Shown piece after piece: positions 1-64,000 of a DNA stretch of 64,000 nucleotides. The notes under the pieces were generated by a model. It saw only the letters and a list, made by a program, of their open reading frames with translations. It was not told the origin of the DNA and ran no database searches. The DNA comes from Dipteris shenzhenensis. Its lineage: Eukaryota. A program made the position numbers and the translations under genes. How positions within the stretch are numbered: the stretch's first letter is position 1; each line of letters begins with the position of its first letter. Where the stretch lies: NCBI GenBank assembly GCA_047967505.1, contig CM106538.1; one strand, 5' to 3'.

Positions 1-388
1 TAGCTGCACAAGTTTCTTATATGAAACAAGATGAAAATATCAAATTAAATAATGTAGACTAATGCATTAATGCAAACTACAATGGTCTCTTTATGTAATT
101 GAGCATTCTACATTCTTATTTTCTTTGTACAATCTTGATGTGGAGATGGATACATTAAGTACTAGTATGATATTAGAGGTTGGTCAATCCCCAGAAAGAA
201 CCAAGATACAAAAAAGTTATTAAAAATACATTTAAAAGTCCCCTCTTTACTCTATTTTAAGCATCTTTCTTTAAAGTTGCGTTTTAAAAAATCCCCTTTG
301 CTAAATGAACGTACTATATTTATGGATTATTTTTAATGGATCCCATTTTTACTACACCTTTGGAGGAAGCTTTCCTCCTAGACATCTT

Positions 389-1722
389 GATGAGGGGATG
401 CATATCACAATGGAAGAATGGGATTATGCTAGAGGATGCATTCAAAAGGTCGGTCTATAGAATGTTATGCATAAGTTAGGAGCTTTCAACAATTTAAATT
501 GCTTATTCAATTGATTTTGTCTTGGTGTAGTGTACTATGTTCAATGCTATATGGTGTGAGGGCAAGCATTTTCAAACACAACGGATTGATGATAAGAGAA
601 ACACACAAGATTATGGCATCATTGCTAGCTTTGAGGGAGCCAATGGAACCATGGATGATTATTGTGGCATAATCCGAGATATTACTAAGCTTGACTTTTA
701 GTGCTTCTTTGTGTATGTTTTGGAAGTCAAGTGGTTTAAGGACATGGTGGAAAGAGGCTCTAATGCAACAATCAAATGCCATGCAAGTGGCTTTGTAACT
801 ATTGACTCCACAAAGTTTTGGCAAAGCAAGAAGGACACACTAGTACCACCGCAACAATGTGAACATGTACTGTACATATATATAAAAATACTCACTTTTT
901 TATATTTGATACTTTCGATGCAAGGAAAATAACATGTTTGTATTTGTGTTTGAACTAGGTTGTCTATCAACCAATGGTGGATAATAATAGGTGGTGGCAT
1001 GTCATACCTATTTCACCACGTTCCAAAGTGATGTATAGTACATTTACTAATATGGAGCGGAGGATGATCATTGCCATGGAGGTGATGATGATCGTTATAG
1101 GAGAGAGGAGGATGATCATGAGATAGAAGATACAGATATTCAGGCCATTACCCATGAGATGAGCACAGTAGCACAAGTAGGAGTCGGCTGAATGTATTCA
1201 TAGATCTCCACATTTGTTTGGATATTGATGTAGATAGTTTGGCAAGGGTTAATCTCATTGAGGATGAGATCGAATTGTAGCCCATCATTTTCATCCAAAT
1301 TTCTTATGTATTAGCAAAACTATTTTATATATTGTCTCATTCTCCTCATCTCACTTAATTTTTATATATGTGTGTTTGGCAAAAAGCATATTATCGAGTG
1401 TGACACGTGCATAGCATTGATATTTTTTAAAAATTATGTGCTTTGGTAATCATGGGCAATGCTTGGAAAGCAGTGATGCACATTTATCAGCTTTTGCTGC
1501 AAAATTTCAAACTTTGCTGTGCGTTTATAAACGCGTCTAAATATGCATCTAATATACAATGTAGATGCACTATGAGATGCATTAATAACCACACTAATAG
1601 ATGCGTTAATAACTGTGCTAATAGACATGCCCATATTTTCATTAGTTCTATCTGTGCCTATAGACACGTCTGCTATTTTGCATATCTATCACGTGCATCT
1701 ATAGCTGCTTTGTCTTGCTGTG
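389..1722 (+). mobile_element. 3'-terminal remnant of the same CACTA-superfamily family as 34406-42409 (DUF4216-type exons, subterminal repeats, right TIR)
   Basis: Colinear with 40604-42409 (e.g. VLEVKWFKDMVERGSNATIKCHASGFVTIDSTKFWQ). Ends in TGTCTTGCTGTG at 1722 (reverse complement CACAGCAAGACAAAGC). Lacks the 41194-41618 insertion and has many CG>TG/CA changes. Confidence 0.9.
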
Positions 1723-3189
1723 TAAAGTAGCTTTCTAGTATTGTATTCGCACTTCAAATTTTGATTCCATGTATAGTTCCATGTAGACCCATTATTATAA
1801 AGTTTAGTTCTTTCATTTTTGGTAAGATGTCATCTTGACCATTGTTGAGGAATGGCTTTCAAAGAAGTAAGAAAGTAGCTTGCTGATACCTTGGCCCATA
1901 CAATTACATGCCTATATAAGTTCATTGTTGTTAACTGAACATGGAGTAGCATGCCTCTTGTGTTTCTCATAGCACTAACATGAATCTTCACCAATATATA
2001 GTTGTCCCATGAAAGCATGGGTGTCATCCAATAACGTTAATGTCTTGCCTTTATAATACTTCTATCTCACAATAATTTTTAGTGAAAATTCAAGGAGGGA
2101 AAAAAAGATCGTATTAGGAAAAGTGGGAATATCTCACCAATGTGGGACTCTCCAAATTGGCTGAGTATAAATAAATTGTTCCTTTTATATGTGTTTTATA
2201 CAATGGAGCTTGATTGAAATTCTCGATGTTGCACTTATATATTAGTAATGTCTTGTAGGTTTTCTTCTGATTGTATAAAATGTTTCCAGCTTGATTGAGC
2301 TCAAGGAATATATGTGCTTTCAAAGTGGCTATGATGGGTTTGGTTTGCATGCTAGTTTCTTTTCCAAATCCTCCTGTGATCAATTTTCATAAGGAAGATG
2401 TTCAATATACAAACTGTGTATGATAGGTGCTTCATTGTATTAATGATGGGTGTTTCTTTGTGAAATGTTGCATGTATATATGTTTCATGAATTATGGAAC
2501 TATTGTGAAGGTTTTCATAGTTGGATTCTCTAATGAGACACAAAGAAAGAGAAGGAAGAAGGATATGAAAGTAAGAAAGACAAGGAAAATAAAAAATAAG
2601 GAAAGGAAGGGACATGAGGATGTAGCATATAATATGAGCCAACCCACATGCATGAAATTGCCAATCTCCAAATACTATCCCATTATGATGTTCACATTAC
2701 AAATAAAGAGATCCAATTGCATGTGCTATGGAATGTAAGTGATCATATCATAACCAAAATGGAGCAAAGACTAGTAGTAAGAGAGTAGTAATCACTAATC
2801 ATTGTAATCGATTTTACATCAATCATAAGCAAACAAAATTCAAGGATCCCCACATATACTAGGCTCCTATTTACACTTCCAAACTCTTATGCTAATAATG
2901 CATAGTTTTTTTGTATACGGGCTTCAAAATTAGTTGCTAACAAATTTGTTTTTTGGCAGCTAACACTCCATTGTTTTGGGTCATCTTTAAAATGGAGAGA
3001 TTAAAAATGAAATGCATATAGGAAAATAGCCCATGGTAGGAAACTCGCCATGTGGATATTTCAAGACATGATATAGATGTTGGCAAAACACCACAAGCAC
3101 TAATGGATCATTAAAACATTTTTGGGAATCTAACTGTTTTCTATGTAAGTAGGTGGTGCCACAAAAAATTTGCAAGGAGGAAAATACAA

Positions 3190-4300
3190 ACCAAGCAAAA
3201 GTAATGATAAACCAATATCAAGCTGGCTGATGAGAACTTATTTGAGTCATGCCACAGAATGGAACCAACCAACCTATTATTTGAGAGATCGAGAACTTTT
3301 AGATGCAGCAAACATTTGATCATTGAAGAAATGAATCCAAATAATGCATTGTTGTCTAGAAGCAAGACCTTTAGACTGGCCAAGCTTCCCACAGTCCACA
3401 TAATGTCTTCTGATAGTTGATTCCTTGAAAGAGAGAAAACAAAAAGGGAACTACCATTGAGGATACCTACAGGGAAAGGCCCTTGTGGCCTGTTGTTTGC
3501 TACGGACAAATACCTAAGAAGTGGGATTAAGTCATCTAGGAAGTTGTCATCAAGACATACGTGGGTCAAGTGGGTGCAATATTTTATTTGAGCTAGCATC
3601 GCATGTGTAAAATGGTTCCCTCATAGCCGCAAAACCGAGAGATTGCTCAGCTTGTCAATCTCTGATATGAAGATAGCGCACCTCCAAGTTGGTTGTAATC
3701 TAGGTTGAGAGTTCTGAGATTGGTATAGTTCAATATGGATGTTTGGATATTGTTGCTAATGAAATTATTGGAAAGGTTGTGAGTTTGGCAAAGTTTCCAA
3801 GTGCCGATGGCAAGCTACCTATTAATTGGTTGTGCGAAGTATCGAGGTTGGGATATAAGCGATTTTAAATGGGAGAGACAAGGAAAAATGATTGTGATTG
3901 AAGAAGAGGTGCTGCAAGGCAGACAAAGAGTTGACGGTGGGGGGTAGGGGCCATGTTGGGAGCAATGGATCAGATCTAGATGGCAAAGATTCAACAATAA
4001 TGGGGAGGGAAGGGGGCTAGTGAGTTGGGAGTTATGGAAGATGTCGATGAGAGCAAGGTTGGATAGCTTTGCGAGGTTGGAAGGGATGATACCGGAGAGG
4101 GAATTGTTGGAGAGGTCGAGGGTGGTGAGGAAAGGCAAGCCAATGAAGAGGAGGGGAAGGATGGAGCCAAGCAAGCCGAGGGAGGGGAGGAGGAGGGAGA
4201 TGGCATGGGAGTGGGAGTTACATGGAACACTTGACCAGACATAGCTATGGGATAGGGAAAGGGAGGACAGAGGCAATCTCTAGGGAGGAGGAGAAGTAGT
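3190..4300 (-). pseudogene. Degenerate plant extracellular LRR gene fragment (RLK/RLP ectodomain-like)
   Basis: ORFs 3815-4276 and 3141-3599 contain plant LRR consensus repeats (LTTLDLSNNSLSGIIP, LKVLLLDNNALFG, LKVLDLSNNRLVG) and a W-x-x-V-x-C N-cap-like motif. Broken by frameshifts and stops; no kinase domain seen. Confidence 0.8.
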
Positions 4301-4469
4301 TGGAGGATGGATGCAAGAGGCCAAGGTAATGATCAACATCAGATTGGCAAGGAGCTCGAGTAAACGATTGCATGAAATAAGGAAATTTTGACGATGGTAT
4401 TTGCGAGTAATGCCACCATTGCAGTGATCACTCCAAGATGTTGCAACCTCAGGCGATTGAGGAGGTTAG

Positions 4470-5682
4470 TTTATGAACTTGATTTAGTATTTTGATTCTC
4501 AATGTCAAATGGTTTAGAACTATCTACAATGGTCCCAATGTTATAGTTAGGAGAGACAGCATTGGTTTCTTTGTCATTGACTCCACTAGACCCTGGACCG
4601 AGGAACGTGATACGTTTGTTCTTCCAAAGCATTGTGAATAGGTGCATACTAATGAATTAATTAAAAGATAATATCTTCGTTTTCAAACAAATATTGATAG
4701 ATGTTCATGTATAAATATTTATATTCTTAAGCATAAATTAATATAATTAATAGCATATAATTTGTATCTTCAACATAGGTGGTCTTTCATCTGGATCATT
4801 TGGATCCAAGATGGTGGTACATGGTCCAAGTTTCTCCTCAAAGCAAATATAGTATTGAAGATAGAAATGTGGATATGGAGATGCCAGTAGAAGATCCAAA
4901 TAATGATGCGAAAGGATGTAGAGAAGAGGATGAAGATGACAATATGGGCCAAGAAGAAGGTGACAATAATGACACTATAATGGAGCAAGGTGGAGATCAC
5001 GACTTTGGGGAAGAAGAGGGAGAACTAGAGGATGAACTAGAGGATCAAGTCTTAGGTAGACATATAATAGGGGATGATGATATAGGTGATCAATTGTATG
5101 TAAGCCTTGAGATAGAGTTATTTCACGCATAAGACTTGGCTCAAGATGAAGCCGTCAATGTAAATGCTACTAATTGATTGTTTTGACATCGATGAGACTT
5201 CCTATGTTTGGCCCTCTCAGTTTTATAGCACTTGACATTTTGTACATTTGTATGTTAAGTTCACCATCAATATATGAGCGTTTTGATCTCAATTTTGGTG
5301 TACATACTCATATTTTTTATCTTCAAATGCCCAAACTTGTGGTCAAATTTTATTTTAGGTCCCTTGGAACTGATGAGTGTTTTGATCTCAAATTTGGTGT
5401 ACATACTCATATTTTTTATCTTTCAAATGCCCAAACTTATGGTCAAAAATTATTTTGGGTCCCTTGGAACTGACGTTCTGTAAAAACGTCGATATGGAAA
5501 ATTTAACCCAGAGTCGTTGGAATCGTCAGTAGAAGCATTGTCAATCATTGATATGTACGTCAGTATACACCAACTAGCATCAACACCTTCCCTGCCCGCT
5601 AATCATACCGATGATTTTTGTGCCCGTGCCTGCAAAGCATCAATAGATAGCATCTAATTTAAGAGACCCGTGTCTTGTAGTG
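4470..5682 (+). mobile_element. 3' remnant of a canonical CACTA element (DUF4216-type exon, acidic last exon, right TIR)
   Basis: VFHLDHLDPRWWYMVQVSP...DDDIGDQLYVSLEIELF matches the minus-strand copy at 31023-31450. Ends TGTCTTGTAGTG at 5682 (= CACTACAAGACA). Contains an internal ~105-bp tandem duplication at about 5275-5475. Confidence 0.85.
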
Positions 5683-8600
5683 GTTGTTCATCAACCGCAA
5701 TGAGAATTGTCTTTCATTCTCTATTTGTTGACCTTTTTGTAGTCTACATAGACTCTCAACTTGCTTAGGTTTATTTGGCATAATTATGATTGAAAATAAC
5801 CAATCTCTTCTACTTACCTAGTAGATAAATCTTCCCCTTAGAATAATAGCTAATCTATTTTAGCTTTTACCAACTTAGCATAATTGGGGTTCATTTGCTA
5901 CCTTTTTGCCAAATTGTCTTTGCTTTTGGAATGAGGAATTTGATGTTGGATCAAATTTTTGGTACCTCCTTTAGGTCCATGTATTTCCAAGGGAATACTC
6001 CTTGCACTTTAGAAAAAGTTATTGGGATCACTCGAGGACTTTGCTAGGAAGTTCTTTGTTGATACTACTAGTTTGGATGATTCAATACGCTGAATTTTCT
6101 TACATTCCCCTTTTTCCATATTCATCTTTGATGAAGCCATTGGGAAGGCCATATTCGGATCTTTGTTTACCACCAATATCATCTTTGCTACCCCACCCTC
6201 ATTGTGTCAATAGTAACTATTGGCATAGTGTTGCGTCTGAGTAGCTTATCTTCAATGTCTAAGGCATATGGGGGGCATATGCCTCTTCTCATTCTAGACA
6301 CTCAAGCTTGCATTCTTTTGGATGATTCTCTTTGTCATCACTATTCATACATCTTGCCCATCGTATGCAATGGTGAGCCATGTGTCAATTCACCAATCAT
6401 GGAACATCTTGTCTCCTCCTCGTCTCCTTTCACACATGATCTTTCAACTAACAACATTGGGTATCCTTGCTCATTCTCCCTCTTGACCATGATGAACGTG
6501 ATTAGGAAGCATGGTCCACATATTTTTATGCATATGTCCTTAAGAACCAACCTTAGCATCACCAATCTCTGATCCATCATGCAAATTCCAAAAGTCGATG
6601 GCTTTACATTTTCCAATTTGAGGTGTCTTTTGGACTTCCTTAAAGATGATGTTTACTTCAGGGCTCCCATCAACGAGTAGTCCCTTTCCCATGTGTGATT
6701 CTAAATTTTGATGGCAATCACAACTACTTCGTCCCAAATCACCATTTTGGTCACCCCCACCCTTGGTCAATGGATTTGCTAGAGATTGCTCATTGATTGT
6801 GAGGTTTTGGAAAAGCTTCACGTAAAGGGAATCAAGATCCATAATTGTCCAATTGAAATCATCACATTAAGTACTTGAATTTTCTCTCAGGTTCTATTGA
6901 CTTGATTCTAAACTACTAGAATGCATTTTGCCTTGTCTTTGCTTTATAATTTGTTCTTGCCCTGTCCTTGCTTTATAATTTGTTCTTGCCTTCATTCCTC
7001 TAGCTATACTTTGGCTCCTCATTTTGGGACTTAGTGTTTCCCATATCTTTGCTTTATAATTTGTTCTTGCCCTATCTTTGCTTTATAATTTGTTCTTGCC
7101 TTCGTTCCTCTAGCTGCACTCTGGCTCCCCATTTTGGGACTTAGTGTTTCCCATATCTTTACAATGGGTTCTTTTTTATTAAGGGCATGGTTGATCTCCT
7201 TCACCATCTTCTTCTCTTCCTTCTAGCAAACTATTGGCTCATTCGGCTTCTTCAAATTTATTTGATGACCGCAGGGGTTCTTTTTTATTAAGGGCATGGT
7301 TGATCTCCTTCACCATCTTCTTCTCTTCCTTCTAGCAAATTTTTATCTCATTTAGCTTCTTCAAATTTGTATTGATTGCTTCTTTAGATTCATCTGATAA
7401 GCCCTTTTTCTTCCATTTCTTGTAGGACCACTATTACAGTAAATTGTCACATGATCATCTAGATCACATGCTTTATAGCATTGTTTCTCCTTGATAAGAC
7501 ATGTTTGCCTCCCTTTCCAGTTGATAGACCTCTATAGTCCTCTTGAAATTGTTGAACAATCATTGTCATCTTCTTCCTCTTCATTGTCCACCTCATGGAA
7601 GAGAGCCTTTTTATTGATATTGGGTTCATTGATTTCCCCTTGTTTATTGTGATTGCATTGTGAAGAGATTCATGGTACGTCATTATCCAATAGGTGATCT
7701 CCATGTTGTGAAACTCTTTAAGATTGCCAAGACCACTCAACAACAACTAGAATTACAATGCTTTTTTTGTCTTGCTCATTGTATGGTTGGTTGATCAGCA
7801 CCTTCATTCATGCTACAAAGTAATACACTAGTTTACCCAACTTCTGTTTGATTCTATTGAGCTTCGTCTCATGAGTCCTCTTTTTTAAACTCATGTTGAA
7901 ACCCCCTCAAGAAAGCTTCCTTCAACTCATCTCATGTGGTGGAATCATCAAGGAGTGATCATTTGGATACTAATCAAACCACTCAGTGAAACTTGTTTAT
8001 AAACATGGTGGGGAAGTACTCTTCCTCCATTGACTTGCAATATTTCAAAAAATTTGCACATGGAATTAGGGATTTGTACATCCCTCTCATCCCATGGACT
8101 TTTCAAATTTCAACCTTATCTTTGGTCCCTCATTTCTTCTACATCTCTTTATGCACTAAGTGATAGGTTCTCAAACATACCCATTCTACTTGTACTAGTG
8201 AACTTTGGACGTCTTTGCCTTCGCAAGGTTAGTGGAGGTCCCCTTTTTAATTTTTCCTAGACTTTACTCAATTTGCCCACTCCCCTTTTTCATCTGAGTC
8301 TCTTCTTGCTCACTATCCTAAGTCCACTAGCTTGATATTATATTCCTAGTATCCACTCATCTCTCTACTACTAATGTGTTTATATATGGAGATCTTGCAT
8401 CTATTGCTTTTGACATTCATTGCGAGTTGATTTGCATCATTCCATGGTTGAAGTTGGTTTGCACTATTCCATCATTGTGAGTTGATTTGTAGTGTTCCGA
8501 GGTTAATAGTTGATTAGCTCATTCATCTGGGGATGCTATTGCATTGCATTTATTTTAGGTATGTAAGGCAAATTGTTGTTTGTAGAGACCAATAAGATTG

Positions 8601-10489
8601 CAAGTTGATCAAAGCAAGTACTACATGCATCGTAAAGAATGGATGCATCATTAGATGCAAAGCAAGTACTACATGAATTGTAAAGAATGGATGCATCATT
8701 AGAAAAGTGCTAATGATTGATCTACTAATCACTGTTGGTGGAATGCGTCCAAGGACATGATATGCTCCATGTTAGAGGTGAAAGCATCAATAATGGATGC
8801 TAACATGGAATCACTTGATGAGTTTGATGCACTAAGGCATGTGTCTCTGCATGCTAGTAGAGATGTGAGAGCTTCATGCATGCATTCAAAAAGAGGGGTC
8901 TTTAAATATAACTTTAGAAAAAAATCACTTCATTCATAAGTAAACAGCTCACTTGTGTCACCCAAGTGTCTACTAGATCGTGTGCAAGCAATTCCATAAG
9001 AAAAAGGAAAGAAAGGGGAGAGGGGGAGAGAAGGGAAAAGAGAGCATGAGGGAGGGAGATGGGAGCAAGGGAGAGTGGCAATCACAAGACAACTCACAAG
9101 AAAGAACAAGGAAACTCAATGCAAGAGAATGAGAGAAAGGAGAGCTTCTATTTCATTCCTTGAAAGTACACAATGAAGACCACCATACAAGTGCATATTG
9201 CAAGCAATAAAATATGAGAATCTAAGGTTCTTTGCACACTAATAGTAGTAGGGAACTTGAGGTTTTGCTTGAAGCTTTGTAACCTTCCTATTGGACTGAC
9301 TTTGACTTGTTCTTGATGGGCTTCTTCACTCTGATATACCAAAGATTGGATGACTCATAAGAGGTAGTCATTTAACAATTAAATCAATGATCACAATCAA
9401 GTGTCATATGCAATGAGCACATCACCCCCATAAATGCAAATGAATCCAACTTCCAATCACTTCTATGAATTTCAATCCTTCAAAACTAACTTCCACCAAT
9501 AGGAAATACTATAGCTAGCATAAAGTGTTTGCATTTTGATTCACATTTGCTTTAAAAAGCCCAAAATATGTTGCAAAAAAGTAACAATCTTTGAGCATCA
9601 ATTTCTCACCAACATAAGTCCAATCAAGGGTCTTTTTGAGCTCAAATGAAGCCCTTGTACCAGAGATTTAGCAGAGCAAAGAAGGAGCAAAATGTTGCGC
9701 CTAGTCACCATAGAAAGTGTGGCCATTACCGATTGGTTTTTTGTCGATTTCTCCTCGCTCAGTGGACCAATTCATCTCATATTTGAACTGGAGCTAGTTC
9801 ATAGTGTCACACAACTATGGCTAAGAGGAATTAGAGTGTTGTTACTCCAACAAGCAACATTATGCAAAATATCAGTGACCTACAAGTGGTAACACGGGCT
9901 ATAGATGAGATCATTCCCTAATTGCTTTGGACCAGGGGTTTGGCTAGTCAAGAGGAGTCTTCAACTCAAAGGGCTTGTAGAATGGTGCAGTGGAGTGGGG
10001 GAACAAGCTCAAGGAAAAATTGGGGCAAAAGGAGGAAGGAATAATGAATAAGGAGAGGTGGGGAAGAATGAATAAGGAGAGAGGTGGGGAAGAAGATAAT
10101 GATGTGGCATAGTGAGGGATGAAGGCTCCAAGAGGGTGGCGAGGTTCTGATAACCCATGAAGGAAACTAAATGGAAGCATAATGGGAAAAAGAGAGTTTT
10201 ATTCATGAGTAGAGGTTGCCTTAAGTAGGGAAGTGATACAATGCATGTGCCCAAGAGAGAGATCATCTCCAAGTCCACTAATTTCACCACCACTGATTTC
10301 TCAATTAGGTCCATGATTCTCTCGATCATCTGATATGACTTTGAGATGACCAATCCTCTACCATTGACTATCAATCTTTCACCATATGGTTTCAGACCTT
10401 GACATGAATCTCAAGTACCTCTTCACCCCAAATTGTTCTTATAATCACTTCAATGTTTGATGCTAGGGGTGTGGCTGGGGTTGCTACTC
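5683..10489 (-). mobile_element. Highly decayed Ty3/gypsy LTR retrotransposon (LTR-like region, gag, protease, start of RT)
   Basis: Minus-strand remnants LLVDGSPEVNII and YPMLL (retropepsin-like, 6400-6700), and MNPNYAKLVK (RT N-terminus, ~5850-5900). GGGGTTGCTAC at ~10478-10488 resembles an LTR terminus. Boundaries approximate. Confidence 0.55.
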
Positions 10490-13075
10490 TGTCAACAGAT
10501 TTGGATGGGGAGACACTTCCATTAGTTGGCAATCACAGTTGTCATATTTAGCTTGCAAAACTTCTCCTATGCTATGTTGATCCGCACTTGCTTTATAGTT
10601 CAGTTTAGGTTTCATTGCCCCCCCCACTCAGTCAGTTGTTCTAGTCTATTGGCTACCTTTTGAGTTCTTGTCGGTTTGAGCTTTCTCCCACTTTGATGAG
10701 TGGTTTGTTCTTCTTTAGCTCATGGGCTATTCTTTTTTGTCCTTTTCCAATGAAATTGTTGTTCTTTTGGCTTCTTTGGTTCTATTTTGGATGGACCTCA
10801 TGATTGGGTGACTACTATTGGTCTACCTTGGTTATCACTGTACTTGCTTGATGTGCACAATCTTCTTACATGCATGTTTTGTGAGCATGTCAAGTTTCTT
10901 TTTGCATAACTGCCACTTGCATTTTTGGTGACCCTCCTCCCACATAAGAAACACTATGTCAGTGCTTTTTAGTGTTTTGACCTGGTAGGCCTTCTTCATC
11001 TCCTATTCCGCTTTTAAACATATACCATTTGCATTTCTTGGTTTACAACAATCTTTCGCTAAGTAGCTAAGGTAAATTCAAATTTTGCACCCTATGCTTG
11101 ACTAACACTCACTTCCCATTTATGAATCTAGGTCTTGCATTGTGGTACAAGGTCCCACCTTTTATTAGGTTTCCTCAAATTTTTATTGATCCAACCTTTC
11201 TCAACATTGGTTTCCTTTCTTGGCACTAGTTTGTCTCCTTGTTCATCATTACTCTCCAATTCTTGGGTGGGTCACTTCTTTTTTCTTTGAGACTTTGAAT
11301 TTTCCTTTTCTAACACAAGCACTCATTGAAGCAACTCATCATACTATGTCATTGGGTGTGCTATCGCAATGTTATGTAGCCCCATTCCCAAGGTGAGGCC
11401 ACTCATTGGCCAAGACCAGAATGTCATCTCATCTTGTGATTTGGTGAGCTAGTTAGTTTGCACCCTCATCTTTGCTATAAAGTCATACAGCATGTCACCC
11501 TTTGTTTGGTTGAGGTCATTGAGCTGTAGCAAGACACCCTCCTTACATAATTCATGATGGATCCAAGGCTTGCACAAGCTAATACCCTCTACTAGTGCAT
11601 GCAAAACCTCTACTATTGATGTCAATAGTATATATGACTTGGTACATTAGTGCAGTGAGCCTCCTGCTATACTATGGAAAAGCACTATGGAAAAGCACTA
11701 CAAGGCACCGCCTCCATAAACAGACCCAACAAATGGGATGTAGCTTAAAATAGTGGGGGGATGAGTGTGGAACCTTTGAATAGATGGTTTAGAATTTAAT
11801 TGTGGCTGAAGGTAAGCTCACAAACCAAAGGATGAAGCAAGTAGAGGAAGCTCCATATGAAGGATAAAGGGATCTAATTAGCAAAGGACTTAGCAAAGAA
11901 GAGAGCAATAGAAACCCATCAATCCATTAGCTGTACCAAATGCTTGAAGCCCAGGCCATGCTTTAAGGTCATCATGACCATGTGCATGAGGCAGCAGGTG
12001 ATAACAGCCAAGGACTGCGATGCTAGGCAATAAGGGAAATAGCACTACATGATAAAAGGAGTCAAAGGCAAGGGTTGACATGGTCATTGAGGCTCGTGCC
12101 ATTACAAAGGATGCCACCATCGACCTTGCACATTGTCAAACACTATGAAATAAATGTTGATTATAGTGTCCAAAGTTTTGAAATAATGATCAAAAAGTGT
12201 GTCTACTTGTGTTCATAAATGTGTCAAAATTTTGATCGAGGTAGCAAAAATAGCATGGAAATATTTAAAGATAGGGGCGCATATTTTGACATTGGTTTTA
12301 ATTCTAATTTTTGTGTTTTTGTCTCCACACTTTTCATAGTCTTTTTCTTTTTTCTAATCCAAAATTTTCATAAGAAATCCATTTTACTTAGAAAATGTGA
12401 AAACCATACATAATAGCTCTAACTTGGAACCATTACTCACATACTACACTAAAAGAGACAACATGAGTTATTGGTTCATTTGTGTGCTTGATGTTCATGA
12501 GTAATGGGAATTGAATTAAAAATTTCCTCCTATGATAATTTGCTTGATGAATCCTTCGATTAACATCACATTTGGAGCATGGTAACCTTGACAAGTGCCA
12601 GCCATATTATGTGCAAACTATCATAGTAAGAGTGGCCCTTTCACATTGCTATTGTGACCAAATTATTAGCTTAATACCTATAAAGATTATGTAATGGTTC
12701 ACGGCACAAATCTAGAAAAAAAGTTTTCTTTTGAATTGGCCGGATGTTTTTTTTTAAATTGAAATAAAAAATGTTGTAAATCAAAATTCCAACCAGCTAG
12801 TTAAAGGTAATCAAGGTAACCACAATCCCCCTCACGAGATCTCCATCCAAAATCAAAACATTCACAATATTTGAAGTTATCAATCACCGAATGAGACTAC
12901 TCATGTTGCAAGAATAGAAAAATGATACAGAGTACACTATACTAACACGTGAAACCAAATGGAGGTCTCAGGTACCCACTTTCAAACAAGATAGAGTTAG
13001 CTAGTTCCCGCATAGTTACATGAGAGTGGAGCATTGATATCTAACAGACAAGATTAAAAACCAAACAAAAAAGTG

Positions 13076-13096
13076 ATGGTGTGGAGGAATATTGCA

Positions 13097-13129
<33 letters not shown>

Positions 13130-13330
13130 AAGAGACAGACAAAGAGAGAGAGAGAGAGTCAACCACTTTAAAGTCTACATTCAAATCCATATTGGAGCTG
13201 ATGAGGAGAAGAAAAGTATCAACATATTGTCCAATAGGAAAAACGTACTTCCAAGGATTCTTAAAATGCCTAATTTTTGCTTTGCCCAATTTGAAGCATC
13301 GCTAAGGCTACCCAGAGGGTAGGCCAATAA
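13076..13330. repeat. (GA/GACA)n microsatellite plus ~170-bp segment repeated at 14985-15160
   Basis: CACTTTAAAG..CATTCAA.TCCATA..GGAGCT..TGA.GAGAAG...AGTATCAACATATTGTCCAATAGGAAAAA occurs after a GA tract at both sites. Confidence 0.85.
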
Positions 13331-14549
13331 TGAGTGCTAAGCTTACTAATCTAGAGTATGTGGATTTAAGTAGAGCCATGCCTTAGCTTAAAGATTTACC
13401 TATATTTTGGAAAAAACTAAGCTCTGTAAAAACTAGTGGATGAACTTGGTAAGACTTAGTATGTCCCAAATAAGCTCATGGCATGAAAGCATAGAGCTAG
13501 TGGTGTAGAGAGGGGAAGACGAGGAGTTTCAAGACAATGATATCTGGTGCAAGTGTGAGCACTCTAAAGTTTTGGCAGGACTAAAAACTCAACCCAAATG
13601 TAAGAGCAAGGCTAGAAATGTGCCACTGGTTGCTCTTAAGGCTTTAATCCTGCGTAGCTTTGGTGCTTAAATTGGCCCTCATTTTGGAGGATATAGATTT
13701 GAGCAATTTTGAGTCCAGCTAATCAGAGATTTCCATTTGGCTTTGACGGTTGCCTTCAATGCTGCTCCATCAATCTAAAGCTCACAAGCTACTCTTTGTC
13801 CAGCTAATGAAAAATGGTCACCTACAAACTCTGCAGCACTACAGCTCATACATAGCTCCCTGTAGATTGTCAGATGTTCCCCAAAGCTCAACTAGATGCA
13901 TTAAAGACTCAAAAATAGGAGTTGGCACTTCAGAGTTGCACCAAAGGCACATTATCGGCTCTAATACTATCCGAATCGGAAAGTTCTTGGTAAATGGTGA
14001 GCAATCTAGAGGTTATAAGTAGAACCAAGTTCATGCAACCCACCCATGAACGCGAGGAGGCAGGCTTATTAAAGAAATTTTAGTCACATGTTTTTAAATT
14101 TGAGTGGACCTTGGCACTTTATGTAGTTTTATGGAAGCACCTGCCGACCCTGGCACTTTATACACTAAGCAATCCCACTAAATTCCTAAATGCATGTCGA
14201 ATGAGCATTTGGGTACTGGAATGTGAGCATCTAGATTCTTTGCACTATGGAATTCAATCTCATGACACCTTTCGAACTCTAAACTGAAGCCCATGTCAGT
14301 CCACAAGACTCAAAAATATTATTCAGCATGATTGGATTGGTGGGGTGGGGTACATCAGTGTTTTTGGAGAAGGGCGAACCGAGCATTTTTGCTTTTGGGT
14401 CGGCAAGTCATAGAGCTGGAGCATTGTTGGCTCTATGAATGCATGGAAATGGATAACCCAGGAGGGGATAGATCAAACCACAGAGCTAAAACAAGGTGAA
14501 TTATATTTAATCATTCAGAAGTCTACCCAAGAGAAAAAAAGAAACCACT

Positions 14550-14892
14550 GGAGATGGTGTGGAGGAAGACTGCAGGGGATAAAGGAGAAGGAGAGAGAGA
14601 GACAGAGAGAGAGAGAGGGGGGGGGGGGGGGGGGAGAGTGGAGCAAGAAAAGGTGGAGATAGTGTGTAGGAAGACTTCACAAATTAAAGAAAGGGGGGGA
14701 GAGAGACAGACAGATAGATAGACAGACAGACACACAGATAGACAGAGATAGACAGAGAGAGACAGAGACAAAGAGAGAGAGAGAGAGAGACAGAGGCAGA
14801 TAGAGAAAGAGAGAGAGAGAGAGGGGGGGCAGGGGGAGCGAGAAAAGGTGGAGACATTGTGTAGGAAAACTTCACAAGATAAAGAAGGGGGG

Positions 14893-14959
<67 letters not shown>

Positions 14960-15160
14960 GGGGAGAGAGGGGAGAGAGAGAGAGAGTCAGGCACTTTAAA
15001 GCCTGCATTCAAGTCCATACAGGAGCTAATGAAGAGAAGCCAAGTATCAACATATTGTCCAATAGGAAAAAATGCACTTCCAAAAGTTCTAAAAATGCCT
15101 AATTTTTGCTTTGCGCAATTTGAAACATTTTTTAGGCTACCCAAAGGGCAGGCCAAAAAG
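14550..15160. repeat. Compound (GA)n/(G)n/(GATA/GACA)n microsatellite block in three related subunits, followed by the second copy of the 170-bp segment
   Basis: Three GGAGA..GTGT.GGAA.ACT heads (~14550, ~14654, ~14850), each followed by purine tracts. Confidence 0.85.
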
Positions 15161-17108
15161 TCTAGCATTGCATCTTGAGGACACACCTATGCATAACCAC
15201 CATAGAGCTTCACTACCACACCACAACTTCCAACACTCTGCGTAATTAGAACATAAGGACAAAGGAGATATGAATCCTTGGTAAAGTAATGAGCCACGGT
15301 GTAGCAACCTTGAGCATTTGGACCGATTCTTCTTTCATCGCAGACAGGATCCACAGCAGGTAAGACTGCCATGCAGTAGATGACACAAGGACCTAGAAGG
15401 TTGGAGCGGTAATCTTGGCCATAATAGAGAAATGCACTTGATGTGGGATTGAGAAATATACGTAGTCTGCAAATTTATAACGGGTTAGTTTCACACAACA
15501 TTAGCGTTTTCTTGTCTCCAACCTTCTTGCCGTCGGATTTCTCCAAGGGGATTTTTATCAGTAGCGTAGGTGGAGCAATAAACAAATGAGACAAGCATCA
15601 AAACAAAGAAATCAATCAATGAGATGAATTAATTCAAGGTGGAGGGGATGGAAAAACCAATCAAGTAAATGAGACCAACCTCATCGTCTTTCAAGTTTCA
15701 ATGAGACAAACGTAATGAGACCAATGAGACAAATTAATTCAAGGTGGCCAAAAGCTCATGTCTATCAGTAGGGTGAGGGGATGGAGCAATCAATCACATC
15801 AGATGAATTAAAGTGGAGCAATCGATTCATATGAGACCAATTAAAATAAGAGTGCAGAAGTGCGAGTGGGCACTCCCTAAATGAGAAAGGAACCAAAATT
15901 TTAAACAGCATTGGCTATTAAAGGTAGGATGTCCAATGATCCACATCAATGGTGAATTTTTAAATGGCATTGGGCTATTAAAGGTAGGATGATCTCCATA
16001 AATGGGAATTTGAAACACACAACTTACACATGGAAATTCATGCAATCTTTCACTATAGCACTACCTCTAAGAAAAAAGTGCTAAAAAGGTGGCAAAACGC
16101 TTCTTTTAATGAAGTTTTACATGAACGGAAGCCTAGATAGATAGCACAAAGACTAAAAGCTAACTTAACATTTTAAGTCATTGAAAATAGATAAAAAATA
16201 TCAAAGATAAGGAAAATCCCCTAATGCAAGGATAAAGGTAGCTAGATGTGGACTGTTAACATCGAATGTATGTTGTGGCTGGTGGTTCAGCTATTTGTCT
16301 TATGGCCCTTTGTTCATTTGAGTTTGTAGTTTCTAAATAGATAGGGTAGAGAAAAGTGAATGTGCGCAAAGTGTGAGGGCAAGGGGACACACAAAACTTA
16401 GAGCAAAACAAATGCTTAAAGAGAGAAGGAAGGGAACTGTGCAGTTCCAATAGTTCTTCTATCACTTAGCCACGGCTTGGATACATTGAGCTTTATGCTG
16501 CACACTACACACTAAGCATGCTTACTTATAAGGAGATCCTAAAATCTAGAAGGACATACCACCAAGAGACCTTTAATGAATTTAACCTATAGTAGGTTAG
16601 GAAATATAACATGATTTAATAATGAGATCAAATAGGGGAAGAGGGAGTCCAAACACTTAAACTCTAGATCCTCATACCCATGACTCTATTTTAACATTTG
16701 TGATGGGTACTACCTCCCACATTTATAATGGCTTGTATTTCCCTTGTCAAAAGAGATGGCACCTTTACATTGTATTGGTTTGGGCTTACAATCTATCTCC
16801 AAACATATCTTCATGGGAGGCCTGTGAGGACATCCTTTTTTGGGTTGGTTGATGCAAGGGTTGGTCCCAATTTGATTGGCAAGAACACATGGCGACCCTT
16901 ACCTACGACGACTACACCTTGTGATTATGATCAATGCCAAGACTTTAACTATGGCATCCTCTAAAGAGAGAAAGCAAGGAGAGCAGCTGACAGACCCCAC
17001 AGTTCCACGAGCAAGAAGGCATTAAATCAATCACCTACTGCTTTTTGCGCTTTCCCTTTAGTTTTACCAAGCTTTCAGTCATTACCTGCTACGTTTACGA
17101 ATGGATAC

Positions 17109-17430
17109 TTGAAGGCTGAAGATGTCGTTGCCATGATGAATGCTGCTATGAGATTGGCCATAGGACAGGCCCTCTCCACCATCTATCCATCATCTCATGC
17201 AGGGTTCATGGTTCAAGCCCCTGTAGGAGTCCAGTTGGTTGAGGCAGGTTATCATGTCTCTTTGGGTGATCATGCATGGAAGATTACTAGAGGCAATCTG
17301 GTTATGGCTAGGGGATCACGGGTTGGATTCTCTTATGCATTGCATGTATCAGGTGTCCAGGATAAGATGCTTATGATTAGTAAGCAGCCATTAGCTAGTT
17401 TATGGTATGCCAGACTTGGACATATGTCTA
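17109..17430 (+). mobile_element. Ty1/copia pol fragment (GAG-pre-integrase region)
   Basis: WKITRGNLVMARG...LWYARLGHMS matches the copia LWHxRLGHMS motif; similarity stops right after it. Confidence 0.75.
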
Positions 17431-17439
17431 CTCCTCTGT

Positions 17440-20400
17440 TTTCCTCAAAGCAACGAGCCACCTACTTCGAAGAGTCAAACAGCTTGGATGGCTGAGGGCT
17501 GCAACACCGGTCATAGCTTGCCTTTAATGCCTGTCCTTCCACGCTCCTCTTGCGATGGCTCATGGTAGCAACCTCAGCCTCTATAGTGACCTAGAAACTC
17601 TACTAGCAGCCTCTATAGCGCACACTGCATAGCCTCTCCAAGAAAGCTACTTCGCCTCCAGCAACGACCAAAGTTCACAGAGCTCCAACTCACTGTGGCT
17701 CCCTCTCCATGCACAACAAAGCTTAAGCTCACGGGCCGCCTCCATTGATAGCTCGTCCATACGGGGGCCGCCTCATGACAAGTGGCTACCTCCAAAGTGC
17801 TCAACGCCTCTCGAGTACCAACAAACTAACGACCGACCAGCTCTGCCCCAGCAATATGACCTTCATACAGGCTCTACAGACTCTTTGACATGTAAGCTTA
17901 GCCAGAAGCTAGCCTTCATCCACGAGGCTCTAGACAATGCGTGACACCTCTCCATTGTCATCAACCTTCAACGACTACACAGGACAGCTCCTTTTTTTTT
18001 TCATGGCAAACTACATGCCTTTCCAACAGCCAAACGGCCGCCTCTGCTCCAAAGCTAGCCACGCCTCTGCACGAGAGACTCCACAGGCAAGCCCCTCTCT
18101 GCACACAGCAACAAACGGCTTTGCAGCCTGTCGCGGCCATCAACGAAATCATCCAGATTTCTGTAAAGATTCTGGTGCCTCTCCAACCGACACGTGGTAG
18201 ATCAAATCTAACCAGGGTTGATGAAGATGACCTTAGGTTAGGCTATTGATTAAGAAGAGCTCCCCGTGGCAACCCTATCCCAAGGTAACCACTCAATACA
18301 AGAGTGGTCTACGATTTGACACGTGGCAGATTATCTACCACATCAGTAAGCGCGCCTAGCTGCCATGTCATCTACCACGGTGGTAGCCACATCATCACCC
18401 CAGCTTAGTAGGACACATCACCCTACCAACTCATCAGCCATGTCATAACTACCACATCAGTATAGCCACATCATTAGTGCCACATCATCATTGCCATGTC
18501 ACCTTTGTTGACATCATCATTTGCCACACCATCAGTGCCATGTGGCACACTGGACCTCTGTAGGCACACATAGTGCTTCACAGTCACTGCATGTGCCACC
18601 TCAGCATAGGGCTCCACTGGCACACCTCTTGCTAGGCACAGTGCCACATCATCTCTGCATGTGACCCACAGTGACACATCATCTCTGCATGTGACCCACA
18701 GTGACAGATCTTCATTGAGCACCATTTGCACTCCTTTTGCCCCTCCACTAGATCAAGTTGTATCTCTTGATCCAGGAAGAATTTGAGGGCACTCCAAAAA
18801 GGAAAGTCGCTCATTTTTTCGTGCTCTACTCGCTCATTACATCATGCACACATTTCAGTGCAAGTTACACTCACATTTGAGCCTCACCCTGACAAAACCA
18901 CTTCCTTCACGCACATTCGCCTCTACATCGATGCATCTGACCCAGTACTTAAAAAGAACAAAAGAAAAGGAATAATTTGTTGTTCTTTCATCGATCGACG
19001 ATTGGTATAGAGGGGACACTTTGAATTTCCCCAAGTTGCCAATCTAAGCCATGCCCAAAATTCCTGACTAGTACCTACTCGGAGTCAGTCCATATGCTCA
19101 CATACGGTTTCACATCATTACATTACCTGAAACCTTACAGTCATCAATTTAATGACCAGACCTCAGAGAGTATAGAGGCATTGCAGATTGTTTAAGTGGG
19201 CAGATATAGCACTTGATTTCACACACACATGCCACCATTGTAAAGCCTATTCGGTTATCTCACAGCATCATGCACATCATTTCAGCCTTGTAAAGCCTCT
19301 TGGCTATTCCCGGCATCATTGCCACAAGCCTTGTAAGACATATTAGATTTTATATATTACAGTTCTATCTTCACCGACAGTTCAGAGATTTCACTTGGCA
19401 CAATTAGTGTATTTGCAGTTGATTCATACAGAGATTTTCACGATACTTTTAAGTACATTCCTTGCACCATGTGTATGACTAGCAACCTCAATCTGGAGGC
19501 ATCTGCTAAGTTAGACAACTCCAATTATGGTACATGGAAATACCGAATGGAGACCATTCTTGTACTTTAGGACAAATGGGAGTATGTCGAAGGGTCTACA
19601 CCTAGACCATTGGACGATCCAGCCACAAATAGCTCTACTCCATCTATTGTCACATCACCAACAATGGGATCTATAGCTACACAAATAGTTTCTGCACCTG
19701 TAGCAGATCCTGCCATCACGCGAGCTCAGGCAGAATGGGATAAGAAAGACAAGTACGCCTATCATCTGATCAAGCAGAATGTGCAAGATGTCATGCTAGG
19801 ATAGCTCAACATAGTCAAGACATCGAAAGAAGCATGGGATATGTTCGCAGCTCTCTACGAGTCCAAGAACACATCCAGAATTCTCACACTAGGAAACTAG
19901 ATCAACCAGAGTTTCCACAATAGCACCGAAACCGATTATGCTTATGTACTCCGCATAAAAGACTACAATAATCAACTTACAGCAGCAGTAGGAGAGACTA
20001 TGAACCCCGTAGAAATGGTTAAAGTCATCTTGAATGGACTAGGAGAGGGATATGAGAATCTAGTCCAGAGTATTGCCATTCAATGGCAAATTCCAACATT
20101 GGAAGAACTTCAGTCAGTTCTACTTAGTGAAGAACTACTCAGGCAATTCAAGCACGTAAAGGTCATTCTAATGATCAGGCATTCATAGCTTCAGAAAGAA
20201 GTAGAGGCAGAGGTAGAGGTAGATCATATCAGAGAAGTGGTCATCATCAGCAACAAAATCAAAGTCAGCATCAACATCAGCATTAGCATCATCGTCAGCA
20301 GCATCAAAATCAGCATAGAGGAAATCATTCCAATCGAGGAAGATTTCAAGGATGAGGGAATGCATCCACCAACATGTTAAACATCCACTGTAATTACTGT

Positions 20401-21974
20401 CACAAGTTTGGACACTATGAAAGAGATTGCCGCAAGAAGCAGTACGACCAAGGCGGTCAATCCAATCGAGGGAATTTTCGAGGTAGAGGAAATCATTATG
20501 GTGGACATTCTAGTCACAGTCATTTTGCAAATGAACATGGAAATATGTTTCTTGCAAGTGAGGAAATGCATCAGACTGATACAGGTACCCAGACACTGAT
20601 TTCAATCCCAAAGAGGACTTCAGCTATCAAGTTGACCAAGTGGAATAGGATCCTTGGTATATCAATAGTGGTGCATCATCTCACATGACAAATTATTAGG
20701 AATGGTTCACAGAAATGAAGCCATTAGAAGGTCAGAAAAATGTCATCTACACAGCAGACAATACACCGAATCCGGTTCAAGGGATAGGTGTTATCCCTAT
20801 GAACAATTTCACTGGTACAAAAGGATTGGTGAAAGATGTGCTCTATGTTCTGAAGCTCAACAAGAACCTTTTGTCATAAGTAGGACAAATGACGGAACAC
20901 AATTACAGAGTCATCTTCGACGGTTATGAATGCAATATTAGAGATAAATCCAAAAGATGTCAGCTAGTAGCAAAAGGTGTCAAGGAAGGATGCTTATATA
21001 GAATGCTAGCTATAGTACCAAATAAGCATGCCATGTCAGCTCAACCGCAACAGATGCCACTATCTACAAAATGGCACAAGAGACATGGTCATGTCAACTT
21101 CAAGTACTTGTTAGATCTCAAGAATCAGAATATGGCAATTGGGATTCCAAAGCTACAGTTTCTTGGAAAAGTTTGCAAAGCATGCTACTTCGGCAAACAA
21201 AAGTGAACCAACTTTGGCAGAAGTACCTCTCGTGCACGAGGTATTCTTGATTTAATTCATACAGATGTATGGGGTTATGCCTAGACCCGCAGCATCAATG
21301 GTTCACTTTACTACTTGACTTTCATCGACGACTATAGTAGATATTGTTGGGTCTACTTTCTGAAAGAGAAATCTGAAGTGTTTTTCAGATTTCAAGAATT
21401 CAAAGCCATGGTAGAAAACTAGACAAACAGAAAGATCAAGCTCATGAGATCAGATAGAGGAGGTGAATACATGTCTTCAGCATTCATGAACTTTTGCAGA
21501 AATCACGGCATTTGAAGACAATTCACATGTGCAGATACTCCTCAGCAGAATGCAAGAACTAAAACAAAGAATGGGACTTTAGCAGATAGTGCTAGAGCAA
21601 TGCTTAGTGAAAAGCATCCTCTGAATCAGTATTGGGCAGAAGCAATAGCTATAGCAAACTACTTGCTTAATTGGCTTCCTACCGAACTCATACAGGGTAT
21701 GACTCCTTATGAAGCATTCACTTGACACAAGCCACGCATTGGGCATCTCCGCATATTTGGTTGCATAGCATATGCCCACATACATGATGATCATCATAGG
21801 AAATTGGATGCAAAGTCATGCAAATGCATCATGGTTGGCTACAGTGAAGAAAGCAATCTAACCCTAACCCTAAATGGGTGTGTATATTTTCTATTTTTTC
21901 AACTGTACACGTGCTCTCTAGATGTGCCCTCTCTCCTCATCTCCACTCTTCTCCTCTCCCCTCATATTTTGTCA
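17440..21974 (+). mobile_element. Internally deleted Ty1/copia element: long repeat-rich 5' leader, gag-PR-INT, RT/RH missing, partial 3' LTR (21857-21974)
   Basis: Leader ~18300-19335 is homologous to the reverse complement of 63209-64000. 21857-21974 matches the LTR piece at 48739-48890 and ends CATATTTTGTCA. 5' boundary uncertain. Confidence 0.75.
19469..21855 (+). pseudogene. Copia gag-pol pseudogene (gag, CCHC knuckle, protease, integrase, SH3-like)
   Basis: Motifs KLDNSNYGTWKYRME, CNYCHKFGHYERDC, WYINSGASSHM, WHKRHGHVN, LIHTDVWG, SDRGGEY, TPQQN, KLDAKSCKCIMVGYSEES in copia order; many premature stops. Confidence 0.92.
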
Positions 21975-22008
21975 CCTGTAATGTCCCAACCCTACCAACA
22001 CTAAGAAC

Positions 22009-23820
22009 CATGGAGAAGAGGTTGGCCGAAGTGGTACCCTACAATAGAAAAATCCATTGAGGAGAGGTGCCACTCAATAGAGTGAAAGATCCACAACTGG
22101 CAAAAGCAGCTCGGGTCATTACACTACTAGCACAAATCCAATTGACAGAGCACCATTTTGTCATCCTCCCAAACCTCCTACTGTGACTATACAAGCCGAA
22201 GACCACTAACTAAGTAGACTTCTTTTACAAGGAGATCATTAGCATCTGTCAACATGGCGAGAAGATCGATAATGCAATGTTCTTGATGCCCATCATCCAT
22301 CACCTTTCTGCTAACCCCATCCCAGAAGGCTAAGGAAATACGGATATAGATGTCAGATTATTAGCAACGCCATCCACCTGATCGATGCCAACAAAGAAAA
22401 GAAGGGAAGAAGAGGCAATCAAAATGGCCCAAGAAGCAAAAGTAGCCAAGAAGCTCCAAGAGGAGGAAGCAGCCAGAAAGCTCAAAGCGGAAGAAGAGGC
22501 CCAAAAACAAAGGGAGGAAACAGAGAAATGGGAGCGAGACCTCCTAAGGCAACAAGAGGAGCAAGAAAAACTCTAGGTAGAGAACAAGCAAAAGAAGGCG
22601 GAAGAAGCACAGCAAGCTATGAGCGAGAACACTGGCTCAAGCAACCGATAGGTCCTAATGAGAAGATCACCAATTTTGATCCAGGATGCTTAAGAGCCTA
22701 ACCCCTTGCCATCTACTTAACAACAGGGAATAGCAAACCCCTCTCTAGGCCCCCTTCATCCCAAGTGTTTGTACCAACAGGCAATGGAGTACTGTACATT
22801 GACTTCATACAACTCCATTGAGGGGTTCAGGGATTTGATACAACATGATCAAAATCTTGATATAAAGGAGCTGGCCTTCCTATAGTCGATCGATGCTCTC
22901 ATGGTCGCATCACAAAATGTCCTGTTGTGATGTAAGGAGGCCTTTAGACTACAACACCAAGAGACACTCCAAACCTTCTACTAGCTCAAGAAGACAACAA
23001 CCACACTCCAAAAGGAGCATCTAGAATGCTTGGTGGTGGAAGCCTCAGTACTCTAGGTGATTGAAATTGGATGCCGATATAGATATCCTCACCCTTTGCT
23101 ACCACCCCATCATCTACAATCTTATGGCATGGTGAAAAGTGCTTAAAGACTCGGCCAACTATCTCATGGCAATGCCACTATTAGAACTAGTAAAACCTTG
23201 AAGCTCTAGAAGACCACCAAATCCTGCCATCCCAACATAATCCAGCGCAGTCTGGAGTGGATGTAGGCGTGTAGTCACAATGAAGCTGAGTACATCTTCG
23301 ACTACTTATTTCGGGTAGCAAGCAAAAGATACCCACCACCTAGAATTAGTGTTATGTATAATAATATCATGCAAGCATTACAAGATATGCTCCAGAGTGG
23401 CATTAGCCAGTTTGATGACTCATATGTAGCTTACCCCATGGAAGTCCATGACCATGATATGGACTTAGTCTGGGATCTTTTTTCCTCTGCACCACCACCA
23501 CCACCACCACCACCGCCCTCACACCCAGACACATCACTAGGCATAGGCGCAAGCTCCATCATAACAGGCACTCACCTACGCATGGCCACCACCTCACAGC
23601 CATCCACTTCACAGCATGAAGCTGAGACCATGCAAAAGTAGCCTGTCGATGGACAAGAACAACAAGACATGGGAACAAAGCACTAGTATAATATTCTCAA
23701 ACCCATGCTCTTGTTAGAAATTGAAGGGTCCTATGAAGAGGAGCTAGAGGAAGAAGTGGCACAGCAACCACCAAAAGAATAGGACCAGCCGCGCAAGGCT
23801 CCACCCCAACCACAACACTT
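22009..23820 (+). pseudogene. Decayed ORF of unknown, probably TE-associated protein (coiled-coil and poly-Pro segments)
   Basis: Fragments MPTKKRREEEAIKMAQEAKVAKKLQEEEAARK... and ...APPPPPPPPPSHP... are separated by frequent TAG/TGA codons; no recognisable domain. Confidence 0.4.
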
Positions 23821-24056
23821 GGTATGAAGCCATCACATCATTCTGGTTGGTCGAGGATGTGGCAGATGTCAACAAATCAAAAGGGAAGCTACAGAGCTTT
23901 CATATCTCTATGAAAGATATTCTAGAGGTGCGAGGCCTCAGTAAATGTTGTCTCTGTGCCAACATGGACTTAGGTAGAACAAAATGTGTGCGTAGAGTAG
24001 CAACAAAGCTCCGCTTGTACTTGCATAAAGGCTAGAAATAATCCCTCTTAGAAATC

Positions 24057-24593
24057 CAACATGCAAGTTCTACATGCGAGTTTTACATGCAACTCCTACA
24101 TGCGAGTTCTACATGCGATTTCTACATGCAACTCTTATATGCAAGTCCTACATGCGAGTCCTACATGTGAGTTCTACATGCCACTCCTACATGCGAGTCC
24201 TACATGCGAGTTCTACATGCAACTCCTACATGCGAGTCCTACATGCGAGTTCTACATGCAAATCCTACATGCGAGTCCTACATGCGAGTTCTATAGGCAA
24301 CTCCTACATGCAAGTCCTACATGCGAGTTCTCTATGCAACTCCTACATGTGAGTCCTACATGCGAGTTCTACATGCAACTCGTACATGCGAGTCCTACAT
24401 GCGAGTTCTACATGCAACTCCTACACGTGAGTCCTACATGTGAGTTCTACATGCAACTCCTACATGCGAGTTCTACATGCAACTCCTACATGCGAGTTCT
24501 ACATGCGACTCCTACATGCAACTCCTACATGCGAGTTCTACATGCAACTCCTACATGCAACTTCTACATGCCTTTCCTACATGCAACTCCTAC
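24057..24593. repeat. 13-bp minisatellite, about 40 copies, CTACATGC(GAGTT/GAGTC/AACTC)
   Basis: Direct reading of the tandem units; it explains the repetitive ORFs 24061-24786, 24074-24352 and 24440-24682. Confidence 0.95.
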
Positions 24594-24599
24594 ACCTTC

Positions 24600-24880
24600 T
24601 GACTGCTTCAAGTTGCCACCTGCAGGTACACATTCTCCGGCTCCTCTTCTTTGCCGAAATACTCAATCATTGCTGCTATTAACCTTGGCCAGCTTTAGCG
24701 AACGTCTTCAGCCTGCTTCTCATACCACACTTGAGCCAAACCCTCTAGAAATGTGGGAAGAACCAACAGCCATCTATCTTCAGTAAGAAAGTTGAGAGAA
24801 ACACAGCGGTGCTTGAAGGCCACAAGATACTCATTTGGATTTTCTTCAACCCATCCACAAAACATGGGAATGTCAGCCAT
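24600..24880 (-). pseudogene. Ty3/gypsy gag N-terminal (capsid) fragment, truncated at the minisatellite
   Basis: MADIPMFCGWVEENPNEYLVAFKHRC...LPTFLEGLAQVWYE...W..L...F matches the retrotransposon gag pattern F-x-G...P..(Y/F)L..F...L.G.A..W(Y/F). Confidence 0.8.
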
Positions 24881-25139
24881 GCTTGGAAAATGGAAAAGAG
24901 AGAGATGAAATGAGGCTTATCTATGGGCAAACAATGGAAAGAGGTAGCTTGAACTGAAAATTAGGTGAAGATACATCCACAAAGCACACATAGGCAGGGT
25001 AGGTGTGATTGGTGTATTGTGAAATACTACCCGGGAAGAATTTTCAGCATAGAATAACTCATAGACAATCTTAAAAGGACCAACCCTCATGATATCACAG
25101 CCATCTTTACAAGCGAGGGTTAGAGACGCGGCGCTGCAT

Positions 25140-26576
25140 GAGGTTGTTCATCAAGGCAAACAAGAATGCCATGACAAATGTCAACAGTTGGAGAGCTTGC
25201 ACAACACCTTTAGCTCCTTCTAGTTCTTGTAGTTGCCATGCTATTTCTCTAAGGGGTGTGCGGTCTGGCATCCTTCTTTTGAGCAATGTCCTTGAGGACC
25301 TTTTTGATGATCTTTCGAAGTCGGTAAACTCGTATCAAGTATGCCCAATACTTAGTTTCATGATGACCACAACATTTGCATTCCTTACAAATGATCACCC
25401 TCCTTCATGGCTTGCAGCTTTGTTGGGGTGGTGCTTCCACTCGCGTCATGCGTGATTAAAGTACAAGCTTCACGTGCCAAGAAATCAGCAACTATATTTT
25501 GAGCTCGAGGGATATGTTGAATTTTTACCTCTTCAAATTGGTTGCAAAGTTCCAATGCTTGTTGATGTCGTGGAACCAAGCCTTTGCTCCGCACCTTCCA
25601 CCTTCCACTAACTTGTTCACACACTAGTTGAGAATCTCCTTGCATCTCAATTTACTTGACATGATGTTCTTGTGCCTTTTGTAGCCCAAAAATGAGTGCT
25701 GAGTACTCAGCTTGGTTGCAAGTACTTGCAGGTTCAAACTTGCTATAACAATACTCCTCACCACCTGATGAAGTGAGCTTCACACCCACGCCATCAGCCT
25801 TGGTCGAAGGTTTGTAAGCTCCATCAAATTGAAGGATCCAAGATGTCATCACACCAAGAATAAAATCCGGACATCCCAAGTTTCTCGGTAGTCCAAGATA
25901 GGTAGAAGGAGAGGGTGGGGAGAATTCAATACTTGAGCCAAACATTCAGTACCAAATAAACTTGCAATCCTTTGTTGATAGTTTATCTTTAGACCAAAAA
26001 GAATTACAACTTGAAGCTCAAAATGAGGCACAAAGGGTTGATTACGTACAAAGGGATTCCTTGGTTGAAACATTACCAACCATAGTCGAGCCCTAGAAAC
26101 CTTTGTAGTGAGATTGAGAATAAACCATTCAAGATGCGCTTATCCACAGGAATTAATAAGCAGATGCACCAAATCTCCTCCCAAGCTTGGGGAGCATCCC
26201 ACCCTTCGAAGAAGGACACCCTTTTAGTTACCTCCGAAGCAGCAAGTAGCTCGATCATCGCACAATGAGTAGAATTAAAATCAAAGTTCTCCCAATGTAT
26301 CACTAGTTCTTCACCTTGAATCATCCACAGTGTATCATCCCACCCGTCGTCTCCTTGAACAATGCATTGGACAATCAGCTGTTGAAGGTCGACATGAAGA
26401 TCAAGAAAGAGATCTTGCCAATTGGTAGCCGTAATGAGTGGAGGACCAGGCACCAAATCCTTAAACTCATCGAGAAGTGACATAAATATCCACCCTGCTC
26501 TGTGTGGCGTGCATCCGTGAAGTGAACTTGGAAAAGTTCCGAATCGGTGATCTAGTAGGAGATGTGAATAGAGCAC
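25140..26576 (-). pseudogene. Disrupted ORF: unknown N-terminal region, archaeal-type RNase HI (aRH, RVT_3-like), CCHC-like motif
   Basis: WILQFDGA...GVG...TCNQAEYSALIFGL...(one stop)...GDSQLVCEQV.G.W.V...HIPRAQNIVADFLA retains all four RNase HI acidic residues (~25450-25845). CKECKCCGHHETKY follows in another frame (~25355-25395). Confidence 0.85.
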
Positions 26577-26721
26577 ATGAAATGAAATACTTTTGCTTTT
26601 TACAGCAAGAGGAAACTCCCCACGGTTAGAGAGTTACAGTTCCCGAGATTTCAATATATAAGCAAAAATCATTACATTTTCATCACTTCCTACTTGTTGG
26701 CCCAATGATAAGTCTCCCTTT

Positions 26722-28093
26722 TGTGAAGGGGGAGGTCTTGGATGCATGGAGGTGTACATAGTGGACACGTGAATGCACGTGCAGGAGCTCAGAGGGAGCA
26801 CCGATGTTGCAGTTCTGCAGATGCGATCGGTACGAGCAGAAGATTCGCCAGCCAGAATACACGTAGGGACCGCAAGCAAAAAGCAGGCCGACTGGAAGCG
26901 TAGAAGTAGGGAGGTTTTGCAGCCGTAGAGACAAGGAAGGCATGTAGTTTGGAGGTGCAAAAGTAGAGAACTGCACACGAAAGAGGCCGCAGAGCCGCAC
27001 CTAGTCGTAGGAGTAACAGATTTTACACCACTAGCCATGGAGATTTTGATCCCAGCAAGAGGAAAGGAGAATGTGAGGGCAAAACGTTATCATGGGAGGG
27101 GAAAAGGGATTAGAAGGGGAGGGAATGAAGAGGGAGACTATGGCACAAGGGGAAAGGGAGAGGGGGATGTACATGATGGGAAGAGGAATGTAGAGATGGA
27201 GACATCAAGGGAAGAGGGTCATGCTTTATTTGAAAGGAAGGATGGGGGAAATATCAAAGTACTAGCTAGGTGGCTTTACAAGAATGAGCGTGTCTCATCA
27301 AGGAATAGCCCCCTCCTTTTATAGCCAAGAGAGGGGGTCTCTCCCAATAAATGCATCCTCCCACATGCATGGTGTGTGTGGAAAAGTCTCCCATGTGGGC
27401 TAGGTGATTATGCACTCTCAATTGTGTGCGACAACCCTTTGCCTCATTTTTCCACATAAATCAAGCCCCATATCTCAAGTCTATGATACTCCCTTGGTCT
27501 CTCCCCAATTTTATAATACGTTCAAACCTCTAGGAGGACAAGTGGAGGGTTGGCACAAGGAATCTTGCCACCTCATCCTACTTTCCCCATTATTTAACTT
27601 GCTCTCTTGGACCTTCTATACCTCCCCCACATGGGCCTGTCCTACATGGAGGGAATAACCCAATATAATATCCATCTCCACCTATTTTATATTACTTCTC
27701 CCATGGACTTTGGGCCATATCTCACTAAATGTAGCCTAGGTGGAGGGGTGGCACATGGAGGAGCCATGCCACCTTACATTTTATAATATTACTACCATGG
27801 ATTATGTACATCACACCTTATGGGTCCTCTTACGTGGAAGGGTGGCACATGGTCATGCCCTGCCACCTCAACCCTGGGCCCTATGCACACCATATTTTAT
27901 TATACTATTGCCACACATACAAACACACACATATATTTATGCCTTTTTACTTTGGTCAAATTTATCCATAACACCACACAATCACCTTTCTACCATCAAC
28001 AGTCTCATCAATAGACCTCATCTAACATGCAAGTCAGGATCCATCCAATGTCCTGAGCTCACACATGGCTTCTCCTCAAATGGGGGCCTTACA
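26722..28093 (-). mobile_element. Putative ~1.37-kb 5' LTR of the aRH/gag gypsy element
   Basis: On the minus strand it begins TGTAAGG (28093) and ends CCTTCACA (26722), an imperfect TG..CA inverted terminus. It contains a TATAAAAGG followed by a CT-rich tract. No second LTR or clear PBS seen. Confidence 0.5.
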
Positions 28094-29917
28094 ACTTGAG
28101 CACCTTGCACCACTGGTGGTTACTAGGAGGGTGGGGCATTGAGCATATTTAACACTCTCATCTACACACAACATATTTGAGTTGAAAATCGAGCTTGGGT
28201 CAATTTCAAAACTCTAAAAACATGCGCTTAGTAGCATCATGGTTCAAACTCTCTCGTGTACCACATCTTTAATTAAGAATTGAATTGGGGCCAACTTTAA
28301 GACTTTTGCTCTATCTTATTATTGCCACTATGGCTCACATAATCTCACATCATTTTTTTCAATTTCAAAGTAAGCTTTGGTCAATTTTGTAACTATGAAA
28401 GCATATTCTCATCACTACCATGGCCATGCATGCCCACACCACATCCTAGAATTTTAATCAAACTTGGGTTGCTTTTGATCATTTAAAACATGATTAGTAG
28501 TTAGTGGATGTCAAAGAATTTAAGACCACAAAGAAAAATGGTTGGAGTAGGTTGATATAGTACTAGAGAGGAAAGAGGATATTGGTGATAGGGGATACCA
28601 TGTTTAAGTTCCATTGTGAAGAGATAGGTTGACTTATTGAGGTCAAGGTTCCATTTGACACTTACAATGTTGAGGTGATGGTAGAAAGATTGGACAAAAA
28701 AATAGATCTACTTAGGAATTTAGATTGGAAATAAGGACAATAAATTTTAGAATGGTATGAATTTGAAATTAGGTATAGAGAGCTAGATGCTATGGCATTG
28801 ATACTATCCATTTGGGTGGGAAATCACCTTCAGTATTGATGTTGAAGTGTTTTTAGGTAGGTAAGCGGTATGTTCAAAGAGCACAGAGCAATGATGTGGT
28901 ATTAAGGCTAGTAATGGACTTTTCAAGAGCAGTATGATTAAAGAGCACAGAGCAATGATGGAGTGTTAGGCTAGTAATGGAATTTTATTAATCACATCTT
29001 TTGGATGTTCACAATCACAAAAAGAAAGGTTGAGCTGATCATTCATTTGTCTAGTTGCTCATTGTAGGGATATTGTACCATTTTCTTGGAGGCTTGGCAC
29101 TAGGCAAAAGAGGATATCCACAAAGGAATATCTGAGGATAGACCCTTAGATATAGAGCCATCGACATCAAAAGGTAGAATATGAGTAGAATATGCTCGAT
29201 AACAAAAGATCAAACCTTCTCATCTTGGGAGAGGTGGCAAGAATTGCTTGACAACCTATGTACAAGTATCTTATTACTTACTATCTTGTTAGTTAATGCA
29301 TTTCATTTGATGTATTTTCTTTGATGTATCTTGTCATTTAATTATGCTTATGCACATAATACAAAATTTCTCTTTGACAAGCTTGAGAGTAAGGGAGTAG
29401 ACCTTGATTGAGATGCAATTACATATGAGATAAGCTTTTGGATACTCTTTCTTTCATAGTATAACTAGCTTGTTTTAAATTATATAATGTTGGCATACTT
29501 CATAAACTTTCACATTTGCATAAAACTCAACCTAGGTGATCCACTCAGGAGACGACAAGGGATTTGGAGCAAGCAAGAGATTAGAGCCAATTAAAAATAT
29601 GTAGTCAGCACAAGGATGAGATAGGTTCATCCTTTGAGAGAAATGTTGATTGAGGAGATTGATGTAGATCTCTCTTTTTGTTGTATATAGTATGAGGTTG
29701 TATATCCTTTTTGGGATTTCTTGTTGTGGCTTCATCCATATCCCAATGAGGCACTTTTTTTACACATACCTTTGAGCATTACATGTTCATGGCACCCCTT
29801 CAAAAGGACATTTTTGTAATCCATTTGCAATATATGCTCATGCCCCTTTGAAGGAGTTATTCATTTGAGTACGATTTCTAGGCATATGCCTGCCAATTCT
29901 ATGATTTGTGTTTATTT

Positions 29918-30523
29918 GTTTTCTTTTTTATTTTTATATCCCATCACATCCTTGATAACTTGTTGTTCTACACAAATTGTTATTCTACGTTTTCTAAATA
30001 CCTTTCTGAATAATAAATAAAGGAAATATTTAGAACCCAGGTCGATTTGTATAAGGAATCTTATGAGGGACAATTCAAAAGTCCTTCAAAAACATGAACA
30101 ACTAAAACTTCCCATAGCCTCTTTTAGCGGGCTGGATATTTTGAATCTAAAGGCCCCTACAACTATAGGGTGAAGAGAGGAGCTTAATAGTGTCGACTGA
30201 GATCATTGTCAATACAAACATTTTCTTTTTTATTTTTATATCCCATCACATCCTTGATAACTTGTTGTTCTACATAAATTGTTATTCTACGTTTTCTAAA
30301 TACCTTTTTGAATAATAAATAAAGAAAATATTTAGAACCCATGTCAATTTGTAAAAGAAATCTTGTGAGGGACAAATTCAAAAGTCCTTCAAAAACATGA
30401 ACAACTAAAACTTCCCATAACCTCTTTTAGTAGGCTGGGTATTTTGAATCTAAAGGCCCCTACAACTATAGGGTGAAGAGAGGAGCTTAATAGTGTCGAC
30501 TGAGATCATTGTCAATACAAACA
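29918..30523. repeat. Tandem duplication of a ~303-bp AT-rich unit
   Basis: TTTTTATATCCCATCACATCCTTGATAAC...GAGATCATTGTCAATACAAACA occurs twice head-to-tail. Confidence 0.92.
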
Positions 30524-31022
30524 TAATCTATGAACATTCATAATTTTGTATATAGAGAGAAAATTCAATGCAATACCTATAAAATAATCCATTGTAATTT
30601 AATTGTAGTTTAATGAAATTAAAACTATTGGCAACGATGAAGGATTTGTAGCTAATTTTTCCATAGATTATTAGAAATACACTACTACACACAGATCCTA
30701 TTGCGACGTTTACATACCGACGTTTAGCGTGCACGGGGTGCTAATCGTTGGTATGAAAAGTGCATCTCGTAAAGCGTCGCTATATAGCAACATTAGATAA
30801 ACGTCGCTATATAGCGACTATTACAAAAGTCGCTATATAGCAACACTGAGATACTATTTTATAGCGACGTTTTCCAGAGAGGTTTTTTACTCATATAGGC
30901 CTTATGACAAATTTTTTTTAATTTTCATACATGTTTGATCTCATAGAGAATAAAAATATGAGAGCATGTACATCAAGCCTTTGAAGCTCATATATTCATG
31001 TCCAAGTTTGAGATGAAAAAAA

Positions 31023-33280
31023 TCAATTAAGAGCATTTACATCAATTGTTTCATCTTGAGCCAAGTCTAAGGTGCCAAACAAGTCTATCTCCAACTCTAT
31101 ACTGAGTTGATCTCCTATATCATCATCGTACTCAAGCATCATACGTTCACCTAAAAGTACTTGATCATCTTCTTCAATAAAGTGTGGCAATTCTTGATGA
31201 TCGTTGTCTTCTTTCTCAATATCATGATCTCCATCTTCCTCCCGTGCGATGTCATTATGCGCATCTTCCTCTTGGCTCATATTGTGATCTCCATCTTCTT
31301 CGCTAGATTCATCAGGACAATTGGATCCGGCATTGGTAGTGGCATCTCCATATCCACATCTCTATCTTTAAAAATTTGCTTACTTCATGGTGCAACTTGG
31401 ATCATGTACCACCATCTTGGATCAGAACGATCCGGATGAAAAACCACCTATATTGAAGATGGGTGCCAAATGTCGTCAAATATATATATGAAATTATGCT
31501 CAAGTACATGTATCAATGGATCTTTAAAAACAAAAGCTTTGATTAATTAAATCATTAGTATGCACCTGCTCACAGTGCTCGGGAAGAACAAAAGTATCAC
31601 TTTCATGGGTCCAATGTTTGGTGGAGTCTGTTGCAAAGAAACCGCTACTATCTTTTCTCACTATCGCATGGGGACCGTTGTAAATAGTTCTACCATTTTA
31701 CATCAAGAATGAAAATACTAAATCATCTGAAATCAACTTCATAGATATCGCATATGGTTCCACAATAATCCAACTGTGAGGGCCGGAGAGAAGATTGGTA
31801 TCTGAAGCACTTGCTCGGCTATCTTGTGTGAAGTTAGCCATGACTCCACAATCATATGTGACTCTCTTTGAATCGATGCGTTCCATGCGAAAATGTCGTC
31901 CATATGACCATAATGCACTGTACTTTTTGTACTGTAAAAGAGCATCATTAAAACAATGAAGATGCATCTATTTTATAGCGTATATTGCCACAAATAATTA
32001 CTTAATTACATCAAGAGGTAAGAAACTTACATGCACCATACATCCAGTTGATAACTCTGTCTTGCGCCCGTTTATTGTCTCTCCATCGCGTTCGGCTTTA
32101 CGTAGAGCCAGTTGTAGCCAATCAAGTGACATGTGAGTGGGGAGAAGAGCTTGATCCCGTGGATATGGTTGCGATCACCTGTACATTACTCTGAATCTCG
32201 TCCTTGCATTTATTCTTTCTGCTTTGGCCACTTCATATCTCTCAATCCACTTCTGCATCTCAGGGCTATTGAGGATACAAAACTTATTGAATTTCTCCAT
32301 TTGCTCTTCGCTCATCTTTCTTTCAATCCCTTTTCCTTGAGGAACCTCACCAACGATGCGATCATCATCCTTGTTATGCTAAGCTTGTGGCATATCGGAT
32401 CCATGGATGCAAGAAACTCTGTGATATATACTAATGACTCTTGCACAAGCCATCCCTCTACCATGCTTGCTTCTGGTCTTGCTCTTTGTCTTACAAATCC
32501 CTTTAAAGTTTTCATAAACCGCTCGAGAAAAAACATCCATCAACTATGAATGGTACCTGCAATAGCCACCTCATCAACTGTGCACAAGCAAGTGGACTTG
32601 AGTTGTCATAATGCTCGAGGGAAAGTACTTCTCAAGCAAGCCTACGGCTTCGATGGATTCCACCCTAGCCTTCTCGATGCTCGATATGGAGATCTCTTTT
32701 TGAGATATCCACCTATTTCACATGTCCATGTAAGATATTTTCATAATCAGTCTATAGATTAATAAGCTTAAATTGAAGAAAATGCAATCAATGCGATTTG
32801 ATAGTAAGCATACCTCACAATACCACAGATCTTGAATATAGCATTTCTAACATCTTCTTGTAAGCACCCTTTTATTGTAATTGGGAGGATGAACTATCAA
32901 AGCAACAAAGAAGTCATGTCAACAATATAACATAATCGTAATTACGCTAATGCATCACGATTATCGTTACACTAATTCTACTTAGAATACCTGTAAGACC
33001 TTGTGCCAATCATGGGACTTGAGCCCACTAAGCTTATTGTCCTTTGAAAATGCTCCTTTCAAGCAACGCATGTACCCTATCAGTGTTTGAAAAGAGGCAA
33101 TGTCTGCCTTGATTGCTGCCTCCTCCCTCGTAGAGAGGATCCACGTTGCTTTCAGGAGGACAACTTTTCCCGAAGCAGGCTACTATTTGGGCACACTTGG
33201 TTGGTTCCAAAGACTCGAGAGGAGTGCGAGAAGACTTGCGTGCTATGAATAGGATGTCTCGTTTGTGGCCCCAAGTGCAT
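31023..33280 (-). pseudogene. CACTA transposase 3' half (DUF4218/DUF4216-type exons), decayed
   Basis: GLKSHDWHKVLQ (~33000), MFFLERFMKTLKGFVRQRARPEASMVEGWLVQESLVY, WSYGRHFRMERID and an acidic final exon, all homologous to 39399-41954. Confidence 0.9.
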
Positions 33281-33649
33281 GGTATTTGGTGCAGGCAACA
33301 TCTTCTGGAGCAACCTATGACAATTCAAACATACATAGGCTTCGAACAATAATGATTCGGTATACACTATCCAAATGATGTTTCTTAAAACAAACATGAT
33401 GATTCTCAAAACAAACAATATCCAAATAATGAGTCAAATTAATGCAAGAGCTAACCTCATTAAGGCTGAGAATATCCACAAGTTCAAGAAATGTTTGCAA
33501 GATTTTTATTATTTCAAAATGCAACGACATTTTTCTTTTTTAAGGAAATTCCAGATTCCCAACAATCTTATCAACCTCTCTATAGCAAGCATCTCCTAGC
33601 TCTTGAGGCCAGTCTGCTGCACAATGGTAGACCTCTTCACACACTCGAC

Positions 33650-34405
33650 ATGGGATCACGTCGCACATCTGACGAGTACGGACAGCCTCGTAGGAGGAGA
33701 GCTCACGATCTATATGCTCCAGAGGACTTTGATTCCTCTCCTTGAGGACTACCCCTAGCCGACTCCTCTCGGACCTAGCACTGCGACTACCCTTGGTCCG
33801 ACTCCTCTCGGATGTAGCACTGTGACTACCCCTCAGGGAACTCCTTTGCTAGCCGTGCATGGCTTTGTCGGGAGTCCCGACGAGTTTGTAGCACAGATGA
33901 GTGATGAGGAGGCAGCGAGATTCTTCTCTCTGCTATCTCAGAGGACCTCAGCAATTCCCTCCCCTACATCGATTGTTGGATGTACTGCCCAACCGTCCCC
34001 TCGTGCCCCTTCGACTGAGGGTAATCACCTACATGTGCCTCTCATAAGGGAAGGAAGAGCAGGAAGGGCAGCTTATGTTGTGCTGACTCGGGAGATGTAG
34101 ACGAGTCAGCACACTCACATTCCTATAAGTTTCCACTTGGTCCGGAGACACAGTATCAGTCAGGTCCCTTGCCCTCTCCTACTCCCACTGCTACTCCTCG
34201 CTCCGGAAGCGCTCGCACAGCTTCCACTCCTTCTGACTCTGCTACCATCAGTCCTCCTTACTCATCAAGGGATCTCTCCTATCAAATCACGGCTGTCGGA
34301 GAGATAATAGAAGATAGAAAGGGCAAAGCAGTGATGGCCACCATGAGGTGGTTGATGAGCCATCACTTCAAGAGCGGCATTGCTACCGATTGGCGGTATC
34401 AAGAT
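33650..34405 (+). pseudogene. Accessory (TnpA-position) gene of the outer CACTA element, split by the nested element; resumes at 42410-42516
   Basis: Joining across the GAT duplication gives YQITAVGEIIEDRKGKAVMATMRWLMSHHFKSGIATDWRYQDDQKKQAVINELKQKYPDPPNWEF, which aligns with YDITQTGGILMDARGKDVMAFM...VRSRYPNPPNRQF of the 35026-36500 gene. Confidence 0.8.
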
Positions 34406-35025
34406 CACAACAAGACAAAGCACCCATAGACGCGCGCACAGACGCATTTCATGAACTAAATAAAAAACTTACGGGCGCGTCTATTTGCGCGTCAGGAGAC
34501 CCGCGTCTATTAGCGCGTCTATATATCAAACTTACGCACGTATAGACGCGCTCATACACGCGTAAATAGACGCGCAAATAAACGATTTGATAGACGCACG
34601 TATAGACGCATATCGAATAGACAGACGCGAATATAAACGCGTTTGTAAATGCGCTGATAGACGCGCCTTTTTTTTTTTAAAATTTTACAGAATACTGTGT
34701 ATGTTGTGTATGCTATATAGTTACAACAATCCCATATCCACATTCTCTGTAATTCAATTCTTACAGCCAACCTCATTTTAATTACAATTCCAAATAAAAT
34801 ATTACAACTCCAAAACGCAATAAAATTGAAAGCTCAAAAAGTGCTTGTATATACATATAGCACGAAGCTAAGCCACGTCATGTGGCTCCAAGTACAAAAA
34901 ATAAGGAAGCTAAGCCATGTCATGTGGCTTCAAGTACAAAAAATAAGAGGAGTCTATATACAAGAGGCACGAAGCCAAGCCAATGGCTTTAAGTACAAAA
35001 AAGAATAGTAGCACTACTTCTACGA

Positions 35026-36500
35026 CTAATCCTCGCTGCCTTCCACGCTCCCTGATGCGCTGCCTTCCGCGCTCCCTTCTGCACCTCCTTCCTCGTCTTC
35101 CTCGTCGTCTTGTGCAGGGGCGCCCTGTAAACAAGGGACAACATATATCAATGTATGAAAAATCAAATCTTTACTTATAATTTTGGCATTATTTAATTAC
35201 TTTCAAATACCTGGGGGGCATGTCCAGTCGCTCGGGTATACTGCTCCTCAGTAATCAACCCGTCATCATAGAAGTGCCTCCATGTATCTCCTCTGCGATG
35301 GTGGCGGTGGTAGGCTGTCTCCACTGGAGTAGGGTATCTGCCCACGATCTCAAGTTGCATGACCGCGATACACTTTGTGGAGGGATTAGTACAAAGAAAC
35401 AACCAACCTCCTAATAAACTACATAAGCAATATAATTTGAGATCAATACTTACAAATTGGGCCTCCCATGATTCAACACCCCCTGCTCCAAAATGCGCAC
35501 TCCCATACTCCTCCATCTGGATCCTCCGTGCCTCCACGTGCTGCAGACTGGGCTCCTCCCTCGCTGACTTCATTGCCTTCTTCCACTCACGCTTCTGAGC
35601 GGTGTGGGGCGGGCCCCTTGGAGGTTGACCTGCCTCAAGTCTGGCAAGCTCGGCTAGTGCCTGCCTCTTAAGGGAAGATCTTTTATTGCTAAGTATCGTA
35701 ACAATCTTTGACTTGGCCCATTTATCTGTGAACTGGCGATTGGGGGGGTTAGGATACCTAGAGCGAACAGTAGCGAGGGTCTCATCAGCCAACCTCTTTG
35801 GGTGGTCTTTATAGTGGATAAAGCAATCTCTGTAATTGTTAGCAATTACAGAGCACATGAAGGCCATTACATCCTTCCCCCGCGCATCCATCAAGATGCC
35901 TCCTGTCTGGGTGATGTCATAATAAATCGTACCATCACCCAGAGGCACGTCTAAATCATCGGAATCATCATCCTCGGCCTCACCGCCACATGGCCCAAAG
36001 CACTGTGCCATGCATCCGCCACCGCTCTCCCTGCTACTACGCCTGCCACCCTGTCGTGTCGAGCTCATACGATGGCCACTCGTAGCTGGGGACTGCGCGG
36101 GACTACGCTAACCACTCGTAGCTGGAGAACCGAGTCTCGATGGCTGGGGAGTACGTCGACGGCTCGCTGAGGCAGAAGGACCTCCTGAAGGCATGGGGGA
36201 AGGGGCATAAGACGGGATGGCAGAAGGGACATAAGACGGCATGGGGGAAGGGGCATAAGACGGTACGGGGGAAGGGGCATAAGACGGGGCATAAGACGGC
36301 TGTGCGGACTCCGCTGGGGTGATCTCAGGCAATGTGGGGTGGCTCGGAGTCTGTACTGCCGACTCCTGGGGAGTGTTAAGGGTACCCGTCATGTACCCGT
36401 ATAACTCCGCAGGACTAGGAGGGTGCCCTAAAATATTATATAAATCCTTCCATATCGATTCACGCGGATCAGGTGAGCTAGAAGCACTTCCTCCCCACAT
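35026..36500 (-). pseudogene. Accessory gene of the CACAA element (Pro/Ser-rich SYAPSP repeats, helical domain, acidic tail); one premature stop
   Basis: ORFs 36108-36524 and 35193-36068 are in the same frame, separated by one TAG (36108-36110). ATG at 36500; GT donors at 35453 and 35210; AG acceptor at 35126-35125; last exon GAPAQDDEEDEEGG..SED* ends at 35026. The middle acceptor looks mutated (CAA). Confidence 0.75.
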
Positions 36501-36579
36501 GTTAAACTGGAAAAAAATAAACAAATCTATTACTTTGGGAGCTGAGAAGAAAGGGGGGACAAAAAAAAAGAGGCTCTGT

Positions 36580-37475
36580 CAGTTCGCGTCTATAGACCCG
36601 TCTAATCTGCGCGTCTATAAACGCATCTAACAGAGCATTTAATAGTTCAAGTAAAAGCGCGTTTATCACCGCGTCTAACAAACCGTCAAAACATCCGTCT
36701 AACAGTGCGTTAAAAAGCGCGTTTAACAGCCCGTCCAAACATCCGTCTAACATCGCGTCTAAAAGCGCGTCTAACAATTCGTTTAAACTTCCGTTTAATA
36801 GATCGTCTGTTTAGGCGTCTATATCCGCATCTGTGCATGTCTGTAGCAAGCCAGACGCACAAATAGACGCGCCTGTAGATGCGCGTTTAGACGCGCCCTT
36901 AGACGCCTGTATACACGCGCTCCGACAGTCGAGAATACTCAAAAGTGGAAAAGGACGTTTCGCCCGACAAAAGAACGTGTCGCTCATACCTAGATGCTAT
37001 GTTTCGTGGATGCAAAAAAGTACAAAACTGGAAAGAGCAAGCAAGAACAACTTCAAAAGGACTTACTTGGAAAAAGGTATGGAAAGATCTTTCTTTTCCA
37101 AACTTGTTTCTTCTCCTCCTCTTCTCCTTGTTTGTACTCCTCCTCTTCTTTAGGCTTGGAAGCAAGCTGTGTAGGTACGGTCCCTTTGTCTTGAGTGAAA
37201 GCTTGGAACTGTGTGTGTATGGGAGGCTCTCTCTTAAGCTTCGAATCTATAGAACTGCTAATAATGAAGGAAAAAAGCCGCTCGCGAAGTTTAAGTTGTT
37301 AAAAGAAAAGCAAAGCGAGCGGCGCGCCGAAAAGCAGGTTTAAAAGTCGCGGGTATAGTCGCGTCTATTAGCGCGTCTACAAGCGCGTTTAAATACACAG
37401 AGTAGACGGGCATTTAGACGCGCAGGTAGACGCGACAGTAGACGCGACGATAGCGGGCATTTAGACGCGACACAG
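36580..37475. promoter_or_regulatory. Putative bidirectional promoter region with clusters of AGACGCG/CGCGTCT motifs
   Basis: Lies between divergent ATGs (36500 on -, 37533 on +). The motif is clustered at 36580-36920 and 37350-37475, and in both subterminal arms (34425-34670, 42130-42390). Confidence 0.55.
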
Positions 37476-37532
37476 AGTTTTTAAGTTAAGCATTTGAAGA
37501 AGAGCAAATTTGGTGGGTTGTTTGTTTGTAGG

Positions 37533-40500
37533 ATGTCTCCATCTTCAACAAGCAGCTCCAGTGAGGATGAATCCCTCCGTATCCACCATCGCGAAATGTG
37601 GTTGGAGCAAAAAATCAAATGTCTGTGTGATCGATGTCGAGGAAACATGTATCATGCACACAGGATTACGCTCAATCATATCTCAAAGTATGGAAAATGG
37701 GATGTGACCGTAAACAGGGTAAGGATTTGTAAGTTAAGGTTGATTGAGATACCTATGGGTGTTCATATGTTTGAGTTATAATGATCCCGTTTTAATTTGA
37801 TACAGGATGCAGTGCCACACCCGCACATGTTACCCTATGCCCGTCGTGAGGAGGCGAAGCGTCGGCGATATGAGGTGGGATCTTCTGGAGGGACTGTTAC
37901 AGATGCATGGAGTGATGGTGATAGTAGCCCTCCACCATTACCTCATGAAGCCATGGAGGAGGAGGTGTTTGATGATATGGTGCGGGATTTATATGTCCAT
38001 CAAGGGAGGGATAATAGCATGGAGCAGGATGATCTTTTTACTGCAGCATCGACTCCATTGTTTGAGGGGTGCACATTCTCTGTTCTACGTGCCTCCCTTG
38101 AGTTACTAAACTTGCAAACCATCTATGGATGGAGCAATGCAAGTTTGAATGCATTACTCAAGTAAGCTTTAATTTAAAGTCGATTTTGCAAACATGATGA
38201 ATTATGCGCGTGGGTCAATTACTCGAATGCTTTTCCTCATTTATGGTCTTCACGTGCAGGCTATTGTGTAAAATGCTTCCAAAGGAGAATAAATTACCGA
38301 CCTCAAGAGATATGGCAAGGCAACATGTGACCTCTCTTGGAGGATTAGATTACAAGCGCATCCATGCATGTGTCAACGATTGCGTTTTGTTTCGTGGACT
38401 ACATAAGGATGCAAGAGAGTGTCCTACTTGTGGAGAGGCAAGATATAGAGCAGATCTCAAAACCTTGGACGTGCCTCGTAAGGTATTGCGACATTTTCCC
38501 ATAATCCCTCGCATCCAACATATGTTCAAGTGCAAATCTATTGCAGAGCTCATGTCATGGCATTCCTCCCATCGATCAACCGATGGCAAGTGGAGAACTC
38601 CCGCGGACTCTCCTGCGTGGAAGCATATTGAAGACACATGGCCAAGCTTCAAGGAAGAACCTAGGAGCTTGAGACTTGGATTGGGTATGGATGGTGTGAA
38701 CCCATTTGGTCTCAAAAGCACGTCTTACAGTGTATGGCCAGTGGTATTGGTGAATTACAATCTTCCACCCTCTATGGCTATTAAGAAAGGACATGTCATG
38801 CTGTCCCTTCTAATTCCAGGGAAACATAAAGTCAAAAACCCTGATGTTTATTTGGAGCCTTTGATTGATGAGCTAGAGATACTTTGGAGAGGTATCGAGG
38901 TGCATGATGTGAGCAGGCCTCCCTCGTCACGAGACTTCAACTGCAACGCAGTCTTGATGTGGACGATGCATGACTTCCCAGGCTATGGCAAGTGTTCAGG
39001 TAAGAATTGCATTTTTTAATTATGAATAGGCAAGGACGTGGCACCCTAAACCCACCTTCCACTCTTAATTGCATCTATTGTTTCAGGTCTCACTACATCG
39101 GGTTACCATGCATGTCCTGTTTGTGGTCCTTCACTAGTTGCCTCACGGGCAGACGCATTGAATAAGGTCATCTATGAGAATCACCATCGATTTCTCCCAC
39201 CTGATCATCCTAGATATGTTGCCCCTTGGAATGAAGTCCTCCCACAATCACTCACCGCGGGAGATTGGATGAGAATTTGGGATGGTTCCACGACTCCTCC
39301 ACCACTTGGCATGAGCCGGTAAGGATTTGTAACTATTGGCTGGAAGTAAAGATTGGCTATATTGGTTGAAAGTGAAGATTGCACGCTAACACTTTATTTT
39401 GTTTAGATACTCCATCTTTTATCGTTTACCATATTGGTCCCACCTCAAGATCAATCACCTGCTCGATCCCATGCATATCTTCAAGAATGTGGCATCTACC
39501 ATTTGGGAGCATTTGAATGGGACACGAGATTCGGCAGGCATAAGGGAGGATCTACGTACCACAGGGAGGATGCGTGAAGCTTGGCCTCAAGAGAGACCAA
39601 ATGGGCGTGTTTTTTTACCTTGTGCACCGTGGATGTTATCAAAGCTAGAGATGGCGACGGTGAAGCGTGCTATTACTACAATTCATACTCCCACTGGATG
39701 CATGAGGTGTTTGAAGGGAGCCTTTACAAAGAGCAAGAAAAGAGGTGTAGAGCAATTATATGGCTTGAAATCTCATGATTGGCACAAGATGCTCCAAGTA
39801 AGTATTTTATATGCATAATATCTTTTTCCTTTCAAATTTGTGAGTGAATAGCTATAAGCAACTAATCAACCACCTCCTCGCGGGTTCAGTTCATACTACC
39901 TACTAGCATTTCACGTAGTGCATCAAAGGACGTGAAAGATTGTATTTACAAGATGGGCGAGCTTGTGAGGTATGTGAGCTCAAAGGAAATAGATCCCACC
40001 ACGCTTGAGAATGCTCGAGTTATGTCAGTGGAGGCGGTTTGTTTAGTGGAGGAGACATTTCCACGTTCTATTCTCACAAGCCAACTACATCTCATAGTGC
40101 ATTTGCAGGTGGATGAGATTGCTATATGCGGTACTATACATGCATGATGGTTGTTCTTCCTCGAGCGCTTCATGAAGACCTTGAAGGGCTTCGTGAGACA
40201 AAATGCAAGACCCGAAGGTAGCATGGCCGAGGGTTGGTTGGTACAAGAGTCACTTGTATATATTTCTGAGTTTCTTGTTGATGTGGATAGCTCTCTCCCA
40301 CGACTATGGAGAGATGATGAAGACCTAAGGATGACCTCTATTGTGCCTCAAGGAAGAGGACGCAACAAAGTAATAGACACGGAGTTGCGTAATAGTATCA
40401 ACCTCTTTTGTGTGCTTAATAGTGATGTGATGAAAAGATGGGTGACAAGATACGAGGGTGCAAAGGCAAGAGGACAAGAAGAAAGGGCCCTCTTTCGTAC

Positions 40501-41954
40501 ACACCACCACGGATCTCGTGTGCCATACCCTCAGCGTCTAAGAGCACTTCCAAAGGATATTTATGTGGATTGGCTACTTGATGAAATGAAGAAAGCAGAG
40601 AAAGACGAGGGGATGCATATCACAATGGAAGAATGGGAGTATGCTAGGGGATGCATGAGCAAGGTCGGTATATAGAATGTTATGCATAAGTTAGGAGGTT
40701 TTTATAATTTAGATTGCTTATTTAATTGATTTTTTCTTGGTGTAGTGCACTATGTTCAATGCTATATGGTGTGAGGGCAAGCATTTTCGAACACAACGGA
40801 TTGATGATAAGAGAAACACACAAGATTGCGGCGTCATTGCTAGCTTTGAGGGAGCCAATGGAGTCATGGATGATTATTGTGGCATAATCCAAGATATCAT
40901 TATGCTTGACTTTCGACGCTTCTTTGTGTATGTTTTGGATGTAAAGTGGTTTAAGGACGTGGTGGAAAGAGGCCCTAATGCAACAATCAAACGCCATGCA
41001 AGTGGCTTTGTAACTATTGACTCCACAAAGTTTTGGCAAAGTAGGAAGGACACACTAATACTACCGCAACAATGTGAACAGGTACTGTGCACACACATAA
41101 AAATACTCGCTTTTAAATATTTGATGCAAGAAAAGTAACATGATTGTATTTGTGTTTGAATTAGGTTGTCTATCAACCAATGGTGGATAATAACTTCTTA
41201 TCCATTTGGTGGTCCAATCTGTTATCAAAGCATAGCACAACATCCCCCTCAGCAAAGTGTCTTTCCCATCCCTTGCGTATCTTAGCATCCAATCGGGCCT
41301 TTTGTCGATTCTTTTGGATCTCTGTTTGGTGTAGTGCAAGGTGTTGGATCTCATCTAACTTCTCAAGTTGTACCAATCTGGCCTCTACATGTTCATCTTC
41401 TGTCATCCTCTGTTCTTGTGCCAATCTCAAGGCCGGAATCTCTATCTCTAGTGGTAAAACTGCCTCAGTACCATACACCAACTCAAAAGGGGTGTGACCT
41501 GTAGATGTTTTATGAGTGATGTTGTAAGCCCACACGGCTTCAGTGACCTTCTGATCCCATTGGCTCTTGTTCCCTGCGGCCATTTTTCCTATGGTTTTAC
41601 AAAGGAGGCCATTGGTCCAATAGGTGGTGGCATGTCATACCTATTATGCCACGTTCCAAAGTGATGTATAGTACATTTACTAATATGGAGCATATGGAGG
41701 ATGATCATGCCCATGGACGTGATGATGATCGTGATACAAGAGAGGAGGATGATCATGAGATAGGAGATATAGATATTGAGGCCGGCATTACCCGTGAGAA
41801 CGAGCCTACCATTGGAGATCTTGATTTCGATGAGCACATGAGTGGCACAAGTAGTAGTGGGTTGAATGTATTTGTAGATCTAAACACTTGTTTGGATTTT
41901 GAAGTAGATAGTTTGGCAAGGGTTGATCTCATTGAGGATGAGATTGAACCGTAG
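37533..41954 (+). pseudogene. TnpD-type CACTA transposase (Transposase_21, DUF4218, DUF4216-like), multi-exon, nearly intact
   Basis: IHACVNDCVLF, CPTCGEARY, LGLGMDGVNPF, YNLPP, YLEPLIDEL, MHDFPGYG, LDPMHIFKNV, GLKSHDWH, FFLERFMKTLK. GT-AG introns between the ORF blocks. Lesions: TGA at 40145-40147 and the insertion at 41194-41618. Confidence 0.93.
41194..41618 (-). mobile_element. Isolated gypsy (Tat/Athila-like) integrase C-terminal fragment inserted in the transposase last exon
   Basis: WDQKVTEAVWAYNITHKTSTGHTPFELVYGTEAVLPLEIE...FAEGDVVL. The empty site GGATAATAATAGGTGG is visible in the paralogous copy at ~979-994. No LTRs. Confidence 0.9.
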
Positions 41955-43263
41955 CCCCACAATTGATATTGGCAAAACTATTTTACATATTGTCTCATTC
42001 TCCTCATTTCCCTTAATTCTTGTATATGTGGGCTTGCAAAAAATTATGTGCTTTGGTAATCATGGGCAATGTTTGGAAAGCAATGATGTACACCAAAATC
42101 TCACTTTCTGTATTCTCTGGATCGAATCTAACTCCGCGTCTAAATGCGCGTCTAAGTCTCAGTGTAAACGCGCAAATAAACGCGCAAATACACGCGCAAA
42201 TAGACGCGCTAATAGACGGGATGTTAGACAGGCCCGTATTTTCTCAGGTCTAACGCGCAAATAAACGCCGTTATTGACGCGGAAATAGACGAGCATTTAG
42301 CCGCGCTAATAGACGTGCCCGTAATTTCTCTACTAGAGCAACGCCTATAGACACGCTCGCTATTTTGCGCATCTACCAAGCGCGTCTATAGTTGCTTTGT
42401 GTTGTTGTGGATGACCAAAAGAAGCAGGCGGTCATCAATGAATTAAAACAAAAATATCCTGACCCGCCAAATTGGGAGTTTAATGAGGATTATATGCGAG
42501 AGCGCTTGCTGAAATGATTCTTTAACAAACTTTTGTCAGTCTTAGATGTTTGATATACTTATTCAAACACTTAGCATAAAATGTGACTTACAATGCAACC
42601 CATTAGGCTAACCACTCAAGTATGAATTCCTAAATCAATCTTGCTGAAATGATTCTTTAACAAACTTTTGTCAGTCTTAGTTGTTTGATATACTTTTTAT
42701 ACTCATTGAAATCGGTTTTATTTTCAGATATACTAGAGAAAGTGTCAAATTTGAGACTGCTTGGGTGAAAAATTGTATTATCATACATTTGTGAGCATTT
42801 TGTAATTACGTGTAATGGGTTTTTGTACTCCTTTTATTTTTATAAAATAGTCTTATGACTCTACCTTAAGCTCAAGATAGGGAATTGTCAAAGACACATT
42901 TACACCAAGTTGTTTTTTTTGCCAAAATATTAAAAGGACACTTTTATGTCCTGTTATGCTACCAAACTAGTGATAAAGTCCCTTTATTAGGTTGTTCTTA
43001 GAAAGCTTGATGTCGATGCAAATGAAGAGAGCATTATAAGGAGGTTAACCAAGCACAAGAGGTATTTGGAAACTCAAGTCAAACCCATAGAGTAATAAGC
43101 AATACCTCAATATGGGGAAGAGGGAGTACAAATAAGCACCCCTCCACCCCCCTCTTCCCCTTGCCCCGCCGCCCCCGGCGCTGGCTTTGTCAAATCCTAA
43201 CAACAATTGAAAGGAAAACATGAGTACACGACCCTAAAGCCTCTTGTCGTTGAACGGAGAAAA

Positions 43264-43341
43264 AGAGAGCGAGAGAAAGAGAGAGGGAGAGAGAGAGAGA
43301 AAGAGATAGAAAGATCGATAGATAGATAGAGAGAGAGAGAG
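43264..43341. repeat. (GA)n/(GATA)n tract upstream of the alpha-galactosidase gene (possible GAGA element)
   Basis: Purine microsatellite ending ~330 bp before the ATG; a regulatory role is inference only. Confidence 0.6.
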
Positions 43342-43669
43342 CTGGCGGGGGTGCTACGCCAGGCTTTTTCGGTCGCATCACGGTTGGCTGATACGCTACG
43401 ATTGCAATGAGTCAACAAAAGCAAAAGATCGTCGTCCAACATCCGCCAGCACAGGACGCCAAGATCGGCAACGACGGAGCTATCGAGGCAACAAGTCGTA
43501 AAAGATCGGCTTAGATGCTTGCTGTTGATCATCTTATCCTTATTCCTAATTATCTAACTTATCTGCTTCTTATATCTTCTTTTTAACCATTTCAATTCGT
43601 CGTCTTCTTCTTCGTGTAAGCTCTCTCTCGGCCTCCTCATCCGCTTCCCACCAGCTTGTCAATCCAGCT

Positions 43670-46600
43670 ATGGCGCCTCCTCCTCCTTTCTACTACCTCC
43701 TCCTCCTCTCCTTCTTCCTTTCCTTTGCTTCCTCCTCCCTCTCCTCTCCTTCATCCTCCCTCCCTCGCCGCCAAATGCTCTCCAATGGCTTGGGCCTCAC
43801 TCCTCAAATGGGGTATTTCTCCTCCCTTCCCATCTCCGTCCTGCTTTTTCCTGTCTTCTATTCCGTTGAGCGTCCATTACAACATGTGCCCGTCCCTTGG
43901 CATGCCTTTATAATCGATTTTGAGAACCAAACGCCTTTGCCTCTCCTCACATTTTTATTGCACCTGCAGATGGAATAGTTGGAACCACTTCGGTTGCCAA
44001 ATCGATGAGCAAATCATCCGCAATACTGGTACGTTTGCCTCCCTTCAGGACGTAAACGCAATTCTGGACGTTAAATAGAAGCTTTGTACATGGAAGTATA
44101 ATGAAATGACTCCGCGCCGTCGGAAAATATATCTTTTTGCTTGTTCACATTGCACCAAACTTATGTTGCGGCAGAAACCAAGTCCAGAATCGATTTACAA
44201 CTTCATCTTCGTCCCTGCATTCATTCGAATTGATGAATTCAATCTTTAGTTATGTTGAGACTCTGTATCTTACTAGATGGTCGATTACAAGCGCATCCTT
44301 TTACGTGTTATGCTTGCAGCCGACGCGATGGTTTCAACAGGGCTGGCTGCACTAGGGTACAAGTACGTGAACATAGGTAAGCTGCTTGACTGCGATTCTA
44401 CACTGTCGATTGTGTCGAAATGTTTTAGTATATCCAGAATGCACGGAATCACAAAATACATTTCTGCATTTCGGGTCACCGGTGCACGTTACGGATGCAT
44501 TTCATAATCTCTCAGCGTTCGACAGTTGTATAGAATTTATGGAGCATTGAGTTGTTATTGATCCTTTAACATTGAACAGATGATTGCTGGGCGGAACTGA
44601 GCCGTGACAGCCAGGTGAGTAACTCAATATTGCAGGTACGCGAGAAACTCAACCGAAAGTCTCGCCATAATTCTTCTCAAAACTTATTGCGAAACTTAAC
44701 GAATGGTCGCACAGGGTAATCTGCAAGCAAGACGTTCCACGTTCCCGTCTGGCATCAGCGCTCTTGCGGATTACGTGCACGCGAAAGGCTTAAAGCTAGG
44801 GATTTACTCGGACGCAGGGTCAGTTGCTAACTTTTTCCAAGTTTGTACTGTATCCATCTCCCCTATTCGCATTACGTGGAGTTCGGTGCATCACAGATTC
44901 ATGAAATCCGATTACGCATTGGTACAATGTGACTGAAGTCTGAACGAGATCGTTGTCTCTCAGATAATTTATCGATTTGATCTCGCGAGACTGATATTGC
45001 GTTAATTCCGCAGCTACAAAACTTGTCAAGGCCAACCTGCTTCGCTTGGGCATGAACAACAGGACGCCGCAACGTTTGCTTCTTGGGTACGTCGGTCCTG
45101 CTGTGCTGAGATTCTTAAATCTAACCTGCATTGCAATTTTAGACTATCGAGCTGAGCAAATGTTCCAAATTCGAATGTATGGTTTTTCGTTGCTTGTCTC
45201 ACGCGCGAAATGCGCAGGGAATCGACTATTTGAAGTACGATAATTGCAACAACGATGGATCATCGCCCGAAACGAGGTTGGCAGTCCCTGTCTTACGACA
45301 TTCTATTTTCCGGGGGGCGATGCCGATTACATGGCAAAGTCTTTGCTGTTACTTTTCTCATTCTGCTCCTTGCAGGTACCCGGTAATGCGAGATGCCCTG
45401 TTGAGCACCCAGCGTCCCATCTTTTTCTCCCTCTGCGAGTGGTGAGCACTGAGTCTGAAACGTCCCGCCCCGCTTATATTTTTTAATCAGACGAGCCGTG
45501 CACGCGGAGTTTTGACAATGTATCCGTGGATTTTACCCCTGTCCCCTTTTGTTGATACCAGGGGACAAGACAATCCAGCCACCTGGGCTCCCAAAGTCGG
45601 AAACAGCTGGAGAACCACTGGCGATATCAGCGACAATTGGGCAAGGTGAACGGAATCCATGGTTAAAAATTGTCACCGGTCCGTTAGCCCAAACTTATAC
45701 CATGGTTGTGTGGATATGGCAGTATGACATCCCGAGCCGATTTCAACAATGTCTGGGCTTCGTATGCCGGGCCTGGCGGATGGAACGGTGATGTCCGGAC
45801 TCCGAACACTTTCTTGCCGAAGCATCAGCTTTTTCTTTCGCGTCGGCAAGAGAAATATTTTTCATCATGTCCAGCTAACAATCAATCCGGCTTCTGCAGA
45901 CCCGGACATGCTAGAGGTGGGAAACGGAGGCATGACGACGGAAGAATACCGGTCGCACTTCAGCATATGGGCAATAATGAAGGTTTCCAGACTACTCTCA
46001 GCTCGTTTTCGCTTTCGATTGATCGCATTTGTGCTAGCTAGATGCTCTCATGGGGCAATCAAATATGTATGCCAATGCTTCTAACACGTAGTCGCTTGGT
46101 TGTGTGTCTCATTCAGGCTCCGCTTCTCATCGGTTGTGATGTTACAAACATCGGAAGCGACAATCTCGCGATATTAAGCAATCCCGAGGTTATTTCTGTG
46201 AACCAAGGTCAGTAGTTATATTAGGCAAATCTCGACGTCTTTGAGGGATAGTTTGCAGATGATCTAGGAGGTTTGCTGATCAAATGCTTGGGTTCCTCAA
46301 TGTGTTAAAAACACAGATTCACTAGGAGTGCAGGGAAAGAAGGTAAATCAGAACGGAAATCTGGAGGTAAGCCGTAACCGATACTATGTGCCTAGAATAT
46401 GTCGTTTCAAATAATTCTCATTTGCCGGAAGCTGGCTACCACAAATAATGCGAGAGGACGTGAATTGTGGCAAATTTACAGGTATGGTCTGCGCCATTAT
46501 CAGGGAACAGGGTAGTGGCAGTATTGTGGAATCGTGGAGATTCACCGTCTGTGATCACGGTCCAGTGGTCGGACATGGGTCTAGCGTCCTCGGCAGTGGT

Positions 46601-46862
46601 ACAAGTTCGCGATTTGTGGGAGGTAAGATCCACGCTTTGGGCTCATTTCAACGGAGGGCATTGTAGTGGTTCACCAGAGAATTCCCGTCTGCACCACAGT
46701 AGCCTTTCTGCTTAAACGCGCCATCAGATTAACTCATGTGTCGTGATAAGCATTTGCGTTTTCTTGCAGGAACAAGATTTGTCGACGAGCTATCAGGGCT
46801 GCTTGAGCGCGCAAGTAGGAGCACACAGCGTCAAGATGTTCATTCTCAAGCCCTCCAGCTAA
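43670..46862 (+). CDS. AGAL: Alpha-galactosidase, glycoside hydrolase family 27, secreted; 15 exons, 400 aa
   Basis: Exons 43670-43812, 43970-44028, 44320-44376, 44580-44614, 44715-44818, 45014-45086, 45218-45276, 45376-45441, 45562-45645, 45723-45787, 45900-45982, 46117-46207, 46317-46366, 46482-46622, 46770-46862. All introns GT-AG; total 1203 nt, open. Signal peptide, [40 protein letters not shown] (nucleophile), SWRTTGDI (acid/base), [25 protein letters not shown]. Confidence 0.97.
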
Positions 46863-48738
46863 TGTCAAAAGTGGATCAATCCCAGCCGACTATATAATTG
46901 TGACATGTTATTCAGATCCGTCGATAAGTTCCGAAGCAGAAGTCCGGTAGATTAAATTAGGCATGGCCTTCTACAACACGCGCGCGTAGTTGCCGGGAAT
47001 CTTCAACAAGACTAAGAAAATTTGTTGCCAAACCCACAACAAATTTCGTGGTAGGCAGTGAGGTTGTCAACCAATCAATGGCAGCTGCAGCATCGCAATC
47101 TCTATCGTTATTCTAACGCTTCAGGCGATCAACGCCGGAATAATTCTGTTGTGACAGATGTCCAAATGTAAATGTTTTTGTCTTCCCTTAGGCCAATCTT
47201 TCCTTCAAAACAAAGGCGTGTGTTAATGTGATTGGTTGGGTGCCAAAATGTGTATCTTAAATCTACAATTCAAAGTTCAGCCTCACAATTTGCCTTTTAA
47301 GTTTGCAAATTTCTTTAAGTATTTCGAAATCACTCACCCACCCACCCACCCTTTAATTTGGCCTGTCATAGCATACTATAGAATCTGGACATGTTGTAGG
47401 ACCACTAGGGTGCCAGTCCATCCGCATAAGGAGTGAGTTACAATATTGTTGTGAAGATCCAAAACCCATGTAGGTGCCTTGTTATTCATGCATTCTTGAG
47501 TTCTTTTGGAAACACTAGAAAAATCATATGGTTCCTCAAGCTTTATATTTTTGTAACTTTTTATGTGGACATGGCAATGGAAGATTAAGGGGAAAATCTA
47601 ATCAAAATTCACATTACCATGTAGAGATAACAAGTTCATCCTTATTTGCTATGGGCTTTAAATAAAGTCCGCTTTATTCTAGGGTAAAACTAATGAAGAT
47701 GACTTTGTTGTAAAAGAACACAAGTCATATAACAAGAGTGAATGTCGGCAACAATGACAAGTCTCGCTAACTATGATTAAAAAAAGTTGTTCGAGACTTT
47801 GCATAAGACTTCAAGTGCCCTCATCTACCTTAAGAATCATCGCCAAAAATTAATAGTGTAATAGGAAATTTTATCCAAAAGTTGTATTGTTGATGAATCT
47901 TGGTTTACTATAGTTTTGATCCGCTAGAACCTTAATCACTAATGAATGTTGATTTAACACATAGATTACATCTGCCAAGAAAATGCTTACCTATGATCGG
48001 AGAAAATATTCTAAAAACATAGAATAAGAAAACATACCTGTTAAGCCTTAAAAAATAATCTAAAAATGCAACAAATGTTGATGCCTTTACATTGCTAATG
48101 CATTTGAGGATGGATACAATATTAATTGCTCATAAGTAAGTAAGATAGATAGGGTCCTCACATAAATCAAAGGTTATCTTATGAAAGGGTTTAGTACATA
48201 CATCGTCAGTGTGATGGTGCATGGTAGTAGTATTCTCTCATCAAGGGAATACTTGTGATGTAAGGAGTTTAGAGATTTTTCATGATGGAACAACTTCAGT
48301 CAAGTTATTTCATTTATGCATTGCATGAGTTTACACTTGGAGATACACCAACGATTGTGCCACCCTTTATAAAGAAGAGGATCACTCTTACATGTGATTG
48401 CTTCACGTGAAGATCATCCCTCATAATGTGGGGGATTTTTTGCATGTAGCAATGGGCCACCTATACAAAGGTAATGGACATTGTAATGCTTTAAGTAGTC
48501 CTTGTTTGATATCATGATAATAAAGGGTATGCATTGTATCAACGCTCACTATTGGAAGAATCTTAAATGCAAAATGTTAAGCCTACAATAACATGCATAA
48601 AGGATTGCTTGTGAACAACTCATTAGGTACCATAAACTTTACAATTAAAATCACGACATTGCAAGCAATGATAACTTTAGTTGGCCGTGACATGTGGCCT
48701 CACGAAATTCCCGTCAACAGAAAGGGAAACCCACACGC

Positions 48739-48905
48739 TGATAAAATATGAAGAGGGGAGAGGAGAAGAGTGGAGATGAGGAGAGAGGGCATAGCTAGAG
48801 AGCACACCACAAATGACTAACTATACACTAGATTTAGTTGAAAATGTAGGACATATACTAACCCTTTTAGAGTTAGAGTTAGGGAATCTAACCCTTTCCT
48901 TTATA
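48739..48905 (-). mobile_element. Distal part of a copia 3' LTR (proximal part at 57033-57095), split by the Sola-like transposon
   Basis: Minus strand reads PPT TTGAGGGAAAG (57096-57106), then TGTTGAGAAACC...GC TATA [insertion] AAGGAAAGGG...CATATTTTATCA, about 230 bp when rejoined. Homologous to 21857-21974. Confidence 0.8.
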
Positions 48906-49029
48906 AATACGTATTTCATTAATTTTGGCCTGGTGCACTGTCCAAATTCGTTTTGTGAGATAATTTTGGATAAAACATTTAAAAAAAAGAGGCTCTTATA
49001 AAACAAAACATTGAGTCAAAAAGGAACCA

Positions 49030-52000
49030 TGTCTTTTTTACGGTTGTGCATGACACTAAGGCAAAAACGGTGTATAATGCGTGTTGCTTATGCAAAGCAT
49101 ATCCAATGGGAACAATACTTTGCATATGCCTCAACCTATGTGGTGTTGAGTTTCATGCAAAGTGACGTGCCCATGCCATAAGTACTTGTTCGAATAACAC
49201 ACCTAGGAATGCATTTTTGATGGTAGTGCATATCACAAGGATGAAAATGGTGTATACTGTGTAATTGACAATGCAAATCATATACGATGGACATAGTACT
49301 TTGAGCACACCTCAACCTAGGTAGTATTAACTTGTGTGCAAAGAGGTGCCCCCATCCGATAAGCACTTGTTCGAATAACACACCTAGGACCATGTTTTTT
49401 GACGGTTGTGCATGACACTGGGGCAAAAACAGTATTTAATGCTCCCTCGACCATGCAAAGCATATTCGATGGGCACAATACTTTGCATGCTCCTTCAAAG
49501 TGGGGGTATTGAGTTGTATGCAAAGTGATACACCCATACGATAAGCACTTGGTCGGATAACACACCTAAAAGTGTGTTTTTTAATAGTTGTGCATGACAC
49601 AAAGGCACAAACTATGTTTTATGCGTGATATACCATGCAGAGCATTTGCGATGGACACAGTACTTTGCATGTGCCTCAATCTAGGTGAAATTGACTTACA
49701 TGCAAAGTGGCGTGTCCATTCGATAAGTACTTGATCAGATAACATACCTAGCGATGTGCATGACGCTAAGGTAAAAATGGTATTTAATGCTCGATCGACC
49801 ATGCAAAGCATATTCAATGGACATAATACTTTGCATGTGCCTCAAATGTAGTGGTATTGAGTTGCATGCAAAGTGTTACTCCCATCCGATAAGCACTTGG
49901 TCAGATAACACACCTAAAAGCATGTTTTTTTAGGGTTGTGCATGACACTGAGGCACAAACGGTGTATAATGAATGATCAATATACCATCAAAACATATCC
50001 AATGGGCACAATACTTTGCACGTGCCTCAAAATAGGTGTTATTGAGCTGCATGTAAAGTGGTGTGTCCATCCGATAAGTACTTGATCGGATAACACACCC
50101 AGGAGCGTGTTTCATTACGAATGTGCTTCACTAAGGCAAAGACGGTATTTAATGCTCAATCGACCATGCAATGCATATCCGATGGGCTCAATACTTTACC
50201 TGCACCTCAACCTAGGTGGTATTGTCTTGTTTGCAAAGAGACACACCCATCCGATAAGTACTTGGTCATATAACACACCTAGCAGCGTGTTTTTTTACGG
50301 ATGTGCATAACGCTAGAGGAAAAACAGTGTATAATGCGTGATCGACCATGGAAAGCATATCTGATGGGAATAATACTTTGCAAACACCTCAAACTAGTTA
50401 AACTTGACTTGCGTTCAAAGTGGAGCCCCCATCCGATAAGTACGTTTGAATAACACCCCTAGGACCGTGTTTTTTTATGGTTGTGCATCACACTAAGGCA
50501 AAAACGGTATTTTATGCTTGATCGACAATGCAAAGCATATTATATGGACACAATACTTTGCACACACCTTAAACTAGGTGGAATTGACTTGCATGCAAAG
50601 TGGCATGCCCATCCCATTGGTACTTGTACAAATAACACATCTAGGAGCGTGTTTTTTTACGGTTGTGCATGACACTAAGGCAAAAACTGTGTATAATGCA
50701 TGATTGCCTATGCAAAGAATATCCGATTGGCACAATACTTTGCATATGCCTCAAACTATGTGGTGTTGAGTTTCATGCAAAGTGACGTGCCCATACCATA
50801 AGAACTTCTTCGGATAACATACCTAAGAGCGCATTTTTTAACCGTAGTGTGGTGTATAATGCGTGATTGACAATGCAAATCATATCAGATGGGCACAATA
50901 CTTTGTGCACAACTCAACCTAGGTGGTATTGACTTGTGTGCAAAGAGGTGCCCCCATCCGATAAGCACTTGTTTGAATAACACACCTAGGTTTGTGTTTT
51001 TTGACAGTTGTGCATGACACTAAGGCAAAAACGGTATTTAATGCTCCCTTGACCATGAAAAGAATATCCGATGGGCACAATACTTTTCATGGACCTCAAG
51101 AGAGGTGGTATTCATGAGTTTCATGCAAAGTGGTACACCCATCCAATAAGCACTTGGTCGGAAAACACACGTAAAAGCATGTTTTTTAATGGTTGTGCAT
51201 GATACTGAGGCACAAACGGTGTTAAATGCATGATATACCATGCAAAGCATATCCGATGTGCACAATACTTTGAACTCACCTCAACCTAGGTGTTATTGAG
51301 TTGCATGCAAAGTGGCATGTCCATCCAATTAGTACTTGATCGGATAACACACCTAGGACGGTGTTTTCTTACAAATATGCTTAACACTAAGGCAAAAACG
51401 GTATTTAATGTTCAATCAACCATGAAATGCATATTTTACGGCCACAATACTTTACATGCACCTCAACCTAGGTGGTATTGACTTGTTTGCAAAGAGGCAC
51501 ATCCATCCGATAAGTACTTGTTCGGATAACACACCAAAGAGCGTGTTTTTTTACGGATGTGCATAATACTAGGGGAAAAACGGGGTATAATGCGTGATCA
51601 ACCATGGAAAGCATATCCGATAGGCACAATAATTTGCATGCAACTCAACCTAGTTAAACTTGACTTGCATGCAAAGTGGATCCCCCATCCGATAAGTACT
51701 TGTTTGAATAACACCCCTAGAACCATGTTTTTTTATGGTTGTGCATCACACTAATGCAAAAACGGTGTTTTATGCTTGATCGACAATCCAAAGCATATCC
51801 GATGGGCACAATACTTTACACACACCTTTAAATTGGTGGAATAGACTTACATGCAAAGTGGCACTCTCATCCCATAATCACTTGTTCGAATAACACACGT
51901 AGGACTGTATTTTTTTACGGTTGTGCATGACACTAAGGCAAAAATGGTGTATAATGCATGATTGCCTATGCAAATCATATCTGGTGGGCACAATACTTTT

Positions 52001-52620
52001 CATATGACTCAACCTATGTGGTGTGAAGTTTCATGCAAAATGATGCGCCCATACCATAAGTACTTGTTCGAATAACACACCTAGGAGCGCGTTTTTTGAC
52101 GGTAGTGCATATCATAAGGATAAAAATGGTGTATAATGCGTGATTGACAATGCAAATCATATCCGATGTGCACAATACTTTGATGCACCTCTACCTAGGT
52201 GGTATTGACTTGTGTGCAAAGAGGTTCCCCCATCTGATAAGCACTTCTTTAAATAACACACCTAGGACCGTGTTTTTTGACGGTTGTGCATGACACTAAG
52301 GCAAAAATGGTATTTAATGCTCCCTCGACCATGGCAAGCATATTTGATGGGCAGAATACTTTGCATGTGCCTCAAGAACGGTGGTATTGAGTTGCATGCA
52401 AAGTGGTACACCCATCTGATAAGTACTTGGTTGGATGACACACCTAAAAGCATGTTTTTTTATGGTTATGCATGACACTGAGGCACAAATGGTGTTTAGT
52501 GTGTGATATACTATGCAAAGCTTAGCCGATGGGCACAATAATTTGCACACACTTCAACCTAGGTGTTATTAAGTTGCATGCAAAGTGGCGTGTCCATCTG
52601 ATGAGTACTTGATCGGATAA
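49030..52620. repeat. Tandem satellite, ~20 monomers of ~181-182 bp, inside the left arm of the transposon
   Basis: GGTTGTGCATGACACTAAGGCAAAAACGG-like heads recur at about 49042, 49222, 49404, 49586, 49753, 49934, 50119, 50299, 50479, 50661, 50843, 51006, 51191, 51373, 51555, 51737, 51919, 52101, 52282 and 52463. Confidence 0.95.
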
Positions 52621-52727
52621 CTTCTCCCACCAATAAATTAAGTACTAATTAAAATTATGATAAATGAGTAGATTATTAAAAAGAGACTAATTAATATTTA
52701 TGTAATTGTTGCTACTGCAGAGCCTGC

Positions 52728-55700
52728 TTGCAAAGGACTCTCACAAAGGAGATGGCTATAGATTTTATTCCAGGGATGGATGTGATTTTATGTAGCAAAA
52801 GAGAAGTAGTTGCATTTGCTACAATCCATGATAGTGATCCCAATTCAGTTTGCCAATTTCGAAGACTTGGCAAAGATAAGGTGGCAGTTACTATATCAAA
52901 GATTCTTAGTGCACATGTTGAGCTAAAGTATAAATATGGAGATATGGAAACACTTGGAGATGTTATGCCCTACAATACATCCAACAAATCATTTATAGCA
53001 TGGGACAGAGACGAGACTTATGCAATAGACATTATCAAGAATACAAAGTGCACCACCTTGGATTTTACTATAGGGGACTTTTTACAAATGAGATCATTTG
53101 CAAATAAGAATGTAGCAGAAGGTGAAGTATTGGGATTTGAACAAGTGGAGGAATGGTCATTTGCACAGATGGGGATTCTAAAAGTCACTGATGATGGTAT
53201 GGTTGATAACATAACATCCTTATGTGATCCCTACTAGGAGGTAGGCAAGAATATGAGATGGAGCATGCAATTTTTAAACATGAGAAAGAGGCACATGGTT
53301 TCAATGATAAAGACAAGGTATACTACAATATCAAAGGACCTAAAAAGCATGCCCATGTGCCAAGCTCTATCACTTCAAACGTGGATGATTTCAATGTACT
53401 CAATTATAGAAGTGACATCTTATCTGGAGTGGATGAGTTCATCGGTTCTGAGAAACAAAAAGATTTTAGAAGTGAAGCCTTATCTGGGGTGGATGAATTC
53501 TTGCACAATGAGAAGGGCAAAGGTTTTAATAGCGATGTCTTGTCAAGTGTGGATGAGTTCATGCATATTAACAAACCCGGTTTCAATCAAGCTTGTGGAT
53601 TTGTGAAAGCCATGCAAGTTGTCCCAATGAGCGATGTTCTCTCAAGAGTGGAAGAGTTTCAAGGTTCTCAATACTCTTGTAGAATATTGAATTCATTGAA
53701 TGGTCCTAAGAGTATGTTAAAAACGAGGATGAGATTAATAGAGGATTATTTAGTATTTAACTTGATTGTGATATGGCCAAGGATGCAACAACCAATCATG
53801 GATGCTTGGTTACAAACAAATGTGAGGAGAAGAAGTGCATAAATACAAATAACAATGTGCACGAGGAATGAGAAGAGAAAGCAAATCCAGACAGATCCAC
53901 AAAAGCAACCAAAGACGAAGAGAGTAATGAAGGAGGAGAAAATGTTAAATGCATTGGGATATCTATGTTGCAAGCAAAGATGTATGCACTTTATTGATCT
54001 TGCAGACATCAAGGAATGTAGAGGACACGTGTGGCAAAGAAGAGGAAGCGAAAGAAATCAATACCTTCTCACAGGTCTCTCTTGCTTTCTTCAGAATGGC
54101 AATAAAAGGCTAAGTTCAAGACAAAAGGAAAAACCTCTCGTAAATGGAAAAAGATTTGCAATAAGGCATATCGCAATATTACTGGATTATCCCATGGTAC
54201 ATATTGGGATTTAGTCACCAAGGCAAAGGGCGGTAAAAAATTTAGCATTCATGGTAATAGAGGAAGGTCCAAATCAAGAATCTCAACTATTAGGGAAGTA
54301 GCAATTTTGCAAGACTTCATACATGAAAATGCTTTACCTCAACCCCATATATCTACCAAAATCCCTAACAGTGATGCGATCACTGAAATGCACCTTCCAA
54401 TGGGCTTGACAAAGCTCAAAGTATTTGACTCTATTGCAAAAAAGCAAAGGCAAAGAGGGGGCGCCGTGGCTTCTTCTCATACTTTGTATACTCTTTGGAA
54501 GAAAAACTTTGGATATGTTAAAATCCCAAAGAGGCAAAAAATGTCAAAGTGCAATGTCTGTGATGATTTAAAGTGAGCGATTGAGAGTGCAAGATATCCA
54601 AATCAAAGGGAATTATACAAAAAAAACTAAAAATCTCATCATGACCTTATTTGACATTCCAGACAAAAATATGCATTTTGGAAGGAGCAAGCTATTTCGG
54701 ATAACGATGACTACATGTGCCTTATTGTAGATGGCATGGATCAGAATACAACATTGCCTTGTTTCGTTGCCACTCCACCTAAATTATAAGGAAAGCACTT
54801 TCTAAAGACACATTTATGTGGAGTGTTAGTGCATGGAATTAAGTTTTTTGTAGATATATGGATTGATTCCTTACATCTACATTTGAGCAATCACGTTGTA
54901 ACATCTATTATGAAGGCAATTCGCAATGTACATGCAAAAAAAGGTTGCCTACCACCGACTTTGAGAATACAAGCTGAAAATTGTTGGCAAGAAAATAAGA
55001 ATGTACTCATGTTTGCATTCTGCTCAATGCTAGTTGCTCATCGAATCTTCAATGAGGTTGAATGTGGATTTTTGTATGTTGGGCATACACATGAGGATAT
55101 CAATCACGTCTTTAGCACAGTCTCAAGAGAGCTTAAATGCAAGGATGTGGAGACAATAGATGACTTGGTAAGAAGATGTGGGAGGCAAGTTGGAGGTCAT
55201 AAGGAAAGTACGGTATGTGAGAGGCTCAAAAGAATGTATGATTGGAAGAGCTTCATTCTACCTTTCATACAAACAGGTGGTGATGCATTGACAGGTCATA
55301 CCAATCCACACTACTTTCATTTTTTTTAAAAAGATGAAAGACTCGTAATGCAATGGAAATAGTATTCTCATGATACAAAATGGGAACTAAAGAACCTTAC
55401 AATCTCTTAACTTCAATTCCCAACAAGGAAAGGTATCCAACATGGGCTCCTATAAAAGAATTCAATGAGAGGTCTAATTGTGAAATAGAAGGACTAAAAG
55501 CATTTATTACATACAAAGAGGAAATGCTCCAGAGATATCCTGATTCGAAGCCTACTTGGAGAGAACACACTACCACTGTAATTAACAAGACACGAAAATT
55601 AATAAAGGACCTTGAGAGAATGTGAGGCTCAAAGGATGTCAAGGAAGAATGCAATATATTTTGGCCAAATGTTCATAACGATTTGCGCCCAGCTCTAATT

Positions 55701-56207
55701 AATCTTTGAAAATGAATTTGTATCATTACTCCCACATCCATATTATGGACCGAAGAAGAGGGAGTTTATGCCACAAGTAGATGTAGAGGTTGATTGTTTG
55801 ATTGTGGTTCAGCCATCAGATGATGAATATGAGAATGTGAAGTTTTGGGTTGCAAAAGTAGTTGATGTGCAAAGAGATGATTAAGGAGAGCTACAACATT
55901 TACAGTGGTATGGTATGAGCCAAAGGGCAGGAAGGAGAATATGGATAACAACACATTGTATACTAATTGTGTAATGAAGGAGTGAGTCCCAAATGATGAA
56001 GCAGTCTCACAAGTTTTGATGGAGACAATCATAGTGTCTTGGCATTCAAGGGCAAAGAAATCAAAGAAATGCATGGGATATGAGGCAGAAGGAAAAATAA
56101 AAATACCACAGCAAAGTATTTTAAGGATGCTCACCTTGGAGGAAGTAGAAGGAGACAACGCAAATGAAGAATGTCCATGTTTAAAGCTTTGTATTGAAGT
56201 CCATTGA
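52728..56207 (+). pseudogene. Decayed transposase gene of the Sola-like element
   Basis: CCKQRC; LWKKNFGYVKIPK..KMSKCNVC; LIVDGMDQ (54721); LRIQAENCWQENKN; FLYVGHTHEDINHVF; YDWKSF; C-terminal FWVAKV..VVWYE. Many stops and frameshifts. The expected DNC and EDID appear as ENC and EDIN. Confidence 0.85.
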
Positions 56208-57199
56208 AGGCTTTTATTTGGGTACTAGGCAAGAAGCCAATTGACAATTATAATCATATATTATTAGACTAGTAGGTGCAACTGTACTGAGTCATCACCT
56301 CCTATGTCAAATGAGAGTCAAAATATGCATTGGATGTCACCCAAGGGGCTAAGCTTGGCAAGAAAATAGGGAGTTAATGCAAAAGGCACCTGGCAAGCGA
56401 CTGTCACATTGAGCAATAAGACAACGGGGAGTCAATGCAGATGGCACGGATTCATCAGGCTCTTTAAGAGCAACAATTTTGTAAACCTTGTTCAATCTAT
56501 ATCATTTTATACAAAGACTCTAGCTGAGAGCAACATCTCTCATTGTAATCATATAATGATAGCTATAATTGCTATTATAATTCTTTGGTTCAATACGAAA
56601 CTTGGGTCTTATGGCATCATGTCTTTTTTCTATTTATTAAAAGTTTTAAATTTGTGCATATTGCGAGTGACAATGCTATTTACATGATATATTTAAGTCC
56701 CCTTTCATGGATTTATAAATTTATCATGTTAAGTAAAATATTAAAAACAATTAAATTAACAAATAACATAGGAATAGCTAGAATTTCTAAAATAGGATTA
56801 TTTCAAATTCTTGCATGTTAGTGTAAAAGTATAGATTGAAAAAACAAGATTTTTATGTGAATATGATAGTGCCACAAAGTGAACTTTTGATTTGGGAAGA
56901 ATATTTTCAGAAAGTAAAATTTTGATTTGGGAAGGATATTTTCACAAAGTAAACTTTTCATTTGGGAAGGATTTTTGGGCTTCATCCAAAAACAACAGAA
57001 AAAGTCCAAAATTAATGAAATAGGTGTTTATAGCAATCGATTGGGTTAGTGCTATGCACATACGATTGCATGATGTTGAGCATGGTTTCTCAACACTTTC
57101 CCTCAAGATCAACATCATGAAGTAGGCCTTCCCTCAAGATGATGATTCTCGGGAATTGAAGAAAGACTAAGCATTACATTCCATCACACCCCTTTAATG

Positions 57200-58285
57200 G
57201 GAATGTCCTTCCTCTGAGTCAAACCAAGAGCTTGTCGGTGTTTCTTGAAAAGCTTTTTACAGAGTGGTTTGGTAAAGATGTCTGCAACATTCTCTCTACT
57301 ATCACAATGCTACAGTGTGATGTCACCAAGTAACACTCTTTCTCTGATGAAGTGTCCTGGAGTGATATAATGGATTCTTGGCCAATGCTTGAGTCGATTG
57401 ATTATCACACTATATTGTTGTTGGCTTTGATTCATCAAAGCAGTCTGTTTCTGACAATAGGCTTCTGAGTCATATAGCCTCACATGTACCTATAGTGAGT
57501 GCCCGATATCTGCTTTAGTCAAAGACAAAGAAACTATTGGCTATTTATTTGACAACCATGATATAGCACCTTGATCAAGGAAAAATGCATATCCCTATGT
57601 CGATCTCCTAGTCTCATGATCTTCGGCATAGTCACTGTCATAGTATCCATGCAACCTTGGATGACTTCCTCTGTATTCTCAAATATATAGGAGATCCGAT
57701 GAGCTGTCGATAGTACCTATCATTAACTGTAGGCTTGTTTGAATCTTTTCTAAGTTTCAAACTTTGTTCCATGGGAGTGGCTGCAATCTTGCAATCTGCC
57801 ATATGAAACTTCTTCAAGAGATTATCAACATACTTTAGCTGACTCATGAAGATGCTGTCTGAATCTTTCAAGAATTCAATACCAAGACAATAGTGCATAA
57901 GTCCAATATCTTTCATGTCGAACTCTACAGACAAGTCTTGTTTCAACCTTTTGTTGATATCACTAGTGACACTGATGAGCAGATGGAATGTGTACCAGCT
58001 CCATGTCAAGAATGCTTTTCTCAATGGTTACCTAGATGAGGAAGTCTACATGCAACAACCAGTAGGTTATGTTGAACCAAGAAAAGAGAATCATGTTTAC
58101 CATCTCAAGAAAAGTCTCTACGGCTTAAAGAAAGCACCCAAAAGCTGGTACAACTGAATCAACAAGTATTTTGTTGATCTGAGATACATGAAATCCAATG
58201 GAGATCATACTCTCTACTATAAAGTTCAAGGGGAAGACATTACTTTTTCACTTTTGTACGTAGATGATCTGATTGTGCCTAGAAG
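57200..58285 (-). pseudogene. Copia RT/RNase H remnant; the N-terminal RT piece (~57972-58285) is inverted onto the + strand
   Basis: Minus strand: EFDMKDIGLMHYCLGIEF, ATPME, YRQLIGSPIYL, ADIFTKPL. Plus strand: QLHVKNAFLNGYLDEEVYMQQP, LKKSLYGLKKAPKSW, LYVDDLI. Confidence 0.9.
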
Positions 58286-58391
58286 CAAGGATAGTTGGGA
58301 ATAGCCAAGTGTTGAGAGGAGGAGAAAGAGGGGAGAGACAAACATAATAGTTGCTCCCAAGGAACTGATTCTATTCATAGATCATAGGCAT

Positions 58392-58915
58392 GACCGGTTT
58401 CACTGCTGTTGTGAAAACTATGGTTTCTCAGTGTGAGAATCTTGGAAGTGTTCTTGGACTTATAGAGAGCTATGAACATATCCCATGCTTCTTTTGATGT
58501 CTTGAATGTGTTGAGTTGTCCTAGCATGACATTTTGCACATTCTACTTGATTAGATGATATGCATACTTGTCTTTCTTATCCCATTCTACCTATGCTCGG
58601 GCAATGGTAGGATCTGCTACAGGTGCGGTCACTATTGGTGTAGCTGGAGATCCTACTACTGGAGCTGCGATAGAAGGTGGAGTAGAGCTACTACTGGTTG
58701 GATCATCCAATGGTCTAGGTGTAGATCCATCGACATACTCCCATTTGTCTTGAAGTAAATGTTGGTGTAGTTGGAGATCCCGCTGGCATATTCCATTGCT
58801 GGTGCTATAACAAGAGGTGGAGTAGAGCTACTGCTGGCTGGGTCGTCCAATGGTCCAAGTGTAGACCCATCAACATACTCCCATTTGTCCTAAAGTATAA
58901 TAATGGTCTCCATTC
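58392..58915 (-). mobile_element. Copia gag fragment (family of 19469-21855) with an internal partial duplication
   Basis: DKWEYVDGSTPRPLDDP.SSST appears twice; homologous to ~19545-19940. Confidence 0.85.
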
Positions 58916-59188
58916 TGAAGAGGTGAGTGGGATAGAAGAGGTGCATAGTGACACAAAGAGAGAGCTCAAGTGGCACAAAATCAAAATGTATTGAAATGAA
59001 GGAACAACCTCCATTATATAGAGTGGAGAGGAAGGTGTCCTAGATCATAGGCACCTCCCCTACATCAATGGCAGTTAGCCCCTACATCATAGGAATTGGC
59101 TAAATCAAAGGAACCTCCCATGTGGGGGCCTTTGTACTTACATCATCATTTATGTCATGGTCTAGACACCTCATACCACTAGGTGTGC

Positions 59189-59223
<35 letters not shown>

Positions 59224-59879
59224 GACTCCCCTAGATGCACACATGCACCTTATAGGATGCCATGACCAGTTTCATGCGATGTATACAAACATAGCAAATA
59301 TTCAAGTAATTTTTTCTATTGTACCAAGGATTAATGTATGAGGAAATTGCTTCGACCACTCCAAAGATGAGTATGCAAGGGTAGTTTGAGATGTCCACAA
59401 AGCCAAGGTTAAATGTCACTTGCGTAGTGTAAGGAAGCCATAGCAACACAATAGGAAGGCCCATAAAGATCTTGCAAATCAAGAACCAATAATCTAAAAA
59501 CACAACGAGCATCTGGGCATCCGAAAGTACCGAACACTTGGGCATCTAGAAGTACTAAACAACTGGGTAGCCGGAAGTACCGAACAACCATAAATATAAC
59601 GAGCATAAGCCACACACGTCTGACAAGAGGCAAGCTGGTGTGGATTAGACACAACTTACATAATCATAGCGGGAATGAAATAGCAACCTTCTTGCATCTG
59701 GAAGTACCGAACAACCAAAAATACAACAAGGATAAGCTACACACAAATGACAAGAGGCAAGCTGGTGTGGATTAGACACTGCTTACATAATCATAGTAGG
59801 AATAACAACCGGGAAGATGAGCATCTAAGATTACAAAGAACATCTGAAAGTAACTGAGAAAATGAGCATTCGAGAACGG

Positions 59880-60640
59880 TGATCACGTCCAAATGAGTAC
59901 TCAATAGTAATCCATATGTGCCACATCCAAATGAGTACTTAATAAATTATCCATATGTGCCATGTCCAAACAAGTACTCAAGAAGTAATCCATATGTGTT
60001 CATAACTATTGTCACCTTAAAGACCCACATCCAAATGAGTATGCAACAAGTAATCCATAGATGCCACATTCAAATGAGTACTCAATAAGTAATCCATATG
60101 TGTTCATCATGAAAGCCATATAAGTATGTGTCATGTCCAAATGAGTACTCAATAAGTAATCCATATGTATTCATCGTGAAAGCCATATAAGTATGTATCA
60201 CATCCAAATGAGTACTCAATAAGTAATCCATATGTTCCATGTCCAAATGAGTACTCAATAAGTAATCCATATGTGTTCATATGAAAGACTTCATGTCCAA
60301 ATGCGTATGTAATATGACCACGTCAGAATGAGTACTCAATAAGTAATCCATATGTGTTCATCATGAAAGTCAAATAAATATGTGTCACATCCAAACGAGG
60401 ACTCGGTAATAATCCATGTGCCATGTCTAGACGAGTACTCAAGTAGCCATATGCCACATTTAGATAAGTTCTCAAGTAGTTAGCCATATGTATTCATAAA
60501 TATTGTCACTTGAAAGATGTTGAACCTTTCCACATTTAAACGAGTACTTAATAAGTAATCCATAGGTGCCATGGCCAAACAAGTACTCAATAAGTCAGCC
60601 ATATGTGTTCATCGTGAAAGACATATAAGTATACCTCACC
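59880..60640. repeat. Tandem repeat array with core CCAAATGAGTACTCAATAAGTAATCCATATG (~40- and ~65-bp unit variants)
   Basis: Core repeated more than ten times. The adjacent 59500-59810 carries GGAAGTACCGAACAACC repeats and a ~125-bp duplication; (AC)n at 59191-59220. Confidence 0.9.
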
Positions 60641-63208
60641 ACATAAAGGGCGGAATAAAAGGGCAAAATAAAAGTATGCCTTGCTTGAAGATATTAGGTG
60701 AACCAATAAGTAAATACATACCATAAGTCATCAATAAGTTAATCGACAAAGAAGGAACATACTGCTGGTCTAGTAAGACCTTGCATATACTCGTAAATAT
60801 AGATGAGTATGAAAGAGAAAGCAGATGTACTCATGCTGTAGGTATGCAATGTGAATTTACTCCATTGAATGGTATCTAGGTACCTGTGCAAACCTGTAGG
60901 TACTCAGAGACATAACTGAGTGTGATGAAAGAGAACATATGAGCTCAGCCTGGACGCAAACGAGTGCCTTGAAAATGACAAGGAAGCATGTGAGAAGGGC
61001 CTTTGCATATGTGAAGTAACGCATCCAAGAAGTGATGATATCAAAGCTAAATAGAAAAGAAACATTGAAAGAAAACATGTTAGCATGTTAACAATACAAA
61101 ACATTCGGCAAGTCCTTTTCTTCCATAGGATGGACTAGCTTGTGAAAGTGAAGCTAGTGTTGAATACATTCAATGAGCAAGTCAAGCAAGATGTAAGCTT
61201 ATAAGGGAGAAAGAAACATTAGATCCACATTTTCTTTTGCATAGTAAGCACACCTACATGATTAGCACATCAGCCCAGAATGACAAGAAAGTGTTTACGA
61301 TGAGGAACCTCCAAGCAGTAATAAATAAAAAGCTCAATATCAAATCTTTACCCTACTCCAGATCAAATACAATGGATGGTCTATAGGCATGCTTGATTGA
61401 CAAAAGATGAAAGATAACCTTCTTTCAAAATCATAAGATAATCGAAAGTAACTCTCACCTTAAAAATAACACAAAACATTTAGGAAATCAAAAGTACGTG
61501 ATAAGATAATCGAAGAAAATCTAGCCTTCAAAACAATACAAAATATTTTGGAAGCTCCTTTAAATCAATCAGCTCACGCTGAAAGTAAAGCTTGATTTAG
61601 AATATTTGGCATGTCTATTTAACCAAGATTCATGGAAACTTAAACTAGCTGTAGCTAAACTTGTTAGTAGAACATAATAATACATGTATTATAATTTTGT
61701 GAATAAAACATGAAGCATATTAATGTAGTGGAATACAAATAACATAACCTTTCAAGTGGGATATCAAGGACAAAGCATTGTACTAAACTACGATGATATC
61801 AATATTAAAGAAAGTTGGTTTTATCTCTATACCAACAGGCAAAGAAAAGCTCCAAGACATAGATGTATGTCATAGTGGTTAGTGATCTTGGAATTAACCA
61901 TTGTCGTCTCGCTGAAAAGCAATCAGGTTTTGTGAGGTACTCGAGTATAGATATTAACAAAGAAATTTGGTTGAAGGAAGTTATATGAATTCTAAGTAGC
62001 AATGCACTTACACAAAGACTCAGCAAAAGCCATGCACTAAATAAGAAGTTGGTCAGTAAAGGATGCGCTAAATAAAAACTAGCTTAATAGATGTGAAGCA
62101 TCATTAGCTTTTATTTTTGCAAAAGCAGCATGAAGCGACAAGTGCTAAGCGCTAAACTCTTGTTTTCACTAATGACCTAATAGAAAGCAAAAATTTCTTT
62201 CATATGGTAGATAACCTTTTGTCCAAGTGATTTTCCCAATCAACTTTTTGGTCTGTTGAATGTATATAATCATCACTACAAAAGCATGTAGATTGAGCTA
62301 CCTCACTCTTAACGAAAAGATTGAGACTCTACTTGACATTGATTAGATAAGTCGATCTTCGTCCCTAAAGATTGAATATGCTTGCAACAACGATCCTGCG
62401 CTCTTGGTTTTTATGGATATGACTGGTAGGCGTTGGGTCTCCTCTTCATCTAAATTTTTGTGGATTCATGTAGTTAAAGAAGTTTGCTTTATGTGATTGA
62501 GCCTCTTATTGCTCCATGTGGGAATGTGAAAGCGTGATACACCAGTGTGTTAAATCCAAAGGAATGCAAATACTAAGTGCAAGATAGTGTGATCAACTGG
62601 TGGAGACTGAAAGGGGGAGGGCAATGCCATATCACTTGAGAAGCTTTTTATCATTAAGTCTAATTTTTCATTGCTTTTGCTTTTGCTTCAAATATTGTTG
62701 ATTTTATAAAAGTATCATGAATCTTTTCCATCCTCATGTCCTAGATCAAGTTCTCTTTGGTTATGGGTGTTCATCTTGCTATCCAAACATTCTTCTACCA
62801 GTTTATTGATAGCAGGAAGCAAAAAGAATCAACCATAACTTTCTTACTTGAAATCGGAATATAGTGATCTAGCCAATCAAAATAACTGGCGCATACGCTT
62901 TGAACAAGCCATCACGGGCAATTTTCATCAATCATGATCATGGTGTTGATTCGCAATTCATCTTTGATAACTTTTGCATATCAACTAAAACCCTAGCGAT
63001 CAAGTAGTCAAAATGATCATAAAGATCTTCTCACAGTCACGCGAGAGCGTAGCCAGGCTTTGATACCATGTTGAGAGGAAGAGAAAGAGAAGAGAGATGG
63101 ACACAAGAGTTGCTCCCAAGGCAGGGATTCTATTCATAGATCATAGGCATATATATAGTTGAGGACTAGGCTGAGTTAGGGAAAGCTATATATAGCTCTA
63201 ACACCAAA

Positions 63209-64000
63209 AGACTTTACAAGGCTTGAATTGATGTGCACAATGCCGTGAAATAGCCAAATAGGCTTTACAATGATGGCATGTATGTGTGAAATCAAATAAT
63301 GTGCTATTTGCCAACTAAACAATCAATCAATGTCTTTGAACACTCTGAAGTCTTCTCACTGAACTGTGGAATGTCAGGCTTCACGTAATATGATGATGAG
63401 AAACTGCATGTGAGTGTGCTGGGATTGACTCTGAGTATGAACTATTTAGGAATTTTTGGCATGGCTTCAATTGGCTGCTTTTGAGTTCTCTCCGCTATGG
63501 ATGATATAATCTACTCTAAACTAGATCTAGACCAACCGTCGAGTGATGAAAAAGCAACAAATAATTCCTTTTCTTTGTTCGTTTTAGGTGCTGGGTGGTC
63601 AGATGCGTCGATTAGAGGCTGATGTGCGGATTTGTCGCCTGCACCTCAAAATGTGCACGTGATGTGGAGCGCATAGTTCTTTTTGGAGCGTCCTCAAATT
63701 CTTCTTGGATCAAGAGATACGACTTGATGTAAGTGGACAGGCAAAAAGGGTGCAAATGTGCTCAGTGATGATGTGGCACTTAGGATGTCACATGCAGTGA
63801 CTGTGCCTAGCAATGGGTATGCCTGTGGAGCACTCTGATGATGTGGTAGGTGTGGTCACATGTAGTGTGCACAGTGTTCTTGGCAGGAGGTAGGGGTGCC
63901 TAGCTGGCATTGTTGATTGGGTAGCTGAGGTGGCAGGTGATTGGGCTTGTTGAGGTGGCGGCGATGATGTGGCTTTGCTTACATGGTTGATGACATGGCC
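63209..64000 (-). mobile_element. 5' leader region of the minus-strand copy of the copia family (runs off the window)
   Basis: Reverse complement aligns with ~18350-19300 (e.g. AAGAACAAAGAAAAGGAAT.ATTTGTTG.T.TTTCATC). Confidence 0.85.

Follow-up and report, generated by a model that had tools for sequence, protein, structure and literature searches.

A decayed EnSpm/CACTA element with outward-facing transposase and putative TnpA-like helper genes, probably from a seed-free plant

Within a 64,000-nucleotide stretch of contig CM106538.1 (the window), we identified an 8-kb cut-and-paste transposable element whose two genes stand back to back, each pointing outward to a terminal inverted repeat (TIR). 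The element, which has an alpha-galactosidase gene as a neighbour, belongs to EnSpm/CACTA and is not a new transposon superfamily. Our preferred reading, held with moderate confidence, is that it is a degraded member of a high-copy EnSpm/CACTA family from a seed-free plant, probably a fern, in which a TnpD-type transposase and a distant TnpA-like helper would be expressed from a central core promoter. The new aspect is the outward-facing two-gene layout, in which an older CACTA element surrounding the copy is apparently alike (Table 1).

Table 1. Features of the inner element, the outer element and the sister copy in the window
Feature	Positions	Strand	Basis or remark
Left target-site duplication GAT	34403..34405	.	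flank comparison; empty-site frame
Left TIR, begins CACAA	34406..34435	+	compared with right TIR
Left subterminal block, 12-bp repeats (core TAGACGCG), 12 copies	34427..34670	.	12-bp autocorrelation 0.58
Accessory exon 3, acidic tail and stop	35026..35124	-	model from GT..AG sites
Accessory exon 2, start 35348 or 35354 (upstream acceptor is AA)	35211..35354	-	L001 exon match; gene model
Accessory exon 1, Pro/Ser-rich N-terminus, then conserved helical core (35987-35455)	35454..36500	-	
Internal repeat block A, 17 motif copies	36585..36920	.	within putative accessory 5' UTR intron (donor 37066, acceptor near 36506)
Motif-free core, pyrimidine-rich tract 37090-37150	36941..37340	.	candidate shared promoter region
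Internal repeat block B, 9 motif copies	37356..37470	.	within putative TnpD 5' UTR intron (donor 37175, acceptor 37531)
TnpD-type transposase gene, ~1125 codons	37533..41954	+	Pfam matches; last two introns spliced in X14 contigs
TnpD exons 1-4	37533-37718, 37806-38161, 38260-38999, 39087-39318	+	
TnpD exons 5-8	39407-39797, 39890-40663, 40746-41081, 41165-41191 plus 41619-41954	+	
427-bp foreign insert in last TnpD exon, open frame on -	41192..41618	-	missing in sister and contigs
Right subterminal block, 12-bp repeats, 14 copies	42135..42389	.	autocorrelation 0.59
Right TIR, CACAA read inward	42380..42409	-	compared with left TIR
Right target-site duplication GAT	42410..42412	.	flank comparison
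Outer older element: CACTA end, own subterminal repeats, TnpD 3' half	30680..33277	-	X14 contig begins at 30680
Outer element, inverted piece, ~100 bp	~33179-33274		edges at the adjacent TnpD residues 566 and 569
Outer accessory gene, 5' part	33650..34405	+	accessory-family profile match
Sister copy: a 3' fragment, 78-90% identical, ending in CACAG and lacking the 427-bp insert	389..1722	+	

The ends of the element were found as predicted. The left end opens CACAACAAGACAAAGC and the right end, on the opposite strand, is CACAACAACACAAAGC; 27 of 30 bases agree, and a simple binomial estimate gives ~0.0005 TIR pairs this good in the window. The flanking GAT triplets form the 3-bp duplication of EnSpm/CACTA elements. 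Excision in silico of the element and one GAT restored a continuous frame to the accessory gene of the outer element, both halves of which were matched by an accessory-family profile (E = 7e-11 and 2e-5). Because the split reading frame of the older host element rejoins, we conclude that GAT is a genuine target duplication. The subterminal 10-20-bp repeats in both orientations that mark EnSpm/CACTA elements are also present, as 12 and 14 copies with a period of 12. The original prediction had additionally taken the CACAA termini as a sign of a distinct lineage. As the available text of these sources puts it, the strict definition of the ends is CACTA..TAGTG (PMC4158355), which neither CACAA at both ends nor CACAG in the sister copy fits, whereas both fit the broader plant consensus CMCWR (PMC3227409, citing Feschotte 2008) and CAC..GTG (PMC12730594). 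Since CACAA lies within CMCWR and a CACTA-ended relative that has this accessory gene too agrees at 14 of the first 17 TIR bases, we rejected it as a lineage marker. On these sequence comparisons, CACAA termini are not new.

The plus-strand gene encodes the predicted TnpD-type transposase. Transposase_21 (E = 1e-48; 165.8 bits, cut-off 28.6) and DUF4218 (E = 4e-10; 39.9 bits, cut-off 27) each matched within a single exon, Transpos_assoc scored 17.9 bits, below its cut-off of 27.7, and exon 7 searched alone gave no Pfam match to DUF4216. We take the acidic triad to be D325, D419 and E727. The gene model has CPVC at 437 and HLIVH a little before FFLERF at 724, and contains the C(2)C and H(3-4)H motifs that the available text of PMC12730594 places before the last catalytic E. 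Public contigs of run X14 splice the last two TnpD introns, GT..AG on the plus strand, so a related organism does splice TnpD. No TnpD loci were found in viral contigs. In a transposase phylogeny, the window TnpD formed a supported clade (100/99) with five Adiantum and five further rows, apart from the flowering-plant sequences sampled. The closest named transposases were Adiantum nelumboides TnpD-like proteins (P0005, P0007, P0008, P0010 and P0012), with 56-63% identity over TnpD exon 3. Of the original interpretation, the head-to-head layout and a separate transposase clade were supported, and CACAA ends as the mark of a distinct lineage were not.

The predicted minus-strand accessory gene, here called the helper, was also recovered. 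At E<=1e-3 its family numbered 29 of 1.84 billion proteins, including a spurious bacterial match. Searches for loci gave no helper in viral contigs and nothing in prokaryote genomes. Exon 2 shared 43% identity with the corresponding exon of metagenome contig L001 (E = 4e-11). No spliced helper transcript appeared among the 15 joints listed, of 115, in public contigs, and the helper introns were covered by RNA-labelled contigs as well. A link to TnpA comes through a relative, P0147, which is 27% identical to the window helper (E = 2e-5), although BLASTP did not align accessory exon 2 with it. The ten best named matches of P0147 in the Atlas feature search share a family or clan with Transposase_24 (score 0.85), and Transposase_24 occupied 5 of 10 rows in its Atlas structure search (TM 0.47-0.48); both results are leads. 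The window helper core gave Atlas scores under 0.9 and no Transposase_24 row, and none of 27 aligned family members matched Transposase_24 (PF03004 or PF03017).

As the mark of a TnpA/ORF2 helper we used tandem three-helix motifs ~45 residues apart. The predicted model of P0147 has two three-helix groups ~55 residues apart, the second with pLDDT 47-80, and in this resembles the TnpA domain described in the available text of bioRxiv 10.64898/2026.08.24.746577. In the predicted model of the window helper, the first helix bundle had pLDDT over 90. As a lead, then, the nearness of P0147 to Transposase_24 clusters suggests that the helper is a distant TnpA-like protein. An unlikely alternative accepts the layout for the whole family but has the helper come from a source other than TnpA (for example, by capture of a BEN/Myb-like gene), or gives the genes separate promoters, with a mechanism unlike that of Spm. 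Consistent with such a helper, no Pfam family or clear fold was matched: Foldseek gave nothing at E<=0.001, the best VIA-align matches (Z 5.5 and 6.5) were unrelated helical proteins, and BEN, SANT and trihelix domains were weak look-alikes (Z 3.7-4.4). P0147 argues the other way, with its features and structure both toward Transposase_24 clusters. The helper profile found no match among 120 TnpD matches and, as weak evidence, none at E<=1 among 8000 longer candidates of 784-2235 residues.

In the inner element, both genes lie within a single TIR pair and a single target duplication. The two genes are on opposite strands in the inner and outer elements alike; neither alternative splicing of one gene nor head-to-tail genes, both same-strand layouts, describes them. 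The TnpD stop lies 342-455 bp from the TIR in both elements, with the same end in the sister copy, and there is therefore no room for a helper gene after TnpD. In both the inner element and L001, the helper 3' end faces a TIR. The outer element had been predicted to share the divergent layout, and its CACTA end, minus-strand TnpD and plus-strand accessory gene agree with this. It is, however, a ruin: TnpD residues 1-522 are missing, the centre is deleted and partly inverted, its accessory gene resumes past the insertion at 42413-42514 and then breaks off, and a search of the window that allowed up to 5 mismatches in 21 bases recovered no second TIR. Its TnpD pieces are 30-52% identical to those of the inner element and its repeat motif differs, with the same strand relation of the genes.

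We considered whether the head-to-head order is a rearrangement, the helper having been flipped by recombination between flanking inverted repeat blocks or two element halves having fused. The helper is indeed flanked by blocks whose repeats run mainly in opposite senses (34427-34670 largely plus, 36585-36830 largely minus), an inversion and deletion mark the outer element's junction, and other copies cover 36424-37007 poorly: summed X4 contig depth, which was 1e4-3e5 across the two genes and 4-15 for the neighbouring host gene, dropped to 96 there. No second intact element was seen, and none of the public contigs listed joined both genes. Nevertheless, both genes sit inside one TIR pair and one duplication, the same strand relation recurs in two unrelated families, the L001 helper is also TIR-directed, and the outer inversion spans just ~100 bp between adjacent TnpD residues. 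We regard a rearrangement as improbable.

The repeats suggest how a divergent pair could be regulated. The 12-bp motif is strongly clustered, with 52 of 55 copies in four blocks (shuffles average 3.2) and none in the 400-bp central core. Splice signals place blocks A and B probably within each gene's first intron. In our preferred reading, both genes would start in the core, and each would have a 5' UTR intron carrying a block of the CpG-rich motif also present along the ends. The helper would bind all four blocks; by analogy with TnpA of Spm, it may load transposase at the ends and activate or damp the shared promoter. The start codons are ~1 kb apart, which would suit the separate promoters of the alternative above, but the core holds just one strong splice donor per strand, 109 bp apart, which favours a common start region.

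We compared this organization with known systems, for which we relied on the available text of PMC13547354 and bioRxiv 10.64898/2026.08.24.746577. Maize En/Spm and Arabidopsis ATENSPM3/7 make TnpA and TnpD from one gene through alternative splicing (PMC13547354). They share with the element Transposase_21, a 3-bp duplication, short TIRs, clustered subterminal repeats and a helper protein; unlike them, the element has opposite-strand genes, CACAA ends and repeat blocks also around a central core. The originally drawn contrast with maize therefore holds for layout but was too narrow, since ATENSPM2, 5, 6 and 9 encode TnpD and TnpA in separate genes that lie head-to-tail (PMC13547354; bioRxiv 10.64898/2026.08.24.746577). 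The element is like these in its separately encoded helper, a split-gene design, and unlike them in its head-to-head order, a helper lacking a Transposase_24 Pfam match, and a transposase in a fern-containing clade. L001 and L002, metagenome contigs of a single locus seen twice, carry a helper of this family (39% identity) that shares the exon 1/2 boundary and is directed at the TIR, along with subterminal repeats of 12-bp periodicity; unlike the element, they have CACTA ends and no transposase on the 4.5-kb contig.

Two 2026 studies, as far as their available text goes, confine TnpA-like proteins to flowering plants, and have TnpA arising from the transposase via alternative splicing, then gene splitting. 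It is quite unlikely that everything described here is correct but already catalogued, for example in Repbase/TREP fern or lycophyte EnSpm consensus entries. Adiantum proteins 56-63% identical are present in NCBI, but a survey that compared 962 Repbase Spm proteins by structure states that TnpA-like proteins appear restricted to flowering plants (available text of bioRxiv 10.64898/2026.08.24.746577), and no listing from searches of the full-text literature described a back-to-back layout.

More tentatively, and as a possibility rather than an expectation, seed-free plants may harbour an EnSpm/CACTA branch in which a free-standing TnpA-type regulator and the transposase diverge from a short bidirectional promoter, with binding arrays in both first introns and at the ends. 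If true, the origin of TnpA would predate flowering plants, and the two described gene layouts would be joined by a third that carries its own feedback switch. Given an opposite-strand TnpA-like gene in a fern-type element, the split would move to an earlier date and would have been followed by an inversion into a shared promoter. CpG-rich arrays at the ends and beside the promoter would offer a direct test of the regulator's methylation escape outside angiosperms. For annotation, TIR finders requiring CACTA/CACTG ends would overlook this apparently high-copy family.

The copy had been described as complete, with few lesions, and as young from its preserved CpGs. We rejected an intact, potentially autonomous copy because each gene carries an in-frame stop, TGA at 40145-47 (codon 721, upstream of the putative catalytic E727) in TnpD and TAG at 36110-36108 (codon 131, in the N-terminal part of exon 1) in the helper, and TnpD also contains the 427-bp insert. 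From its sequence, neither protein could be produced in full, and the copy could move only in trans. Observed/expected CpG was 0.81 for the whole element, against 0.17-0.44 in three background stretches; TnpD reached 0.55, the excess being concentrated in the repeat blocks. Because the nearest public contigs differ by ~0.6-1.5%, it is fair to call the element fairly young but dead. The insert resembles the C-terminal part of an LTR-retrotransposon integrase, a label for which there was no Pfam or PDB match, and it is absent from the sister copy and from contigs of three of four runs (X1, X4 and X14).

The original prediction placed a complete, young CACTA-type element of a distinct lineage at 34406..42409 (the inner element). 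Both ends were confirmed: the 30-base termini agree at 27 of 30 positions with CACAA at each, and about 0.0005 TIR pairs of such quality are expected per 64 kb by a binomial estimate. The 3-bp TSD also held, with GAT flanking the element left and right and the frame of the interrupted gene restored. That gene is the helper (accessory gene) of an older CACTA-ended transposon, the outer element (30680..34405, resuming 42413-42514). Excising the inner element and one GAT leaves its frame continuous, and the helper-family profile matches both sides of the insertion (E 7e-11 and 2e-5) at consecutive profile positions. Because the interrupted helper rejoins in frame, the GAT duplication is independently supported.

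We then consider the two genes, which are listed with other features in the table. The + strand TnpD-type transposase was borne out by a Transposase_21 match and an eight-exon model; in single-exon queries, Transposase_21 and DUF4218 exceeded Pfam cut-offs, and Transpos_assoc scored under its cut-off. Contigs from the public run X14, labelled RNA by guess only, omit 40661-40744 and 41079-41163, which are GT..AG bounded, at a depth of 365-381. If X14 is RNA, TnpD of related copies is therefore transcribed and spliced on the + strand.

Features of the window
Feature	Position	Strand	Details
TnpD-type transposase	37533 to 41954	+	8 exons, ~1125 codons, canonical GT..AG introns
Helper	36500-35454, 35354 or 35348-35211, 35124-35026	-	3 exons, ~428 codons
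Leucine-rich-repeat coding fragments	3144-4279	-	
Fourth TnpD 3' fragment	4480-5184		DNA 71% identical to outer element's; no TIR recognised beyond it
Repeat copies in inverted orientation	18451-19946 and 58383-63987		68-87% identical piecewise
13-bp tandem array	23961-24800		
Host alpha-galactosidase-like gene	43650-46860		Melibiase_2 E 1e-4 (one exon); 12 GT..AG joints in contigs of runs X13 and X14
30-nt inverted pair	48902-57032		90%
182-bp tandem array	49030-52640 (about)		
Broken ORFs	52695-55329		Pfam DUF7869, E 1e-46
Compound 39/67-bp array	59880-60630		

A search with TnpD exon 3 found 917 relatives. Among the 120 listed, the best named were five Adiantum nelumboides proteins (56-63%), followed by two from Riccia sorocarpa (52-54%), with flowering-plant proteins lower at 41-50%. 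In a tree of 50 of these 120, chosen by hand (32 named, 18 unnamed), the window TnpD clusters with five fern and five unnamed rows (support 100/99), and all 25 angiosperm rows fall outside its clade. Judged by the transposase, the host is probably a seed-free plant. The distinct lineage thus stands for the transposase but not for the CACAA ends, which fit the plant end consensus CMCWR quoted in PMC3227409. The right TIR, compared over its initial 17 bases, shares 15 with the sister copy (a 3' fragment at 389..1722 ending CACAG), 14 with L001 (a metagenome contig carrying a helper relative) and 12 with the outer element; by these counts, CACAA, CACAG and CACTA intergrade inside a single lineage. 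CACAA is a minor variant, although a literature search combining CACAA with CACTA terms found no paper, so the pentamer itself may be unreported. PMC12730594 files elements as EnSpm by CAC..GTG and 3-bp duplications. We conclude that the inner element is a genuine EnSpm/CACTA element, failing only strict CACTA ends and same-strand genes.

The predicted - strand accessory gene was recovered as a three-exon model, 36500 to 35026, with a Pro/Ser-rich start, a conserved core and an acidic tail. Two relatives of the core were found by word-indexed search and 29, one spurious, by a full HMMER scan. No Pfam family fits the window helper, and none of 27 aligned helper-family members matches Transposase_24. 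AlphaFold models the core confidently as three helices (mean pLDDT 87.5), for which structure searches gave no clear solved match. A distant family protein, P0147 (27% identical), leads to Transposase_24 clusters in the Atlas by features (score 0.85), its ten best named feature matches sharing one family or clan, and by structure in 5 of 10 rows (TM 0.47-0.48); these scores rank as lead level only. The window core's own Atlas query returned no Transposase_24 row. The P0147 model has two helical groups ~55 residues apart, the second less confident. We consider it probable that the helper descends from TnpA.

Several observations bear on the head-to-head layout. TnpD ends 455 bp from the TIR in the inner element and 342 bp in the outer element, and the sister ends alike; a helper downstream of TnpD is impossible because this distance leaves insufficient room. 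In the inner element the helper's 3' direction faces the TIR; L001 shows the same orientation, with a helper 39% identical to the window's and a CACTA terminus. No transposase was found on the L001 contig, which represents one locus with L002; its 375-3942 run from a broken helper through ~2.3 kb of simple-repeat-rich DNA and 12-bp periodic repeats to the terminus. The outer element carries TnpD on - and its helper on +, but it has lost its middle and contains an inverted piece of 100 bp, so this layout is supporting rather than clean evidence. With TnpD pieces 30-52% identical and a different repeat motif, it belongs, judged by sequence, to a separate family. Summed depth in run X4 was 1e4-3e5 over TnpD and helper versus 4-15 on the adjacent host gene, which gives no copy number but suggests a very large family carrying both genes. 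Depth falls to 96 at 36424-37007, and no contig among those listed spans both genes.

The motif core TAGACGCG, picked from the inner element itself and scored with one mismatch allowed, occurs 55 times there versus a mean of 3.2 and a maximum of 8 in 100 shuffles, and 7 times across the remaining 55.8 kb. Copies lie at the ends (12 and 14), in two internal blocks (17 and 9) and within gene bodies (3), and all four blocks have a 12-base period. The 400 bp separating the internal blocks hold no copy and a single strong donor per strand, 37066 (-) and 37175 (+); acceptor-like sites lie immediately upstream of both start codons. We infer an intron in the 5' UTR of each gene, enclosing one internal block, and a start for both genes within the short stretch near 37070-37175. 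Among the joints listed (15 of 115), none supports the predicted 5' UTR introns or the helper introns, the latter also being covered by RNA-labelled contigs.

According to bioRxiv 10.64898/2026.08.24.746577, TnpA binds clustered motifs at Spm ends, recruits host demethylases and activates transcription; PMC13547354 models TnpA complexed with TnpD. By analogy, on the anatomy observed here, the end blocks would serve as helper binding sites for transpososome assembly, and from the internal blocks the helper would control a shared promoter, so that TnpD and helper levels would rise and fall jointly.

The prediction of a complete, young copy with few lesions was upheld in part. The nearest contigs differ at 5/539, 17/1150 and 2/354 bases, and the CpG o/e of the whole element reaches 0.81, with 0.55 in TnpD and 1.9-2.4 in the end blocks, versus 0.17-0.44 in three background stretches; by sequence, the copy appears fairly recent. 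Against this, codon 721 of TnpD (Arg in relatives) is a stop, directly upstream of the conserved FFLERF motif, the helper has one at codon 131, and a 427-bp insert (41192-41618) splits the last TnpD exon. Neither full protein can be encoded, and the element is a dead copy of an apparently large family. The insert is missing in the sister copy and skipped by X1, X4 and X14 contigs. It looks like break-repair filler; its junctions have 2-3-base shared ends without duplication, its open - strand frame resembles a retrotransposon integrase tail, and the insert is itself repeated (X4 depth 213 at 41329). Two 3-base extras, at 40105 and 40502, are not in other copies' contigs. An outer-element intron at the site matching 39969 is missing from the inner TnpD with the frame kept; contigs of X4 continue into a different sequence at 39972-39975, and one from X14 begins at 39969. 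The loss, at ~39970, is near-exact with donor-like bases remaining, and the outer element retains the intron at ~32810-32714.

In PMC13547354, Arabidopsis elements use alternative splicing and split genes; those are head-to-tail, whereas the inner element's are head-to-head. The same paper confines TnpA-like domains to flowering plants, as does bioRxiv 10.64898/2026.08.24.746577 from 962 Repbase proteins. "Head-to-head" is absent from three text supplements of the former (figures aside), and "fern", "opposite" and "head-to-head" from the main text of the latter. We found no opposite-strand layout in the accessible parts of PMC8978399, PMC8195511, PMC1636069 and PMC4158355, and no head-to-head EnSpm/CACTA description among the open-literature listings searched. 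What makes the element interesting is its head-to-head layout, together with the motif blocks inside it and the probable presence of a TnpA-like gene beyond the flowering plants; each of these points is based on few copies or a lead.

Elsewhere in the window, 48902-57032 is probably a second kind of DNA transposon. The alpha-galactosidase-like gene shows no sign of methylation decay, as its CpG o/e is 0.98.

Follow-up and report, generated by a model that had tools for sequence, protein, structure and literature searches.

The stretch of DNA analysed here, 64,000 nucleotides long and called the window below, contains an 8-kb CACTA-like DNA transposon (34406-42409, the inner element) that is inserted into an older, degenerate CACTA element (the outer element). 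Two divergently transcribed genes lie within the inner element: a TnpD-type transposase gene on the plus strand and, on the minus strand, the gene under study, referred to as the accessory gene. Their start codons face each other head-to-head, 1033 bp apart. The genes and boundaries of the inner element are as follows.

34403..34405: left copy of the target site duplication, GAT, read from the sequence; the right copy is at 42410-42412
34406..34435, plus strand: left terminal inverted repeat, 30 nt, 90% complementary to 42380-42409; it starts with CACAACAAG, not with CACTA
35026..36500, minus strand: accessory gene (ORF2, putative TnpA equivalent), three exons, ATG at 36500, stop codon at 35026-35028
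35457..35945, minus strand: conserved protein core of 163 residues, from AlphaFold2 and alignments
36108..36110, minus strand: premature in-frame TAG in exon 1 of the accessory gene, within a short SPATSG duplication
37534..41954, plus strand: multi-exon TnpD-type transposase gene with Transposase_21 and DUF4218
41194..41621: insertion of about 428 bp interrupting a TnpD exon; by alignment, the sister copy (window 880-1080) is without it
42380..42409, minus strand: right terminal inverted repeat, paired with 34406-34435

Inverted ends, the GAT duplication, insertion in a gene of the outer element and the presence of a sister copy identify the inner element as a bona fide transposon. Several of its traits are those of CACTA/En-Spm elements: the target site duplication is 3 bp long and perfect on both sides, and short repeats in the 10-20 bp range are arrayed in the subterminal regions, facing either way. 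In a Pfam scan its TnpD matched Transposase_21 (PF02992) at E 1e-48 and DUF4218 (PF13960) at E 4.3e-10; the N-terminus of the protein has a Cys-rich region and a weak match to Transpos_assoc (E 0.0036). The 30-nt terminal repeats begin with CACAACAA and not with CACTA, ends of this family being of the CACAACAAGACAAAG type. Despite these ends, the element is classed as CACTA-type, judging from the sequence of its transposase, its duplication and its layout. The minus-strand ORF of the 41194-41621 insertion gave no match in a Pfam scan; we take it to resemble the C-terminus of a retrotransposon integrase.

The original prediction had placed the protein at 35026-36500, which coincides exactly with the ATG and the stop codon of the accessory gene. 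Predicted splice sites give exons at 36500-35454, from 35372 or 35348 to 35211, and at 35124-35026 including the stop; the predicted introns have donors GTAAGT and GTATTT and acceptors AG. The position of the first intron is the same in the spliced database relatives P0005, P0020 and P0036, and most other relatives read through it, ending in "...FVS" followed by junk. Given the TAG at 36108-36110, the inner copy of the gene is probably non-functional, and because TnpD is interrupted as well, the whole inner locus is probably inert.

The outer element and a second, partial member of the inner family account for further parts of the window.

1..1722, plus strand: sister copy of the inner family, with the 3' part of TnpD, the right arm and the inverted repeat (1706-1722, 1 mismatch)
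30680..30868, plus strand: CACTA end of the outer element (CACTACTACACACAG), with the palindromic motif GTCGCTATATAGC in a short array
31023..33400, minus strand: remnant of the outer TnpD, C-terminal part only (DUF4218 E 1.8e-09; 77% to the inner TnpD), N-terminal two thirds missing
33650..34405, plus strand: 5' part of the outer accessory gene in three frames (frameshifts or introns), containing a YQITAVGEIIEDRKGKAVMATM block and cut by the inner element
42410..42516, plus strand: part of the outer accessory gene after the insertion, reading ..KQKYPDPPNWEF.., with an early stop

The gene into which the inner element has jumped is homologous to its own accessory gene, and the outer frame reads ...DWRYQD / DQKKQAV... 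across the insertion and the GAT duplication. Two divergent homologs with a common sequence pattern had been proposed for this window, and BLASTP bears this out with E 2e-07 (19/60 identical) and with E 1e-05 for the YP(N/D)PPN piece; both N-termini are rich in Pro and Ser, as had been described. Over 60 residues the two proteins are only about 32% identical. In tblastn the outer copy comes nearer to a fern-like subfamily of database relatives, at 46% identity with P0022 and 41% with both P0029 and P0032. On these sequence comparisons two old lineages of the accessory family therefore coexist in the genome. A canonical CACTACTAC end at 30680 marks the start of the outer element, whose accessory gene and TnpD are likewise arranged head-to-head. 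No second copy of its inverted repeat was found in the window at up to 3 mismatches. A possible right end lies at about 42973, where CTAGTG is followed by ATA, giving a matching ATA duplication; similarity of the ends stops at CACTA.

The short repeats of the inner element are arranged in four arrays, counted here as sites of the unit TAGACGCGC with up to 1 mismatch.

34427..34666: left subterminal array, 8 sites, both orientations, partly in 12-bp phase
36584..36920: internal array A, just upstream of the accessory-gene ATG, 12 sites
37359..37470: internal array B, immediately before the TnpD ATG, 8 sites, of which four are spaced at 12-bp steps
42134..42388: right subterminal array, 12 sites; six of these follow one another at 12-bp steps (42165-42225)

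The motif AGACGCG had originally been noticed in both arms and in the promoter of the inner element. It occurs 27 times in the window against 0.85 expected, a number reached by none of 100 shuffles; 25 of the 27 matches lie inside 34406-42409, one in the arm of the sister copy and one in an unrelated place. The 25 matches form four clusters, two subterminal (34428-34665 and 42135-42387) and two intergenic (36585-36895 and 37360-37469), so that the observation stands. Judging from the flanks of AGACGCG, the full unit is composed of TAGACGCGC and three variable bases, giving a period of 12 bp; the subterminal unit of En/Spm also measures 12 bp. With up to 2 mismatches, TAGACGCGC has 137 matches against 52 expected (0/100 shuffles), and with at most 1 mismatch 40 of its 45 matches fall within the four clusters, as counted by hand from the table. 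Runs of 4-6 units follow each other at exact 12-bp steps, for example at 42165-42225 and 37403-37439.

Half of the good sites (20/40) are located not at the ends but in the region of about 1 kb between both start codons. The spacer between arrays A and B measures about 440 bp (36921-37358), and the intergenic region between the two genes is presumed to be a bidirectional promoter. We regard the internal arrays as the most informative feature of the element: recognition of the ends hardly suffices to explain them, and a transcriptional regulator would fit.

In the sister copy at 1-1722 the motifs have decayed at CpG. Out of 32 CpGs of the inner right arm, 21 can be aligned with it; 4 are kept, 9 have become TG and 8 CA (17/21 decayed). 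Such decay in an old copy is consistent with the outcome expected if the CpGs of the motifs were methylated in the germ line. For the outer element the original prediction named two motifs. One of them, GTCGCTATATAG, is indeed present in one short cluster (30776-30868) beside the CACTA end at 30680; the other, AGCGACG, is not above chance, as its 3 matches are reached by 8 of 100 shuffles. No motif array was found in the other arm of the outer element.

The protein encoded by the accessory gene had been described as one without a recognised domain, and in a Pfam scan (E<=0.1) it matched no family, including Transposase_24; at the same time the gene is conserved and transposon-borne. Neither Transposase_24 nor Transposase_23 matched any of 37 family members, each scanned at E<=10, a scan that is blind to very weak similarity as the HMMER filters discard most matches above about 0.1. 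Sub-threshold hints among these 37 members point to helix-turn-helix (HTH) families, with HTH_70 in 3/37 (best E 9.7e-4) and single matches to HTH_37, HTH_32 and DUF4817. No Transposase_24 ORF was present among the 47 scanned of the 56 ORFs of at least 110 aa in the window.

Relatives of the protein are few. A first search yielded 2 among 545 candidates, and 28 were found at E<=0.001 among 1.84 billion representatives. A profile search, which scored the 7999 candidates sharing most words, gave at least 33 relatives, among them proteins of Adiantum nelumboides at about E 1e-39. This fern is the only source of named entries among the relatives, and all of them are called "hypothetical protein". 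The sequences thus place the accessory protein in a small unannotated family that reaches a fern, Adiantum. The Adiantum relatives carry an extra N-terminal domain recorded as PF26133; a search with this domain returned 11 proteins, all from ferns, and a literature search for PF26133 or DUF8039 gave no paper with either term. Three fern gene models (P0059, P0061 and P0062) fuse parts of TnpD (DUF4218) to the accessory protein, so in the fern both genes would lie on the same strand.

Members of the family have in common a disordered N-terminus rich in Pro, Ser and Gln, a Cys-Phe-Gly patch (CxxCFG or CCFGGGG) and an acidic stretch. These are followed by a core of the general form YY.I...G.I.D.RGK.V...(helix)...YPNP...F..W...(helix with NKRS)...REW...H(F/Y)GSGG. 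Its predicted layout begins with a beta-hairpin (YYDIT..GGILMD), continues with three helices and two further helices and closes with the H(F/Y)GSGG motif; the third helix is long and basic and carries ILSNKRS. The AlphaFold2 model of the core, based on an alignment of 37 rows, has a mean pLDDT of 88.0 and a pTM of 0.75, with helices at residues 21-37, 50-63 and 74-104, then at 118-130 and 134-147. A second model (pLDDT 80.0), which reads through the intron, retains the core; exon 2 contributes two more helices to it, short and of fair confidence. A helix over intron-encoded residues in this second model was rejected as an artefact of the read-through. In the models, a three-helix bundle is thus placed with high confidence at residues 21-104, with two helices after it (118-147) and two short ones in exon 2. 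The complete protein would consist of the Pro/Ser-rich N-terminus, the Cys-Phe-Gly patch, the acidic stretch, the hairpin and three-helix (HTH-like) domain, two helices with GSGG and an acidic tail.

Foldseek comparison of the core with PDB gave nothing at E<=0.001, and a profile search of PDB sequences nothing below E 0.17. In the protein atlas the core scored at best 0.84 and the fern N-terminus 0.78, values that serve as leads only. Among weak structural matches of the core, Myb/SANT, MADF-Zeste and the N-terminal HTH types of transposases are the commonest, and these domains share with the model a bundle of three helices, the third of them basic. A comparison with Myb/SANT folds had been suggested at the outset; the Myb/HTH-like matches of the core, modelled at pLDDT 88, are weak.

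Metagenome contigs provide a third case of protein and motif in one element. Searched with the alignment of the fern-like subfamily they gave two short loci, L001 and L002; a search with the alignment of close relatives gave no match. L002, a contig from a public metagenome collection, encodes a fern-type relative (69% to P0032) in a multi-exon gene. About 200 bp past its stop codon, palindromic CGCTGGAAWTWCCAGCG units, at least 12 in number, form an array of 470 bp; a CACTA-type element end comes next, its opposite strand reading CACTAGAACC... L001 has no array within its 2.4 kb. The three arrays, TAGACGCGC of the inner element, GTCGCTATATAG of the outer element and CGCTGGAAWTWCCAGCG of L002, are unrelated to each other, and all contain CG. 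The pairing of family members with CG motifs of their own, as originally proposed, is thus upheld by three members with three different arrays, although it stands as co-occurrence in three elements only. Three diverged proteins with three unrelated arrays are consistent with co-diversification, as far as three cases go.

CACTA elements are described as encoding a transposase and an ORF2 whose function is unknown or poorly conserved (PMC4158355, PMC8195511). TnpA is reported to bind the subterminal repeats of CACTA elements, and transposition to require both TnpA and TnpD (PMC8195511). In Arabidopsis, according to a recent preprint, Spm TnpA binds clustered, family-specific CG motifs at the termini, which leads to ROS1-dependent CG hypomethylation and to activation; its DNA-binding domain is said there to contain two tri-helical HTH motifs in tandem, separated by about 45 residues (10.64898/2026.08.24.746577). 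The Arabidopsis tnpA and tnpD are depicted either as one alternatively spliced gene or as two head-to-tail genes (10.1101/2024.04.02.587720).

The accessory gene resembles TnpA of maize En/Spm and Arabidopsis Spm in several respects. It is the second gene of a CACTA element and lies next to TnpD; short element-specific motifs are clustered in the subterminal regions of both; the motif includes a CG, like the Arabidopsis CCVTCGCAAA (10.64898/2026.08.24.746577); and the protein combines a disordered N-terminus with a helical, putative DNA-binding region of HTH type in the models. It also fits the definition of the "ORF2" of Triticeae and other grass CACTA elements, with which it was compared by description only (PMC4158355). 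There are also differences from TnpA. The accessory protein has no sequence similarity to TnpA detectable in the Pfam PF03004 scan, its family is present in a fern, and its gene is divergent from TnpD, unlike the splice form or head-to-tail gene reported for Arabidopsis (10.1101/2024.04.02.587720). Half of the motif sites of the inner element are internal and intergenic, not confined to the termini. A tandem second HTH is not evident in the models, where the first bundle is followed by two helices and by two short ones in exon 2.

On balance we favour, with some confidence, the view that the gene at 35026-36500 is the ORF2 of an autonomous-type CACTA/En-Spm transposon and a functional counterpart of TnpA that binds the arrays. 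Its position, its layout and its type of fold are the reasons for regarding it as such a counterpart. The protein is probably a DNA-binding helper recognizing the 12-base repeats of its own element. It would bind the TAGACGCGC units in both subterminal arms and, bound there, help TnpD to recognize and pair the ends of the element. It would also bind the two arrays flanking the internal spacer; such binding could regulate its own expression and that of TnpD, perhaps by working against CG methylation in the manner of TnpA. Binding to DNA and effects on methylation and transcription are inferences, as is the link between protein and motif, which comes from co-occurrence in three elements. Speaking against this reading are the empty Pfam scans for Transposase_24, the second HTH that is not evident in the models, the probable inertness of the inner locus and the outer motif that was found in a single arm.

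A competing explanation, which we hold to be a serious possibility if a somewhat less probable one, is that the protein is genuinely homologous to TnpA (Transposase_24), though very divergent from it, and works as TnpA does; it would then represent an unmodelled branch of that known family. It occupies the same position in the same superfamily of transposons, and TnpA is described as highly diverged between species (PMC8195511). Its layout is like that given for Arabidopsis TnpA, with a disordered N-terminus, a helical DNA-binding region and small beta-barrels (10.1101/2024.04.02.587720); the fern N-terminal PF26133 domain itself reads like a small beta-barrel, with weak SH3-like leads in the atlas (scores <0.8). 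However, PF03004 matched neither the window protein nor, at E<=10, any of the 37 members. Moreover, TnpA-like proteins are apparently restricted to flowering plants as far as the account in the preprint goes (10.64898/2026.08.24.746577), whereas the accessory family occurs in a fern.

It is rather unlikely that the accessory gene has some other role, as an inhibitor of transposition, a TnpD chaperone or a chromatin adaptor, with the arrays being bound by the N-terminal domain of TnpD or by a host protein. The preprint does argue that a transposase can itself be able to bind DNA and to regulate (10.64898/2026.08.24.746577), and the inner TnpD has a Cys-rich, Transpos_assoc-like region at its N-terminus. 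Yet the core of the accessory protein, confidently folded in the models, contains a three-helix bundle in which one helix is long and basic, the subterminal repeats of CACTA elements are reported as the established target of TnpA while TnpD acts at the ends (PMC8195511), and the motifs differ among three elements whose accessory proteins differ. Least probable by far is a captured host fragment of no use to the element, a transduplicate in the style of Pack-CACTA: CACTA elements are reported to capture host fragments often (PMC8195511) and the inner element has acquired a foreign insert of 428 bp elsewhere, but the gene is found in two elements with proteins only about 32% identical, together with TnpD in fern gene models and beside a CACTA end in L002, its exon structure is conserved, and no named host-gene relative was found among the 545 candidates, the 1.84 billion representatives or in the profile search.

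The original prediction also drew a parallel with the VANC proteins of VANDAL elements. The likeness is one of concept, the idea of a DNA transposon whose accessory protein targets clusters of cognate motifs (10.64898/2026.08.24.746577), and nothing supports a closer tie. VANDAL elements belong to the Mutator-like superfamily, unlike the inner element, which is of CACTA type with Transposase_21/TnpD (E 1e-48) and a 3-bp duplication. The folds differ as well, the largest domain of VANC being described as resembling MAIN (10.1101/2024.04.02.587720), and Pfam scans of the accessory family revealed no sequence similarity to VANC.

The presentation of the system as unrecognised holds for the protein family, which is unannotated, but it overstated the novelty, since CACTA ORF2 genes and CG clusters bound by TnpA have already been described. 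The concept of an accessory protein paired with CG motifs is already known from Arabidopsis Spm TnpA (10.64898/2026.08.24.746577). The novel points are that the family is unannotated, that the two genes lie head-to-head and that some of the arrays are internal. The published papers searched contained no description of head-to-head tnpA and tnpD; priority is not claimed.

The promoter and end sites of En/Spm overlap. The head-to-head layout and internal arrays of the inner element separate the two kinds of sites, so that the regulatory role of such a protein could be tested apart from its role in transposition. If the accessory protein, as we favour, binds the arrays, it would present a second example of the TnpA principle, unrelated in sequence or very distant. 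The principle would then extend to ferns, beyond the flowering plants in which the preprint sees TnpA-like proteins (10.64898/2026.08.24.746577). The family is missed by Pfam-based screens for tnpA such as the one described for lettuce (PMC8195511), and autonomous CACTA elements of this kind would therefore be scored as lacking tnpA.

A bolder version of the favoured reading seems doubtful at present. It would make the proteins an ancient CACTA accessory family common to ferns and seed plants, not homologous to TnpA/Transposase_24, which evolved independently into a binder of phased CG-containing repeats. With the gene turned head-to-head and arrays on both sides of a shared promoter, one protein would serve both in the recognition of the ends and in a bidirectional, methylation-sensitive switch.

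In addition to the transposons, the window, whose DNA is plant-like, has ORFs of the LRR, RVT_2, DUF7869 and alpha-galactosidase-like types.

In the window protein, the accessory protein encoded by the inner CACTA-like element, a conserved patch reads CMAQCFGPCGG, and its relatives, fern ones included, carry the versions CCFGGGG, GCFSCFG and GCFGDCFG. The patch follows the disordered N-terminus and precedes an acidic stretch; metal binding or lipidation are our guesses at its putative role.

Features of the window and of two metagenome-contig loci, L001 and L002, that encode fern-type relatives of the accessory protein
35980-36030, minus strand: Cys-Phe-Gly patch of the accessory protein, from family alignments A1 and A3
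L002 1-245 and L001 432-700: small beta-rich N-terminal domain of the fern-type relatives, recorded as PF26133
1-1722: inner element family, third copy, comprising the 3' portion of TnpD together with the right arm and an inverted repeat (1706-1722)
41194-41621: 428-bp insertion within one of the TnpD exons of the inner element
4779-5682: further CACTA remnant, with a TnpD C-terminal fragment and a CACTACAAGACACGG-like end (5668-5682)
24029-24786: long tandem array of a satellite-like repeat
43550-46100: host-like gene; its start resembles a signal peptide, and it includes a fragment of an alpha-galactosidase (Melibiase_2)
52695-55326: DUF7869 ORF (E 1.2e-46)

The beta-rich domain occupies its own exon and starts the fern-type relatives. 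Arabidopsis TnpA reportedly ends with three small beta-barrels (10.1101/2024.04.02.587720). This common domain vocabulary, though reordered, may hint at shared ancestry.

The third, sister copy of the inner element is decayed: its TAGACGCG motif units now read TAGATGCA, TAGACATG and TAGACACG, and CpG has become TG or CA at 17 of the 21 aligned CpGs. It lacks the TnpD insertion, on whose minus strand lies a 153-aa ORF (41176-41634) that had no Pfam match but resembles a Ty3-type integrase C-terminus. At the end of the outer element's accessory ORF, a segment of about 55 bp (containing ctgaaatgattctttaacaaac) recurs about 135 bp downstream (42505-42700), which suggests that a rearrangement truncated this gene.

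Within the further CACTA remnant, the TnpD fragment (4779-4967) matches the Adiantum nelumboides gene models P0059 and P0061 in tblastn (E about 5e-06). Read in a single frame, the tandem array encodes '...HAS(P/S)TCEFYMQ(L/V)L...' over and over, once every 14-15 codons or so; its Pfam matches were only spurious, low-complexity ones. The host-like gene sits directly past the nested transposons, and farther along lies the ORF with DUF7869, a domain typical of another DNA-transposon protein.

What the first reader, a model, noticed from the sequence alone, without database searches (positions are those of the whole stretch)
48906..57028. DNA transposon carrying a ~181-bp satellite with a 7-monomer higher-order repeat
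Seen: 3.6 kb of the element's left arm is ~20 monomers of ~181-182 bp. Diagnostic variants recur in the order ABCDCDEFG-ABCDEFG-ABCD (e.g. CTATGTGGTG at ~49137/50757/52015; CTAGTTAAACTTGAC at ~50394/51650). This is a ~1.26-kb higher-order unit with one extra CD duplication, lying wholly inside TIRs and a TSD. Known: nucleosome-length monomers and higher-order repeats typify centromeric satellites, and TEs can seed satellites. Inference: a Sola-like transposon acts as a mobile satellite cassette, or uses the array as a protein-binding or nucleosome-phasing platform.
Basis: partly seen in the sequence, partly recalled or inferred. Interest (0 to 1): 0.8.

Follow-up and report, generated by a model that had tools for sequence, protein, structure and literature searches.

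The report
Transposon carrying a higher-order tandem repeat
An old, broken 8.1-kb cut-and-paste transposon in a plant-like genome carries, between one end and its transposase gene, twenty 182-bp tandem repeats arranged in a seven-unit higher-order pattern; this is a clean new example of a known habit of transposons rather than a new kind of system.

Summary
A 3.6-kb array (49035-52621) of 20 monomers of about 182 bp falls into seven well-supported classes in the order ABCDCDEFG-ABCDEFG-ABCD. It lies wholly inside an 8,123-bp element with 26-nt terminal inverted repeats and a TATA target-site duplication. A contig from another public run joins the two flanks without the element, so the unit is mobile.

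The transposase is of the DUF7869 type with an RNase H-like fold. This copy is decayed, with at least four in-frame stops. The Sola label fits (4-bp duplication, size, inverted repeats) but could not be tested by sequence.

The array sits about 130 bp upstream of the transposase start codon. Higher-order copies differ by K2P 0.08-0.27. This copy differs from its nearest sampled relatives by only about 4%. The pattern was therefore most likely already in the element when it moved.

Monomers carry an old dyad symmetry but no end-repeat motif and no covariation. Nothing indicates large free arrays or a centromere role. Distant relatives share the end repeats, but none of the 80 fetched loci holds this monomer. 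It is a new member of the known class of transposons with internal tandem repeats, of moderate interest.

The parts
48902..48905 (.). Left target-site duplication TATA. The direct repeat could be read as up to 6 bp, TTTATA at 48900-48905.
   Evidence: Sequence. The empty-site joint 48899->57027 has 6 letters that fit either side.
48906..48931 (+). Left terminal inverted repeat, AATACGTATTTCATTAATTTTGGCCT
   Evidence: It agrees with the right repeat at 23 of 26 positions, and its motif is conserved in related metagenome loci.
48932..49034 (.). Left subterminal spacer. Counting the copy inside the inverted repeat at 48922, the left end holds three ATTTTGGAY-like motifs: 48922 (+), 48940 (-) and 48963 (+).
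49035..52621 (+). Tandem array of 20 monomers of about 182 bp. Each has an imperfect dyad of about 35-nt arms with an 11-12-nt spacer.
49035..50654 (+). Higher-order copy 1: monomers m1-m9, classes A B C D C D E F G. The second C D pair is at 49746-50112.
50655..51912 (+). Higher-order copy 2: monomers m10-m16, classes A-G, about 1.26 kb.
51913..52621 (+). Higher-order copy 3, partial: monomers m17-m20, classes A-D. The last monomer is cut at consensus position about 164.
52752..56207 (+). Decayed transposase gene. ATG at 52752, frame changes near 53230 and 54110-54214, and at least 4 in-frame stops (54574, 54628, 54652, 54787) inside the part that aligns with homologues.
54790..55329 (+). DUF7869 (PF25273) catalytic core. 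It carries E where 11 of 12 aligned sequences have D (residue 63), and GHTHEDIN instead of GHTHEDID.
56873..56976 (.). Three copies of a 35-bp subterminal tandem repeat just inside the right end.
57003..57028 (-). Right terminal inverted repeat. Read inward it is AACACCTATTTCATTAATTTTGGACT.
57029..57032 (.). Right target-site duplication TATA

Best explanation
This is a decayed, once-autonomous copy of a cut-and-paste DNA transposon. It is 8,123 bp long, with 26-nt inverted repeats, a 4-bp TATA duplication and a DUF7869-type RNase H-like transposase, probably of the Sola superfamily. The non-coding stretch between its left end and the transposase start codon holds a 3.6-kb tandem array.

The array grew in two phases by unequal exchange or replication slippage:
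1. A 182-bp unit with an internal inverted duplication was amplified, and its copies drifted apart to about 70-80% identity.
2. A block of seven such monomers (1.26 kb) was copied to about 2.9 copies, and a two-monomer C D piece was copied once more.

The array is passive cargo. It moves because it lies between the inverted repeats. The higher-order pattern most likely existed in the parent element before this copy was made. No function of the array is needed to explain what is seen.

Shown: the anatomy, the seven classes, the element boundaries, the decay of the gene. Inferred: the growth mechanism, that the array predates this insertion, and that it has no function.
For: **Anatomy and classes.**

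**Mobility.** One contig of run X1 joins 48899 to 57027, skipping 8127 bases. Two contigs of run X2 leave the window at 48905 with letters resembling the right flank.

**Transposase.**
- DUF7869 matches at E 1.2e-46.
- Homologues of about 1050 aa are 44-53% identical over the core.
- A model of homologue P0009 (mean pLDDT 67.9) weakly matches RNase H-like enzymes: IstA at E 6e-4 with TM 0.20-0.24, then Argonaute PIWI domains, Mos1, PFV integrase and TnsB.

**Decay.**
- There are 4 in-frame stops within the stretch that tblastn aligns to homologues.
- Two of them (54574 and 54652, both TGA) read C at the first base in all 4 contigs that cover them, so they are private CGA->TGA changes.

**Position.** The array ends at 52621 and the ATG is at 52752.

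**Age argument.**
- Six X1 contigs over 52802-56157 differ from the window at 148 of 3407 bases, 4.3% (table 8).
- The 21 within-class monomer pairs have K2P 0.078-0.266, median 0.166. Twenty of the 21 exceed 0.087, which is twice 4.3%.
- The block copying is therefore older than the split from the nearest sampled copies.

**Spread of the monomers.** Monomer-like contigs occur in both runs, with up to 9 distinct contigs at one array position (table 3).

**The lineage tolerates internal tandem repeats.** A 35-bp repeat (3 copies) lies inside the right end here. A 112-113-bp repeat (2.6-4 copies) lies just inside the right inverted repeat in four distinct related loci: the L011/L012/L018/L073 locus, L055, L075 and L078.

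**Against a binding role.**
- Monomers show no similarity to the inverted repeats or subterminal regions beyond shuffles.
- The array holds only two one-mismatch matches to ATTTTGGAY.
- The dyad is 72% paired, against 27-40% when slid, but its covariation equals the shuffles.
Against: - No other full copy of this family could be read, so a shared array is inferred, not seen.
- The age argument assumes equal substitution rates in array and gene, and that the contigs are true family copies.
- Joints in X2 contigs place monomers in other orders (B next to G, D next to B, C next to G). Other arrays may therefore not keep the 7-mer order, or these short contigs may be chimeric.
- Of the 80 distantly related loci, none holds this monomer and none of the left ends found has a tandem repeat within 700 bp. 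The one complete small relative (L073, 4.64 kb) has no room for such an array.
- The array is thus specific to this family at most.
- A regulatory or silencing role was not tested.
Confidence: 0.6

Rival explanations
1. One-off local growth. The array, or at least its 7-monomer block copying, arose in this single copy after it inserted, and other family members lack it.
For: None of 80 related metagenome loci holds the monomer. The small complete relative L073 has only about 2.1 kb between its left end and the catalytic core, close to the 2.2-2.3 kb left in the window once the array is removed. No second full copy was seen.
Against: Twenty of 21 within-class pairs have K2P above 0.087, more than this copy could have gathered since splitting from contigs 4.3% away. 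Monomer-like contigs exist in two independent runs, with up to 9 distinct contigs at one position. The 80 loci are only 28-51% identical in protein, so they say little about this family.
Confidence: 0.15
2. Captured satellite. A piece of a pre-existing genomic satellite, already organised in higher-order units, was taken up by the transposon through recombination or template switching during gap repair. It is now spread by the element.
For: Monomers share nothing with the element's own ends. The monomer length and higher-order pattern are satellite-like. Some array bins have up to about 10 times the word depth of the transposase bins in X1. The tool says depth is no copy number.
Against: Averaged over the array, word depth is only 1.4-3.4 times that of the transposase (my arithmetic), far from what a major satellite would give. 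All listed loose ends inside the array look monomer-like (my reading, table 7; 99 rows were not shown). No free array was seen, though none could be looked for.
Confidence: 0.13
3. Functional array. The dyad-bearing monomers act as a platform upstream of the transposase gene. They could bind a dimeric protein, phase nucleosomes, or give hairpin transcripts that feed small-RNA silencing of the element.
For: The array lies directly upstream of the start codon. Conserved dyad blocks (CTTTGCA/TGCAAAG, GATGGG/CCCATC) are kept in nearly all 20 monomers. The cores of 4 of 6 monomers fold better than shuffles, with z from -3.0 to -4.8. The N-terminal ORF and two of its relatives give weak, sub-threshold hits to TNP1/En-Spm Transposase_23 (E 0.016-0.034).
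Against: There is no covariation that would show selection for pairing. Two of 6 cores no longer fold well. There is no end-repeat motif. Conservation among copies inside one decayed element reflects shared descent. The related element L073 has no room for an array of this size.
Confidence: 0.1
4. Nested insertion. The array belongs to a second, separate mobile element that landed inside the transposon.
For: In the related locus pair L011/L073, a 7.6-kb internal insert carrying short palindromic repeats shows that such nesting happens in this lineage.
Against: No inverted repeats or duplication bracket the array. It starts at monomer position 1-2 and ends at about 164, with unrelated flanks.
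Confidence: 0.02

Closest known systems
Tetris, a foldback transposon of Drosophila virilis with about 220-bp internal tandem repeats (TIR-220) (PMC4079207, abstract read)
   Same: A DNA transposon carries tandem repeats of roughly nucleosome length within its boundaries, so the repeats travel with it and can serve as building blocks for satellite arrays.
   Different: Tetris is non-autonomous and its repeats sit inside long inverted repeats. Kilobase-size free arrays were shown for it. Here the element encodes its own, now broken, transposase, and the array is on one side only, between a short inverted repeat and the gene. It shows a 7-monomer higher-order pattern, and no free arrays are known.
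Plant transposons with central or internal tandem repeats (Tnat1/Tnat2 of Arabidopsis with 60- or 240-bp repeats; tandem repeats in 3' UTRs of Tat-lineage LTR retrotransposons that also form satellites), as summarised in PMC10794571 (passages read)
   Same: Internal tandem repeats in the non-coding parts of plant mobile elements, known as a source of satellite DNA.
   Different: They are other element classes and families. I did not see a higher-order repeat mentioned in the passages read.
Sola superfamily of DNA transposons (described in PMC10741241, passages read: DDD transposase, 4-bp duplications, 2-9 kb, inverted repeats of 11-1124 bp, present in a moss, rare in flowering plants)
   Same: A 4-bp duplication (TATA), 8.1 kb, 26-nt inverted repeats, an RNase H-like transposase with conserved acidic residues, and a plant-like host.
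   Different: Membership rests on these general traits only. The transposase could be matched only to Pfam DUF7869, and no Sola sequence or profile was available to compare.
Alpha-satellite-type higher-order repeats of centromeres (recalled knowledge)
   Same: A monomer near nucleosome length and a multi-monomer unit whose copies are more alike (about 85%) than neighbouring monomers (about 73%).
   Different: There are only 2.9 unit copies in 3.6 kb. Unit copies are 75-93% alike rather than 95-100%. The array lies inside a transposon arm, and there is no evidence for a centromere.
Subterminal repeats of CACTA/En-Spm elements bound by the element's own protein (recalled knowledge)
   Same: A repeated non-coding region between an end and the transposase gene.
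   Different: Those are short motifs near both ends. Here the monomers are 182 bp, lie on one side, and lack the motif repeated at the ends.

Membership tests
Terminal-inverted-repeat cut-and-paste DNA transposon | Terminal inverted repeats flanked by a target-site duplication, with an empty site elsewhere | tested here: met
   Inverted repeats are 27 of 30 complementary. TATA lies on both sides. A contig joins the flanks and skips 8127 bases.
Terminal-inverted-repeat cut-and-paste DNA transposon | Encodes an RNase H-like DDE/DDD transposase | tested here: met
   DUF7869 matches at E 1.2e-46. The blocks DGMDQ, QADNC and GHTHEDID are conserved among homologues. The fold search gives weak matches to IstA, Mos1, integrase, TnsB and PIWI domains (model pLDDT 67.9, TM 0.2). 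This copy itself is broken.
Sola superfamily | 4-bp target-site duplication | tested here: met
   TATA abuts both ends, and the inverted repeats then align from their first base. L011 also has TATA at both ends. Caveat: TATA is its own reverse complement, and the direct repeat could be read as up to 6 bp.
Sola superfamily | Transposase groups with Sola1, Sola2 or Sola3 transposases | not testable with these tools
   No Sola sequences or profiles are in the libraries on hand. Pfam gives only DUF7869. No paper mentions DUF7869 (0 papers).
Transposon-borne satellite seed (Tetris-like) | Tandem repeats lie inside the element's boundaries | tested here: met
Transposon-borne satellite seed (Tetris-like) | The same repeats also form longer arrays outside the element | not testable with these tools
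   No genome is held. The single read-laying run used short contigs only. There are no monomers elsewhere in the window.
Centromere-type higher-order satellite | Multi-monomer unit whose copies are more alike than adjacent monomers | tested here: met
   Lag-7 identity is 0.853 against 0.73 at lag 1. None of 20000 permutations reaches it.
Centromere-type higher-order satellite | Long, homogenised arrays (unit copies 95% or more alike) | tested here: not met
   There are 2.9 unit copies in 3.6 kb. Within-class identity is 75-93%, with median K2P 0.166.
Centromere-type higher-order satellite | Association with centromeric histone | not testable with these tools
   This needs ChIP data.
Subterminal transposase-binding repeats (CACTA-like) | Repeat units share the motif found next to the inverted repeats and occur near both ends | tested here: not met
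   Monomer scores against the inverted repeats and subterminal regions do not exceed shuffles. ATTTTGGAY clusters at both ends, but the array has only 2 one-mismatch matches. The array is on the left side only.

The most novel reading that the evidence does not exclude
A plant transposon family of the DUF7869/Sola type carries a ready-made satellite: nucleosome-length monomers already organised in a 7-monomer higher-order unit. It drops this cassette at new chromosomal sites, where it can expand into free satellite or centromere-competent arrays. Alternatively, the dyad-bearing monomers upstream of the transposase gene are used by the element or the host as a silencing or chromatin platform.
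Probability: 0.1. Interest if true: 0.75.

Novelty: new member of a known kind. Interest (0 to 1): 0.4.

Why it matters
How satellites with higher-order structure first arise and reach new chromosomal sites is still debated. Transposons with internal tandem repeats are one accepted source.

This element is a tidy case. A complete 7-monomer higher-order unit lies inside a defined mobile unit, with boundaries confirmed by an empty site. Dating suggests the pattern was already there when the element moved.

If other copies share the pattern, or if free arrays derive from it, the family would let one follow the step from transposon cargo to satellite in a plant-like genome. It would also document this habit in a little-studied transposase family (DUF7869, perhaps Sola). 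If only this family's decayed copies carry it, it remains a curiosity of repeat evolution.

Tried and rejected
**Routes that were closed or empty**
- Own genome: none is held, so the decisive genome-wide monomer and end-repeat census could not be run.
- Earlier findings of the scan: nothing for this place, for the monomers or for the transposase. The one word hit concerned an unrelated minisatellite.
- Sequencing runs: only two runs held about 9% of the sampled words. The single read-laying run gave short contigs, so linkage of arrays to inverted repeats in other copies could not be read. Depth ratios are reported only as weak hints.
- Close protein relatives of the catalytic core: none above 61% identity in either length class.

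**Searches that found nothing relevant**
- Metagenome loci: 80 relatives at 28-51% identity. The monomer HMM found 0 hits in them.
- Papers by Bao 2009 and by Yuan and Wessler 2011 were not held under the ids I tried.
- A search for Sola + satellite + transposon + monomer as whole words gave 12 papers. The 11 listed, by title and start of abstract, did not describe such an element.

**Ideas tested and dropped**
- An array of palindromic 24/48-bp repeats in L011 first looked like a shared architecture. It lies in a 7.6-kb stretch that the homologous locus L073 lacks, so it is probably a nested insert.
- Monomer derived from the inverted repeat: rejected.
- Selected hairpin: RNAalifold found only 9 pairs with about zero covariation. 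The manual dyad structure showed no excess covariation.
- The N-terminal ORF has no similarity to the N-terminus of homologue P0001.
- The bacterial promoter/terminator scan is irrelevant to a eukaryote and was ignored.


Full report
**1. The observation**

Tandem Repeats Finder reports one array at 49034-52621: period 182, 19.9 copies, 72% matches, score 2780. An HMM built from three monomers finds 20 plus-strand copies, all within 49036-52621. It finds nothing elsewhere in the 64-kb window. The 15 weaker minus-strand hits all lie inside the array and reflect a dyad symmetry within each monomer.

I cut the array into 20 monomers and aligned them. Identity within the seven classes below is 75-93%. 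Identity between classes is mostly 70-80%.

| Class | Monomers |
|---|---|
| A | m1, m10, m17 |
| B | m2, m11, m18 |
| C | m3, m5, m12, m19 |
| D | m4, m6, m13, m20 |
| E | m7, m14 |
| F | m8, m15 |
| G | m9, m16 |

All seven classes are clades in a maximum-likelihood tree, with ultrafast bootstrap 91-100 and SH-aLRT 94-99. Mean identity at lag 7 is 0.812 for all 20 monomers and 0.853 with the extra C D pair removed. Shuffled monomer orders give 0.751 (sd 0.012), and none of 20000 shuffles reaches the observed value.

Two 'short' monomers are explained by 16-19-nt deletions across monomer junctions, which I read by eye from the alignment. The divergence between unit copies is far too high for an assembly artefact.

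**2. The element around the array**

- **Inverted repeats.** They lie at 48902-48931 and 57003-57032 and are 27 of 30 complementary. Their 17-nt core occurs only at these two places in the window, against 0.02 expected.
- **Target-site duplication.** TATA abuts both ends. With a 4-bp duplication the two inverted repeats align from their first base (AATACG... and AACACC...). The direct repeat could be stretched to TTTATA.
- **Empty site.** In run X1, one contig joins 48899 to 57027 and skips 8127 bases, which equals 8123 bp of element plus 4. Six letters fit either side. In run X2, two contigs leave the window at 48905 with letters resembling the right flank. The insertion is therefore a discrete mobile unit. 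The flanks are themselves repeated, diverged sequence in those runs.

**3. The transposase gene**

The plus strand from 52752 to about 56207 holds a broken transposase gene.

- **Family.** The ORF at 54790-55329 matches Pfam DUF7869 at E 1.2e-46. Unnamed homologues of about 1050 aa are 44-53% identical over this core.
- **Decay.** tblastn aligns homologues continuously over 54154-55377. That stretch contains four in-frame stops.
  - Two of them, the TGA codons at 54574 and 54652, read C at the first base in all four contigs that cover them. They are private CGA-to-TGA changes of this copy.
  - The third, TAA at 54628, carries a listed difference that would still give a stop in those contigs.
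  - The fourth, at 54787, has no listed difference among the rows shown.
  - The copy has E at a position where 11 of 12 aligned sequences have D.
- **Fold.** A model of homologue P0009 (mean pLDDT 67.9) gives weak matches to RNase H-like enzymes. IstA is the best, at E 6e-4 and TM 0.20-0.24. It is followed by Argonaute PIWI domains, Mos1, PFV integrase and TnsB.
- **Spread.** The ESM Atlas lists DUF7869 clusters mainly from arthropods, molluscs and rotifers.

'Sola' could not be tested by sequence. A review describes Sola as DDD transposons of 2-9 kb with 4-bp duplications and inverted repeats of 11-1124 bp. It says they are present in a moss and rare in flowering plants (PMC10741241, passages read). 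All of this fits.

The window is plant-like. It also holds a CACTA transposase (Transposase_21, DUF4218) and leucine-rich-repeat gene pieces.

**4. Where the array sits and what a monomer is**

The array starts about 100 bp inside the left inverted repeat and ends at 52621. The transposase ATG is at 52752. The array therefore fills the left non-coding region upstream of the gene.

Each monomer has an imperfect dyad of about 35-nt arms with an 11-12-nt spacer.

- Across the 20 monomers, 72% of cells pair in the true register, against 27-40% when the partner is slid. Covariation, however, equals the shuffled control.
- Hairpin stability exceeds shuffles in 4 of 6 cores tested.
- The symmetry is therefore ancestral to the monomer and is simply decaying.

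The monomers show no similarity to the inverted repeats or subterminal regions beyond shuffles. The motif ATTTTGGAY occurs three times at the left end and twice at the right end. Inside the array it has only two one-mismatch matches.

**5. Relatives**

No genome is held for this window.

A metagenome scan with the catalytic core gave 80 loci at 28-51% identity, and none holds the monomer.

*Shared ends*
- Twenty-three of the 80 loci carry a close version of the inverted repeat, ACACaTATTTaATTAATTTtGGAC, with 2-6 mismatches of 24.
- Every minus-strand (right-end) match lies downstream of the transposase match.
- I ran no shuffle control. By my rough calculation about 0.5 chance matches are expected, so the two 6-mismatch cases may be chance.
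- Several loci are the same place sampled more than once.
- Flanks next to these ends are A/T-rich, and L011 has TATA at both ends.

*Complete relatives*
- The one complete small relative, L073, is 4.64 kb.
- L011 is the same locus with a further 7.6 kb inside.
- With its array removed, the window's element would be about 4.5 kb.

*Other internal repeats*
- Four distinct related loci carry a 112-113-bp repeat (2.6-4 copies) just inside the right inverted repeat.
- None has a repeat inside the left one.
- The window has a 35-bp repeat (3 copies) at the right end.
- The lineage therefore often carries internal tandem repeats, but this 182-bp array is specific to the window's own family at most.

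**6. Age**

Six X1 contigs over 52802-56157 differ from the window at 148 of 3407 bases, 4.3%. A second set differs by 15-17% (table 8).

The 21 within-class monomer pairs have K2P 0.078-0.266, median 0.166. Pairs between classes average 0.32. If the blocks had been copied after this copy split from its nearest sampled relatives, pairs could differ by at most about 0.087. Twenty of the 21 exceed that.

The higher-order pattern therefore probably predates the split and was carried by transposition. This assumes equal rates in array and gene. CpG observed/expected is 0.61 in the array and 0.29 in the gene region, so the array is not the more decayed part.

Which unit copies are closest differs by class: 1-2 for A, 1-3 for B, 2-3 for C and D. 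This suggests near-simultaneous copying or some gene conversion.

**7. Abundance**

Both runs hold monomer-like contigs, with up to nine distinct contigs at one array position. Transposase positions are covered by one to six contigs (table 3).

Summed word depth over the array is on average 3.4 times (X1) and 1.4 times (X2) that over the transposase bins. That is my arithmetic on table 2, and the tool says depth is no copy number. This is what 2-4 monomers per class per element would give. It offers no hint of a large free satellite.

Some X2 contigs join monomers in other orders. They may be other arrangements or chimeric short contigs.

**8. Reading**

The best-supported account is passive cargo. 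A non-coding 182-bp unit was amplified in the left arm of the transposon and its copies drifted apart. A seven-monomer block was then copied about three times, and a C D pair once more, by unequal exchange or slippage. The whole array was spread when the element moved.

The rivals cannot be settled without the genome:
- growth in this one copy after insertion;
- capture of a pre-existing satellite;
- a functional platform;
- a nested insertion.

Transposons with internal tandem repeats that seed satellites are known. Examples are Tetris (PMC4079207, abstract read) and plant cases summarised in PMC10794571 (passages read). I therefore file this as a new member of a known kind. The clean higher-order unit inside a verified mobile unit is its point of interest.

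Noticed in passing
window 36100-44000: A CACTA/En-Spm-type element. Transposase_21 (E 1e-48) lies at 38201-39019 and DUF4218 at 40148-40675. Short tandem repeats of 24/48 bp (36193-36798, 37402-37470) and 12/85 bp (42165-42330) look like its subterminal repeats.
   Followed up: partly
window 52752-53237: The N-terminal ORF of the transposon gives a sub-threshold hit to TNP1/En-Spm Transposase_23 (E 0.02). Two of its seven relatives in the representative library do the same (E 0.016 and 0.034). One relative (P0062, 243 aa, on a 992-nt contig) is 77% identical over all 161 residues.
   Followed up: partly
window 53228-53842: The coding region holds a peptide repeat (about four units ending in SGVDEF-like motifs) between the N-terminal ORF and the catalytic part.
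   Followed up: no
L003-L078 (23 of 80 metagenome loci): The terminal inverted repeat ACACATATTTAATTAATTTTGGAC is strongly conserved among elements whose transposase cores are only about 30-38% identical to the window's. Some right ends repeat a TTAATTTAGGACT-like motif twice.
   Followed up: partly
L011 1841-9503 versus L073 8934-9479: The same element at the same locus differs by 7.6 kb of internal DNA. In L011 this DNA includes about 1.2 kb of 24/48-bp repeats with a GGTGGCCACC palindrome (5400-6630). It is probably a nested insertion.
   Followed up: partly
L011 11610-11943, L073 12057-12367, L055 2840-3290, L075 5229-5523, L078 2598-2915: A 112-113-bp tandem repeat of 2.6-4 copies lies just inside the right inverted repeat of one subgroup of related elements.
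   Followed up: partly
window 24055-24594: A minisatellite of 26/39-bp units (about 14-21 copies, 80-89% matches) overlaps a 244-aa open frame at 24052-24786.
   Followed up: no
window 59500-60480: A nest of tandem repeats with periods 25, 39, 67, 127 and 187 bp lies about 2.5 kb to the right of the element.
   Followed up: no
window 3141-4279 (minus strand): Two open frames have leucine-rich-repeat matches, probably exons of one gene.
   Followed up: no
window 48662-48905 and 57027-57900: The DNA flanking the transposon is itself present in several diverged copies in the two runs laid, so the element seems to have inserted into an older repeat.
   Followed up: no
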